Origin: Carcharhinus amblyrhynchos
Lineage: Eukaryota
Assembly: GCA_965287045.1 (NCBI GenBank)
Contig: OZ336874.1
Location: forward strand, 46,314,001-46,378,000
Length of the DNA: 64,000 nucleotides
Reading direction: 5' to 3'
Shown one piece after another: positions 1 through 64,000 of this stretch (the stretch's first letter is position 1; each line of letters opens with the position of its first letter). The translations under genes were made by a program, and so were the position numbers. The notes beneath the pieces are model-generated. The model saw only the letters and a program-made list of their open reading frames with translations, searched no databases and was not told where the DNA came from.

Positions 1-750
1 GAATTAAATTCTCCCTGCGGCACTGGACATGGCTCACTTGATCTTTTGATGAGAAGTCAGATGAAAAACTGAAATACGTCCTGCTTAGTCATGGCACAGT
101 CTCTCATCAAATTCCTAATATTGCTGAGAATTTAAAAGTACAGCTTATTTCTTGGATAAAGTTAGCAGGAGATTTCTCAATACAACTGGATGAAAGTATG
201 GATGATACAGATTGTACAACCTTGTTAGTTTACGTTAGGTATATTTGGTGCAATGAATTTGTTGAGGATATGCTGTGCTTCATATGACCAACCAACATGA
301 CTGATACAGATTTTTAAAGCGTTGAATAGCTACTTGGTTGTAAAGTACGGACTTGACTGGGTTGATTGCAAAAGAATTGCAAGTGTTAGGGTGGTCAACA
401 TGACTAAGAAAAACAGTGGAGTTATAATAAGGATTAAGGAGATCAAGACTTTGTTTGCAATCATTGCCTTATTCACCACAAGGCATAGGCATCAAGAGGA
501 ATTCCACTGAAGTGTTAAAAGGGGTTGTGTCACGAACTTCAATAAGTGCAGCACACTTGATACCAGGCTTTTTGAGGCTGTATCCCGAAATGGGAGCTGA
601 GTGTACACACTTATTGTTTTATTGGCTGTTAAGGGGTTGGGTGCTTGGCAGCGTGTATGAACTGAGGTATGAAATTCATGCTTCCCTCCTTGAGAAATTG
701 TCCCCTCTGGTTAATTTATTTGGTGATGAAAATTAGATTATAACTCTGTC
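1..750 (+). mobile_element. Decayed hAT (Charlie/Buster-like) DNA transposase fragment
   Basis: Around 168-284 the sequence translates to GDFSIQLDESMDDTDCTTLLVYVRYIWCNEFVEDMLCF*, matching the 'QLDEST-D...LLVYVRY' motif around the first catalytic Asp. ORF 455..736 contains EMGAECTHLLFY-WLLRGWVLGSVYELRYEI, similar to 'EMGAEHxxLLxHTEVRWLSRGKVLxRxxEL'. Stops and frameshifts are present, and the fragment ends at a CR1 insertion near 750. Confidence 0.85.
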
Positions 751-2452
751 AAAGAACAAAGAAAATTACAGCACAGGAACAGGCCCTTTGGCCCTCCAAG
801 CCTGCACTGATTATGCTGTCCGACTGAACTAAAGCCCCTTACCCTTTCGCAGACTATATCCCTCTGTTCCCATCCTATTCGTGTACTTGTCAAGACAGCC
901 TTCAAAAGCCACCACCATATCTGGTTCCATTACCTCCCCCGGCACTAAGTTCCGGGCACCCATTACCCTCTGTGTTTAAAAACAAATTGCCTCGTACACC
1001 ACCTTTAAATCTTGCCCCTTGCACCATAAACCTATGCACCCTGCCGATTGACTCTTCTACCCTGGGAAAAAGTTTGATTATCCACTCTGTCCGTGCCCCT
1101 CATAGTCTTGTAAATTGCTATCGGGTCGACCCTCAACCTCCGTCATTTCAGTGAGAAAGAACCAAGTTTCTCCAACCTCTCCTCATAACTAATGCTCTCC
1201 ATAACCAGGCAGCATCTTGGTAAATCTTGTCTATATTCTCTCCAAAGCCTTCACATCCTCCTGGTAGTGTGGCAACCAGAATTGAATACTATATTCCAAG
1301 TGCAGCCTAACTAAAGTTCTATAATGCTGCAACATAACTTGCCTGTTTTTATACTCAATGCCCTGGCAATGAAGGCAAGCATGCCACCGGCCTCTTTGGC
1401 TACCTTCTCCATCTGCGTCGCCACTTTCAGTGACCTGTATACCCAGACCTCTCTGCCTGTCAATACTCCTAAGGGTTCTGCCATTTACTGTGTATTTCCT
1501 ATCTGTATTAGGCCTTCCAAAATGCATTAACTTGCAATTGTCCGGATTAAACTCCATCTGCCAGCCAAGTCTCCAACTGATCTATGTCCCATTGTATCCT
1601 CTGGTCCTCATTGCTATCTGCAAAGCTTTTGTGTTGTTTGCAAACTTACTAATTAAACCAGTTACATTTTTCCTCCAAATCATTTATGTATATTACAAAC
1701 AGCAAAGGTCCCAGCACTGATCCCTGAGGAACACCACTTGTCACAGCCCTCCATTCAGAAATATACTCTTCCACTGCTACCCTCTGTCTTCTATGACTGA
1801 GCCAGTTCTGTATCTGCCTTGTCAGCTCACCTCTGATCCCATGTGACTTCACCTTATGCACCAGTCTGCCATGTGGGACCTTGTTAGAGGCCTTACTGAA
1901 GTCCATGTAGACAACATCCACTGCCTCACCTCATCAATCATCTTTGTCACCTCCTTGAAAAACTTGATCAAGTTAGTGAGGCATGACCTCCTCTTCACAA
2001 AACCATGTTGCCTCTGACTAACATGTCCACTTATTTCCAAGTGGGAGTAAATCCTGTCTCGAAGAATCTTCTCCAATAATTTCCCTACCACAGACATCAA
2101 GCTCACAGGCCTGTAATTACCTGGATTATTCTTGCTACCCGTCTTAAACAAAGGAACAACATTGGCTATCCTTGAATCCTCTGGGACTTCCCCTGTAGTC
2201 AGTGAAGATACAAAGATTTCTCTCAAGGCCCCAGCAATTTCCTCCCTTGCCTCTTTCAATATTCTGGAGTACATCCCATCAGTTCCTGGGGTCTTGTCTA
2301 CCTTAATGTTTCTCAAGAACCCCAATACCACTCCCTTTTTGATCTCAACATGACTCAAAAAAGCTACACACCTTTCCTAGACTCATCATGCACCAAGCCC
2401 TTCTCTTTGGTGAATACTGATGCAAAGTACTCCATTAATACGTCGCCCATTC
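751..2452 (-). mobile_element. CR1 LINE, 5'-truncated, degenerate RT and 3' UTR
   Basis: Minus-strand ORFs 1849..2358 (DKTPGTDG...NYRPVSL...QHGF), 1649..1921 (YMDFSKA...[11 protein letters not shown]) and 1231..1557. A (TTCTTTG)-like 3' tail lies near 751. Confidence 0.93.
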
Positions 2453-2986
2453 CAAGCAAAATCATCTAGTTTGTATTGCGTTCTAGTTGCTGTGAATTCA
2501 GGTGAGAGAAAATAAGCAATGCTCACTTTTGTGTTTGTAGTAGTCAAAATTGGTTCAGTGATATCTCTGAAAATTATTTTGGCTGCAAAAAGAGCAGTTT
2601 TGTGTATGTAGTTCATCTCCAAAGAAGCCATGTTCAATAGCGGTTAAATAACTAACTGAGTTGACTTTGCTATTACGATCTCAGCAATTACGATGGTAGT
2701 TCTTTAAAACATAACATCTGAAATTAGATGTGATTCTGTGACTATGCAGCATTTATGAAGAATCCTGAGTGTGCTAAAGTTTATATCAACAGTGTGTATA
2801 AGATTATCAGTCAGACTCGCAATGTAGGTCACTTGTGCTTGCTAGAAGCTACGTATTCATTGGCAAGGACCTATCCTCCGCAGACAAAAAGAATATGCCC
2901 TGACATTACCCCCTTGCTTTGAATAAACAAAAGCATGGAGTATAATAGCTCACTGGTGCATTTGCCATGGCAATATCTGTACCATT

Positions 2987-4062
2987 CATAGAACATAGAA
3001 ACATAGAACATAACAGCACAGTACAGGCCCTGCAGCCCTCAATGTTGTGCCAGGCTATGTCCAATCCCAAGATCAAGCTACCCCCTCCCTATAATTCTGG
3101 TGTGCTCCATGTGCCTATCCAATAACCATTTGAAAGTTCCTAAAGTGTCTGACTCCACTATCACAGCAGGCAGTCTATTCCACACCCGAAACACTGAGTA
3201 AAGAATCTACCTCAGACATCTCTCCTATATCTCTCACCATGAACCTTATATTTATGCCCTCTAGTAACAGCTACAGCCACCCGAGGAAATAGTCTCTGCA
3301 TGTCCACTCTATCTATCCCCCTCATCATCTTATAAACCTCTATTAAGTCGCCTCTCATCCTCCTCCGCTCCAAAGAGAAAAGCCCCTGCTCCCTCAATCT
3401 TTCCTCATAAGACTTTCCCTCCAAACCAGGCAGCATCCTGGTAAATCTCCTCTGCACTCTCTCCAATGCTTCCACATTCTTCTTATAATGAGGTGACCAG
3501 AACTGAACACAATATTCCAAATGTGGTCTTACCAACATCCAGTACAGTTGCAGCATAACCCCACGGCTCTTAAACTCAAACCCCCTGTTAATAAACACTA
3601 ACATGCTATAAGTCTTCATGGCTGCATCCACTTGAGTGGCAACCTTCAGGGATCTGTGGAAATGAGCCCCAAGATCTCTCTGTTCCTGTGCATTCCTCAG
3701 AACCCTGCTGTTGACCCTGTAATTTACATTCAAGTTTGTCATACCAAAATGAATCACCACACATTTATCAGGGTTAAACTCCATCTGCCACTTTTCGGCC
3801 CAACTCTGCATCCTATCAATGTTTCTTTGTAGCCTGCAAGAGCCCTCCACCTCATCCACTACTCCACCAATCTTGGTGTCGTCAGCAAATTTACTAACCC
3901 ACCCTTCAGCCCCCTCTTCCAAGTCATTGATAAAAATCACAAATAGCAGAGGACCCAGCACTGACCCCTGTGGTACACCGCTGGTAACTGGCCTCCAGTC
4001 TGAAAATTTTCCCTCCACCATCACCCTCTGTCTTCTATGATACAGCCAGTTACTTATCCAAT
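2987..4062 (-). mobile_element. CR1 LINE 3' part, fairly young, (TTCTATG)n tail
   Basis: Open ORF 3212..4024 with [18 protein letters not shown] and LERVQRRFTRM. CATAGAA repeats at 2987-3013 are the reverse complement of the tail. Confidence 0.95.
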
Positions 4063-4149
4063 TCAGTCAACTTGGTTATTGAATCAACATCCTTTGTCAT
4101 GCAGTATAAATTGTTTCCTTTGAAACTTGGCATTCCTGTGCAAGGCATC

Positions 4150-4575
4150 TTGCAGCAATACTTGCATTAATATAGCATTTCTCATGATCACTGGGTGTGT
4201 CAATATGCCTCACAGCCAAGGAAGTGCTTACATTTTGAGGTGTAGTTGCTATTGTAATGTAGGAAACGTGGCAACTAATTTGCGCTCAGCAAAACTCCCC
4301 AAAACAGCATTGCGATAATACCAGGTAATCTATTGTTTGTAATGTTGTTTGAGCAATAAATATTGGCCGGGTTTCTTGAGTGTTATGGGATTTTATGTCT
4401 ACCTGAGCAGGTGGCTGGGGCCTCCATTTAGTGGCATAGCCAAAAGACAGCACCTTTGACAGTGGAATGCTCACTTAGTTCACAGGAGTGTCAGTCTTTA
4501 TTTTTGTGCTCATGCCCTGGAGTAGTACTGAAACCAATCAACTTGTGATGGCAAAAATGCTATTGACCTAGCCAC
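4150..4575 (-). mobile_element. DeuSINE (SacSINE1-like) copy
   Basis: The reverse complement resembles the recalled Deu-domain SINE consensus (GAGCACAAAAA..GACACTCC..CACTGTC..GGTGC..GGCCAATATTTAT..GCGCAAATT..CGTTTCCTACATTACAA) with an L2-like tail. Confidence 0.75.
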
Positions 4576-4734
4576 AGCTGACACACAAAAGGCTCCTGAT
4601 GTATTTGCTATGATAAAGTGCAGTTAGAAGGCATGCTACTCCAGTGACTGGGTCCCCGACCCAAGAATGATCCCAAATTGGAAACATGCAGCCTAGAGAA
4701 TATGCAGGAACCAATCGTCAAACAGATTTTAAAG

Positions 4735-5010
4735 CACTTATGTAATGTATGTTGTCCAAAACACTTTACAGCCAATGAAATACTTTGGAAGCATTTGAAA
4801 GCAGCAGCCATTTTGCACAGCAAGTTCCCAACAAACAGTAGTGTTATAACAACCAGATAATGTGTTTTTTTTATTTGCAATGTTGATTGGTCAGGTTATG
4901 AAGAATGACTCCCCTGTTCTGTGAAATGGTGCCAGCTGAGCCAACAGATCTGACCTCGGTTAGTTCAATAGACAGCACCTCCAAAAATGCACACTCCCTC
5001 CAGCATTGGT
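4735..5010 (-). mobile_element. DeuSINE-like copy, more degraded
   Basis: Shares blocks with 4150-4575 (ACAGCCAA-GAA, AAACAG-A-TG--ATAA, GACAGCACCT). Confidence 0.65.
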
Positions 5011-6139
5011 CTTGGTTTGACTCCTAGACAAGGGTGCTCCCAACTTGAGACATGGACAAAACGCAACTGGCACAAACATTAATTTTTAAATGTGTGGGCG
5101 TAGACTGAGTGTTGGCTAGTGATGCCAGTATGGTAATCTATCTAAAGCCTGATCCTGTCCTCCCCCTATATAGGTGTGTATGCACATTCCAGCAGGGGTC
5201 ACTGACTTGTGACTAGGAGTGGGAGTAAATGGTCTTGGTGATGAATCGCAGTTGGCTTTGTTTGTCACTACCTTTTACCTTTGAAATCAATGGTTTTCCA
5301 AGATTGACTTGAGTGTTTCCTGGCTCTTTTTGAAAGATTGTATTGGTTCTCAGCAGAAAAGTTTTGATAATGAAGTTGTGCTTGCCAAACTGAGATGTTT
5401 GCGGCTAAATTGTCAAGATTTTCAACTTTGCTGTAACAAATTGTTCCATTGTCTCCGTCCCAGAGTAAGATTTAGGAGTTCTCCAACTACCACTTAATGA
5501 TTTTTTTAATGCTGTTAATCATTAGAGCAAGTTCAATTCTATGCAGGGTATTTTTTCTAAATCATGCGTTTAACCCCTCCTTACTTATTAAAGTGCTCAT
5601 TGTTGCAAAATTGATTGACCATTATATGGGTAGGTACATACAAAGAAAGCAATTTTTGTTTAAAAAGAACAATCAATTTTTCCCATTTTGTAACTGGAAG
5701 ACTGAAATTAAAGGTAGCTGCCCAAGCATCATGATCATGTAATGGAAACCTAAATGGGATAACTTCAATGTAGAAAATGAAGTAAAAATAAAGGTGATGC
5801 CACATCAGGAATAATATGAAGAAACAGGAGAATTCCATGGGTTAGAAGAAGTTTCTCTTTTAGACATCTGCCACTCACTCTTATTTATCTTTCACTCACT
5901 GTTGCTCTCTTACATATCTTATCTCATAGCCTCACCTCTTATCTATGTGGTTCACTCATTCTTGCTTAACCCCATTCTGGCTCTTTTTCACTTATAGCTC
6001 TTGGTGCTTGGAAAGGGTACGCCCTTCTCATTTCCTTGAATGTTCCTTTGCTAACTCTGTCTCAAGTATAATTAAAATGTGATTTTTGAAATTGTTATAC
6101 TTTTCCCTCTTCACTCTTTGTTTTCCTTTCTTTCTTTCC

Positions 6140-6420
6140 ATCCTAAGTAATCAACCCGAGACTGTGTCCCTGTGTTCTAGATTTCTCAGCCAGCAGAAGT
6201 GTTCTGTTTATCCGATCAAGTGAATGAATGTTTCAATTCGATCACCTTATATTCTACTGAACTTGAGAGTATAGGTTCAATTTACCCAGCTGCTCATGAT
6301 GGGACAAACCTCCCTATCTGAGGGACCAATCTAGTGAACCTTTACTTTAGCTGCCTCCAATACCACTATATTCTTCCATAAATATGAGGATCAACATTGA
6401 CACACAACACCCCTTTAAAA
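6140..6420 (-). mobile_element. Old CR1 fragment
   Basis: Reverse complement of the LERVQRRFTRL and 3' region (CAATCTAGTGAACCTT, TATTCTACTGAAC), heavily mutated. Confidence 0.6.
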
Positions 6421-7554
6421 TGTTTTTCTGTTTTTCCAGCCAATTGAATAACCTTGTTGCACACTCACTTAACCTATTGCTATCTCTTTGCAGTCTCTCT
6501 CTATCCTTCCATTTTCACTTAGCCATATGTCATCAGAAAACTTGGATGCATTACTCTGTCTTTGTTTAATGGCTTCAGAGAATGAAAGGGAACTATTATG
6601 TAAATTATAGCTGATTTGCCTTGGTACCCTGGGCAGCATTCTGTCCTTGACTGATATTACCGAAAACTGATTTACTGATCATTCATCCGGTGCAGCTTGT
6701 TGGGCCTCTGTTGACAATGTGAAGCTAAATGAGCAATAAGGGAGAAAGGAGTGGGAGGATAGATGCTTAGATGAGCATAAACACCGAGATCGACCAGTTG
6801 GGCTGCGTGGCTTGTTTCTGTGAAGTACTTCATTCCGAGGGTATTTGGAAATCGTTCTGTAACTTAGTATGATTTTTGTTGACCTCACTTGAACAATTGC
6901 TACTGTGACTGAAATAGAAAAATAGCTTAAATTATCAACATGAGAACTGGGTGGAGCCTATACCAAATGGGATTAATTTGTTTGAAAACATTAAATTTTG
7001 TTATATCATAATTAATATGCTTGTCAAGTATTTTACTTGCAAATGTTCTTTTGAAACCAAGTAAAATCCAAAATTTACATGTATCAAAACAACTTACAAA
7101 AATTCCAAACCTTTTTTAAGACCAGAATGTACCTGGTTAACTGTCTTGCCAAGTGCTTTTCTTTCTCTTCTTCCTGATCTCTCAAAAGAAGTTGTTTAAG
7201 AGATGGTGCCCATCTGCAGTATCAACTTTATGCACAATTCTGGGAGGCTTATCAATTAATGTTAGCAAGTTATCTCAGTCAACCTAAACCTGTAACCACC
7301 CAATGATCAGGTGCTGCCGAACACTGACTAGGAGTGGGAACTTGGGCACGTTTTTAAGAGGAAAACTTAATGTTGCCATCCTCGCAATGTTGGGGCTAAT
7401 TTGAATGCACTATTCCTAAGAGATGCTGCAGCACTTCAAGGAGGGCTTTGCAGGGTCAATGGAGCTTGGTTTGCTGTTGTGATTTCTGATTCCTTGGTCA
7501 GTAGCTCCGTTCAGTTTGGTTCCTTTGGAACTTTGTAGCATTTTGATACGAATA

Positions 7555-7840
7555 GTTTGCTAGGCTATTTCTGACGATAGTTGAGAGTCAACTACATTGC
7601 TGTGGGTCTGGAGTCGCATATAGCTCAGACCAGGTAAGGATGGCAGATTTTCTTCTCTAAAGAACAGTAGAGGGCCAGATAGATATCTTTTACAGCAATC
7701 AACAATGTTTTCATGTTCATCATTACTGAGGCAATCTTTTAATTCCAATATTATTAATAGAATTTAAATTCCACCAGCTGTATTGGTGGGATATGGACTC
7801 TTGTCCCCAGAACATTAGCCTGGATCTCTGGATTACTGGT
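7555..7840 (-). mobile_element. tRNA-derived shark SINE ('family B')
   Basis: GAGAGTCAAC..CATTGCTGTGGGTCTGGAGTCGCAT..AGACCAGGTAAGGATGGCAGATTT..AAATTCCACC..CCCCAGAACATTAGC. Homologous to 37348-37700, 44890-45290 and 53795-54042. Confidence 0.8.
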
Positions 7841-8502
7841 TTGCTTAAAGTTTCATTTGAAGTTGTACCGTTCAGGAACACAATCACAGTGTTCAGGGAG
7901 AGCTTATTGTGCGTATGTTTTGAAGGAGTTTAGTTTTTAATTATTAATTTGCTAAGAAACTGGATTCAGTAGAACAATAGAGCTAGTAAATGGCTCGGTA
8001 GAGTTTTTAAACATTGTTATTGATTTCAAATTAGTTTAATGTTGAAATATAAACACTTCAATGAGAAAATGTTTTATACATAATGAAACTGCACCAGGGT
8101 TACTATTCAATAATATTTTTTGATGGGAAGAAATATCAATTATTCTTTTCTGTCCGCTTCTCATGGTTCATGAAGGATTTTGTATTTGTGATAATACAAA
8201 TGATTTTGGCAGAAACTTGAACCATAACTTTGCTTCAGAAAAGCACTGCAAATTTGCACACACAGTTTGACAATTCTGCCCAAAGTGGAAACTCTAGACC
8301 ATAGTTTGAGTCTTGATTGCCAAAATAGTTGGAGTTGGGGAGAAGGAAACACTCTCTTTCAAAATTGTTAGTAAAAAAGAGCAACTTAAGAAATGCGTGG
8401 AAACTTCATTTCATTAGTTTTCATAGCAAAGGCCAAATACCTTCGCTCTTTCACTAAATACCATTAAAGTGAAATGCCTATGGCTGAATCTGAGAAACAT
8501 AC

Positions 8503-8640
8503 TGGCTGGAACTCCACCACCTTGCCTGCTGTGGAATCTGTCACGGGCGAGGGTCCAACAACAGAAATGTCCGTTGACCTCAGGCAGGAATTTCTGCTCT
8601 TACCTGAGCGAACCATATCTCCCACTCAGAGTCAGTGGAA
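8503..8640. mobile_element. MITE-like element, same family as 11452-11580
   Basis: GGCTGGAA start, GGAAT..CGGG.GAGGG, CCGTTG.CCTC.GGCAGGA.TTT shared with 11452-11580. Confidence 0.55.
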
Positions 8641-11414
8641 CCTTTACAAATGCAGCGAGGGTTTTACATCTCTTCCCACGTTGAGAATTTGGCATGTTGC
8701 ACTGCTGCAAAGATTGATGCTTTGCATTTAAGGTGTCCAAGCTGCCTTTGAACTGGTTTGGAAGTAAAGATTAATGAGGCAGAGTGCCTTTTATATTGCC
8801 ACTGTTTATTCCTCCTGATATGGATTAATCTTATCTCTGTTTTTGAAAACTGCTTTAGCTCAAACTGCTAGGGTTACCAGGTAAAGAGCATTTAGAAAAT
8901 TCCTATCCAATTTCTTATTGCTACTTCCATGCAGCTTTGTTCAAACTGCGAATTGAACCAAGTGAGGCACTGGGCTTTTGACTTTCCTCTTCCATGATGT
9001 TCTGTGTTCGCGCTTAACTTACTGTGCCATCTTTCTCCATGGAATTCTGGTTTAATTGTTACAGAATTTGCCTGAGAACATATTGTTTCTGAAACGAAGA
9101 ATAAAAGTCACTTCGTTACAGTAACACCAAAGCTTCCACTTATGGTGCAGATTGCCGGGGACTTCATTACAATATGATATGATTGCTGTTAGATTGTTCA
9201 CTTGTCTCAACCCCTACATTTTGAATATATGACCTCTATGTCCTCTGATGTGCAAGCTTATCTGATCCAGTCTAATGTTTGACAGAATCATATGAACTTC
9301 AGAAACAAAACATTTCTGTATCAAACCAGAATGTTTTGTGATCAGTCTTATGAAAACTTGTGCATCTTCATTAAATCTGTGGTTAACCTGTCAACATGTT
9401 TAAAATTAGATGTCAGTTAATCTATTTGCCGGATTAAAGATTCTGGTTATGATGCAAAAAAAACAGGAGAAGTTGAAAGCTTTGTTTCTGAGGCTTTTAC
9501 TGCATCAATGAAATTCTGCAACACAATGAGAAAAGGGAATGTTCTTGATGTAGTCATGTTCACTTGATTGTGCTAATGTTGGAGAAATAATTGCATATCA
9601 CAAAGACTCAGTGCTGTGTATCACAGGTTAATAAAACAGATACATTCAAGTTCTATGAAGTGGCTGTCACATTTAGCAAGTCAATGATTTCCCACAACCA
9701 CACCAAGTTACAAACAGTAATTCAATATGCTTGAGTACTTTTGAAATATTAAATGTGATTTTTAATTAATAGATGAAATAGGCCAGAAAGGTGTGAATAA
9801 AGTAGGAATGTTTGCCTATTTATTCTAGCTTTCTCCACCAATTAGCTGATCAGCTTTATTTTTAATCATGGTTTTTGTGCTCCAACCAATTTTCATCTCC
9901 CGAAAACGCAGAACAGGTAGTTCAGAATTGCTTACTCTCATGTGAAAGAGTTGACCGTTGACGTGAGAATTTAAGCTTCAACATTATAAGATTATGTCAC
10001 TTCTGAATTGTTTGGTTTAATTTGGGAAAGTGAATTTATTTTTATATGCAATGCAAGTTCTAAAAAAATAAGTGGATGCACAACTTGTTCTCCAGAAAAA
10101 TGGCATATAATTACATTTGGCACCCCAGAAAGAGACACATGTTTGCTTTTAAAAAAGTGTGCAACTTGAGAGATGCAGGTTCACCCAGTCCTAAACTTAT
10201 TTTGCAGCCTCAAACAGTGTCTTAGCCACACTTCTTCTGAGCTATCCTGTTCATAGTGGTTTGGTTCTGCTGACAGAACAGTTGTACTGCAAATGTGTCC
10301 TCACCTATCACCTAGGATGCATAAGCTCCTTATTGCAATCAATTGAGCAGGCCTAAGCCTATTATACATTGATGAACATCATGTAGATGATGGGTCCATT
10401 TAGGTAATATTGCCCACCAGTCGACCCACTTGCATTGACCATTAAACATCACTAAACTGTTGTGTCTTTCCTCTGTATTAGTCCTGACGTCTCATCAGGT
10501 ACAAGCAAGTTCACACAAGTATGTTGAGAAATGATGAATAAGTTGATCCATGAAAGTGGTCACCTATTTTCTAGATAGTTCTGGTGTCCTGGAATTGGCT
10601 GTATGTCATTCTCAGTTTTGAGCCATGTTAAGGCTTGATTCCCTCAATTTTTAGGACCAGACTATTTTGAGACCTCAAGTTCACCTGTCTCGCTCAGTGT
10701 CGTATTTTGATGGCTTTTTGTTCCCATCACATTTCTTATTGCAGTATGCAATGAAGGTCATCCAAGTGAACATGCCAACAGAGGTGAATGGGATAATTTA
10801 TCATCACTCTCTATCTCGCTACAGGTGATGGTACACTGTTAAGAACCAACCTGGGCCAGATAAAAAGGAACAGAATATGAATAGCAAGCCTGTTTCTCCC
10901 AATAACCCTGCCTGTGAGTCATGCTGGCTGAGCGACTGGCGACAGGCTACCTCAGATGATTAATTAAAATGATTGAACTTGCAGAACTGAGCATTCAGGT
11001 TACAGCTGCAGTTGTTCCTTACAGGTTTGTGCTGGGCTTGTGAATACATTTCATTTTGTTTTTAAGATACTTAACGCCCATTTGAAACTGGGTTAATGAA
11101 ATCAAAGGGTTTTGGTAACATTCTAAATCAGAAAAATTTACATGTGTTCTAAAGCAGAAGGTTACTATTTTGTGCCACAGGACAAAGAGTTGCGTATACA
11201 ATCGTCATTTGTTTGTGAAGTTCCCATCAAGGATGAATCATTTTCATTAAAACAAAATGACTAGTTTAGTAACACACAGCCATTTAGCATAGTTTTTTTT
11301 TTGCTGTGTGTGTTTAGTGTTTGTGTGTGAGCCAGATGTGGAAATTTAAACCAGCTATAATAAAACCCGAAAACTTTGTACCTTTTTGTGGCTCTGCACT
11401 TGGTAGAATTGTAA

Positions 11415-12410
11415 AAATGTTACATCACACACAGGAGGCCATTTGACCCATCGGCTGGAATTGTACCATCCCACTTGCCATGGGAATTGGAGCGGGTGAG
11501 GGATGGATCATGGAAAGGCCCGTTGCCCTCGGGCAGGATTTTATGGTTTTGGGATGAGCGATGCTGTAAAAATCCCGCCCGTTGTCTCTGTTGGTTTTCT
11601 GCAAGCACATCTCCCATTCCCCTAGCAATTCTCCATGTCTATAAATTTCTGCTCTTTAGATAGTTATCCAATTTTTGATTTGAAGCTGCCTCCACCACGC
11701 GCTTAGGCAGTGTGTTCCAGATCCCAACCACTCACTACATAAAAATATAAAAATTCTTCCTCCTGTCGCCAGTGGTCCTTTTGCCAATCACCTGAACTTG
11801 GGATCATCTAGTGCTTGATACTTCCACCAGTGGGAATAGTTCTCTGTCTAGTCCCTTCATTTACCCTCAACCTTCTCTTCTCCATGGAGATGAAGCTCAG
11901 CTTTTCCAATCTATCCATGTAATTGAGTTTCTCATCTGTGGAACCTTTCTTATGAAACTTTCCACACCCTCGCTAATGCCTTCACAGCATTGAAGTTCGA
12001 TGCCCAACATTGGACACAACACTCCAGTGGAGGTTGAACCAGTGTTTTATATAGGTTTATCATAACTTCCTTACTTTGGTACACTATGGCCCTATGAAGC
12101 CCAGAACCCTGTATGCTTTATTAAACGTGCTTTCAACCTGTCCTGCCACCATAAATGGCTTGTGCACGTATGCTCTTGGGTCCTCTGCTAAGGTACCTCA
12201 ATGTATTATACTTTTTTTAAATTTTTTTTAATTGCCTGAATGAATCACTTCACATTTCTCTCTTTAAATTTCTTCTGTCGCTTGCCTCACCATTTCACTA
12301 TCTATCCTATCTATTTTCTTCTGAGGTTTATCAGTATCCCCCTCTCATTTCAAAATGCTTTTGTGTCATCTATAAATTTTGAGATTGTGTTCTGTGCACC
12401 CAAGTCTATT
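11415..12410 (-). mobile_element. Old CR1 LINE 3' region, interrupted by a MITE
   Basis: Reverse-complement CR1 landmarks: GGAGGCCATT..CCCATC tail, GCCTCCACCAC, TTCCAGATCCCAACCACT, GGACACAAC..CCAG, TTTGTGTCATCT. Confidence 0.7.
11452..11580. mobile_element. MITE with imperfect ~15-bp TIRs (possibly PIF/Harbinger-like)
   Basis: Left end GGCTGGAATTGTAC; right end GTAAAAATCCCGCCC (reverse complement GGGCGGGATTTTTAC). It interrupts the CR1 tail. Confidence 0.6.
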
Positions 12411-12423
12411 TTTATCTGCTTTA

Positions 12424-12750
12424 GTACAAAGAATAAAGTACAGCAGAGGAACAGGCCCTCTGGCCCTCCAAGCCTGCGTCGATCATGATTTCTCCCTAAA
12501 CTAAAACCGTATGCAATTATGGAGTCCGTATCCTTCCATTCCTGTCCTATTTGTGTATTTGTCTAATTTCCCCTTAAATGCTGCTATCAGACCTGTTCCC
12601 ACTACCTCCCCTGGCATTGTATGTTCCAGATGTTCACCACCCTCTGTGTTTCAAAAAAAATCTCGCCTCGCACATCTCCTCCTCCTCTAAACTTTTTTCT
12701 CCACGCACCTTAAACCTATATTCCCTAGTACTTGACTTTCCTACCCCACA
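12424..12750 (-). mobile_element. CR1 3' UTR fragment
   Basis: ACAAAGAATAAAGTACAGCAGAGGAACAGGCCCTCTGGCCCTCCAAGCCTGC; same family as 751 and 33862. Confidence 0.85.
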
Positions 12751-12818
12751 ATGCAGAGTGGGGTACAAAAACCTTGTAAACTTGTAGTTTGGCACTTTTA
12801 CATTAAGTACTAACTTAG

Positions 12819-13073
<255 letters not shown>

Positions 13074-13237
13074 TAATTAAATCAATAAAATACTTTCTTT
13101 CGATCAAAAAGTATAAATCAAACATCCAGGTGACATTGATATTAATTTTCAACAATTGAACTATAATGGGAAGTTTATTAATTTAATGATTTAACCTATT
13201 TTATTTGATTAAATTGATTTTTTTTTCATTTCTTGAG

Positions 13238-13348
13238 GAACACAATGCACTCATGATTGACGAAACGAATGACATCCGGATTATAGGAACCATTACGATT
13301 GTTGTCCTGTTTGGCATATCTGTTGCAGGGATGGAATGGGAAGCTAAG
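13238..13348 (+). CDS. slc12a2: NKCC1 coding exon (exon 6 equivalent, 111 bp, TM4)
   Basis: gag|GAACAC...GCTAAG|gtagga; [37 protein letters not shown]; phase 0-0, in frame with its neighbours. Confidence 0.96.
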
Positions 13349-14032
13349 GTAGGAATCTGCAGCATACTTTCACAAAGAATACTGAAAGGTGCATGCAACA
13401 CTCTAACTAAAAGCTTTGGCTGAGAGTTAACAGTTGCAATACCAACACCATAAAGTTTATACATTCTGTTTTAAATCCATGTTTTGGTGGGGTAGGGGAG
13501 GACCAAAAAGCTGCTTGGGATTTGTTCTTTAAATCCGGGAAGAATAATCAAGAACGTCAATGGTGAACCCAGGCATCTTTGAAAATAGTGGGATGGGAGA
13601 CATAGCAACACTTGGCTACTGCCTTAATGTTGAATGGAGAAAAAGACAACTCTGATCTTGGCACAAGAAGGGAAATATCTGAGTATTGACTTTTAATATC
13701 CCAACATAAATTAGACATTTGTAAATTATGTGGTCCCCTTGTGAAAATAAATACTAATTTTTCCATGAATTGGAGTTTTACATGTGTGTATTTGCATGTT
13801 TCAATTTGAGCTTTCTAGCTTACATTATGGGAGACTGCAGATTGGAGTACATTTTGAGGCCTACTCCCGTGGGCAGGTCCCTTTCAGTGAGCAAGGATGC
13901 TACTCTTTCCTACGCCACACTGATGTAATTCAATGGGCCTGCCGTTTGCACAGGATCTTGTGCAATATATCCCATGATCTTTACAGAATAACAATTATAA
14001 TTTAAACATTTCCTTTTTTTATTTCATTGCAG

Positions 14033-14141
14033 GCTCAAATTGTGCTCTTGGGAATTCTGCTGATATCCATAGTTAACTTCACCGTGGGAACTTTCATCCC
14101 AGCCAATGACAAACGGGCAAAAGGATTTTTTAATTACCAAA
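14033..14141 (+). CDS. slc12a2: NKCC1 coding exon (exon 7 equivalent, 109 bp, TM5)
   Basis: cag|GCTCAA...TACCAAA|gtatgt; [36 protein letters not shown]. Not in the ORF track; read manually. Confidence 0.96.
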
Positions 14142-16244
14142 GTATGTGAAAAATACAATAACATTTTGAATTGGGAATGGTTTTACTTTGGAACCTGCCT
14201 TCATTTAGTTCTGATAGCATGTAGACAATGCACATGTCTAGCCTTGTTATTGGAACAGCTGAATGAGGTCGGAGTTTGAAACTCTTACTTAGGGTTATGA
14301 ACCTGATGGAATATTATGGCTTCTGTGTCTAACTTCCATACCTACCTTCCTTGCAAACTTACTCCACTTTCCTTGAAGGTGTTGGTTTCTTGGAATGTAG
14401 TGTCATGCATGACCTTGTTCAAGTAGCATTTATATAAATGTCTTAATTGATTGTTGGTATAGCATCTAATGTGGAAAACACCAGATAAGACAGCACACCT
14501 AAAGTTGAACTAGGCTTCTCTAAATAACAGCTGCAGGGGTAGTTCAAAAGCAATCAGGAGCAGAGTACTGTTTTCTTTTCTCCCTAATCCAAAGCTGCTG
14601 CCATCAATGTCAATGCAATTAACCCATAAATGACTAACTCGCACAGTATAGAATGCAGATTGAACCTCACTAATCCATATGGTTTGAATACTATCTGTGC
14701 AAATCTGCTGAGTGATTGGAATAAACTGTCTTTTTAACCTCCAAATGTAATTGTCCTTTACTTTCAAAAGTAATTGTCTTTGACACTGCAGCTTCTTATT
14801 TATATAATTTGTTGATGTGCAACGTAACATTATTATTGTCTAATAATTCCTCCCAAGTCTTTGGTAATTTCCTTTCTGTGGATTTAAATAGTTGAAAGAA
14901 TCTAATGCGTTTGAGATTCCTGTTTATTGAGTTAATGGAGTTGTCTACGCATTTGTTTCCAATTCTCTTAAGGTTCAATGTTGTGACTCACCAACCCCCA
15001 GGTTTGTTTGACTAATTAGTGCTGTTGTTGTGCTGCCTTCTCTCTTCTTCCCCACCACCCTCCCTCCCTTATCCCCTGGACTAGTAATGTCAGTTTAGAC
15101 TCTTCTTGGCTTCTCCTTTCTTCTCTCCCAACCACCATTCATTGCAGTTTGTAATTATTACCTTCATGCAGCTCACACTTCATTTTAGGTGAGGTCATAT
15201 ACTGCAGAACTGCCTTGACAGGATAAGATTCTTATGACACCCTGGCTTTGCATGACTAATGCTTTTTAAAAGAAGCCTGGTAAATGTGTTCTTCTAGAGC
15301 ATGTTCTTACTGTACAGCTGCTTGGAAGGAAAAGACAGGCCTGTACCATGAGCTTTAGAAGTAGTTCAATGTCAGCCATGTAAGGCACACACCTGTCACT
15401 CCAGCTCCAATGAATGTGGATGGTTTAGTGTCAAGTTGTTGGACAGAGTACAGTTCAGGTTGTGTATCACTTTGGGAGAAGATAGTGAGCAAATCCAAAA
15501 AATTCCATTTGAATGAGGAAGTATTTATTTTTGTCTTCCTTCTTTCTCCACGTTGTTAATGTTGAAATTATACCGCAATAGAGTTCATGCTTTAAGTTGA
15601 TGATTAAGAGCAGCCGTCCCCAGTTGTCGTTAAGTTCGGGCTTCATTAGAAGAGTATATTTTAAAAAAAAGTATTCCCACAGGATGTTAGAGTGAATTGA
15701 AGGAGTCTGTGTCTTTACTGTGCAGGCTTGGAAATAAATCAGTCTTGAGGTGCAGACTGGCTTCAGATTCATTCTTTATTTAACATACTGAGATTGGATT
15801 TATCTTGCATAGCTGCATTTTCTTTCCTCTTTCCTGTTTATTCCTGAGGATACTACCCCTTTCACACAGTATTTGAAACATATTCAAGGTGACCTTTTGC
15901 CTGTATACAAAGACCTTCTTGAGATCACATCCTCGATTTTTTTTTTTTTTCTTGTCTGATTTTGCATTTATTTTGGCCAATTCTCTAGCAATTCAAATTT
16001 TTTGCCAGTCAGAAACCACTTAGTGTTCAGTTCATCCAGTCAGTGTCCAAGTGATGGTTTCCTGGACCCGAAACTGCTAGAAGTGGTATTTTCATATTAA
16101 TTTCACTCAGTTGATAGGGAGAAAACATTAATTTCAATGTAAATAACTGGTGTCATTATTGGAGGATAGAGGTTGCTAAAACTACCTGATACAGCACCCC
16201 CTCTCTGATTTTTTTTTTCATCTATGTGCTGTACTTTAGTAATA

Positions 16245-18050
16245 AGATTGAAAAATTGTGCTCCAGATATTGCCGTGTCCTTAGTTGAGCTGTTCCAATA
16301 CAGCTGCAACACTGACATCTACTCAGCAATGTGGAAAATTGCCCAGGTATGCCCTGGATAAATCCAACCCCAGCCAATTACTGCCCTGTCAGTCTCCTCT
16401 CGATCATCAGTAAAGTGATGAAAGGGATCATCGACAGTGCTATTAAGTGGCACTTACCCAGCAATAACTTGCTTAGAGATATTGAGTTTGTGTTTCACCA
16501 GGGTCACAGCTCCTGACTTCATTACAGCCTTGGTTCAAGCATGGACACTAGAACCCTGTTGAGGTCAGAGAACAGCCTGTAATATCAAGGCAGCATTTAA
16601 CCCAGTATGGCATCAAGGAGACCAAGCAAAACTGGAGTCGATGGGAATCGGGAGGAAAACTCTCCATTGGTTGGAGTCTTACCTCGCACAAAGGAAAATA
16701 GAATCATAGAAAAACTACAGCACAAACAGGCCCTTCGGCCCACAAGTTGCGCCGATCATATCTCTATCTACTAGGCTTACCTATAACCCTCAATCCTATT
16801 AAGTCCCATGTACTCATCCAGAAGTCTCTTAAAAGACCCTATCGAATTTGCCTCCACCACCACTGATGGCAGCCGATTCCACTCACCCACCACCCTCTTA
16901 GTGAAAAACTTACCCCTGATATCTCCTCTGTACCAACTCCTCAGCACCTTAAACCTGTTTCCTCTTGTGGCAGCCATTTCAGCCCTGGGAAAAAGCCTCT
17001 GAGAATCCACCCGATCAATACCTCTCAACATGTTATACACCTCTATCAGGTCCCCTCTCATCCTTCGTCTCTCCAAGGAGAAAAGACCGAGCTCTCTCAA
17101 CCTAGACTGAGCTCTCTCAACCTGAAGATGGTTGTGATTGTTGGAGACCAATCATCTCAGGCCATCACTGCAGGAGTCCCTCAGGGTAGTGTATCCTGGG
17201 CCCAACCATCTTCAGCTGCTTCTTCATTGAGCTTCCTTCCATCTTAAGATCCAAAGTGGAGATGTCCGTTGATATGCACAATGTTTATCGTTCACTACTC
17301 AGATACTGAAGCAGCCAGCAAGACCCGAACAATATCCAGCTTTGGGCTAAGAAGTGCCCAATAATGTGCGTCACATGAGCTAGGCAATGACCATCTCCCA
17401 ACTAGTCAGATCTAACCATTGCTTCTTTGACATTCAATGACACAACCATCACTGAATCCCCCACTAGCAGAAACTTTGGCTATAAGAGCAGGTCACAGCC
17501 TAGGAATCCTGCGGCAAGTAACTCGCCTCTTTTGACTCCCTACCATCTACAGGGCATAAGCCAGGAGTATTATGGAATATTGTCCACTTACCAGATGAGT
17601 GTAACTCCAATAACACTCGAAGCTTGACAATACCGAGGACCAAGCAGCCCACTTGATTGGCACCCCATCCACAAGCATTCATTCCCTCCACTGCCAGCAC
17701 ACAGTGGCAGCAGTGTGCACCATCTACAAGATTCATTGCAGGAACTCACCAGGGCTTCTTTGACAACACTCTCCAAACCCACTACCATCTGGAAGGGCAA
17801 AGGCAGCAGATACATGGGAACACTGCCAGGTGCAACTCCAAGTCACTCACTATCCTGACTCTGAAATATATCGTTGTTCCTTCACTGTTGCTGGGTAAAA
17901 TTCCTGGAATTTCTTTCCTAATAACGTACATGTACCTACATTACATAGATGGTTTACGAAGGCAGCTCACCCCCGTCACCACCTTGAGGACATTTAGGGA
18001 TGGGCAATAAATGCTGACTTAGCCAGTGACACCCACTTCCCATGAATAAA
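16245..18050 (+). mobile_element. Degenerate non-LTR retrotransposon (CR1/L2 group, clade unresolved): RT and 3' tail
   Basis: NPTPANYCPVSLLSIISKVM (ORF 16331), GGAGTCCCTCAGGGTAGT (GVPQGS) and the tail TTAGGGATGGGCAATAAATGCT. Split by a CR1 at 16698-17123. Confidence 0.8.
16698..17123 (-). mobile_element. Young short CR1 3' fragment nested in an older LINE
   Basis: ORF 16777..17151 reads LRELGLFSLERRRMRGDLIEVY...FFTKRVVGEWN. The host reading GCACAAAGGAA|GATGGTTGTG resumes after it. Confidence 0.92.
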
Positions 18051-18439
18051 CTTAAACCATCCATTTCCACAGGTATTCTGCTGATATTCAACTTGACCTC
18101 ACCACCATGAATGTGGGTATTCTTGCCTGCTTCTATTGTATTCACCTGGGTGTACATATGAGACGCCATTCTGTATTGTGTAGCCATTGGCTTCTGATTT
18201 GTCAGATTGCTTGGTCAACTACCAATACAGACGAGCAGAAATTTTCTCTCATTGGTTTTGGCTTCCCAAAATTTATTGTGTCTTTGGTCCCTGTGTAATC
18301 TCCTCCCTAGCTCCCTACTCTGTGCCTATAAGATATATAAGGCTGAATCAAGCTGTTTGTAAAGTTGTTTTGTATTTGATCCAGTGATGAGCTTTCTGCT
18401 ACACGTTCACATTTATTATCAAGATCATCCTTGTTATAG

Positions 18440-18990
18440 TTCTTGACTCTGTCCCTACCTCAACTTATTGGCTGCTGAAACACTCATCAATGCTTTTATT
18501 ATGCCTACACTTAGCTAGTTATAAGACATGCCCTGGCTGGCTTTGCATATTCTACCCTCCGTAAGCCATCCAAAGCTACTGTGTCCTTAATCAGATCAAG
18601 TCCCATTCAGCCCTGTTGTTGCTGATCAATATTGGCTACTAATTAAGTAACCACTTATTTTTAATTCTCAACTTTTATTTTCAAATTTCTCCATGGCCTT
18701 GTGCCTCCTCATTTCTGTAAGGCTTGAACCCTCCGAGGTATCTGTGCACCTTTTTGTCTCTTGTTGAGTATCCCAATTTTAGTCACTCCAATTCAGCTGC
18801 CAAGGCCCTACGTTCTGCAATTCCATCCCCCAAACATGTTTGTGCGTGTCTGTCTCTGTTCTTTACATTTGACCACGTTTATTTATTGACCCAATATCTC
18901 CTTATGTGCTCCTATCTAATTTTGTTTAATGTTCCTTTAAAGAGTTGTGGGATGTTTAATAATGTTATAGGTGCTTTTTAAATACTTGTT
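18440..18990 (+). mobile_element. L2-type LINE 3' fragment
   Basis: GCTGCTGAAACACTCATCAATGCTTTT (AAETLINAF, similar to L2 AETLIHAF), then a pyrimidine-rich 3' region and an L2-like tail. Confidence 0.65.
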
Positions 18991-19157
18991 GAGTACAGAT
19001 GTTGACATTGATGGAAGCAGATAATGAAGGAAATCTGTTTATAAAGCCGATGGCAGACCTTTTTAGTTGAAAACAGAAATATATGGGGTGACTGAATACT
19101 TTACATCTCTCTTTCTTTGTGCCATATAGCAGTTTGTCTGCCAGTTATCAAAGGTGT

Positions 19158-19370
19158 CCATGATGTGGAGATACTGACATTGGACTGGGGTGGGCACAGT
19201 AAGAAGTCTCTTAATACCAGGTGAAAATCCAACAAGTTTATTTGGAATCATGAGCTTTCAGAGTGCTGCTCCTTCATCATCAGGTGAGTGATGAAGGAGC
19301 AGCACTCCAAAAGCTCATGATGCCAAATAAACCTGTTGGACTTTCATTTGGTGTTGTGAGACTTCTTACA
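19158..19370. mobile_element. Penelope-like palindromic (inverted pseudo-LTR) element with a 13-bp TSD
   Basis: Imperfect palindrome 19199-19369 centred near 19284, flanked by TTATCAAAGGTGT (19145-19157) and TTATCAAAGCTGT (19371-19383). Carries a TGATGAAGGAGCAGCACTC-GAAAGCT core. Confidence 0.75.
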
Positions 19371-20201
19371 TTATCAAAGCTGTGACAGTGAGTGTGGAGA
19401 ACTATGCACATCCTTTTCTCACAGAAGGAAATTTACCTTTGACACTGGTGCGCGTCCAGCGTGAAATGGTTGTTCAAGGAATAGCAACTGCATTGTTGCG
19501 ACATGATCTTAAGATTTGCATCTTTAGAATTGTCTCCATTGCTCATTTGTATTTTTACTTCCAATCACGCTTCAACATTGTCCAGTCCTTTTCTCTATGA
19601 CTTAATGACACTGGTGTTCTGGGCACTTGAATACAGCTCATGTTGGGTGCATGCCAATATGGTTCTGCTAAATGCAGTCAACTGCTGAGAATTTGTCAGG
19701 GCAAAGTCCGTACACGTAGCTGAGTAATGACAAGTTGCTCTGGGGACTTGACACATAATTATTTCCAAATGGAGACCCTTGCTCCTTTGCCCTTGGCTGA
19801 TTTTGTCCTATTTGTTCCAGGGGAAAAATAAGGAAGGCTGTAGTACTAATGAGCTTAGTTAACTTGTATTGCAATGTGGTGTGTCAAAGTTTTGGATAAA
19901 ATCAATCCCTTATATTGCTTCTTAAGCCTTTTACATTTCAGCAGACCTAATGATATGACAGATGTTCTTGCAGCCCAGACCCCTCCACAGATTATTGTGT
20001 GTTGAGGACATGATGCAAGAATAAACCCACATAGGTAGACCCAACTTAATGTGTATGAGACATTTAGAATATTGTGCATATGATGATAACAATGAACATC
20101 GAAACCAGGGAATTTCTGATCCTTAAATTATATTGAAAAACTACATTTATTGGCATGGTGGCTTAAATTGGAAATAGTTTGGGAAAATTTTTTTGTTGTA
20201 A

Positions 20202-20432
<231 letters not shown>

Positions 20433-20979
20433 TAATGACTAATTTATTCTGTGAGGGCTTGAAACACACCTTTTTATGTCATTATTGCCAGATTTTAGTA
20501 TTGCGTGACAAGTGCAAGAGATATTTTTAGGAAACAACAGTGAGATATTAGGATTATCTGAAATTAAATTATATTTCTTTGTTGTACAGATAATAGTCTA
20601 CATGTAACAAACTGCATCAGTTTACATCATAGTAAAGCGAATGGTTGCTGTTGTTGTCCTTGAGCATGTATTTGACACTTTGTGTATTTTTCAATATCAG
20701 CCACCTCTGATAGTTATCCCTTTGCTCTGAGCTTTCTGAAAACCTACATTTTTAGTCAACAATATTTGGCTTGGTGTCAATTTTTAACCTGATTATATTT
20801 ACATAGTGTCTTGGCACACTTTACTACATTAAAGATGCTATTTAAGTGCAACTTATTATTATCGCACAAAGCTTTTAGCTAGTAGATTCCGAATTCATCT
20901 GAGGCAGTACTTACTGCGCTGTGGACAGCAGATTGAGTTTTATGTTCACCTTTCCCACAACTCGATCTTTGAACTTGTC

Positions 20980-22060
20980 AAATTAGTTTTCAACCCCTTG
21001 TACAGTAATGAAACAGCCCTCACCAATGTCACAAATGACATCCTTATGACTGTGACCACAGTGATTCATTCCTCCTCAAAATTCTCTTATCTTTCTGCAG
21101 CATTTGACAGAATTAAGCCCACCATCCCCCTGCAGTGTTACTCTTTTGTTATCTGACTGGGTGGGATTCCCCTTGCCTGGCTTCCTGCCTATCTATTTAG
21201 TCATAGTCAGAAAATGACCTGTCATGGGGCTTCACTTCTGCACTCACTGTTTTGTCTGTGAATTGAAGGATCTATCCTCAGCTGCTCCCATTTCTCATCT
21301 ATTGGATGCTCCGCAGCAATGTCAGATTTCACATGTTTGCTGGCAACACCCAGCACTGCCTCACTACGACTCGACATTTTTCACTGCCTCTGATTTGTCA
21401 TGATTAGACTGATCTCCAGGATATCTGAATATGGGAAATTACTCCGATTATATATTGGGAAATGAAAGGCATTGTCTTTGGTCTGCATCACAAACTCTGT
21501 TTGATAGTCATGGACTTCATCCCTTGACCAGAAAAAAATCTACGGTGAATCTGACTTCTTGCATCTTTTGACCCTGAGCTGAGCTGCTGACCCCTTGTCC
21601 TCACCATCATCAAAGCTGTCATTTCCACTTTCTATAACATGGCCAATCTGTGCTGTTGTCTCAGCCCATCCACGCCATTGTTAGCTCCAGGCTTGATCAT
21701 TCCAATGTTCTCCTGCCCTTCGCTTACCACACTTTATAAACTTCAGCTTGTCCAAAACTATAAATTCATATCCAAGCTCTGACCAAATTTCAGGTGCTCA
21801 TTACCATTGTGCTTGCTGATCCACATTTGGCTCCTGTTCTATCAAAATCTTGATTTTAAAAATTCTCAGCCTGTGGTTTAAAATCATCGTGGCTGCACCT
21901 GCTAAATATTGCTAATATTTTCCAAACTTGCAACCTCTCCAAGGATCTTTTACTCTTCTCCTATATTTTGTCTTTACCCTAGCATGAACGGTGTGTGTTC
22001 AGCTGCCTAGATTCTAAGCTTTGGAATTCTGCTCCTAAAACTTTTCTCTGTCCCCACTTC
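20980..22060 (+). mobile_element. L2-type LINE RT fragment, old
   Basis: AGTAATGAAACAGCCCTCACCAATGTCACAAATGACATCCTT (similar to HSTETALxKVTNDIL), CTTTCTGCAGCATTTGAC (LSAAFD), CACATGTTTGCTGGCAACACCCAG (similar to HMYADDTQ). Confidence 0.75.
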
Positions 22061-22879
22061 TGTGCCGTGCCCCTCCCCCTTTATTTTAGGTTCATATAGG
22101 AACACATCATTGAGACTAATTGCAATCTTGTGCTTTTCATCTGTTTCAATCCATTTGCAAGTTTTAGTATTCTGTCGTCTTTTTGGCAGTCCTTTTGCTT
22201 TTGTGTTACTGAGAACTAATTACTGTCATGCTTTGTCTTGCATTTATCCATTTCTCTTTGGCACTCTGCCCTTTCAGCTTGTTTTGCAGGTTCATATTTA
22301 TCCCGATGAGCTCCCTTTTTTTTCCCCTGTATGTCATGTAAGGATTAGTTTTTCTTTTTGACCATTTTTGATTGCTTGATCCATTTAAATTTGTCTTTGC
22401 TTGTTGATTTTACGCCGATATTTATCCTGCATGCCTGGTATTATTCATTTATCTGTGCTAGCTTTCTCTTCAATGGAAATGATGTTGGGCGCCCTGCTCA
22501 ACATGTTTTAATGTTTCCTTCCTGTTTTAATTTAGCTCTTCTAGTTATAAACCTGTGATAATGAGGAAGGTTTATTCGATCCAGATCATGTTAATCTTAA
22601 TCCTGCACTCTGTCACCCTGCCTGTCTCCCAGGTCAAGATCAGAACTGTCTCTTGTGACTTCCATTAGGCTCTTGAGCTAATGAAGTTGTATTCTAATTA
22701 AATTTACCAATTCTGATCCAACTTGTATATGGTGCAGATTTGTTGGTCATTAAAGTAACTTGCCCTGTTCTTGCACGCCAATCTCTTGGTAGAACAAATG
22801 TTGTTGTAAATATTTGTACAGCCTTCTTAATACTGGAGAGAAATATTTTTGTGTTAAATGATGTACTTTTTTTTTAAAG

Positions 22880-22964
22880 GACCCACAATTAGCCATACCA
22901 AAAGGCACACTCTTGGCTATTTTAATCACCACAATAGTCTATGCAGGAGCTGCTGTTTCTACCG
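22880..22964 (+). CDS. slc12a2: NKCC1 coding exon (exon 9 equivalent, 85 bp, TM7)
   Basis: aag|GACCCA...TCTACCG|gtaagg; [28 protein letters not shown](G). Read manually. Confidence 0.96.
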
Positions 22965-23164
22965 GTAAGGATTCTCTGTGTTCAAAATCTTTTAATTTAA
23001 AGATGATGTATCAAATAAAAATGAATGTATATTTCCATACAGGCTTTGCAATGAGATTTTTGTTTTCATTGTTTTCTTGCATTTAATAATTTTGAATTCT
23101 GTTCAGAAGTGGATTGCAGAATGGTTGTTTTCACAATACAATGATTATGGTCGGGTATTTCTTT

Positions 23165-23485
23165 AAACAGGGTCATAATCTCAAGGGCACCGAGAGAAGT
23201 GTGTGGGATGTGGGGCACAAAATGAGGTGAAATTTAGAACCAAGATGAGGACAAATTTCTTCAGCCAAAGGATGGTGAATCTGTGGAATTCATTGCCATA
23301 GAAGATAGTGGAGGCCACGCATTGGGTGTGTTTAAGACCGAGATAGATAGGTTCTTGATTGGTAAGGGGATCAAAGGGTATGGGGAAAAGGCAGGAGAAT
23401 GGGGTTGAGAAACATGTCAGCTATGATCAAATGATGGAGCAGATGTGATGGGCTGAAAGGCCTAATTCTGCTATACCTTATGACC
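23165..23485 (+). mobile_element. CR1 3' end fragment
   Basis: GATGAGGACAAATTTCTTCAGCCAAAGGATGGTGAATCTGTGGAATTC...GGCCTAATTCTGCT tail. Confidence 0.85.
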
Positions 23486-25179
23486 TAACTAGATCATTTT
23501 AATCTCTTAAGTCAGAATTGTTTGCAGCAGCTGTTTCATCCAATGTATATTTTTCTTTGCTTTCAAACTAAGTTGCATCAAAATTTTTATTTAACAACAA
23601 AACGGTGTGTTTTATATTAATCAGATGCTGATTAGATTTCTAACATTTGTTTAATTGGTTCTTGCATAATTGTACGTTTCCAAATTTTTTAATTCCTGCA
23701 GATTTTTATAATTATGGATTTGTCTGATAGCTATCTTTCTGTGCTTGTGAGCATTCTTGAGCATGAAAAGTGCTTGTCTTTTATATATCGCTCAAGGCAA
23801 TAAACAATCTACATGTCGGAGTTCAGAATTAACTTTTTGAAGTACAAGATGGACAATTGTTTATCAGTGTGACCCATTCCCATGACCTTTTTTGTTACTT
23901 ACTAATCTCATTAGGGAATTAGTACATCCATCACTCCTTTCTTTAAAAAACCTCAAATATTCTGATGACGAGTTGATTATTAACTCCTATAACTCCCTAC
24001 ATTCTTGCATTAGTTTCGTAGCCAGCTGGTGGGTGTCAATAGCAAAAGAATGAAATGTGCAATTAAACCTGGAACATTGATTCCCTTGAATAATCTGAAA
24101 ATGCTTTAATGATGGCAAAATTCATTTGTAATAGCCATAAAAAGGAAAGGTACCTCCTAATAAATGGGAATTCTGTATACCAAGTAGTGTTGTGTAGAAT
24201 TCTGTGTACTAAATTGTGCTACTGACCAACAAAACAAAACAACTGTTCTCACCATTCTCCTGGGACACTCAATTTTGCTGTGGTTTAGTAGCTGCTTTCA
24301 TGGGGGAGGATTGGCTATTGCTGCTGGGACCTGAAACATCTTTGTTACACATGGGATTTCTTTTTGTATCATTAAAAAGCTGTGGGGTTTGAAATGTTAG
24401 TGTTCTTGCAGGTCTATTTTAAGAGTGCTGAAACATTGATTTATGGAAGAGACTGTCTCAACTGGAAAGACTCAAAATGAAACTCTTTCTGGCTGGGAAG
24501 TGGCCAGTCTTCAGAAATAATATAATGATTAAAAGTAATATATTATGGAATCTTAATATCTAAATGGGAAATTTCTTGTACGATTAAAATAATACCATTT
24601 TGCTTTTTAACGTTGTCATCTGAGCTTTTAAGTTATTACAGCAATGCTTTGATATGTTTGGTGATAGCTAATCCAAGATTGAGTAACAAAATCGTGGCTT
24701 AAAGAGTGCCAACATGACTCTCAAAAGTTAGTAAACACATTTTTAATTATGTTGTAAAATAAGATGAGCTAAAAGGCTTTAATGAATAGTTTGCTTAAAT
24801 ATTACTATAGGTGATGTATTTTTTAAACTTTAACATTTGATTAATTTTTATAAAGCCACTTAGCCTTGCATTTCTTTTCAGAAAAGTGCATTTTCATTTC
24901 TAAATTATCTCTTAACTAAATACATTACCAAAGATGTCATGTTCTTTATATTGAGCCTATAGGGCAGGTTCAATTTGTCCTACACTGATGTCTAAAATCA
25001 TTTATGTTTTTAATATTACCAACCGGCAATTCTTCCATGGACAGGAGTGAAGAAATTTCTTGTAGCTCCTGTTTACTCAGACTATCCCAATAACAACTGG
25101 GATTCAAACAATATAAAGGACGTTGAGGGAAAAGAATTCTTGCAACATGTCCAGGAAAAACTTTTCACAAGTAGGCTTA

Positions 25180-26362
25180 CATGAACACTGCAATGAGGCT
25201 ACTGTGAAAATCCCCTAGTTGCCATACTCCAGTGCCTGCTCAGGTACACAGAGAGAATTTAGCATGGCCAATGCATCTGGCCAGCACGTCTTTGCACTGT
25301 GGAAGGAAACTGGAGCGTCCAGAGGAAACCCATGCAGACGTGGGGAGAATGTGCAAACTCCACACAGAACATAAGAACATAAGAAATAGGAGCAGGAGTA
25401 GGCCATCCAGCCCTTCGAGCCTGCTCCGCCATTCAATAAGATCATGGCTGATCTGTCGCGGCTCAGTTCCACCTTCCCGCCCTCTCCCCATAACCCTCAA
25501 TCCCCCCTCTTATCAAAAACCCATCAACCCGCGTCTTAAAAATATTTAGCGAGGCAGCCTCCACCACTTCAACGGGCAGAGAATTCCAGAGATTCACCAC
25601 CCTTTGAGTGAAGAAGTTCCTCCTCAACTCCGTTCTAAACCGCCCCCCCTTTATCTTGAGGCTGTGCCCCCTAGTCCTACTGTCCTTTCTGAGCGGGAAG
25701 AGTCTCTCCACCTCTATCCTATCCATCCCATTCATCATCTTATATGTCTCAATGAGATCTCCCCTCATTCTTCTAAACTCTAACGAGTACAAGCCTAGTT
25801 TATTCAGCCTCTCCTCATAGCTCAACCCCCTCAACTCCGGTATCAGCCTAGTAAACCTCCTCTGCACTCCCTCCAAGGCCAAAATATCTTTGCACAGGTA
25901 CGGCGCTCAAAACTGCACACAGTACTCCAGCTGCGGCCTCACCAATGCCCTATACAGCTGCAGCAAGACCTCCCTACTTTTATATTCAATCCCCCTCGCT
26001 ATGAAGGCCAGCATCCCATTCGCCTTCCTGACCACCTGCTGCACCTGCAAGCTGGGTTTTTGTGACTCGTGCACAAGGACCCCGAGATCCCTCTGCATCG
26101 TCGCCTGCTGCAGTTTTTTGCCCCGTAAGTAATAGTCCTTCCTACCATTATTCCTACCAAAGTGGACCACCTCACACTTGCCAACATTAAATTCCATTTG
26201 CCATTTCCTGGCCCATTCGCCCAGCCTATCTAGATCCTTCTGCAGACTCTCCACACCCTCCGCACAATTTGCCGTTCCCCCAATCTTGGTGTCAGACAGT
26301 GGCCCAAGCCAGGAATGGAACCTGGGTCCCTGGCACTGAGAGGCAGCAGTGCCAACCATTGC
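25180..26362 (-). mobile_element. V-SINE (HE1-like), split in two by a CR1 insertion
   Basis: 25250-25368 is the reverse complement of the V-domain (GTGTGGAGTTTGCACATTCTCCCC..GGGTTTCCTC..). 26293-26362 is the tRNA-like head (GCACTGCTGCCTC..CCAGGGACCCAGGTTC). Confidence 0.85.
25366..26294 (-). mobile_element. Young CR1 (subfamily Y), 5'-truncated, (TTCTTATG)n tail
   Basis: ORFs 25907..26374 and 25463..25882; near-identical to 48454-49372. Confidence 0.95.
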
Positions 26363-28035
26363 TAGAGTACTCAAAGGGTTGGAGTCCTTGAAATTTGATA
26401 ACTTGCCAGGGCCAGATGGATTGTTTCTGAGGCTGCTGAAGGAGATTGGGGAAGCGATAGCAGATGCTGTAAGGATGATTTTCTAATTCTCACTAGATAT
26501 AGGGGAGATATCAGAGGACTGGCAAAATGCGAACATAGATCCATTCTTTAAAAAGCGATTGAAAGAAATGCCAAGGAATTATAGGCCAGTTAGTAGTGGC
26601 AGGCAAATTAGTAGAATCAATCCTGAGAGATGGGGTTAACTGTTATGTAGAAAGGCATGGACTAGTCAAGAATGGTCATATTGTTAAAGGAAGATCTGGC
26701 CTCTCAAATTTGATTGAATCCTTTGAGTAAGTGACAAGAAGGGTTGATGAATGTTGTGCAGCAGATGGCGTGTACGTGGATTTTAGCAAGGCTAAAATGT
26801 GGCAGATTGGTCAACAAAGTAAAAGTCTGTGGGATACAGGATGATGTGGCAAACTGGATAAAAAGTTGGCTTAGTAACAGGAAGCAAATGGCAATGGTCG
26901 ATGGATGATCTTGCGAATGGAAAGTTGTTTCAAGTGGTGTTCTACAGGATTCGATGTTGGGACTCCTACTTGATATATATATATTAACATGTTAGGGAGC
27001 ATGGTTGGGAAATTTGCAGACAACACAAAGTTTGGCTGAGTAGTAGATAGTGTTTAGGATAGCTAACATCTCAAATGATATAGATGGGTTGGTGCAGTGT
27101 GTGGTAAAGTGGTAGATGGATTTTAAGATAGAGGTGTGAGGGCAAGCATTTAGGGAAGATAAACAGTTACAGGGAATACAAAACAAATGGGAATGTACTA
27201 AAAGGGATAGGTAAAGTGAAAGGTCTTGGCGTACAAGTATACAGGTCCCTAAAGGTGACAATTCAAGTAGGCAGGGTGATAAAGAAGGCATATGGGATGC
27301 TGTCCTTCACTGGTACAGGTATAGAATATAAAAGTAAGGATATAATATTGGACTTGTAAAAACACTGAGGCCACATTTGAATGTTATACAATTCTGGTCA
27401 CCACATTAGAAGGAGGATGTAATTACTCTGGAGACAATGCAGAGGAGCTTTACAGAAGTGTTGCCAGGGTAGAAAAGTGTAGCTACAAGGTGAGACTGGA
27501 TAGTTTGGGGTTATTTTCCTTGGAACAAAGGCTGAGGGTGATTTGATTGAGGTGAAAAAAATTATGAAGGGAAGAGATAGAGTGGACAGGATAAAATTGT
27601 TTCCCTTGGTGACAAATTCTAGAACCAGGTGATGTAGATTATAGGTAAATGGCAGAAGGTGTAGTGGGGACATGAGGAAGAACCCCTCTACACAGAGGGC
27701 TGTGGGTGACTGGAATTTGCACCCTGAGTCAGTAATGGAGCAGGGAGCAGAGCCCCTCAACCCAAGAACCTGGACCTGCGTCTTAAATGCTGTAAACTAC
27801 AGGGCTGTGAGCCAGCTGTAGCAAGATGGGATTAGAAAGGGCACCTGGGCTGGCGTGGACAAGATGGGCCAAATGGCCTCCTTCTGTACTGCAACTTTTC
27901 TGTGTTCTGATACCACTGAAACCTGATTTCTAGCAAAATATCTTGAAATGACGTGGGAAACAGGATTGGAGGTAATTCGTTGCAAAATATTAGCTGGCAT
28001 GTTAACCTTTTTGCAATTTTTTTTCCCCCGGTCAG

Positions 28036-28190
28036 GTTCCTGTATTGTGCGTGATGCTACTGGGAATCTTACTGATGCTATCCTCCCTGGAACAGTGGTA
28101 AACTGCACAAATGCAGCCTGTAAACTGGGCTTCAATTTCTCCTCCTGTGCCACAAATACATGTTTGTATGGTCTAATGAATGACTTCCAG
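28036..28190 (+). CDS. slc12a2: NKCC1 coding exon (exon 10 equivalent, 155 bp, glycosylated extracellular loop TM7-TM8)
   Basis: cag|GTTCCT...TTCCAG|gtgagg; (G)[51 protein letters not shown]. Confidence 0.97.
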
Positions 28191-29444
28191 GTGAGGAGGA
28201 AAAATGTTTTTTAAAGTCCTTCTTTAAATGCGTAATGTTCTGGTTAATTTGTCAGGTAATTGTTATGATTTTACCAACATATATATTGGTCAGCTCTTCA
28301 GCATTTCATGGAGTCCAAATGGTGAATCACAGTCCGTTCAGGACTGGTGTTCCTGAGTGGCATCTAATCTTAGACACAGGTATTGGGGGTCTTAATTCTT
28401 GACTGTTGACTTGAAATTGTGGGAAAAAAAATGACTAGTTTTGAAATTGAGGTATTGCCATTGGCAATTTGGTAAACAGGCAGCACATCAAATCTATTGG
28501 GGATTCACTAGCTTCCGACAGTACCATGTTGCTGATGGCTGAAGAGATCAGTCCATTAGAGGCAGCTTCTGCCACAAGTGCCACGTATGAAGTGGTTATC
28601 AGCTGTTGTCATGGGATGTTGTTTTTGGTATTAGGCACCTATTGCTAAACCGCTGCTCATCATAGTGGTGCCATGAATAAATGTTCGTATGGTCGAAAGA
28701 ATAACTTTGAGGTGAAAAAAGAGGATCTTTTGAGTCCCTTTTTTAAAAGCATAGTTGTCGTAATTAACAGATGTTTTCAATGAAAATTGAATCAATTAAA
28801 AATAAACTAGTATGTTGATCAATATCATGTTGATATTGATCCCTCTTATTTTCCTTCATGCTTTTTGTAGCTTCTGTCGTGTTTGATATGCAGGCTGGAG
28901 TTTACTTGGAGTAATCTTACTTGGCATTCTTGGCTCCCACAACTTGTGGAAAGATTTCAGCAGAGGTCTGCGAAATGACAACAAGCGAGGGGAAAGGACA
29001 ATGCAGGCTAAAGTCAAAAGCCTACAAAAATGCAAAGAAAGCATAGATCCTGGCAAGTGGGAAAGATCCAAAAAACTGCTCGGGGTGACAAAACTATGAA
29101 CACTTATAACAAAAGGATATGGTCAAAAATTTTCGAGAGATCAAAATCAACAAATGGAATTTTTTATAATTACAAAGATGTAGGTGTCTTTAAAACCTGA
29201 AGAGCAATTTTATCAATTAAAATTAGGAAATGCCAAACATGCTGAATAATTTCTTTGCTTCTGTATTTATGAAGGGCCAGCAGGTCAGACATCCAAGGAA
29301 ACTATTATTGAATCGGGGACAGACTTTGACCAGAATTAATGCAAGCAAAATGAATTAAATAATAGCACTCAAAGTTGCTAAATCCCAGGGACAAATGGTT
29401 TCCATCCTAGGATTTTAAAAGATCTACGTGACAATATTGCAAAT

Positions 29445-29725
29445 GAGTGGTTAACACTGCTGTTTCACAACACCAGGAACCCAGGTTCAGTTCTGGCCTT
29501 GAGTGACTATGTGGAGTTTGCAAATTCTCCCATGTCTGTGTGGGTTTCCTCCCACAGTCCAAAGATGTGCAGACTAAGTTGATTGGCCATGGTGAATTTT
29601 TCCTAAGTGTCACAAGTTATAAAGATTAGGGGGATTAGCGAGGTTAATGCATGGAGTTACAGTGTTACACCAGGTATGAGTCTGTGCAGATTCAATGGGC
29701 CAAATGGCCACCTCCTGCACTGTCT
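29445..29725 (+). mobile_element. V-SINE (HE1-like)
   Basis: GTGGTTAACACTGCTG..CCAGGAACCCAGGTTC..GTGGAGTTTGC..GGGTTTCCTCCCACAGTCCAAAGATGTGC..GGGCCAAATGGCC. Confidence 0.85.
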
Positions 29726-30499
29726 GTGATGTCCTAATTAAAATCTTCCCAAATTCTTAATTTGGGAACTATTCCTTTGATTGGAAAATTGCACATCGCT
29801 CTACCATTTTGTAATAAAAGTTGAAGGGAAAATTGGGGAATTGTAAACCAATTAACCTAATATCTGTTCTCAGGGAATTTCTGCCCTATGGTGAATATCT
29901 TGGAGTTTCAACTGATCAGAAAAGGTCAGCGTGGATTTGTAAAAATCATCATGTCTGACTAATTGTGTTTTTCAAGTGTTGACTGTGACGTTAGACATGA
30001 GAATGTCTACGGATGTTATTTATTTAGGCTTTGAGAAGATATTTGCTAATGTCCCTCTGAAAATAAAACCTATTAGTTAAAGTTGAAACATATGAAATTG
30101 AAGGCAGCTGATTGTCCTGATTAGAAAATTAACAGAGTGAAAGGAGACAGAGAATAAGGATAAAGGACTTGTACTCTAATAGGCACAATGTGATCTGTAC
30201 TGTTTTGCAAGGATCTGTGTTGGGATTCACTCATTCATCACATTTGTCTAAAAGCTTAAATGATTAAACAGACACATATGCAACTTTGCCAATGGGTGAC
30301 ATGACCAGCGTAGCTGGAAGCATAAAATACAGTTAAGCAAATGGGGCAAGACTGTAGCCAACGGATTTCAAGATGGTACTATGTGAGGTTATCAACTTTC
30401 GACCTCTAAATGAATGAAATCAGGTACTTCCGAAATTGTGAAAAATTAGCAACTGTGGAGGCCCGTGCAAAAGACAAATTAATTGTGGGACTTAATACA

Positions 30500-32525
30500 G
30501 TCATAGAGGTTTACAGTATGGAAACAGGCCCTTTGGCCCAATTTGTCCATGCTGCCCTTTTTTATGAAACCACTAAGCTAGTCCCAATTGCCTGCATTTG
30601 GCCCATTCCCCTCTATACCCATCTTACCCTTATAACTGTCTAAACGCTTTTTAAAAGACAAAATTGTATCTGCCTCAACTACTACCTCTGGCAGCTTGTT
30701 CCAGACGCCCACTGCCGCCTGTGTGAAAAAGTTGCCCCCTGGACCCTTATGTATTTCCCCCTCTTACCTTTAAACCTATGCCCTCTAGTTTTAGACTCCC
30801 TACCTTTGGGAAAAGATATGGGCTATCTAGCTGATCTATACCCCTCATTATTTTATAGACCTCTATAAGATCACCCTGCGGCCGTCTATGGTCCAAAGAA
30901 AAAAGTCCCAGTCTATCCAGCCTCTCCTTATAACTCAAACCATCAAGCCCCAGTAGCGTCCTAGTAAATTTTTTTCTGCCCTCTTTCTAGTTTAATAGTC
31001 CTTTCTATAATGGGGTGATCAGAATTTCACGTAGTATTCCAAATGTGGCCTTACCATTGTCTTGTACAACTTCAACAAGACATCCCAGCTCCTATGTTCG
31101 ATGTTCTGATTAATGAAACTAAGCATGCCTAATACCTTCTTCACCACTCTGTCCACCTGTGACTCCATTTTCAAGGAGCTATGAATCTATACCCCCAAAC
31201 CTCTTTGTTCCGTAACTTACCCCAGTGCCCTACCATTGACTGAGTAAGTGCTGCCCTGGTTCAATGTACCAAAATGCATCACCTCGCATTTATCCAAATT
31301 AAACTCCACCTGCCATTCATCAGTCCACTGGCCCAATCGATCAAGATCCCGTTGCAATCCAAGATAACTCTTTCACTGTCCACTATACCACCAATCTTGG
31401 TGTCATCTGCAAACTTACTAATCATGCCTCCTATATTCTCATCCAAATCATTAATGTAAATGACAAATAACAGTGGACCCAACACTGATTCCTGAGGCAT
31501 ATCACCAGTCACAGGTCTCCAGTTTTTTTTTCAATCATCCTCTGGTTCTGTCGCCAATTTTGTATCAATTTAGCTACCTCACCCTGAATCTTGTGAGATT
31601 TAACCTTATGCAACAACCTACCATGTGGCACTTTGTCAAAAGCCTTGCTAAAGTCAATGTAGAGACCATCAGCTGCACTGCCCTCATCTACCTTCTTGGT
31701 TACCCCTTCAAAAAACTCAAATCAAATTTGTGAGACATGATTTTCCACCCACAAAGACATGCTGACTGCCCCTAATCAGGCCTCGTCTCTCTAAAATGCC
31801 TGTAGATCCTGTGTCTCAAAATACCTTCTAACAACTTACCCACTACAGATGTGAGACTCTCACGCCTGTAGCTCCCAGGCTTTTCCTTGCAACCCTTTTT
31901 TAAACAAAGGCACAACATTTGCCACCCTCCAATTTTCAGATATCTTACTGTTGACTATCGATAATTCAAGTTTTTCTGCTAGGAGACCTGCAATTTCCTC
32001 CCTATCCTCCCACAATGTCCTGGAATACACTTCATCAGGTCCAGGGGATTTATCTACCTTGATGCACTTTAAGACTTCCAGCATCTCCTCCTCTGTAATG
32101 TGTACACTTCTCAAGACATCACTATTTATTTCCCCAAGTTCCCTAACATCCATGCTTTTCTCAACAGTAAATACTGATGAGAAATATTAATTAAATGAAT
32201 CTCTTGTGGAACACCATGTAGATGACCTTGTTGATCCTTAAGAGGCCCTACTCTCTCCGTAGCTATTCTTTTGGCCTTTATATATTTATAGAAGCTCTTT
32301 AGATTCTCTTTGCCAAAACAATCTCGTGTTCCCTTTTTGCCCTCCTTATTTCTCTCTCAACTCTACTCCGACACCCCCAATACTTTTCAAGCCTCAGTTG
32401 ATCCCAGCTGCCCATGCATGTCATGTGCTGCCTTCTTCTTGACCAGGGCCTCAATGGCCAGAGTCATCCAGGTTCCCTACATCTACCAGCCTTGTCCTTC
32501 ACCCTAAGAAGAATGTGCTTGCCCT
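30500..32525 (-). mobile_element. CR1 LINE, 5'-truncated, with a snap-back at its 5' junction
   Basis: Minus-strand ORFs 31860..32153 (DKSPGPD), 31279..31512 (KFADDTK) and 30747..30938. Confidence 0.9.
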
Positions 32526-33023
32526 GAAGCACATTCCTCTTAAAATGAAGGGCAAGGCTGGTAGAAGTAGGGACCCCTGGATGACTCGGGATATTAGAAA
32601 ATTAGAATGCAAGAGAGTAGAAGTTTTGCTTCGCAATATGTAACACTAGTTAGACCACACTTGGCGTACTGTGAACAATTCGGGGCACACGCTTGGAAAG
32701 ATATGTTGACCTTGAAGGAAGTACAATGAAGATGTATCAGAAGGATACCTGGATATCAAGGATCAAATTACAAGGAGAGATTCCATAAACTTGTGTTGTA
32801 TTTCATGGATTTTGGAATATTCCACTGGAACAACTCTGCCTATGTGCAATGTGCCCAAAGTGTTTGTTGTGGATGAGACACCCAGAATGTCACTGCCAGA
32901 TTGATTGCTTCAAAGCGATGTTCCTGCTTGAAAGTGGGTTCCCACTGCAACAATGCCTGTCACAGACAAATCCTGTGACAACACTGATCAGTGCTGGCAT
33001 GTTAAATATATATAAATTGTATA

Positions 33024-33467
33024 TGAGAGGCTGAATAAACTAGGCTTGTACTCGTTAGAATTTAGAAGAATGAGGGGCGATCTCATTGAGACGTATAAGA
33101 TGATGAATGGGATGGATAGGATAGAGGTGGAGAGGCTCTTCCCACTCAAAGGACAGTAGGACTAGAGGGCACAGCCTCAAGATTAAGGGGGGGTGGTTTA
33201 GAACGGAGTTGAGGAGGAACTTCTTCACTCGAAGGGTGGTGAATCTCTGGAATTCTCTGCCCGTTGAAGTGGTGGAGGCTGCCTCGCTAAATATATTTAA
33301 GACGCGGGTTGATAGGTTTTTGATAGGCAAGGGGATTAAGGGTTATGGGGAGAGGGCAGGAATGTGGAACTGAGCCACGACAGATCAGCCATGATCTTAT
33401 TGAATGGCGGGGCAGGCTCAAAGGGCTCGGTGGCCTCCTACTGCTCCTATTTCTTATGTTCTTATGT
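33024..33467 (+). mobile_element. Young CR1 (subfamily Y) 3' fragment
   Basis: GAGAGGCTGAATAAACTAGGCTTGTAC...GAGCCACGACAGATCAGCC...TTCTTATGTTCTTATG; matches 48935-49372. Confidence 0.93.
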
Positions 33468-35024
33468 ATTTATGTTGTTTTTGGAAACATTGATGTATAA
33501 GCTACCCAAAAAGTGGGTGTGATTCTGAATGAAATATAACAGAACATAAACCATTTCATAAACTGGACAAGTTTTCCAATTTCAATTTTGTGAACTGGGT
33601 GGTCAAACTGGCTGTATCATGAACTATGCAGATAGGTTGCGCATTTCAAGAAATTGCACATTACATGGGTTATTTGCCTGTGAATTCACAATTGATTTTT
33701 GTCCCTGGCCACTTGATGTTGCAGTCCCTCACTAATGCATTTGCTGTTGGATTGTTCATCATCACAACAAGTTTTGCATGCCGGCTACATTGTGATATGC
33801 GAGCATGGTTTATTTGCTCACGGTGTTGTTGAGTTTTATCCAACACTTCCCCCTCTTGTAATGAACAAAGAACAGTATAGCACAGGAACAGGCCCTTCAA
33901 GCCTGCTCCAATCATGATGTCTGCCTAAACTAAAACTGTATGCACTTATGAAGCCCTTCTATTCCCATCCTATTCATTTATTCATCTAGTTGCCCCTTAA
34001 ATGCTGCTATCGTACATGCTCCCACCACCTACCCGGGCAGCGATTCTAGATTTTCACCACTCTGTGTTTAAAACAAAAACTTGCCTTGTATATCTCCTCT
34101 AAACTTTTTGCCATGCACCTTTAAACCTATATCCCCTAGTACTTGATATTTCTACTCTAGGAAAGAGCATCTGACTATCCACTCTGTCCATGCCACTCAT
34201 AATCTTGTAAACCTCTGTCAGGTCACCCCTCAGCCTCCATTATTCCAGTGAGAACAAAGCAAGTTTATCCAATCTCTGCTCATTGTTAATACCCTGCAGA
34301 TCAGGCAGCAATCTTTGGTACTCTGTCCAAAGCATCCACATCCTTCTGTTGCATTGCAACCAAAATTGTACACAATATTCTAAATGAGGTCTAAGGTTCT
34401 GTGCAGCTGCCAATTTTTATACTCACTGCCCCTATCATGAACATAAGCATGCCGTATGCCTTCTTGACTACCTTATCCACCTGCATTGCCATTTTCAGTG
34501 ATCGGTGAACATGTATGCCCAGTTCTCTCTGCTTGTTAATACTCCTACGGGTTCTACCATTTACTGTATAATTCCTACATGGACCTTCCAAAATGCATTA
34601 TCTCACACTTGTCAGGATTAAACTCCATCTGCCATTTTCCTGCTCACATCTCCAACAGGTCTATATCTTGCTGTACTCTCTGACAATCCTCTGCACTAAC
34701 CGCAACGCCATCAATTTTTGTGTCATCTGTGAAATTACTGATCAGACCAGCTACACTTGCCTCCAAATCATCCATACTTACAACAAAGGTCTCAGAACTG
34801 ATCGCTGTGGAACACTGCTAGTCACAGCCTTCCTTTTAGAAAAGCACCCCTCTACTGCTATCCCCTGTCTTCTATGACCGAGCCAGTTCAGAATCCATCT
34901 TGCCAGCTCTCCTCTGAACCTGCACGACTTCACCTTTCATACCAGTCTACCATGAGATACCTTGTCAAAGGCGTTACTGAAGTCATGTATACAACATCTA
35001 CTGCCTTTCTCTCAGCTTTCATTT

Positions 35025-35760
35025 GATGCGTTTTGGTAGATTGAAACAGGCAGGACTTACTCAGTTAAAGGTAGGGTGTTGGGGAGAGTTATAGAACAAA
35101 GAAATCAAACAGTACAAGTTCATAGCTCCTTGAAAGTGGAGTCACAGGTGGACAGAGTGGTGAAGAAGACATTCAGCATGCTTGGTTTCCTTGGTCAGAA
35201 CATTGAATACAGGAATTGGGACATTGAAGTTGTACAAGACATTGGTAAGGCCACACTTGGGATAACGTGTACAGTTCTGTTCACCCTACTGTAAAAAGGA
35301 TATTATGAAACTAGAAAGAGTGCAGACAAGATTTATTAGGATGCTACTGGGACTTGATGGTTTGTGTTACAAGGAGAGGCTGGATGGACTGGGACATTTT
35401 TCTCTGGAGTTTAAAAGGCTGAGGAGTGATTTTGTAGAGGTCTATGAAATAATGAGGGGCATAGATCAGCTAGATAGTCAATATCTTTTCCCGTAGGTTT
35501 AAGGTGAGAGGGGAGAAACACAAAAGTGTTCAGAGGGATAATTTTTTCACGCAGGTGGTGGTGTGTCTGGAACAAGCTGCCAGATGTAGCAGTAGAGGCA
35601 GGTACAATTTTTGTCTTTTTAAAAAGCGTTTAGACAGTTACAAGGGTAAGATGGGTGTAGAGAGATATGGGCCAACTGCAGGCAATTGGACTAACTTAGG
35701 GATTTTAAAAAAAGGGCAGCATGGACAAGTTGGGCCAAAGAACCTGTTTCCACTGATTCT
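35025..35760 (+). mobile_element. CR1 3' part, same subfamily as 30500-32525
   Basis: ORFs 35076, 35305 and 35504. AAAAAGCGTTTAGACAGTTA and AAAAAAGGGCAGCATGGACAA are shared, in reverse complement, with 30540-30660. Confidence 0.88.
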
Positions 35761-35822
35761 CTGTCTGTCTCTTTCTGACTCTGTCCCTCTGCGTCTGTCC
35801 CTCTGTGTCTGTCTGTCTCTGT
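35757..35822. repeat. (TCTG)/(TC)-rich microsatellite at a CR1 3' end
   Basis: TCTCTGTCTGTCTCTTTCTGACTCTGTCCCTCTGCGTCTGTCCCTCTGTGTCTGTCTGTCTCTGT. Confidence 0.8.
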
Positions 35823-37347
35823 CATCTTCATCACTTCCTTGAAAAACTAGATTAAGTCAATGAGGCATAACCTCCCCTTCATGAAACCATGCTGTCTATC
35901 ACCAATAAGTCAATTTGTTTCCAAATGTGGGGACTTACCTACTTTAATGCTTTTTAAGACACCCAACAGCACCGCCTTTTTGATATTGACATGACAGAAT
36001 ATCTACACACCCTACCTTTGGCTCCTCATCCATTAAGTCCCTCTCTTTGGTGAACACTGAGGCAAAGTAATCATTTAATATCTCGCCCGTTTCCTCTGGT
36101 TCCATTCATAGATTCTCTCCACTATCCTTGAGTGGACCAACCCTGTCCCTGACTACCCTCTTGCTCTTTATGTCTGTATGAAGTTAGCAATCCTGACGTG
36201 TCCTTCAGTTTAAGAAGCACATCTACTGCAATTTGGTCAGAGGACCACAATGACATGGTGGCATTAAGATCCCCAACAACGCAGTGTGCCTTGCATTTTC
36301 TATTTTGTGTGGAGGCTAATGTTTCCTATTTAAAAGTTGATATTCTTAGACATTTTAACAGTAATTTGTGTTCTCTAAAATAGATAGCAAATTGTTTATA
36401 GGGGTAATGAATTGTAAATTGAAGCAATAGAGATTGGAAATGCAGTGCATTGTTTTGTGTCAGTGCAACGATTATGTGTTTTGTCGATGGTGTAGAAACG
36501 TTGGAAGGGAAATAGTCTATTATGTAATGGTTCTGACAATTATTAATTTTGAAATGCTTTCATGTTGAATAGTTTTTTCATTTTGCTTAATTTATTTTGC
36601 TAGACTGAATTGCTTTGAGGTTCATTGCAAAACAATTGGTGTTGATGTGGAATAACTTCAAAGTGCTGTACATTAAAGGTTACGTTTAATCATCTCTGTT
36701 TTAATGTGAATTTGGTGCAAATTTTAGTTGCTATTTGAAAGCTGGTCTGTGAAGCAAGCCACTCATTGCAAGTAGGCAGTTGGCTGCTACAAACAGTTTT
36801 AAAACATCTTTTTAAAATATCTAATTAATCTGAAAACTTCTATGATTTTCTCCATGCTAAAAATGAAACACCATAGAAGATGGAGTTTAACAGGTAAGGC
36901 TTTCAATTGGAAAGCAAAATCTCCATATGTAGTAATGTTTGTTTCCTGTATCATACACTAACTGGATTAGAGTGGAAGATTAGATGGGCCAGCGTGTGGT
37001 TAATGGGTTGGTGAAGGAGGGACGAATTGCCATTTTTAGGGACACTAAGATATTGAAATAAAGAAAGATGCCTGAAAGAGAGCATACTCACTAATATACT
37101 TGCGGAAAGGGCAAGTAGAACAGTAATGGAGAATTTAATTTGGAAGGTGGGTGAGTAGAGTTTGAAATTGGAGAGGAAGAATAGAATTAACAAAGACGTT
37201 AGATTAGAACTAAAAGGCTTAGTTAAAAAAAGTGAGAAAATTAAGAGGAAGTGAAAGAAACAGGCTGAAATAAAGGTAAAATACTGACTGGAGGAGTAAG
37301 AGAAATGAAAGAATTGATGAGGTCTGTGAATTCAAAGTTTTGAAAAC

Positions 37348-37700
37348 AATTTTATTCATTTGTGGGACATGGCATTGCTGGCTGATTAGCATTTATTGCC
37401 CATCCCTAATTGTCCTTGGAGGGGCAGTTGAGAGTCAACCGCATTGCTGTCGCCCTGGAGTCGCATGTAGGCCAGATTGGATAAGCACGCGGTTAGGGCC
37501 ATTACTGAACCATTTGGGTTTTCCCAACAATCAGCAATGGTTTCATGGTCATCAGTAGATTTTTAATTCTAGATTTCTTTTATATTCAATTCAAATTCCA
37601 CCATCTGCCATGATGGGATTTGAACCCAAGTCCCCAGAACATTAGCTAAATTTCTGGATTAATAGTCCAGTGATAATACCACTAGGCCATTGCCTCCCCC
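37348..37700 (-). mobile_element. tRNA-derived shark SINE ('family B'), near full length
   Basis: The reverse complement has A-box-like GGCCTAGTGG, B-box-like GGGTTCAAATCCC and the tail TTAGGGATGGGCAATAAATGCT. Confidence 0.85.
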
Positions 37701-37929
37701 TATTGGGGAACTAAGAGGATTAATGGCTACAAAGGGATGTGGTGCAGCTATAAAAGATGCACAGCTTTTGTTTTGATAGATTTGTGGATATATTCCTGGT
37801 TCCAACTTTTTCAGGAGAGTGAGGTGTTTGCATTGATAGACGATCACTGCTCTTGAATGTAACAATGATGTGGGGAGTTGGATTGTAACAAAATCCAAAA
37901 GCATTATTAAGTAATTAGAGGAAGAATCA

Positions 37930-40900
37930 GTACAATTCTAACTGGTCTGTAATTCCCTGGTTTTTCCTCTTTCACATTTCTTAAAGCAGAGTGACATGAG
38001 CAAATTTCCAATTCAGAGGGACAACTTCTGAGTCGAGGGAGCTGTGAAAGATTATGGTCAAGGCATCTACAATGCACTCCCCTACTTCCTTTAACTCCCT
38101 CGGACGGAAACTGTCAAGTCCTGGGGATTTGTCATTCTTTAGTTCCGTTAATTTCTTCATTATCAATGTTTTACTTGCATGAATTTTATTTAGATCTTGT
38201 CCTGGGACTTCGATGTTGTGGCCATTTCAGAGACATGGATAGAGCAGGGGCAGGAATGGATGCTGCAGGTCCCGGGGTTTAAATGTTTTAGTCGAAGTAG
38301 AGAAGGAGGTAGAAGGGGGGGAGGGGTAGCATTATTGGTCAGGGATTGTATTACAGTGTCAGAGAGGAGGTTTGATGAGGACTTGTCTGTTGAGGTAGTA
38401 TGGGCGGAGATTAGAAATAGGAGAGGAGAGGTCACCCTGTTGGGAGTCTTTTATAGACCTCCTAAAAGTTCTAGAGAGGTTGAGGAAGGGATTGCGGAGA
38501 CGATCCTGGTTAGGAGTGAAAGTAATAGGGTAATTGTTATGGGGGATTTTAACTTTACTAATATTGGTTGGAATTGTTATAGCTCTAGCTCGTTAGAGGG
38601 GTCAGTTTTTGTGCAAAGTGTGCAGGAAGGTTATGTAGATAGGCCAACTAGAGGTGAGGCTATGTTGGATTTGGTGCTGGGAAATGAGCCAGATCAGGTG
38701 TTGGATTTGGAAGTTGGTGTGCATTTTGGTGATAGTGACCACAGTTCGGTTATGTTCACCTTAGTGATGGAAAGGGATAGGCATGAACCTCGGGCCAGTG
38801 GTTTTAGCTGGGGGAAGGGTAATTATGAGGCTATTAGGAGAGAATTAGGAAACATAGGTTGGACTAGGAGATTACAGGGATTGGGAACGTCCGAAATGTG
38901 GAGTTTTTTCAAGGAGCAGCTACTGCGAGTCTGTGATAGGTATGTCCCTGTCAGGCAAGGTGGAATTGGTAAGGCTAGGGAACCGTGGTGCACCAAAAAA
39001 GTTGATTCGTTGGTTAAAAAGAAAAAGGAGGCTTATGTTCGGATGAGACGTGAGCACTCGGATAGTGCACTAGAGAGCTTTAGATTGGCTAGGAGGGAGT
39101 TGAAGAGCGAGCTAAGAAGGGCTAAAAGAGGACATGAGAAGACTTTGGCTGATAGGGTTAAGGAGAATCCTAAGGCGTTCTATAGGTATGTCAAGAACAG
39201 AAGGTTGGTTAGGGCAAGGTTAGGGCCAGTTATAGACGGCAGAGGGAAGTTATGTGTGGAACCGGAGGAGATTGGTGAAGCATTGAACCAATATTTCTCT
39301 TCGGTGTTCACGCAGGGGGACATGGATATAGCTGAGGAGGACACTGGGTTGCAGGGGAGTAGAATTGACAGTGTTACAGTTGATAAGGAGGATGTGCTGG
39401 ATATTCTGGAGGGTCTGAAAATAGATAAGTCCCCTGGTCCGGATGGGATTTACCCCAGGATTCTCTGGGAGGCAAGAGAAGTGATTGCAGAGCCTCTGGC
39501 TCTGATCTTCAGGTCGTCGTTGGCCTCTGGTATAGTACCAGATGATTGGAGGTTAGCGAATGTTGTCCCATTGTTTAAGAAGGGGAACAGAGACTTCCCC
39601 GGGAATTGTAGACCGGTGAGTCTCACTTCTGTTGTGGGCAAGGTTTTGGAAAAAATTATTAGGGATAGGATTTATAGTTATTTGGAGAGTAATGAGTTGA
39701 TTGGAGATAGTCAGCATGGTTTTGTGGCGGGTAGGTCGTGCCTTACTAACCTTAGAGTTTTTTGAGAAAGTGACCAAAGAGGTGGATGGGGGTAAGGCAG
39801 TGGACGTGGTGTATATGGATTTTAGTAAGGCGTTTGATAAGGTTCACCATGGTAGGCTTCTGCACAAAATGCAGATGTATGGGATTGGGGGTAATCTAGG
39901 GAACTGGATTAGGAATTGGCTAGCGGAGAGGAGACAGAGGGTAGTGGTTGACGGTAAATATTCATCATGGAGTTCGGTTACAAGTGGTGTGCCTCAGGGA
40001 TCTGTGTTGGGGCCACTGCTGTTTGTGATTTTTATTAATGATCTGGATGAGGGTATAGTTGGGTGGATCAGTAAATTTGCTGATGACACCAAAGTCGGAG
40101 GTGTGGTAGATAGTGAGGAAGGGTGTCATAGTTTGCAGGAAGACTTAGACAGGTTGCAGAGCTGGGCCGAGAGGTGGCGGATGGAGTTTAATGCAGAGAA
40201 ATGTGAGGTAATTCACTTTGGTGGGAATAACAGATGTGTTGAGTATAGGGCTAACGGGAAGACTTTGAATAGTGTGGAGGAGCAGAGGGATCTAGGTGTA
40301 TGTGTACATAGATCCCTGAAAGTTGGGAATCAAGTAGATAAGGTTGTTAAGAAGGCATACAGTGTCTTGGCGTTTATTGGTAGGGGGATTGAATTTAGGA
40401 GTCGTAGCGTTATGTTGCAACTGTACACAACTCTGGTGCGGCTGCACTTGGAGTATTGTGTGCAGTTCTGGTCCCCACATTACAGGAAGGATGTGGAGGC
40501 TTTGGAGAGGGTGCAGAGGAGGTTTACCAGGATGTTGCCTGGTATGGAGGGGAGATCCTATGAGGAGAGGCTGAGGGATTTGGGGTTGTTTTCGCTGGAA
40601 AGAAGGCGGCTAAGAGGGGATCTTATTGAAACATATAAGATGATTAGAGGTTTAGATAGGGTGGATAGTGATAGCCTTTTTCCTCTGATGGAAAAATCTA
40701 GCACGAGGGGGCATGGCTTTAAACTAAGGGGGGGTAGTTATAGGACAGATGTCAGGGGTAGGTTCTTTACCCAGAGGGTGGTGAGGGATTGGAATGCCCT
40801 GCCTGCTGCAGTTGTAAATGCGCCTAGTTTGGGGGCGTTTAAGAGGTCTGTGGACAGGTTTATGGACGAAAAGGGATTGGTTTAGGTTAGTGGGTCATTG

Positions 40901-41050
40901 TTGTTGTTTTTTTTTAACTGGTCAGCGCAACATCGTGGGCTGAAGGGCCTGTTCTGCACTGTAATGTTCTATGTTCTATGTCCTTATCCACTATTGATTT
41001 CTTCAGGACTTCTGGCAAACTGTAAATGCTGAAGCAAAGTAATTACTCTA
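37930..41050 (-). mobile_element. Old CR1 fragment (37930-38190 plus 40981-41050) split by a young CR1
   Basis: ORF 37981..38166 reads DKSPGLDSFRPRELKEV...NWKFAHVT. The piece after 40980 reads (reverse complement) as ..YFASAF.., the upstream continuation. Confidence 0.65.
38193..40980 (+). mobile_element. CR1 LINE with near-complete ORF2 (APE endonuclease + RT), one frameshift
   Basis: ORF 38197..39765 (VVAISETW, YRPP, MGDFN, SDH, DKSPGPDG, QHGF) and ORF 39701..40885 (DFSKAFD, GVPQGS, KFADD). (TTCTATG)n tail. Confidence 0.96.
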
Positions 41051-41529
41051 TATTTGTAAGCAAAAATAATATTTGAAATGTAGAGGCTGTAGGATGTATT
41101 TTGCCTTAATTGTATGGCAAAGAGATTATACAAAAAGTTAAATTGCCTCCTTCTGTGCTGTGAATTTCTGTGGTCTTATAAGAAATTGTTTAACCTGTTT
41201 ATGGTGTATTTCAATTTTTTCCCCTTCCTTATTAAACATCCCTTGGGTATTTTGCCTATTCTACCCTGTTGGTACTGAAATATAAACTGGAATTCATGAG
41301 GGACATCTGTCTCAATTGTTGTTTGATTTCTATACCCCTGAGTGCCAATTGCAGCATGTATGCAACCTCACACTGAATAAGCGTGAAAGACACTTGCTGT
41401 CACTGAAGAACTGTAAAAAAAAAAGGACCAATGTACCAATGCAGATTAAGCCTGTGATGGGCACGGTATATCCAAACCTTCTATACAAAAGCAAAGCACA
41501 AACACCCATTAGAAATCTGATATTTTGAA

Positions 41530-41790
41530 AAAAAAAAGCCAAGTGCTCAAAATACTCAGGTCAGATAGCATCTGTAGAGAGGACGAGAGACCAGAAATTG
41601 CCATCCAAAGTCAATGGATCTTTTGCTGGTCCATCAAATTATCTGTCATGCCGGCAACAAATCGTGTGGCAGACAGAACCAGAAAATTTAGGCCAATGTT
41701 TCAGAACATTAACCTACTGTCATAACACATCAATTCTCTGTTTTGCCACAGATGCTGCCAGACCTGAGTATTTCCAGCATTTCTATTTCC
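41530..41790. mobile_element. Second Penelope-like palindromic remnant with a MITE-like insert at its centre
   Basis: Arms AAATACTCAGGTCAGATAGCATCTGT (41549-) and ACAGATGCTGCCAGACCTGAGTATTT (41748-) are inverted complements. The centre (41590-41695) resembles the MITE family. Confidence 0.6.
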
Positions 41791-42589
41791 GCATCGAAGT
41801 ATTTGCTGTTCGAGACTAGATGTATTTTAAAGGCTCGTTCTAGATCAGGGGATCACCACCAGGAATCTGTGCAATTGCATTACGTGTACATGTTTTGTCA
41901 AAAATATCACCGTGTTGTTGCTCAGCAAGTTTCACGTCTACGTTTAGACAAATGTACAATTTTTATTCCGGGAAGATACTTGTGCTGTGTTGCAAATGGT
42001 TCTCAGAATTTTTATAACAGAGGAGGAGCTCTGAAGTGGAAAGGTTGCAAACCCTGCTCTAGCCCATGTGTGCAAACCAGGTAAAAGCTATAGGGTGGAC
42101 TTAATAACAGAAAAGGGAAATAATTTCTGGGGGCGTTTCAGCCTACGCAGACCTGTTGCTCAATTTCCTGCCAATGGAGTCAGCCTCTCAATCGGTGTGT
42201 CTCTTCGTAAAGCTCCTTAATGTTCCAGTGTTCAAACTGAATGAGAGTTGGCCTTGTATAAAGTGTGAAATGAAGTAGCCATACTGCAAACCATCTTGCG
42301 TAGATTCTTTCACTACGCTGAAGGCAGTGGACAGTTGTGGAAATGATGGGGGTACTGATTATATGATTTACCAGAACGCTGGCATGAAAATGCATTTGAT
42401 GGTATCTCCCATGATTCTGTTGCAGAAAGGCAAATAGCTGCCAGTGAAGTGCTAGCTGGGGTATACTGTGGTTAGGATAGTGTTGGAAATGTGCTTATGG
42501 CTGACTGACTGATCCCTGTTGTTTGTGACACGTTTCAGTGCTTGTTCTTGTTGATTGTCTAATTGTTGCTGATAACTGATTTCTTGGGG

Positions 42590-42785
42590 AGGATGGGTGG
42601 AGCCGAACAGAGAATAAGAGTGGTGGAGATTGAGTATCTTCAAAGTTGGTAGACAGATTTTTGGTATCACAGGGAATACAGGGAGTAGGTTGAAGTGGAG
42701 TTGAGGTAGAAGATCAGTCATGATTGTACTGGGTACCATTTGAAGGCTGGAGGGGCTGCACGCTCTATTCTTGCTCCTATCTCAT
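42590..42785 (+). mobile_element. Old CR1 3' UTR fragment
   Basis: GTGGTGGAG..GAGTATCTTCAAAG..TAGACAGATTTTTG..AAGTGGAGTTGAGG..AGATCAGTCATGAT..TCTTGCTCCTAT. Confidence 0.7.
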
Positions 42786-44889
42786 CATCTTTCGTGACTT
42801 CAAGTGATGGATTGTACATTTGACTTCAAGTCAAACTTCTGTGGAAAACTCAACAATTGAGTACCTGAGCCAAACAGGTTGGTCTGCAGCACTAAAAAAG
42901 CTTGGAGATGTAGACCTTTCACTGAGTGTGGGCTTCTGCCACCTGACACCAAATAGGGTGTGACTTTATAGAACTATAAAGTTCTTCAACAGTACCCATG
43001 TACAAACCCAGGTCTCTGCCCTGCCAACTTATGCCTAATACGGTAGTGAAAAGCATGGGTCCCAACAGTCCTGTATACTCCAAATAATCTCATACCTATG
43101 TACTTTTCACAATAGTGTGCTTTGAGACTTGTTAGAAGCAGATTTATTTCTCCAGGGATTGTGATCTTCAGTAGTGTAGTTAGTAAAAGTTTTTTTTGTC
43201 TGTGTTAGACATGCAACAAAGCAAAAAAAAAACTATACTGTCTGGAGGGGGAAAAAATGGGAATGTTTGCCCATACCTTTTGGGATTGATTGTTTTCCAT
43301 CGTGACCAAGAGGGATTCTAAACACCATATATTATATGTGAGCTGAATTATTAACTTCCCTACCTCTGTCTGTAATCTACTTGCTGCTATGTATTTGCAT
43401 TGTTGCTAAGATGCAACTGGCAGAAATGAACTGAATTGCGGCCAAGTGATATATTTGTGCTGCATTGTAACATTGCAGGCAAAATTGATGTAGCGTTTAG
43501 ACACTCGCATCCCATTATGAAATACAGATACACTAAAGTCCAATATTTGATTGAATCACAACAATTGCGCTCTTTATTCTTTGATTTGTGGTGGTTGGTA
43601 TAAAATTATAGAGTTTACACATTAATTGAACAAAACATGGCATAGTTGCACCATAATTTACAGATGCAGGTTGAGAAAATACCATCTTTTGATTTTTAAT
43701 GTTGTCCTTTATGGTATTTACAATTTGAACATGAAGGTTGTACTATTACCTAAAAGAATGGAAGTGCACCAGCAACTGACGTGCTTTTTGACTTTGTGAT
43801 TTTGCATACCACCTTTTGTTACATGTTAAGGACTGATGATTTAAATGAGAGAGAGCTAAATATGGGATAAATTTTGACCCCCCCAAGAGTGGGCAGTAGG
43901 GTTTTTTTCAAAAAAAAGTATATGTAATGAGCATGAACGCAACTCAAATGGATGTGCATTTGAATGCTGTAAAGAGGCCTGTGCGTTGAATTTGGGGACT
44001 TTTTAATAGTTTATGATGTGTACATATTGGTGCAATTATATCTTTGGGACACATTAAGTTATTTTTAAATTGTTTTGAACTTGGTTCAAGTAGAACTTAG
44101 AGCCACACTTTTTTGGTGATTTGGGCAATTAACCAGGAAAATGTAGGTGAGTTTCCCATTGACCCATATGAATAGAAGCTCAGCTGGTGTCTCCATCCTC
44201 TTCAGCAAGCATTTGGCAGAGTGTGCTGCCATGGATGCACCTTATTTATGATCTTTGAGGATTTCAAATTGACAAGATCAGGATGGGGAGTGCCTTGGAT
44301 GTTGTTTGACAGCACATCAGAAGGGACGCAAAATTGTTGGGTCAGCATGCGTACAAACAAGGGCCTGAGGTCCCAGGAGGCACTAACCACGTCACCAGGA
44401 TTTACAAACAGCCACCCTGCTTCCTTTATCTCTTTGAAGAATGATGCTTCTGCAGGCTAAGTGTGTTATCGTATGGTAGAACTGAATTAAGCTGATGCTG
44501 GGAAAAAAATAACTTCTATGCGTTATACTTTAGACAAAGGTAAATTTCACATTCATTCTTGAGTAGTGAAAATTTGCTAAGGATCTTATGTTTGTAGGTT
44601 TGTAGTTGTTTCTGATAGTGGTGAAGTGAATATATTTAGAAATTATGTTTGCCATGAAGAAAAGATAGAATTTTGTCATTATTGACCTCCCCATCCCTCC
44701 TCCCATGCTCACATTCCATGACCCCAAACACAAGAATTTGGACATGTCAATGAGTATAAACAATTGGCAAGTAATCTGAGGCAATGTAAGGAGAAAAGAA
44801 ATTAAGCAGGAAGTTATGACCTGGAACACACAGCCAGAAAGGGTGATGGAAGAAAATTCAATAATTTTCAGAAGTGAATTGGCCTGTTT

Positions 44890-45290
44890 TTGTTCTTTCC
44901 CAGGATATGAGCATTGCTGGCAAGATCTGTGTTCGATACCCATCCATAATTTCCCTCAAGGTGGTGATGAACCACCTAACTGACCTTGAACAGAATAGTT
45001 TGCTAGGCTATTTTGGAGGGCACTTAAGAGTCAGTTACATTGCTTTGGGGTCTGGAGTCATATGTAGGCCAGACTGGCAAAGGATAGCAGATTTCCTCCT
45101 TTTTAAAGGACATCAGTAAACCAGTGGCTTTTTATAACATTATTTTCATTATTACAAATTATTACCATTCCAGAAACTAGTTTTCAGTTAACTGAATTTA
45201 AATTCTACCTGCTGCCATGGTGGTATTTGAACCAGTCAGGGAATTAACATGGGCCAATGGGTTACTAATCCACTACACCACTATCTCCCA
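44890..45290 (-). mobile_element. tRNA-derived shark SINE ('family B')
   Basis: AAGAGTCAGTTACATTGCT..GGTCTGGAGTCATATGTAGGCCAGACT..AGCAGATTTCCT..ATTTGAACC..CCACTACACCAC. Confidence 0.75.
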
Positions 45291-46334
45291 TATCTTGCAA
45301 TAATGAAACAGCTGTAACTGTAGCTGAAGAATACGTATCCTTAAAATAAATTTCTAATCTAATTATCCATGAACAAAAGGCAAAGCTATTTGAATAAGGG
45401 CTAAGTAATGCTGAAAAGTTCAAGGTTTTTTTATTGAAAATACGTAAGACAATAAATAATTGGAATACTTAGTTTAATTCCAGTACAATGAACCCCTCAA
45501 ATTCTTTAAAGAATGCTTGCATTATTCTCCAGGTTTAAAAAAGTCGATGCTGAATAATAAGTGATAAATATTGAAGTTTCAAATAATGGGTGTTTGTTTT
45601 CTCAGTCATAAGACTTGCAAGGGGTTATCTAGATAAAAGCAGGCATTCATATCATGCCATTATGCCAAATTTTAATTTGACATTGATATGACATTGTTAA
45701 ACTGTGATGTGCCAGTCAGATTTGTCTAGCTGTTGAAAACCTTCAAGTACAGTTGCCTGTTGTTTCAGAGATTTGCTATTAAAGGAGGCAATAATGATCC
45801 AATGTTAACCCGGTCACACTCTGTCGATTAAGCTGGTGTAATAATTTTCAGTGTGAATTCTGCCATGCTTTGTGCCTTTTTTTTAAAAAATGTGGTATGT
45901 GATTTTCTGGATTAAAAACAATTTTATCTTTTTCTTAAATGTTTTAAGTAAGAAACTGGGTCCCTAGAAATTTTATCTGGGTGGTGGAAGAATGTGCAGT
46001 GCAACTACAGCAAGTGATGGCACATTCCACTCTTACTCTTCCTATTGTAATGTATCTGGGTGCTTTAATGGATTCAGCGTTCAACACATCCAATCATTAT
46101 GAAGCAGCGAAGGCAATACACTGTTAAAATACATAAGTTAATAAACATGCTCAAACTGTACAGCACTCGAGTGACATTGCTCTTTGAGTAGTGTTATGGT
46201 TTCCAGAAAACTAGAAAGGCATGTGAAACTGGTTGGAGTACAAAGAGGAGGAATTATAAGGTTGATCCTTAGCCTCAGGTATCTGAGGAATGAGGAAAAA
46301 GTTGGATTTCAATTTGAGGAAGTAAACTACTTAT

Positions 46335-49300
46335 TAGGTGACATTACGGGGTCTAAAGTTAAGGAGAGGGTACAGGTAAGGGAAGAGGCTGAGGATGTCC
46401 CAATAATAAAGGGAGAAGGGGGCGTGAGTATGGTTGGTGGCGTTCTGGCAAATAGGGTCCAGGTGAAGGCTGGGATGAAGGCACTTTATCTGAATGCACG
46501 AAGCATTTGGAATAAAGTGGATGAGCTGGTGGCGCAGATCAGCATAAATGGATATGATCTGGTGGCCATTACAGAGACGTGGCTGCAGGGTGACAGGGAC
46601 TGGGAGCTGAATGTCCAGGGGTATCAAGTGTTTAGGAAGGATAGGCGGGAGGAAAAAGGGGGGGGCGTAGCTCTGCTGATTAAGGATAGCATCAGGGTGG
46701 TAGCAAGGGATGATATAGGAACCAAAGAGCAGAAAGTGGAATCGTTGTGGGTGGAGATTAGGAACAGCAAAGGGAGGAAGACGCTGGTGGGTGTCGTCTA
46801 TAGGCCCCCAAATAATGATCTGGAGGTGGGGCGGGCTGTTAACGCTCAAATAAGTGCGGCGTGCAGGAATGGGACGGCGATAATTATGGGGGATTTCAAT
46901 CTACATGTTGATTGGTCGACCCATGTTGGACGCGGGGGGCTCGAGGAAGAGTTCTTGGAATGCTGCCGGGATAGTTTCCTTGAACAGTGTGTGTTGGAGC
47001 TGACGAGGGAGTGAGCTATCTTGGATCTGGTGTTATGTAATGAGGCGGGTAGAATTAGGGACCTTGTGGTGAAGGATCCTCTTGGGGAGAGTGATCATTG
47101 TATGGTGGAGTTTCTGGTGCAGATGGAGGAAGAGAAAGTGGGTTCCCGGACACGCGTCCTTTGTTTGAACAGAGGGGAGTACGGTAGGATGAGAGAAGAA
47201 TTGGCGAATGTTGACTGGGGGAGCGCGTTGGAAGGTAGGTCTGCTGAGGAGCAGTGGAGGATCTTTAAGGAGACCTTTCTTGGTGCTCAGCAGAAATTTA
47301 TTCCGATGGTTAAAAAGGACCGTAGGAGGAGATGTAATAAGCCGTGGATAACGAAGGAGGTGAAGGAAAGTGTTCAATTAAAAGCGGAGGCGTTTAGAGT
47401 AGCTAAGAGTAGTGGGCGAGAAGAGGATTGGGAGAGGTTTAAATGTCAACAAAGATTGACAAAGAAGTTGATAAAGAAGGGTAGGATAAACTATGAAGCT
47501 GGGCTAGCGCTTAATATAAAAAGGGATAGCAAGAGTTTTTATAAATATATAAAAAGGAAGAGGCTGGCTAGGGTGAACGTTGGTCCCTTAGAGGTTGAGA
47601 GGGGGGACTTAGTGGTAGGGGATGGGGAAATGGCTGAGGCCTTGAATAACTTTTTTGTTTCGGTCTTCACGGAGGAGGACGTGAATAATTTGCCGGGTGT
47701 TAGCGATGGAAAGATGGTAGGACAGGAGGGTCTCAATGACATATTGTTACTAGAGAGGTGGTGCTCAACAAACTGGAGGGACTGATTGTGGACAAGTTCC
47801 CAGGACCGGATGGAATGCATTCAAGGGTTCTGAAAGAAATGGCGGAGGTGATAGTGGATGCCTTGGTGGTTATTTTCCAAACGTCGCTGGATTCCGGGGA
47901 AGTGCCCGAAGATTGGAAAACGGCTAATGTTACGCTGTTGTTTAAGAAGGGTGGCAGGCAAAAGGCAGGGAATTATAGGCCGGTTAGTTTAACGTCTGTT
48001 GTAGGAAAAATGTTAGAATCCGTCATCAAGGAGGAAATAGCAAGGCACCTTGAGGGGAATTGCTTGATAGAGCAGACGCAGCACGGTTTCGTTAAGGGGA
48101 AGTCGTGTCTGACAAATTTATTGGAGTTCTATGAGGATGTGTCTAGGGTGGTGGATAGAGGAGAGCCGGTGGATGTGGTCTTTCTAGATTTTCAGAAGGC
48201 GGTTGACAAGGTACCTCACAAGAGGTTATTGCAGAAGGTAAGGGGGCATGGAGTTGGGGGTAGGGTGTTAGCGTGGATAGAGGATTAGCTGTCAAATAGG
48301 AGGCAGAGAGTGGGGGTCAATGGGTGCTATTTGGATTGGTGGTTGGTGACTAGTGGAGTGCCCCAGGGGTCGGTGCTGGGGCCTCAGCTACTTACCATTT
48401 ATATGGATGATCTGGAGGAGGGAACCGAGTGTAGGGTGTCGAAATTTGCTGATGACACCAAGATTGGTGGAACAGCAAATTGCGCGGAGGGTGTGGAGAG
48501 TCTGCAGAAGGACCTAGATAGGCTGGGCGAATGGGCCAGGAACTGGCAAATGGAATTTAATGTTGGCAAGTGCGAGGTGGTCCACTTTGGTAGGAATAAT
48601 GGTAGGAAGGACTATTACTTACGGGGCAAAAAACTGCAGCAGGCGACGGTGCAGAGGGACCTCGGGGTCCTTGTGCATGAGTCACAAAAACCCAGCCTGC
48701 AGGTCCAGCAGGTGGTCAGGAAGGCTAATGGGATGCTGGCCTTCATAGCGAGGGGGATTGAATATAAAAGTAGGGAGGTCTTGCTGCAGCTGTATAGGGC
48801 ACTGGTGAGGCCGCAGCTGGAGTAGTGTGTGCAGTTTTGGTCGCCGCACTTACGCAAGGATATTTTGGCCTTGGAGGGAGTGCAGAGGAGGTTTACTAGG
48901 CTGATGCCGGAGTTGAGGGGGTTGAGCTATGAGGAGAGGCTGAATAAACTAGGCTTGTATTTGTTAGAGTTTAGAAGAATGAGGGGAGATCTCATTGAGA
49001 CATATAAGATGATGAATGGGATGGATAGGATAGAGGTGGAGAGACTCTTCCCACTCAGAAAGGACAGTAGGACTAGGGGGCACAGCCTCAAGATAAAGGG
49101 GGGGCGCGGTTTAGAACGGAGTTGAGGAGGAACTTCTTCACTCAAAGGGTGGTGAATCTCTGGAATTCTCTGCCTGTTGAAGTGGTGGAGGCTGCCTCGC
49201 TAAATATTTTTAAGATGCGGGTTGATGGGTTTTTGATAAGCGAGGGGATTAAGGGTTATGGGGAGAGGGTGGGAAAGTGGAACTGAGCCACGACAGATCA

Positions 49301-49372
49301 GCCATGATCTTATTGAATGGTGGGGCAGGCTCAAAGGGCTAGATGGCCTACTCCTGCTCCTATGTTCTTATG
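46335..49372 (+). mobile_element. Young CR1 (subfamily Y) with full-length but pseudogenised ORF2
   Basis: MKALYLNARSI..AITETW..YRPP..GDFN..SDH..DKFPGPDG..NYRPVSL..GVPQGS..KFADD across ORFs 46184-49125. Stops at 47012, 48286 and 48823 and frameshifts near 47750 and 49100. The 5' boundary is approximate. Confidence 0.96.
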
Positions 49373-49719
49373 TATAAAGACATTGTCAAAGATGAAATAA
49401 ATATTCCTTTAAAGTGTGAGCTTAGTACAAGGATGTTTTGAAGCTAACATAATTGAACTTAGAATATATATCAGAATGATTTTCTTCAAAGTGATTGGCA
49501 TTTGGAATAGTATTCTGTATAAGCTATTGAAGTGAAAATCCAAAATTGTTTAAAAAGAAACAATTAGATGCTTCATTTGTGGAAGTGGAGGGGTCAGGGA
49601 GGAAAGACAGTAGGGTTTTTCTGTATAGATGAAATAAGATGCACTATTGAATGCACTCATCCACCATATCTTTTAACCTTGTTCTTTAAGTAAATTTTGA
49701 TATAGGCAAATCTAGAATC

Positions 49720-49995
49720 AAGTGTGCACAACGACAACAGTCAGATTAGTGACTTGATGCCTTAGTGATGGTGATTTAAGGGATCAGTTAAGCCAGGGCA
49801 ATTGGGAACTTTCCTGCTTTTTCAATAGTTCTTTGGGATCATTTATGCCTACCTAAGTGGAAGTGTAAGGCCTTGCTTAAAGTCTTACCTGGTAGTTAGC
49901 ACATCAACAATGCAGACCCTCTCCAATATTAGACTGCATCAGACTATGTGGTCAAATCTTTGGAGTAGAGCTAAACCCGCTTTCCTTTTGACTCC
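49720..49995 (-). mobile_element. DeuSINE-like copy, degraded
   Basis: TTAGTGATGGT..AAGGGAT..GCCAGG..GGGAACT..CCTGCT..TCAATAGT..TGGGATC..TTTATG, collinear with 4340-4530. Confidence 0.6.
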
Positions 49996-51589
49996 TTGCG
50001 CTTTATCAGCAACAATAAAATATTTCATATAATTTTCTCTTTTTCCAAAACTTACTTTGACCATTTCCTTCCTTTCTGTCCTGAAGGCAGTAATTCTGAG
50101 AAAGAGGAACAGGTTTGTGGCCAGCTTTCTGTTTGGATGTATTCCTGGACATTTGAGCGTGTAATATGTTACTGCAATAAATGTGTTCACGTTTATGGTT
50201 GCAGCTATGTTTTAGTGCATAAAATTATTTTTAAAGAATAAAACAGCATTCTTGTTGCCCACTTTTGTATGTAGGTCATGGGCATATTTTTGTTTTGAAA
50301 TTTTCTAACCATCTTCTCCATTACAAAGACTTGTAATACTTTTAAAGAATTTTTAAAATAACTTAATTTGAAAAATCAGTCCAAATTATTTTCCTAAATT
50401 TACAGTGATACCTCGCTTCCATGTGCTGATTCATATTTGCATGCATTAGTGATTACCATAAAAACACCAAATGTGTCATGCTGGCTCCATTTTGTTTCAA
50501 ATTAAGCAACTTTAAGCTTAATTCAAGCTGAGTCTTCCGGTAATTATTAAGTGCTTTAAGTAGAAAAGAAGTATTTCAGTTCAGTGGTCTGGCATGTCTA
50601 TTGTATTGTATTTTTAAGAAATACAAAATTGATTCTTTTGTTTAAACGTGTTGTTAACGGCTAATCATATTTTGTGAATTGCATCTCACCCCTTGCCCCA
50701 TTTTGGACACACGCTCATGTCGCCAATGTCATTTTCGCAGAGTGTGCTGCTCCGTGTAACTATTTGAATTGTGTTCTATCATCAGTCCTGCATGCAAAGT
50801 CTGCGAACTTCATTTTCCTATTTTTCCTGGATTGCCTTCAACAGCTCCTGGGAGATTAATGGTACTTTCAGTGACACTCCTGAGCTATCCAAAAGGATTG
50901 ATAACCCCAGCCATCTAAGTGGTAGAGTCCATTCACCAGGAGTCCAAAGTACACTAAACAAAAGGCTTGCTCAATTCGCTTTTGAGGAAAATATACAAAA
51001 GTTCCAGCTTCAAAACAGCCTAATATTTAGATTCGTTGTGTGAAAGTGACTTTGATCTTCAGTGTGTCACGCAGATGGGCCACCATAATTCTGGAAAACA
51101 GCCCATGTTCCTATTACAGGTAATTGCCGCTGACTCTTTCAAATTAGCATAGCACAAAAATTATAACCTAATGACTTGCAAACCTCTGGACATCTCAGCA
51201 CTGGATATGAATCCTGCCAGATGCTGGGCTTCCATTGTTAGACCTAGAACAGAAAATGAAAGCCATTGCTACATGCTGCCTGGGAATTTGCAGTTTTTAT
51301 TTTAAAAAAAGTTATATGGCAATCTTTCCAGCTGCAAATTGTATATGGTTGCTGGGACGTAGCAAACATCTGTTAAGAGCAACATTGCTCTCAGAGCAGT
51401 TTATATGTGATGCTGATTGTATGTATCTGAATTATTGAAGAATTCCCAGGTATTTAATAGTTGCTTCAAGGCAAGCTGATCTAGGATCTGCATTTTCTTG
51501 AACCAGCAGTTCAAGAAAATGGTTATTGTAGGTTTTGCTGTGAAAGCCAGCAATCCCAATTATCATATTATCTAGTGGGACATGTGCAA

Positions 51590-52265
51590 GAATTAAACCT
51601 GCAGAAGGACCAGCAGGTATATGAGATCACATCATAGAAGGTTGCAGGGCAGGTTGAGAAAACAGGTATTAAAACATACAAAATCCAGGGCTTTAGAAAT
51701 AGGGACACAGAGTAAAAAGCAAGCGATTTATGATGAGCCTGTGTGAAAGCTTGCTTTGGACAACTGGAGTATTATGCAGTTTTGAGCACCACACTTTAGG
51801 AAAATTGTGCAGGGTTAGGAAAAGATGTAGAAAAGATTCAAAAGAATGGTTCCAGGGATGAGAAACTTCAGTTAGTTGGATAAATTGGAGAAACTAAAAC
51901 TGCTCTCCTTGGAGAAGAGAAGATTGAGAAGGTTAGATATAGGTATTCAAAATCATGTGGTCTGGACAGAAAGATGGGGAGAAATTTTTCCCAGTGGTGG
52001 AAGAATTGAAAGCCAGAGGACAGCACTTGAAGGTGATTGGCAAAAGCAACACAGGCAAAGATTTTTTTTACTCTGGGATGTGGAATGCATTGCCTGAAAG
52101 TTGAGTGAAGGCAGATCAATAAAGGCCTCAAAAAGAGAATGGGATGATTATCAGAAGAAAAAAAATCACAAGGTTACAGGGAAATGGCGGGAGGAGTGAG
52201 TTGCTTAGAGCTGGCAGACACTTGATGGTCGAATGGCTGGGCTGTAATCATTTAATGTGACTGTG
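51590..52265 (+). mobile_element. Old CR1 3' region
   Basis: CAACTGGAGTATT..GCAGTTTTGAGCACCACACTTTAGGAA; ORF 51876 LEKLKLLSLEKRRLR. Confidence 0.8.
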
Positions 52266-52734
52266 ATTTCAAAAGTATTGTGTCGTTGGAACATTGCACT
52301 GGTTACCTTGGGGAAATCTACTTTTGAGAGCATTCCAAGTGTGCGAAAGGTATGCTATGTTCCTGCTCATAGTTTTTAAAATTATGATTATCCATGCATT
52401 TAAGAACTTGTATGAAGCATTCAAGAAAGAAAAGTAGCATAATACCATGTCCATCTGAAGGCAGTATGATAACTAGTTAACTCCCTTTGATGGGCAACTT
52501 TCATACACACATAAACAGAAAAAGAAATAAATGGGCCATCAAGTCAGCTCCAATGAGGCTACCACCAATACTGGTCACTAATTCTCCTTTTGTCTGGGAA
52601 AGGAAAAGTTAAAACTGTGGCTAATTCAAGAATTTCCTTAGGCAACACAGAAGCTCTTGATTATGGCATATCATGAACACTATAGTTAGTATCTATAAAC
52701 ACAACAACACCCCCTCCCCATATTACCAACAACT

Positions 52735-52848
52735 TAGTAACTAACTGGTAACATAACCCCCTGTAACCATCTCTATGGTAACTAACTGGTAAATTAGTTC
52801 CCCCTTAGCCATCTCTATGGTAACTAACTGGTAACATAACCCCCACCA
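52735..52848. repeat. Minisatellite, about 2.6 copies of a ~41-42-bp unit
   Basis: GTAACTAACTGGTAA at 52737, 52778 and 52820; CCATCTCTATGG occurs twice. Confidence 0.85.
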
Positions 52849-53794
52849 TAATCACCTCTATCAGGAACTTGCTAAGTTTCTTTTTAACAAGACCAACTAT
52901 TCTATGCTCTGCATGGGTTTTGACAGTTATTGCATCAATTGATGTGAAAATGAGTATTTTCTGAAGCTTAAAGAAGTTCCTCGCCTATTGATTTTATACC
53001 CATGACTCTTTGGCCTAACACCTCTATCTCGTTCAAATAACCTCTAACAGGTCTGCGCATTTATTTCCTTGTCACCTTTACATCAACAATATTATTGGAG
53101 ATGGTCATAACTAAAAAGATTTAAGATCTTGTGTCATTCAAGCTTCCTTCTGCTGAATCTTTCTGACCCTAGCTATTCCTTCACCATGCATAGAGTTCAT
53201 AACTAGTCTCAATGTTCCCTTGCTGATCGAAATCAGGCCCAATGTTGCCATGTGTGAAAGTGCCAGTGCTTTATGGAGTTTTAATACAGTGCTCTCTTTT
53301 AGATTTGTTGGTCCTGACTTAGCTTCCAGCCGTTTGCAGTGCCTGTTCATCTTCTTTGGGATCTGCAATTCTCCTGAGTTTGTTTCTGGCTCCTGTTATC
53401 TTTTGCCCAAATTTTATGCTTAAAAGTGTGCCAAGAGTTTCCCAATGCAACATTAGATAATACAATTGAGAACCATGAATTTAAGTTTCCTAATGACATG
53501 AAAATGAATGGCACAGTATGTAGTGTAGAAGGGAGCATAAAATTTCAGAGACATTGATAGTTAAATAACTGTGGTAGGAGGATTTGCAAGGTCAATTATT
53601 TTGGAACAAAAAATGAAAGATCAGTTAAAAATTTTTAAAAAGAAATAGTGGAGGTCCAAAAATGTTTAGCAGTTCATGTAAATAGATCGATAAAATGTAG
53701 TGATCAAGTACGTTAAAAAACAGGTTAATGGAATGTTAAATTTTATATGTTCTATCTAGAAAGCTAGGGAGGTGGTGTCTCTTCTGGCCCTGGA

Positions 53795-54042
53795 AGCTGG
53801 TGTAATTTGAATTTGATGCACGTCTAATGACCATGAAACCGTTGTCAGGTTTTGTAAAAAAAAACCTTCAGGTTCAACAGTGCCCTTCAGGGAAGGAAAT
53901 CTGCCAACTTTACCTGGTCTGGCCTACATGTGACTCCCAATCCACCGTTATGTGCTTGACTCTTAACTCTGAACTGAGTGAGGGCAGTTAATTGGGAATG
54001 CTGGCTTTGCTAGCGGCACCCACATTCCATGAAAGAATAAAC
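53795..54042 (+). mobile_element. SINE 'family B' inserted in an old CR1 (~53520-54290)
   Basis: CTAATGACCATGAAACC..CAGGGAAGGAAATCTGCC..CCTGGTCTGGCCTACATGTGACTCC..CCCACATTCCATGAAAGAATAAA. Flanks read as a CR1 remnant (..NGMLNFI..|..LEY..LLQLY). Confidence 0.75.
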
Positions 54043-54849
54043 AGCTAGAATACGAAATGGAGAAGGTTTGCTTCAGCTGTATGAAGTCCTGCTTAGAAGA
54101 CATCTGAATTACTGTCTACATTCTGAACACACACCTTTGGGTATTGGTCTTGGAGACCTGCAGTCTAGGTTTTAGCAGTACAGTAGCTGGGCCTCAAGCA
54201 TTGAATTTTGAGGTGAGATTACGTAAAGCTGCTTCCTAGATGAATAAAGTTAGGGGATGATTCAACTGAGATTCTTTCGGTCTTTGTAAGGAATGCTTCA
54301 ATAATGTTAGCAGAGTTGACACCATAAACATTAAACCCACCAACAAGAGAAAATTCATTAATAGCTGTTTAGGCCTAATTCTAATTCTAATATGTAGTAT
54401 TTTGTTAAATGCGCTTGGAAATTGACAAGACTATATAGTTGGACTAGAGTGCTTCTAGAGTGCAAACATTGCTTTGTTAATTAGAAGGGTATTGGGAATT
54501 TGCAATGGGATCGATCCTTACTTGAAGCATAAGGTAGTAATCACAAACTAAACTGATTTACCAACATATTGGACTTGTTTGTAGCATTGGGTACGTTATT
54601 TTTCTCACTCAGTCAACCCTTGCGCTGCCATTAGAACATTTCCTATTGCGAATAATTTAAATGTTTTAGCTCTTGGTAACAGCAATGTTAAAAGCCTGTC
54701 TTGGTCTAAACATTAGCATTTGATTCGTGTCAACTACATAGGAACATGCAGGTCATTCAGACCCTTAAGCCTGTTTAGTCCCTTTAATCTGTTTCACCAT
54801 TCAATGAAATCACCTATGGTCTTTACCCTAACTGCATCCATTTGGGTAA

Positions 54850-55380
54850 AGAACATAAGTACTATGAGCAGGAGTAGGCCATCTGGCCCCTCAAGCTTGA
54901 TCCGCCATTCAGTAAGATTATGGCTGATTTTTTTTTCATGGACTCAGCTCCACTTACACGCCTGCTCTTTTATTGTTCAAATATTTATCTATCCTTGTCT
55001 TGAAAACATTCAATGAGGCCGCCTCAACTGCTTCACTGGGCAGGAAATTCCACAGATTCACAACCCTTTGTGTGAAGAAGTTCCTCCTCAACTCAGTCCT
55101 AAATCTGCTTCCCCTTATTTTGAGGCCATGCCCCCTAGTTCTAGTTTCACCTGCCAATGGAAACAACTTCCTTGCTTCTATCTTACTATTCCCTTCATAA
55201 TCTTTTATGTTTCTATAAGATCTCCCTTCGTTCTTCTGAATTTCAGTGAGTATAGTCCCAGTGTACTCGGTCTCTCCTCATAAGCCAACCCTCTCAACTC
55301 CAGAAATAACCTAGTGAATCCCCTCTGTGCAATCCCCCCACCCCCACCCCAAATGCCAGGAGACCAAAACTGTACACAGT
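54850..55380 (-). mobile_element. CR1 3' fragment
   Basis: ORF 54954..55166 TRTRGHGLKIRGSRFRTELRRNFFTQRVVNLWN; GAACATAAG tail. Confidence 0.9.
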
Positions 55381-55663
55381 AAAGGGTATCTAGATGTTGG
55401 GAACTATGAACTAAGTACCTGACAATAATTGTTCAGTCTTGGTTCAGGCTCTGCTTGGGTTAACACTGATGGCCTTGCATTGGCATCTTTGCTTTGACCC
55501 TAAAATCAAAAATCTTTGTGTGAATATACTGGTGCAGAACCCAAAAGGGCTCAAGGATTGTAGAGCATTTGTTTGGAATGAACGGGGGACTGACAGAGCT
55601 CTGCAGGAATACAATCCAACTTCATAGTTAGACTGCGTCAAACCACAGTTTAGAAGTGCAGCC

Positions 55664-55955
55664 TATAAGAACATAATAAATAGGAGCAGGAGTAGGCCAT
55701 CTAGCCCTTTGAGCCTGCCCCGCCATTCAATAAGATCATGGCTGATCTGTCGAGGCTCAGTTCCACATTCCCGCCCTCTCCCCATAATCCTTAATCCCCT
55801 CTCTTATCAAAAACCCATCAACCTGTGTCTTAAAAATATTTAGCGAGGTAGCCTCCACCGCTTCAACGGGCAGAGAATTCTAGAGATTCACCACCCTTTG
55901 AGTGAAGAAGTTCTTCCTCAACTCCGTTCTGAACCCCTCCCCCCCTTTTATCTTG
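55664..55955 (-). mobile_element. Young CR1 (subfamily Y) 3' UTR fragment
   Basis: Near-identical to 25380-25660 (GGAGCAGGAGTAGGCCATC..CTCAGTTCCAC..TTATCAAAAACCCATCAACC). Confidence 0.92.
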
Positions 55956-56055
55956 CCTTGGCGAACATGAAGGCCAAAGCCATGCCCCATTTTATGCTTG
56001 AAATCAACTTGAATCCAAAGAAGAAGTAATACCAATCAGAGATTTAGTTGCAAAA

Positions 56056-56751
56056 GTTACTAGTTATAGTAACTAATGCAGTTAATGGAAGAAAACACTG
56101 AGAATTGTGGTAGTTACCGGGGGTGGGTGGGGGGTGCTCTACCCAACATTGGCTACATTTAGGAGGTGGCGTGGTTGTAACAAATCTTCCACTATTCGTG
56201 GGTTTAAATGTTAATGCACTTGTATCTCATTCTCTATTCCACTAATGTTATTGAAGCAAAAGTGTATTTGTTAATTGTTTATTTGAAGTCCAAAAATATT
56301 TGCTTGCACATTCAGTGATCAGGCCAAATATGAAGGAGCTAATTTGTACTGAAGGGCTCTATAGATTTATTATAACTATTTAATACGAAGAATTCTGCTT
56401 CACATTAACTTTGATTAACTTGAAAATTCTTCCTGTAATTTTTTAAAAAAATTGCTACATGAAACTTGCATAAATTGTAATAAATATAAAGTACCTTCAA
56501 CATTTTTGAATGTTCTGAGAATTCTAAATGTACAAAAGGGGAATTTGGTTTTAGAAGTGCTAACAAAGATCACTAAGGGGTAAGCCAATGAATGCTTCAG
56601 ATGCACAGTGCTTTATGTCAGATTTGTTACAACCACGCCACCTCCTAAATGTAGCCAATGTTGGGTAGAGCACCCCCCACCCACCCCCGGTAATTACCAC
56701 AATTCTCAGTGTTTTCTTCCATTAACTGCATTAGTTACTATAACTAGTAAC
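56056..56751. repeat. 132-bp near-perfect inverted repeat around a 432-bp spacer
   Basis: 56056-56187 is the reverse complement of 56620-56751; I found one mismatch by eye (GGTAGTTACC vs GGTAATTACC). Confidence 0.95.
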
Positions 56752-57989
56752 ATAAAGAAGTTTAATTGTAATTGAAGATTGTAAGAAGTCATAGTGGCCA
56801 GGGATTTTGGCACACGTTTCAAGCTGTGGCCGGTCTGATCATGTACAGTACTATGTATCTTGAAATAGCACAATTGAAAATGAAGGCTGTGAGTTTCTAT
56901 TTCACTTTCAATGTTTTATTTTTGGAGGAGTTGGTGGGGCACAAGTTCTTCCAAATGATTGCACAATATCACTGGTACCAAAGAGCAGGCAGTGGAGTAG
57001 TTTATTTCTCACTAAAGAATAACTTTAGTGCTAATGCCTAAATTTAGATACCCACATTAGAATGTACACACCGACCATCCTTTCTATTTCCAAGGCAGTT
57101 GCTTAGGAGGCTGTAGTATTCTGGCATCTTCTGGCCCTTTACTGCAGCCTGTTTCACAATGTTACAGCATTGTTGGTGGCTGTAAAGCTATGTCACAGAA
57201 TCTTTCCAGGCTGATGCAAGGAAAATAAGCCTCTCAAGTTGGTTTGCAATGCATCACTGCGCTAGTAACAAATTGCTGTTCGTTTTGTTTTCCACGAACC
57301 AGCAAAAATCGAGCTTATGCAGTTAGCTTTCAGAATGTCTTAATTTCCCTGGAATCAATGAAGTAACGGTTTTATACGAGGACCGAGTGAAAAGATGTGA
57401 ACCGAAAGAGATTTAAATCGCTCGCTGGACAGCTGGTGTGTGATGCCAGCCACATTATTCTTCTTGTTAAGTGCACGCTAACTGGGGAAGCTGTCACAAT
57501 GCTTTTGTACTTCATTGACCTGGAGATTATTCAGCTGGAAGTTTGTTTGGTGACCAGGGAAACGGTCTATGATCATGGCTGATGACTCCACTTTGTGTTA
57601 TATAAAATCAGGCACAATGAAATATTTGGTGCAATAAAAATGCTCATTAAATGAACCATTGGGATACTGAAGCTTCAAGCGCCTGGATGTGACCATGGGA
57701 AGTGCTGTGGTACAGCCTTAAAAGGCTTCGACATCTAGGAAGACATCCTACCCTTTCAGAAGTGTTCCGTCCTTGTATGTAAAGGGCCTCGGGTTCAGCA
57801 ACAGGAAAATGTTCCAAATGAATAAGTGATGGCACTGCTTTCCATTGCCATTACTTTCCACGATGCTTTTTCTGGCACTTTGTTGGGCTTGAATTCTCCA
57901 CCCACAATGCTTCTATCTCATATTTCTTCTGGAAGAATCTTTGCAGATATAGTATATCTCTGGAAATATTACAAATATTCTTGGGCCTT

Positions 57990-58240
57990 TCTGACTGCAA
58001 CCTTCAACACCTAGAAGGACAAGGACAATAAATGCATCGGAACAACACTACCTACAAATATCCCTCCAAGCTACACACCATCTTGACTTAGTACTACCAC
58101 TGGGTCCAAATCCTAAAACTCTTTTCCTAACAGCACCATGGATGTTCCTACATCGCATGGAATGCAGCAGGTCAAGGAGGCGATTCACCATCACTTTTTT
58201 AAAGGCAATTGGCAACACCCACATCCCGTGAAAAAACAAA
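57990..58240 (+). mobile_element. 3' fragment of the LINE family seen at 16245-18050
   Basis: CTAGAAGGACAAGG..AACA..CTCCAAG..ACACC..TGACT..CACTGGGTCCAAATCCT..CACCATCAC..AAGGCAATT, collinear with 17790-18040. Confidence 0.65.
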
Positions 58241-60564
58241 ATACTTCACTACCTACTACCTACAACCTCACCACACGTATGACATATTGCCCAAGGTTTC
58301 TAAGCATAGTATTTCTAAAGACTAGTGATTTTGGAATGGATGCAGTTGTAGACCTTTTTATGTCTAATCATATTGAAACATAAATGAACCTGTCTCATTA
58401 TAATTTTGGCACATTGTAAAAGAATGGCCTTTGGCATTGATTATCTGTCAGATAGCAAGAAGTAGATTACCACAGTAAAGGTTACTCCATGCAAACACTG
58501 AGACACTTGTGGGAAATAGTGGAACAGTTTCCAGAATTCTTTCATGCAAGAACAAAAAATTGTCATTGAACTAGAAAGGAATTTTCCACTGAAATCGGAA
58601 GATGGCTGAAGGGTAGTTACTAGAAGGTTAAAGTGAAAGTCTAATGACTCTGCATTAAAACTTAAATTGATTTTCAGTCTTAACTTTGTAGGAAAAAAAT
58701 GAAGTTGCAAAGATTCAAAGGTGTTAATAGTCGTTGTGTGCCCTTGAATCTAACAGGGGAAAAAGAGGCTTTGACAGGCTAAAAATAGAATTAGGCAGTG
58801 GAATCTATGTTTAAACTACTTTTGTGCTGTTAGTAAATATGCTGAAATCTCACTTTTTAAGCATCACTTAAAATTTGTGCTGATTTTTTTCCCTATTAAG
58901 ATTATCCATCTGACTCTTTACAGTATAATCATATATGACAAAACAAAATCTGAGGTATTGTCTCAGAATTTAAAATGTAACCAGACAATACTTCAACATT
59001 ATTTGGTTGCTACTTTTGAGAAATGATTTTATAATGGTGCACCATATATTACGTATTCCTCCTCTCTTTACCTTGTGGCCTCTTCATCAATGATGTGTCG
59101 CACAGGCAGCAAATTATGGGAATAACTTGTTATTGCATTGTCCTCCTGGGGGATCTTTGTGCAAGTATTGGTCAACTCTGAAAAGCCTGAGCCAGCTGAC
59201 CAAAGGGAAATGGAATTTTTTTTTTCTTCTTAGTCAACCTAGGAAATTGACAAAGAAAAGAAGAATAAAGAAATCCAAACATTAATCTCTGCCTTCAGGG
59301 AAGGGGTGCAGAAAAATATTGAATTTTGATGAGCACTCCCTTCCTGTGCCTGAAAAGGAAAATGCATCTCCCAGCCTCTCCCTGTGCAGTTTTAGGTTTT
59401 TTCCATCAGGAAATTACATTGTGCTTCTATAAATGAGGAGAAAATTTCTTCTCAAAAATACTGCCTGATTTGGAAAATCATCCTTTTCTTTGCTGTGGGC
59501 CAAGTCCAACTCCATTGATTTTGATAAAGATGATGGTGGTTCATTCTTAAATGAGTTCTACGTGTAGATGAATTTTGGTCTGTATTCAATGGAAATATTG
59601 GGATAAATCTCTTGACTGTTTGTTACTTCCCAGTGGTGTTCTCCAGCCACAAAAGGACCATATTTCATTATTAGTTTATCCCATGAATATTCTTTCCTTT
59701 GATTTATTTAATGTTTACTTGATATTTAAGTACCAGTTTGGTATTCATGGAGGAATGGAAATGCATACGAGAAAACAATGGGATGAAGTGTCTCTAATTA
59801 ATACTTTGCAAAGCTGAAAATAAACTTGAAACGTCAGACTACTTAAAATGTCAGACAGAAGGTCTGTGAGGGTGTTTTAAGGATAGTCAGCTATTGTCAG
59901 AGAACTTCAATAGCAGCCCATTCTATTTTAAAGGACAGGTGTGGCTTTTATGTCTGTGTATGACTCAACCATTGTTGGGAGTGCTTTTTAAAAAAATTAT
60001 TATGGAAAGCTGTTTCCAGAGCACTTGGGGCCAGGAGGAAAGGAATATTTATTTCATTCCTCCAGATGCAAAGTAGTTAAAGCAGCAGAATTGTGTAATT
60101 TATTCTTCCTGATAATGTACCATTTGAGTTGTTTATTGTCTCTAAATGAGATGTGCATATTTACATCTGTCCATTTGACATGAGTATTGCCCTTGCCTTC
60201 AGGAATGGTCTATACAGCTCTTGTAGCATTGAACAAACAACTGTTTATCTTTAGTGTATATGTACGTATATTTACATGTTCAAATAATTTTTGTTAAACT
60301 CCTAGTCACCCCCTATCTTTTTTTTAAAAAAACATTGTTACATTTTTCATTTACTGGCTGATGAGAGTAATTTTAATGTGGGGAAAATGAACTTGGCAAT
60401 AATGGCCACATGCTCTAGATAAAGACTGGACCTTCTTTCAACATAGGCTTGGTGGGCCGCAGGGCCTGCTCCTGTGCTGTATGGTTCTTTATTCTCTGCC
60501 ACTCCTATTCCAGGAAATACTTGAGATTCTAATATAATTCTGGATTAATCTGAATTCTTTTCAG

Positions 60565-60672
60565 GTCATGAGCCTGGTGTCTGGATTTGGGCCTTTAATT
60601 ACTGCAGGAATCTTTTCAGCTACACTTTCTTCTGCCCTGGCCTCATTAGTGAGTGCTCCCAAGATATTCCAG
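60565..60672 (+). CDS. slc12a2: NKCC1 coding exon (exon 11 equivalent, 108 bp, TM8)
   Basis: cag|GTCATG...TTCCAG|gtaagt; [36 protein letters not shown]. Confidence 0.97.
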
Positions 60673-61334
60673 GTAAGTACACAACTCCAAATGTGTACTG
60701 AAAATGTGTGCACAGGCATATGCATGGACTTGGTTGTCCCTGAGAAATGTAAATTTAATTTGTGATTGTGATCTACAGCTATTTATCAGTCCATTGATTC
60801 AAATTGTAGTTTATGAATGCTCTTCTTAAAAGATTATATCATAAACCTTAGGAATAATCCTCCTGAAATCAAAGTTAAAATTTCCTTGAAGATTTTTTGC
60901 AGTGTGAAACCAAGGAAACTATTGCTTGTAGTTTTAAGATGGTGATTATTTTTCTAGAGGCGTTTATTTGAGTAATCCAACTTTAGTGCACAAAAGCATG
61001 TTGTAACAGCAATAAGGCAGAATACTCAGATATGGCTAATATCACACACCACTGTTATACTGGCTACAAATGTGGGGGAGAAAACATAGTTTCAGCTACA
61101 GTTGCTCTGGAACCCAGCAGTAGATGTGCAATTAGTGTGGTTGAAAAAAGAGTCTCAAATAAAGGAGCAATCTAGTGCAGATTAACAAGGAAGATAATTA
61201 ACAACAAACAGTAATTTACGCAAGAAAGATTGTGTTTGACAAATCTGATCGTGTTCTTTCAGGTGACAGATATATGTGGGAAATAGCATGTGTGCTGCAT
61301 ACTTTGCCAAATTAAAGATGCATGGACTCAAAAT

Positions 61335-61550
61335 GTGTTTCCTCTGGGTGCTCTGGTCTCCTCCCACAGTCCAAAGATGTGCAGTTTAGGTTAATTGGCT
61401 GTGCTAAATTGCCCCTTAATGGCCCAAGATGTGTAGATAAGGGGGATTAGCAGGGTATGTGTGGGGTTATGGGGATAGGGCCTGCTCTGTCAGCATTGGT
61501 GCAGACTTGATGGGCCAAATGGCCACCTCCTGCACTTGTAGGGATTCTGT
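61335..61550 (+). mobile_element. V-SINE, 5'-truncated
   Basis: GTTTCCTCTGGGTGCTCTGGTCTCCTCCCACAGTCCAAAGATGTGCAG..GCTAAATTGCCCCTT..GGGCCAAATGGCCACCTCCTGCAC. Confidence 0.85.
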
Positions 61551-61844
61551 TCTTCCATGAAAATTGATCAAAGTATTGGATTTGAAACACGGATAGATGG
61601 CATTAGCATAAAATTAGAACAAAAACATTACATAGAATTAACCAACCTAAGGTAATAAAAAGCAATAATGTAATTGAAGTTTGCATCATTTATAAATTAA
61701 AGGAGCTTTGGTTCGGTAGTTTGATATCTTTGTGACCTTCCGTTGACACTGTTAAGTAATTGTCTTCGCACAGCTGTTACCCTACAACATGCACAGGTGA
61801 AGTAGCCTCTGCTTTCTTTTCAAAATAATTCTCCATGAAACCTT

Positions 61845-62000
61845 TGGAGTAAAATTTCCAATCTCACCTGGCATGGGAATTGTTGTGAGCAGAATGGACA
61901 ATTTGACAACCACTTAAAAGCCTGATGACCTCGTTGGGGAGTGGATGGAGGGTGGAGGTTTTTAGTCTAAGGATGAGTGTGACCAAAAAATCTCACCCCT
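61845..62000. mobile_element. MITE-like element, same family as 11452-11580
   Basis: AAATTTCCAATCTCACCTGGCATGGGAATTG (compare ATCCCACTTGCCATGGGAATTG at 11468); ends AAAAAATCTCACCCC. Confidence 0.5.
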
Positions 62001-62607
62001 TGTCTTTGACGCACCTATTTTACTCCTAGTTGTAATATTTTATATTCATCTTATTCATTATATACTTCACTGTGCATGCAATGGAAGATACTGATCAACC
62101 ATTTTCATAGCTATTTAATCTTGACTGCAATATCTTTATCTTGGACTCTGATTTTCTCTGTGACCGTAATTGGTTTGTGGTGACTATTTCTCAAGGGTTT
62201 TATTTTCAAAATGCTCATTTGCCCTGTTACCCAGAGCCAGATATAACACTGTCCTTTGTTTTTACCCATCATTCGGTTTAATTTCAGAAACAGTTCTCTG
62301 AAGCAAAGCTACTTTTGACCAAAAGCCATTCTGTCTTAGTCTAGTCCCACATTAAAATACATTTCCGTATTTGTGTTTGCAGCATTTTTGAAAGTTGTGA
62401 GGTTTAAGACACTCGGGTAGACAGCATTGAGGTGCTGCCTTGTGGATGAAGTGACGGAAGTCAAATTCAGATGCCGATCCCCTTGGGAAGCGTGTGCATG
62501 TGCTTTAAGAAAATATACATTTTGTGAACTTCTTGGTGTGTTTAGTTCTATTTTAAGCAGCGTATTTTGAACACGTGAACTATAGTAATAAATATTCTTT
62601 CTTTCAG

Positions 62608-62731
62608 GCTTTGTGTAAGGATAACATATATCCTGGTCTTCACGTTTTTTCAGTTGGTTATGGCAAGAACAATGAGCCATTACGTGGATACGTTCTCACA
62701 TTCTTCATTGGCTTGGGATTCATACTGATTG
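62608..62731 (+). CDS. slc12a2: NKCC1 coding exon (exon 12 equivalent, 124 bp, into TM9)
   Basis: cag|GCTTTG...CTGATTG|gttagt; [41 protein letters not shown]. Read manually. Confidence 0.97.
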
Positions 62732-62999
62732 GTTAGTCAATATTTAGCAAAACAGCAAACTTGTAAAACATAAAAAAAATTTCAATATTAATCTAACGGA
62801 TTGCCTTAATACTTCCTATTGAGGAGAGTCAGTTGTCTATAATTGCATTGTGTTTGGGGCAAATGTTTCATGTCAGCAAGAAAGAAAATCCCAGCAAATC
62901 TTTACTTCCCTTCATATAAAATGTAATTTTAAAATATGATCACTGGTTTTTAATTGATCTCTATTTAGGAGGATGATTCTGGGGAAGAGGGACGTCAGT

Positions 63000-63365
63000 T
63001 ACATGGAGACTCTGGATTAGTTCCCCTAGGAGGGAAGGTGATAGAGGGAGGGATAGTACTTATTGGTGGAAGGGTTGAGGACTACAAGACACCTGTTTAA
63101 AGCGATTGGGAAATGAATCAGTAGTGACATGAAAAAGTCTTTGTGCAGTGAGTGATTAAGATCTGGAATGTACTGCCGAAATGTGATGGAGACAGATACA
63201 ATTGGGGCTTTCAAAAGAAGATTGGATAAGCTCCAGAGGAGAGCAAATTTGCAGGGCCCATGGGGGAAATGGCAGGGGAGTGGGGCTAGTTGAATCGCTG
63301 TTCCAGAGAAGTAGCAAAGACAAGACTAGTCAATTTATTCTCTTCCTGTGCTGTAACCATTCTTC
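63000..63365 (+). mobile_element. Old CR1 3' fragment
   Basis: GTGACATGAAAAAGTCTTTGTGCAGTGAGTGATTAAGATCTGGAATG..TCTTCCTGTGCTGTAACCATTC. Confidence 0.7.
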
Positions 63366-64000
63366 TGCCATAGTGGTGTGCTTCGTAATGAATATAGATC
63401 TACTGCATAAAATTTCTCAAATTTTAAAGAAGTGAGAAACTATTGATTAAATGACTTCCTGTACTTTAAGTGAGCCTCAGAACAGTAGTGGAACTGAGAG
63501 CATTGCAGAATCCTTGAGGGGGGAGGGAGGGTGCCTCTGGGAGAATCCTTGTGGGGAGGGCTGGGGGGGGTGGTGCGGTGTGGTGCTTTGATGAAGGGTG
63601 GAGGGAGTGGTTGGATTCTAAAGTGGAGAAAAGGTTGGACGGGGGAGTGAAGTATCAGAATTAGAGAATAATTGCATACTTGAAGATGAATTGAAATTTC
63701 AGGTGAAAACTGCACGGGGTGAGGGGCAGGGGGGACTGAAGGGAGGTGGAGAAATAATTTCACCCTTAAGCTCACTTTCACAACCAATGAATTTCTTTTT
63801 ATCTTGTTTGTCACTGTTACTGATGTGGAGAATTATATTTGCATATTGTGTTTAAGGAATGATGCACTTAAGCTAAGCCTGTTCAATCTCCTCTTCCATC
63901 TGCGTACATGGACATATAAGAAAGGCAATATAGCACTGACCCAAAGTGACACAAATAGAATTGCTTGCTTCAAATCGATGTTTAAATTGGATTCAGTTGT

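What the first reader, a model, noticed from the sequence alone, without database searches (positions are those of the whole stretch)
56056..56751. Unexplained 132-bp near-perfect inverted repeat in NKCC1 intron 10
Seen: the arms 56056-56187 and 56620-56751 are reverse complements with one mismatch, making this the youngest-looking duplication in the window. They enclose 432 bp of ordinary AT-rich DNA and match no repeat family I recognise here. Each arm has internal structure. The right arm is bounded by TGTTAC (56625) and GTAACA (56747-56752), like miniature LTR ends. The outer end folds into GTTACTA-GTTA-TAGTAAC, and a G5-T-G3-T-G6 tract lies inside. No TSD is evident at the outer flanks. 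Inference: this could be an undescribed foldback or MITE element with long TIRs, two inverted insertions of a novel short element, or a template-switch inverted duplication. In the pre-mRNA it would form a ~132-bp duplex (a possible ADAR or Dicer substrate), and it could mediate inversion of the spacer.
Basis: partly seen in the sequence, partly recalled or inferred. Interest (0 to 1): 0.7.

Follow-up and report, generated by a model that had tools for sequence, protein, structure and literature searches.

The report
Inverted copy scar in NKCC1 intron
A 126-base piece of ordinary intron DNA in a shark salt-transporter gene is repeated backwards 432 bases downstream, where two related species have only 6 bases, so it is likely a one-off DNA-copying or repair scar of a well-known kind and not a jumping gene.

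Summary
The inverted repeat is real: 132 bp, 131 of 132 complementary, 432-bp spacer. Arm and spacer occur only here in the genome; a real multi-copy hairpin element from the same window gave 3,952 candidates. An independent contig set collapses both arms into one 132-nt contig at about double depth, so an assembly artefact is unlikely. Two related species (2 of 2 laid) carry the left arm in place but have 6 nt instead of 56622-56747. The right arm is therefore most likely a derived inverted copy, joined through 2-nt and 4-nt microhomologies, with no target-site duplication. This matches the known 3-2-1-4 template switch or local 'inverted duplication' class. A 1-Mb genome sample held 1-3 comparable pairs, and this scan has noted the same kind of scar elsewhere. 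MITE, foldback and paired-SINE readings fail. Small curiosities, all post hoc: both ends of the copied tract sit at older quasi-palindromes, and 3 of 3 later arm changes keep RNA pairing (p about 0.05). No RNA data were available. Ordinary; low interest.

The parts
56056..56187 (+). Left arm: the original single-copy intron DNA that served as template (copied part 56060-56185)
   Evidence: In run X5 (organism A) one contig runs from 55957 through the arm and spacer to 56621; in X6 (organism B) it is covered at 55956-56101 and 56162 onward. Single locus in G000.
56188..56619 (.). Spacer: ordinary AT-rich intron DNA, older than the repeat, same orientation as in relatives
   Evidence: 1 match in the genome; collinear in X5 and X6 contigs.
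56622..56747 (-). Inserted tract: 126-nt reverse-complement copy of 56060-56185, standing in place of 6 older bases
   Evidence: Joint 56621 to 56748 with 6 other letters in X5 and X6 (tables 5 and 5c); equals the reverse complement of the template at 125 of 126 positions.
56620..56621 (+). 2-nt junction microhomology (AG; complement of 56186-56187)
   Evidence: Present in the relatives that lack the insertion.
56748..56751 (+). 4-nt junction microhomology (TAAC; complement of 56056-56059)
   Evidence: Present in the relatives that lack the insertion.
56055..56074 (.). Perfect 8-bp-stem DNA hairpin at the outer end of the template, extendable to 56049-56080
   Evidence: z = -4.2, 0 of 200 shuffles. 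Both arms carry it, so it was intact when copied; relatives A and B each have different changes in it.
56040..56053 (.). Imperfect 14-nt inverted match to the template's inner end (56175-56187), older than the duplication
   Evidence: 12 of 14 columns match; reached by 0.35% of 20,000 random segments (post hoc); not part of the minimum-energy DNA fold; no differences listed there for X5 or X6.
56119..56134 (+). G5-T-G3-T-G6 tract (G-quadruplex-prone), native to the template
   Evidence: G4Hunter-type score 2.08, reached by 2.2% of 5,000 random 132-mers; covered without listed change in X5.
28036..28190 (+). Upstream coding exon of the host NKCC1-like gene, 27.9 kb from the repeat
   Evidence: Matches human SLC12A2 residues 542-591, E 5e-15; splice sites read.
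60565..60672 (+). Downstream coding exon (VMSLVSG...KIFQ), 3.8 kb from the repeat
   Evidence: Reading frame; acceptor read; end position inferred from the frame.

Best explanation
The right arm is a 126-nt backwards copy of intron DNA 432 bp upstream that stands where two related species have 6 bases, and it likely arose in one germ-line template-switch event during replication or break repair. Inferred steps: a DNA 3' end at about 56621 paired by 2 nt with sequence at 56186-56187, copied 126 nt of the opposite strand, came off at the 8-bp hairpin at 56055-56074, and rejoined its own DNA through 4 nt (TAAC) with loss of 6 nt. The mirror route, starting from the 4-nt end, gives the same product and cannot be told apart. 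In four-point notation this is a 3-2-1-4 (mirror 1-4-3-2) event. It is older than the split from sample S2 (about 1% diverged). The arms have since taken separate point changes. It is probably neutral: the arms enclose no exon and lie 3.8 kb from the nearest splice site.
For: Shown: arm and spacer are single-locus (2 hits, 1 hit, and three unrelated 2-mismatch 20-mers that do not extend), against 3,952 candidates for a true repeat used as control. The left arm is in place and the right arm is absent in 2 of 2 relatives laid, with the same 6 nt in both. The ends of the missing tract fall 2 and 4 nt inside the arm ends, as an insertion with microhomology predicts and a random deletion does not. 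No TSD. The pattern matches published definitions: type 3-2-1-4 creates an inverted repeat (PMC5453318, passages); most human 'inversions' (54%) are inverted duplications, nearly all <1 kb and within 5 kb of the other copy, not typically retrotransposition (PMC4617611, passages); MMB-TI is an inverted insertion near its template flanked by microhomologies, found as germline variants (PMC8421209, passages). Base rate: 3 low-copy pairs of 65-84 bp in 100 stretches of 10 kb, one confirmed as two-copy genome-wide.
Against: Polarity rests on two relatives whose branching order is unknown; they may be one clade, and organisms C-F were not examined. A 2-nt microhomology is no more than chance. The tract is near the top of the short-range class (median 12, maximum 128 nt in great apes, PMC7954356), and its 432-bp distance is beyond the 100-bp window of the MMBSearch tool. 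The enzyme and pathway (replicative switch, MMBIR, polymerase theta) cannot be read from the sequence. Only contigs were available, no raw or long reads. In X4 the left flank and outer left arm are uncovered. The hairpin at the tract end was not seen in 3 of 3 background pairs (0 of 12 ends), so it is not a general rule.
Confidence: 0.9

Rival explanations
1. The repeat is ancestral, and one arm was deleted in the lineage leading to organisms A and B.
For: A and B share 4 differences from the window and X4 (56206, 56387, 56815, 56902), so they could be one clade. Long inverted repeats are deletion-prone (general knowledge).
Against: The deletion would have to remove 126 of 132 nt of exactly one arm, ending 2 and 4 nt from the arm ends. 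B is further from the window (24 substitutions, 5 indels) than A is (17, 1), which weakly places B outside. Even if true, the repeat would still be a local inverted duplication, only older.
Confidence: 0.04
2. A MITE or foldback DNA transposon with 132-bp terminal inverted repeats, or two insertions of a rare short element.
For: Arm-spacer-arm layout; a terminal hairpin; the inserted tract ends in CTAG before T, which superficially recalls a Helitron 3' end (motif recalled).
Against: Single locus; no TSD; left arm and spacer are present without the right arm in relatives; 6 nt are lost at the site; no Rfam match at E <= 1. The genome DNA search skips very common words, but it did find the control repeat.
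Confidence: 0.02
3. Assembly or fold-back read artefact.
For: No long read spanning the whole stretch was seen; Logan contigs break at the repeat.
Against: X1 contigs break exactly at the arm boundaries, with one 132-nt contig at depth 25.6 against 12-16 in flanks and spacer. X1 differs from the window at 3 spacer sites, so it is at least another haplotype. X4, another sample, has the right arm joined to the right flank and both inner junctions. X1 may be the sample the window came from.
Confidence: 0.01
4. It began as a template-switch scar but is now a selected pre-mRNA duplex (editing substrate or small-RNA source) that tunes NKCC1 expression.
For: Stable predicted 132-bp stem. All 3 of 3 post-duplication arm changes seen (56113 in the window; 56179 and 56679 in X4) are A to G on the sense strand and would leave G-U pairs, against 11 of 29 polarised changes outside the duplicated arms; p about 0.055. 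Template switching can create miRNA hairpins (PMC10710096 / 10.1101/2023.04.19.537475, search listing only).
Against: Three sites, post hoc, not significant; the partner of 56679 is not covered in X4. The arms keep changing at about the flank rate. A 432-nt loop is unlike a pri-miRNA. The same intron holds two other inverted repeat pairs of about 290 bp at 91-93%. It is far from splice sites, encloses no exon, and is absent from two close relatives.
Confidence: 0.03

Closest known systems
Four-point template switch, type 3-2-1-4 / 1-4-3-2 (Loytynoja and Goldman 2017, PMC5453318; Walker et al. 2021, PMC7954356)
   Same: Reverse-complement copy of nearby sequence, a single new inverted repeat with an uninverted spacer, a few bases lost between switch points 1 and 4, AT-rich surroundings.
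   Different: The tract (126 nt) is at the upper edge of their range (median 12, maximum 128), and the template is 432 bp away rather than tens of bases.
Local 'inverted duplication' structural variants of the 1000 Genomes Project (Sudmant et al. 2015, PMC4617611)
   Same: Duplicated stretch <1 kb inserted in inverted orientation within 5 kb of the other copy, no sign of retrotransposition.
   Different: Described as human polymorphisms; this one is shared between two samples about 1% apart in a shark.
MMB-TI, templated insertions linked to microhomology-mediated break-induced replication (PMC8421209)
   Same: Insertion near and inverted to its template, microhomology at both junctions, replacement of a few bases, germline.
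   Different: That study searched only templates within 100 bp; the pathway cannot be proven here.
SD-MMEJ / polymerase-theta templated insertions (PMC5728401, abstract) and class 2 TSIPs (PMC5110952, abstract)
   Same: Break repair with a templated patch and no TSD; hairpins steer the outcome in SD-MMEJ.
   Different: SD-MMEJ structures lie within about 30 nt of the break and synthesis is limited; class 2 TSIP templates are distant, not local.
MITEs and foldback DNA transposons (features recalled)
   Same: Arm-spacer-arm outline only.
   Different: No copies, no TSD, and arm and spacer did not arrive together.

Membership tests
Local template-switch inverted duplication (3-2-1-4) | Inserted tract is a reverse-complement copy of nearby sequence | tested here: met
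   125 of 126 nt match 56060-56185.
Local template-switch inverted duplication (3-2-1-4) | A pre-event state exists with template present and copy absent | tested here: met
   2 of 2 relatives laid; direction inferred from breakpoint positions, root not fixed.
Local template-switch inverted duplication (3-2-1-4) | Spacer keeps its orientation; little sequence lost between switch points | tested here: met
   Collinear spacer, 6 nt replaced.
Local template-switch inverted duplication (3-2-1-4) | Junction microhomology, no TSD or poly(A) | tested here: met
   2 nt and 4 nt; no TSD; no A-tail in the sequence. The 2-nt match is chance-level.
MMBIR or polymerase-theta pathway specifically | Dependence on the pathway's enzymes | not testable with these tools
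   A historical germ-line event; sequence alone does not name the polymerase.
MITE / foldback transposon | Dispersed copies | tested here: not met
   positive control.
MITE / foldback transposon | Target-site duplication | tested here: not met
MITE / foldback transposon | Empty site lacks both arms and spacer | tested here: not met
   Relatives keep the left arm and spacer.
Solo LTR / mini-LTR | TG...CA ends belong to the inserted unit, flanked by a 4-6 bp TSD | tested here: not met
   The terminal TAACA is older flank, TGTTAC is internal, no TSD.
Catalogued Dfam/Repbase element | Full-length match to a library entry | not testable with these tools
   No such library on hand; single-copy status makes a match unlikely.
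Known structured RNA (Rfam) | Covariance-model match | tested here: not met
   0 matches at E <= 1 in 55900-57300.
ADAR or Dicer substrate | A-to-I clusters or about 22-nt reads on the arms | not testable with these tools
   No RNA run among the 22 listed.

The most novel reading that the evidence does not exclude
The copied tract was delimited at both ends by older secondary structure in the template (an 8-bp hairpin at one end, a 14-nt quasi-palindrome at the other), and the resulting 132-bp pre-mRNA duplex has since been kept paired by selection (3 of 3 later changes are G-U compatible): a regulatory dsRNA born in one step in the shark salt-secretion transporter gene.
Probability: 0.03. Interest if true: 0.5.

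Novelty: new member of a known kind. Interest (0 to 1): 0.12.

Why it matters
It is a clean, base-resolved example of a known mutational process in a shark, with the likely pre-event state visible in relatives. It could serve as a phylogenetic marker for the clade that carries it. It would matter more only if RNA data showed editing or small RNAs from the stem, or if a genome-wide survey showed that such tracts end at template hairpins more often than chance, which would say how the switching polymerase is released.

Tried and rejected
No RNA holder was listed among 22 runs; this says nothing about expression. Only 4 of the 22 runs were laid; organisms C-F were not examined, which leaves the root of the comparison open. 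Whether the arms are identical in X1 (gene conversion) cannot be told, because a popped bubble gives the same single contig. Spacer inversion cannot be read from contigs that collapse the arms. The three 2-mismatch hits of a 20-mer (L006-L008) do not extend beyond about 20 nt. A symmetric-TIR pattern for the 56040-56187 segment gave 0 matches, but the pattern does not match this locus either, so it is uninformative. A DNA fold of 56030-56200 did not form the 14-nt outer stem. Hairpins at tract ends: 0 of 12 ends in the three background pairs; quasi-palindrome scores there were 3-5 against 9 here. Helitron/Helentron reading rejected: single copy, 6 nt lost, hairpin placement does not fit (features recalled). 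One paper search for dispersed inverted duplications returned a single irrelevant paper. I ran no search for this locus in print, so I make no claim that it is unpublished. No supplements were read.

Full report
Observation. The repeat is as described. Arms 56056-56187 and 56620-56751 pair at 131 of 132 positions (mismatch 56113 G / 56694 T) around a 432-bp spacer of 30% GC. As RNA it folds into one 132-bp stem, z = -29 against 20 shuffles. It lies in a 32.4-kb intron (28191-60564) of an NKCC-type gene on the + strand, 27.9 kb from the upstream exon and 3.8 kb from the downstream one. Two exons match human SLC12A2 best. Of three paralogous hits in the genome I tested the next-best one, and it scores lower against human NKCC1 (54.9 vs 63.1 bits). 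NKCC1 is therefore likely; the intron number is recalled, not tested.

Copy number. In the own genome the arm has 2 matches (the two arms), the spacer 1, and an internal 20-mer with up to 2 mismatches 5, of which 3 are unrelated and do not extend. Arm, spacer and both flanks hit nothing else in 1 Mb of sampled genome plus the window. As a control, a hairpin-shaped repeat from the same window (19190-19380) gave 3,952 candidates with the same tool. No TSD flanks the whole, either arm, or the inserted tract. Rfam gives 0 matches at E <= 1.

Other samples and relatives. Of 22 runs listed, 4 were laid, all as contigs. X1 (4 listed differences; it may be the source sample) has a contig of exactly 132 nt on the arm at depth 25.6, against 12-16 for flanks and spacer, with contigs overlapping it at all four ends. 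That is what a collapsed two-copy repeat looks like. X4 (11 differences over about 1,150 bp, about 1%) has the right arm continuous with the right flank and both inner junctions; its left flank and outer left arm are uncovered, which I put down to graph simplification beside a high-copy LINE (inference). X5 (organism A; 17 substitutions, 1 indel) and X6 (organism B; 24 substitutions, 5 indels) both carry the left arm in place and both join 56621 to 56748 with the same 6 other letters. In A one contig runs from the left flank through arm and spacer across that joint. So the left arm is native intron DNA, the spacer keeps its orientation, and only 56622-56747 differs.

Direction. The 126-nt tract equals the reverse complement of 56060-56185 at 125 positions. 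The 2 nt before it (AG) and the 4 nt after it (TAAC) are present in the relatives and also match the template flanks. An insertion with microhomology produces this automatically. A deletion would need both breakpoints within 4 nt of the ends of one arm by chance. A and B share 4 differences from the window and X4 and could be one clade, though distances weakly put B outside. Organisms C-F were not examined, so direction is inferred, strongly but from two relatives. At 56113, A has the base that matches the right arm, so the one mismatch is a later change in the left arm. X4 has its own changes at 56179 and 56679. The arms have thus drifted separately, with no sign of homogenisation in these few sites.

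Mechanism. Most likely one germ-line template switch: a 3' end paired by 2 nt 432 bp upstream on the opposite strand (or folded back on the nascent strand), copied 126 nt, was released, and rejoined through 4 nt with loss of 6 nt. The mirror route cannot be excluded. The product and junctions are shown; the route and enzyme are inferred. The tract's outer end coincides with a perfect 8-bp hairpin (56055-56074; z = -4.2), and only 0.18% of sampled positions lie within 2 nt of the 5' end of such a hairpin. Its inner end coincides with an older 14-nt quasi-palindrome partner at 56040-56053 (0.35% of random segments). Both tests are post hoc and uncorrected, neither feature appears in the three background pairs, and the second stem is not in the predicted DNA fold. 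A hairpin-assisted release or entry is plausible but unproven. The G-tract scores 2.08 (2.2% of random 132-mers); a role is speculative.

How common. In 100 stretches of 10 kb (94 at round-number positions on the ten largest contigs, 6 beside the window), 25 inverted matches of at least 40 nt, at least 90% identity and within 5 kb were found: 4 spacer-less palindromes, 18 pairs of dispersed repeats (17-82 other loci each) and 3 low-copy pairs. These are L102 (81 bp, 96%, 475-bp spacer; 2 matches genome-wide), L029 (84 bp, 99%, inside an older repeat) and L098 (65 bp, 94%, beside a LINE tail, so less certain). Their direction was not tested. Scaled up, this is about 2,900 (95% interval 74-16,000) for 1 per Mb or 8,800 (1,800-25,600) for 3 per Mb.

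Comparison with what is known. PMC5453318 (passages): type 3-2-1-4 and its mirror create an inverted repeat and were 31% of high-confidence human-chimp events. PMC7954356 (sections 8 and 10 and passages): copied tracts have median 12 and maximum 128 nt; these types are the majority and can be intra- or inter-strand; ancestral structure is slightly raised at switch point 1. PMC4617611 (passages): 54% of characterised inversions were inverted duplications, nearly all <1 kb and within 5 kb of the other copy. PMC8421209 (passages): inverted insertions near their template with flanking microhomology occur as germline variants. PMC5728401 and PMC5110952 were seen as abstracts only. Earlier scan notes describe the same kind of scar in this genome and others; they are unchecked, came after my reading was set, and are not counted as support.

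Function. The duplex would form in pre-mRNA and could be edited, but no RNA run was available. The arms enclose no exon, and the intron already holds two other inverted pairs of about 290 bp at 91-93%. One weak hint for selection: 3 of 3 post-duplication arm changes are A to G on the sense strand and would leave G-U pairs, against 11 of 29 polarised changes elsewhere (my tally of the 35 rows, 3 unpolarised rows dropped; p about 0.055). This is not significant, and the partner of 56679 is uncovered in X4.

Verdict. Real, explained and ordinary: a new member of a known kind. Confidence 0.9; interest 0.12.

Noticed in passing
window 19199-19369: Hairpin-shaped repeat (81-nt arms, 88% complementary, 9-nt loop) with 3,952 genome candidates and best copies 80-89% identical. 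A real multi-copy palindromic element; its end resembles repeats seen in L012, L041, L044, L064, L072 and L080. Family not identified.
   Followed up: partly
window 25641-26294 / 48453-49106 and 25369-25688 / 33148-33467: Young inverted LINE pairs (654 nt at 96%; 320 nt at 94%) bracket the 155-nt exon at 28036-28190. These are better candidates than the focal repeat for exon looping or circRNA; skipping this exon would shift the frame.
   Followed up: no
window about 46175-49370: Near-full CR1-like LINE with endonuclease and reverse-transcriptase reading frames broken by a few stops, in the same intron (family label from recalled motifs).
   Followed up: no
L102:3418-3498 / 3974-4054 (G000:C9:40003418-40004054): A second single-locus inverted duplication of the same layout: 81 bp, 96%, 475-bp spacer, 2 matches genome-wide.
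   Followed up: partly
L029:3649-3732 / 4856-4939 and L098:1697-1761 / 4275-4339: Two further low-copy local inverted pairs (99% and 94%); the first lies in an older repeat, the second abuts a LINE tail.
   Followed up: partly
L041:5495-7631 and L011:237-310: A 2.1-kb near-perfect palindrome (99%) made of repeat DNA, and a 74-nt palindrome with no other hit in the sample.
   Followed up: no
window 56055-56074: The 20-nt hairpin carries three changes in the two relatives (56068 in A; 56061 and a 3-nt loss at 56064 in B), more than the 1.4-2% background suggests: a possible small mutation hotspot.
   Followed up: no
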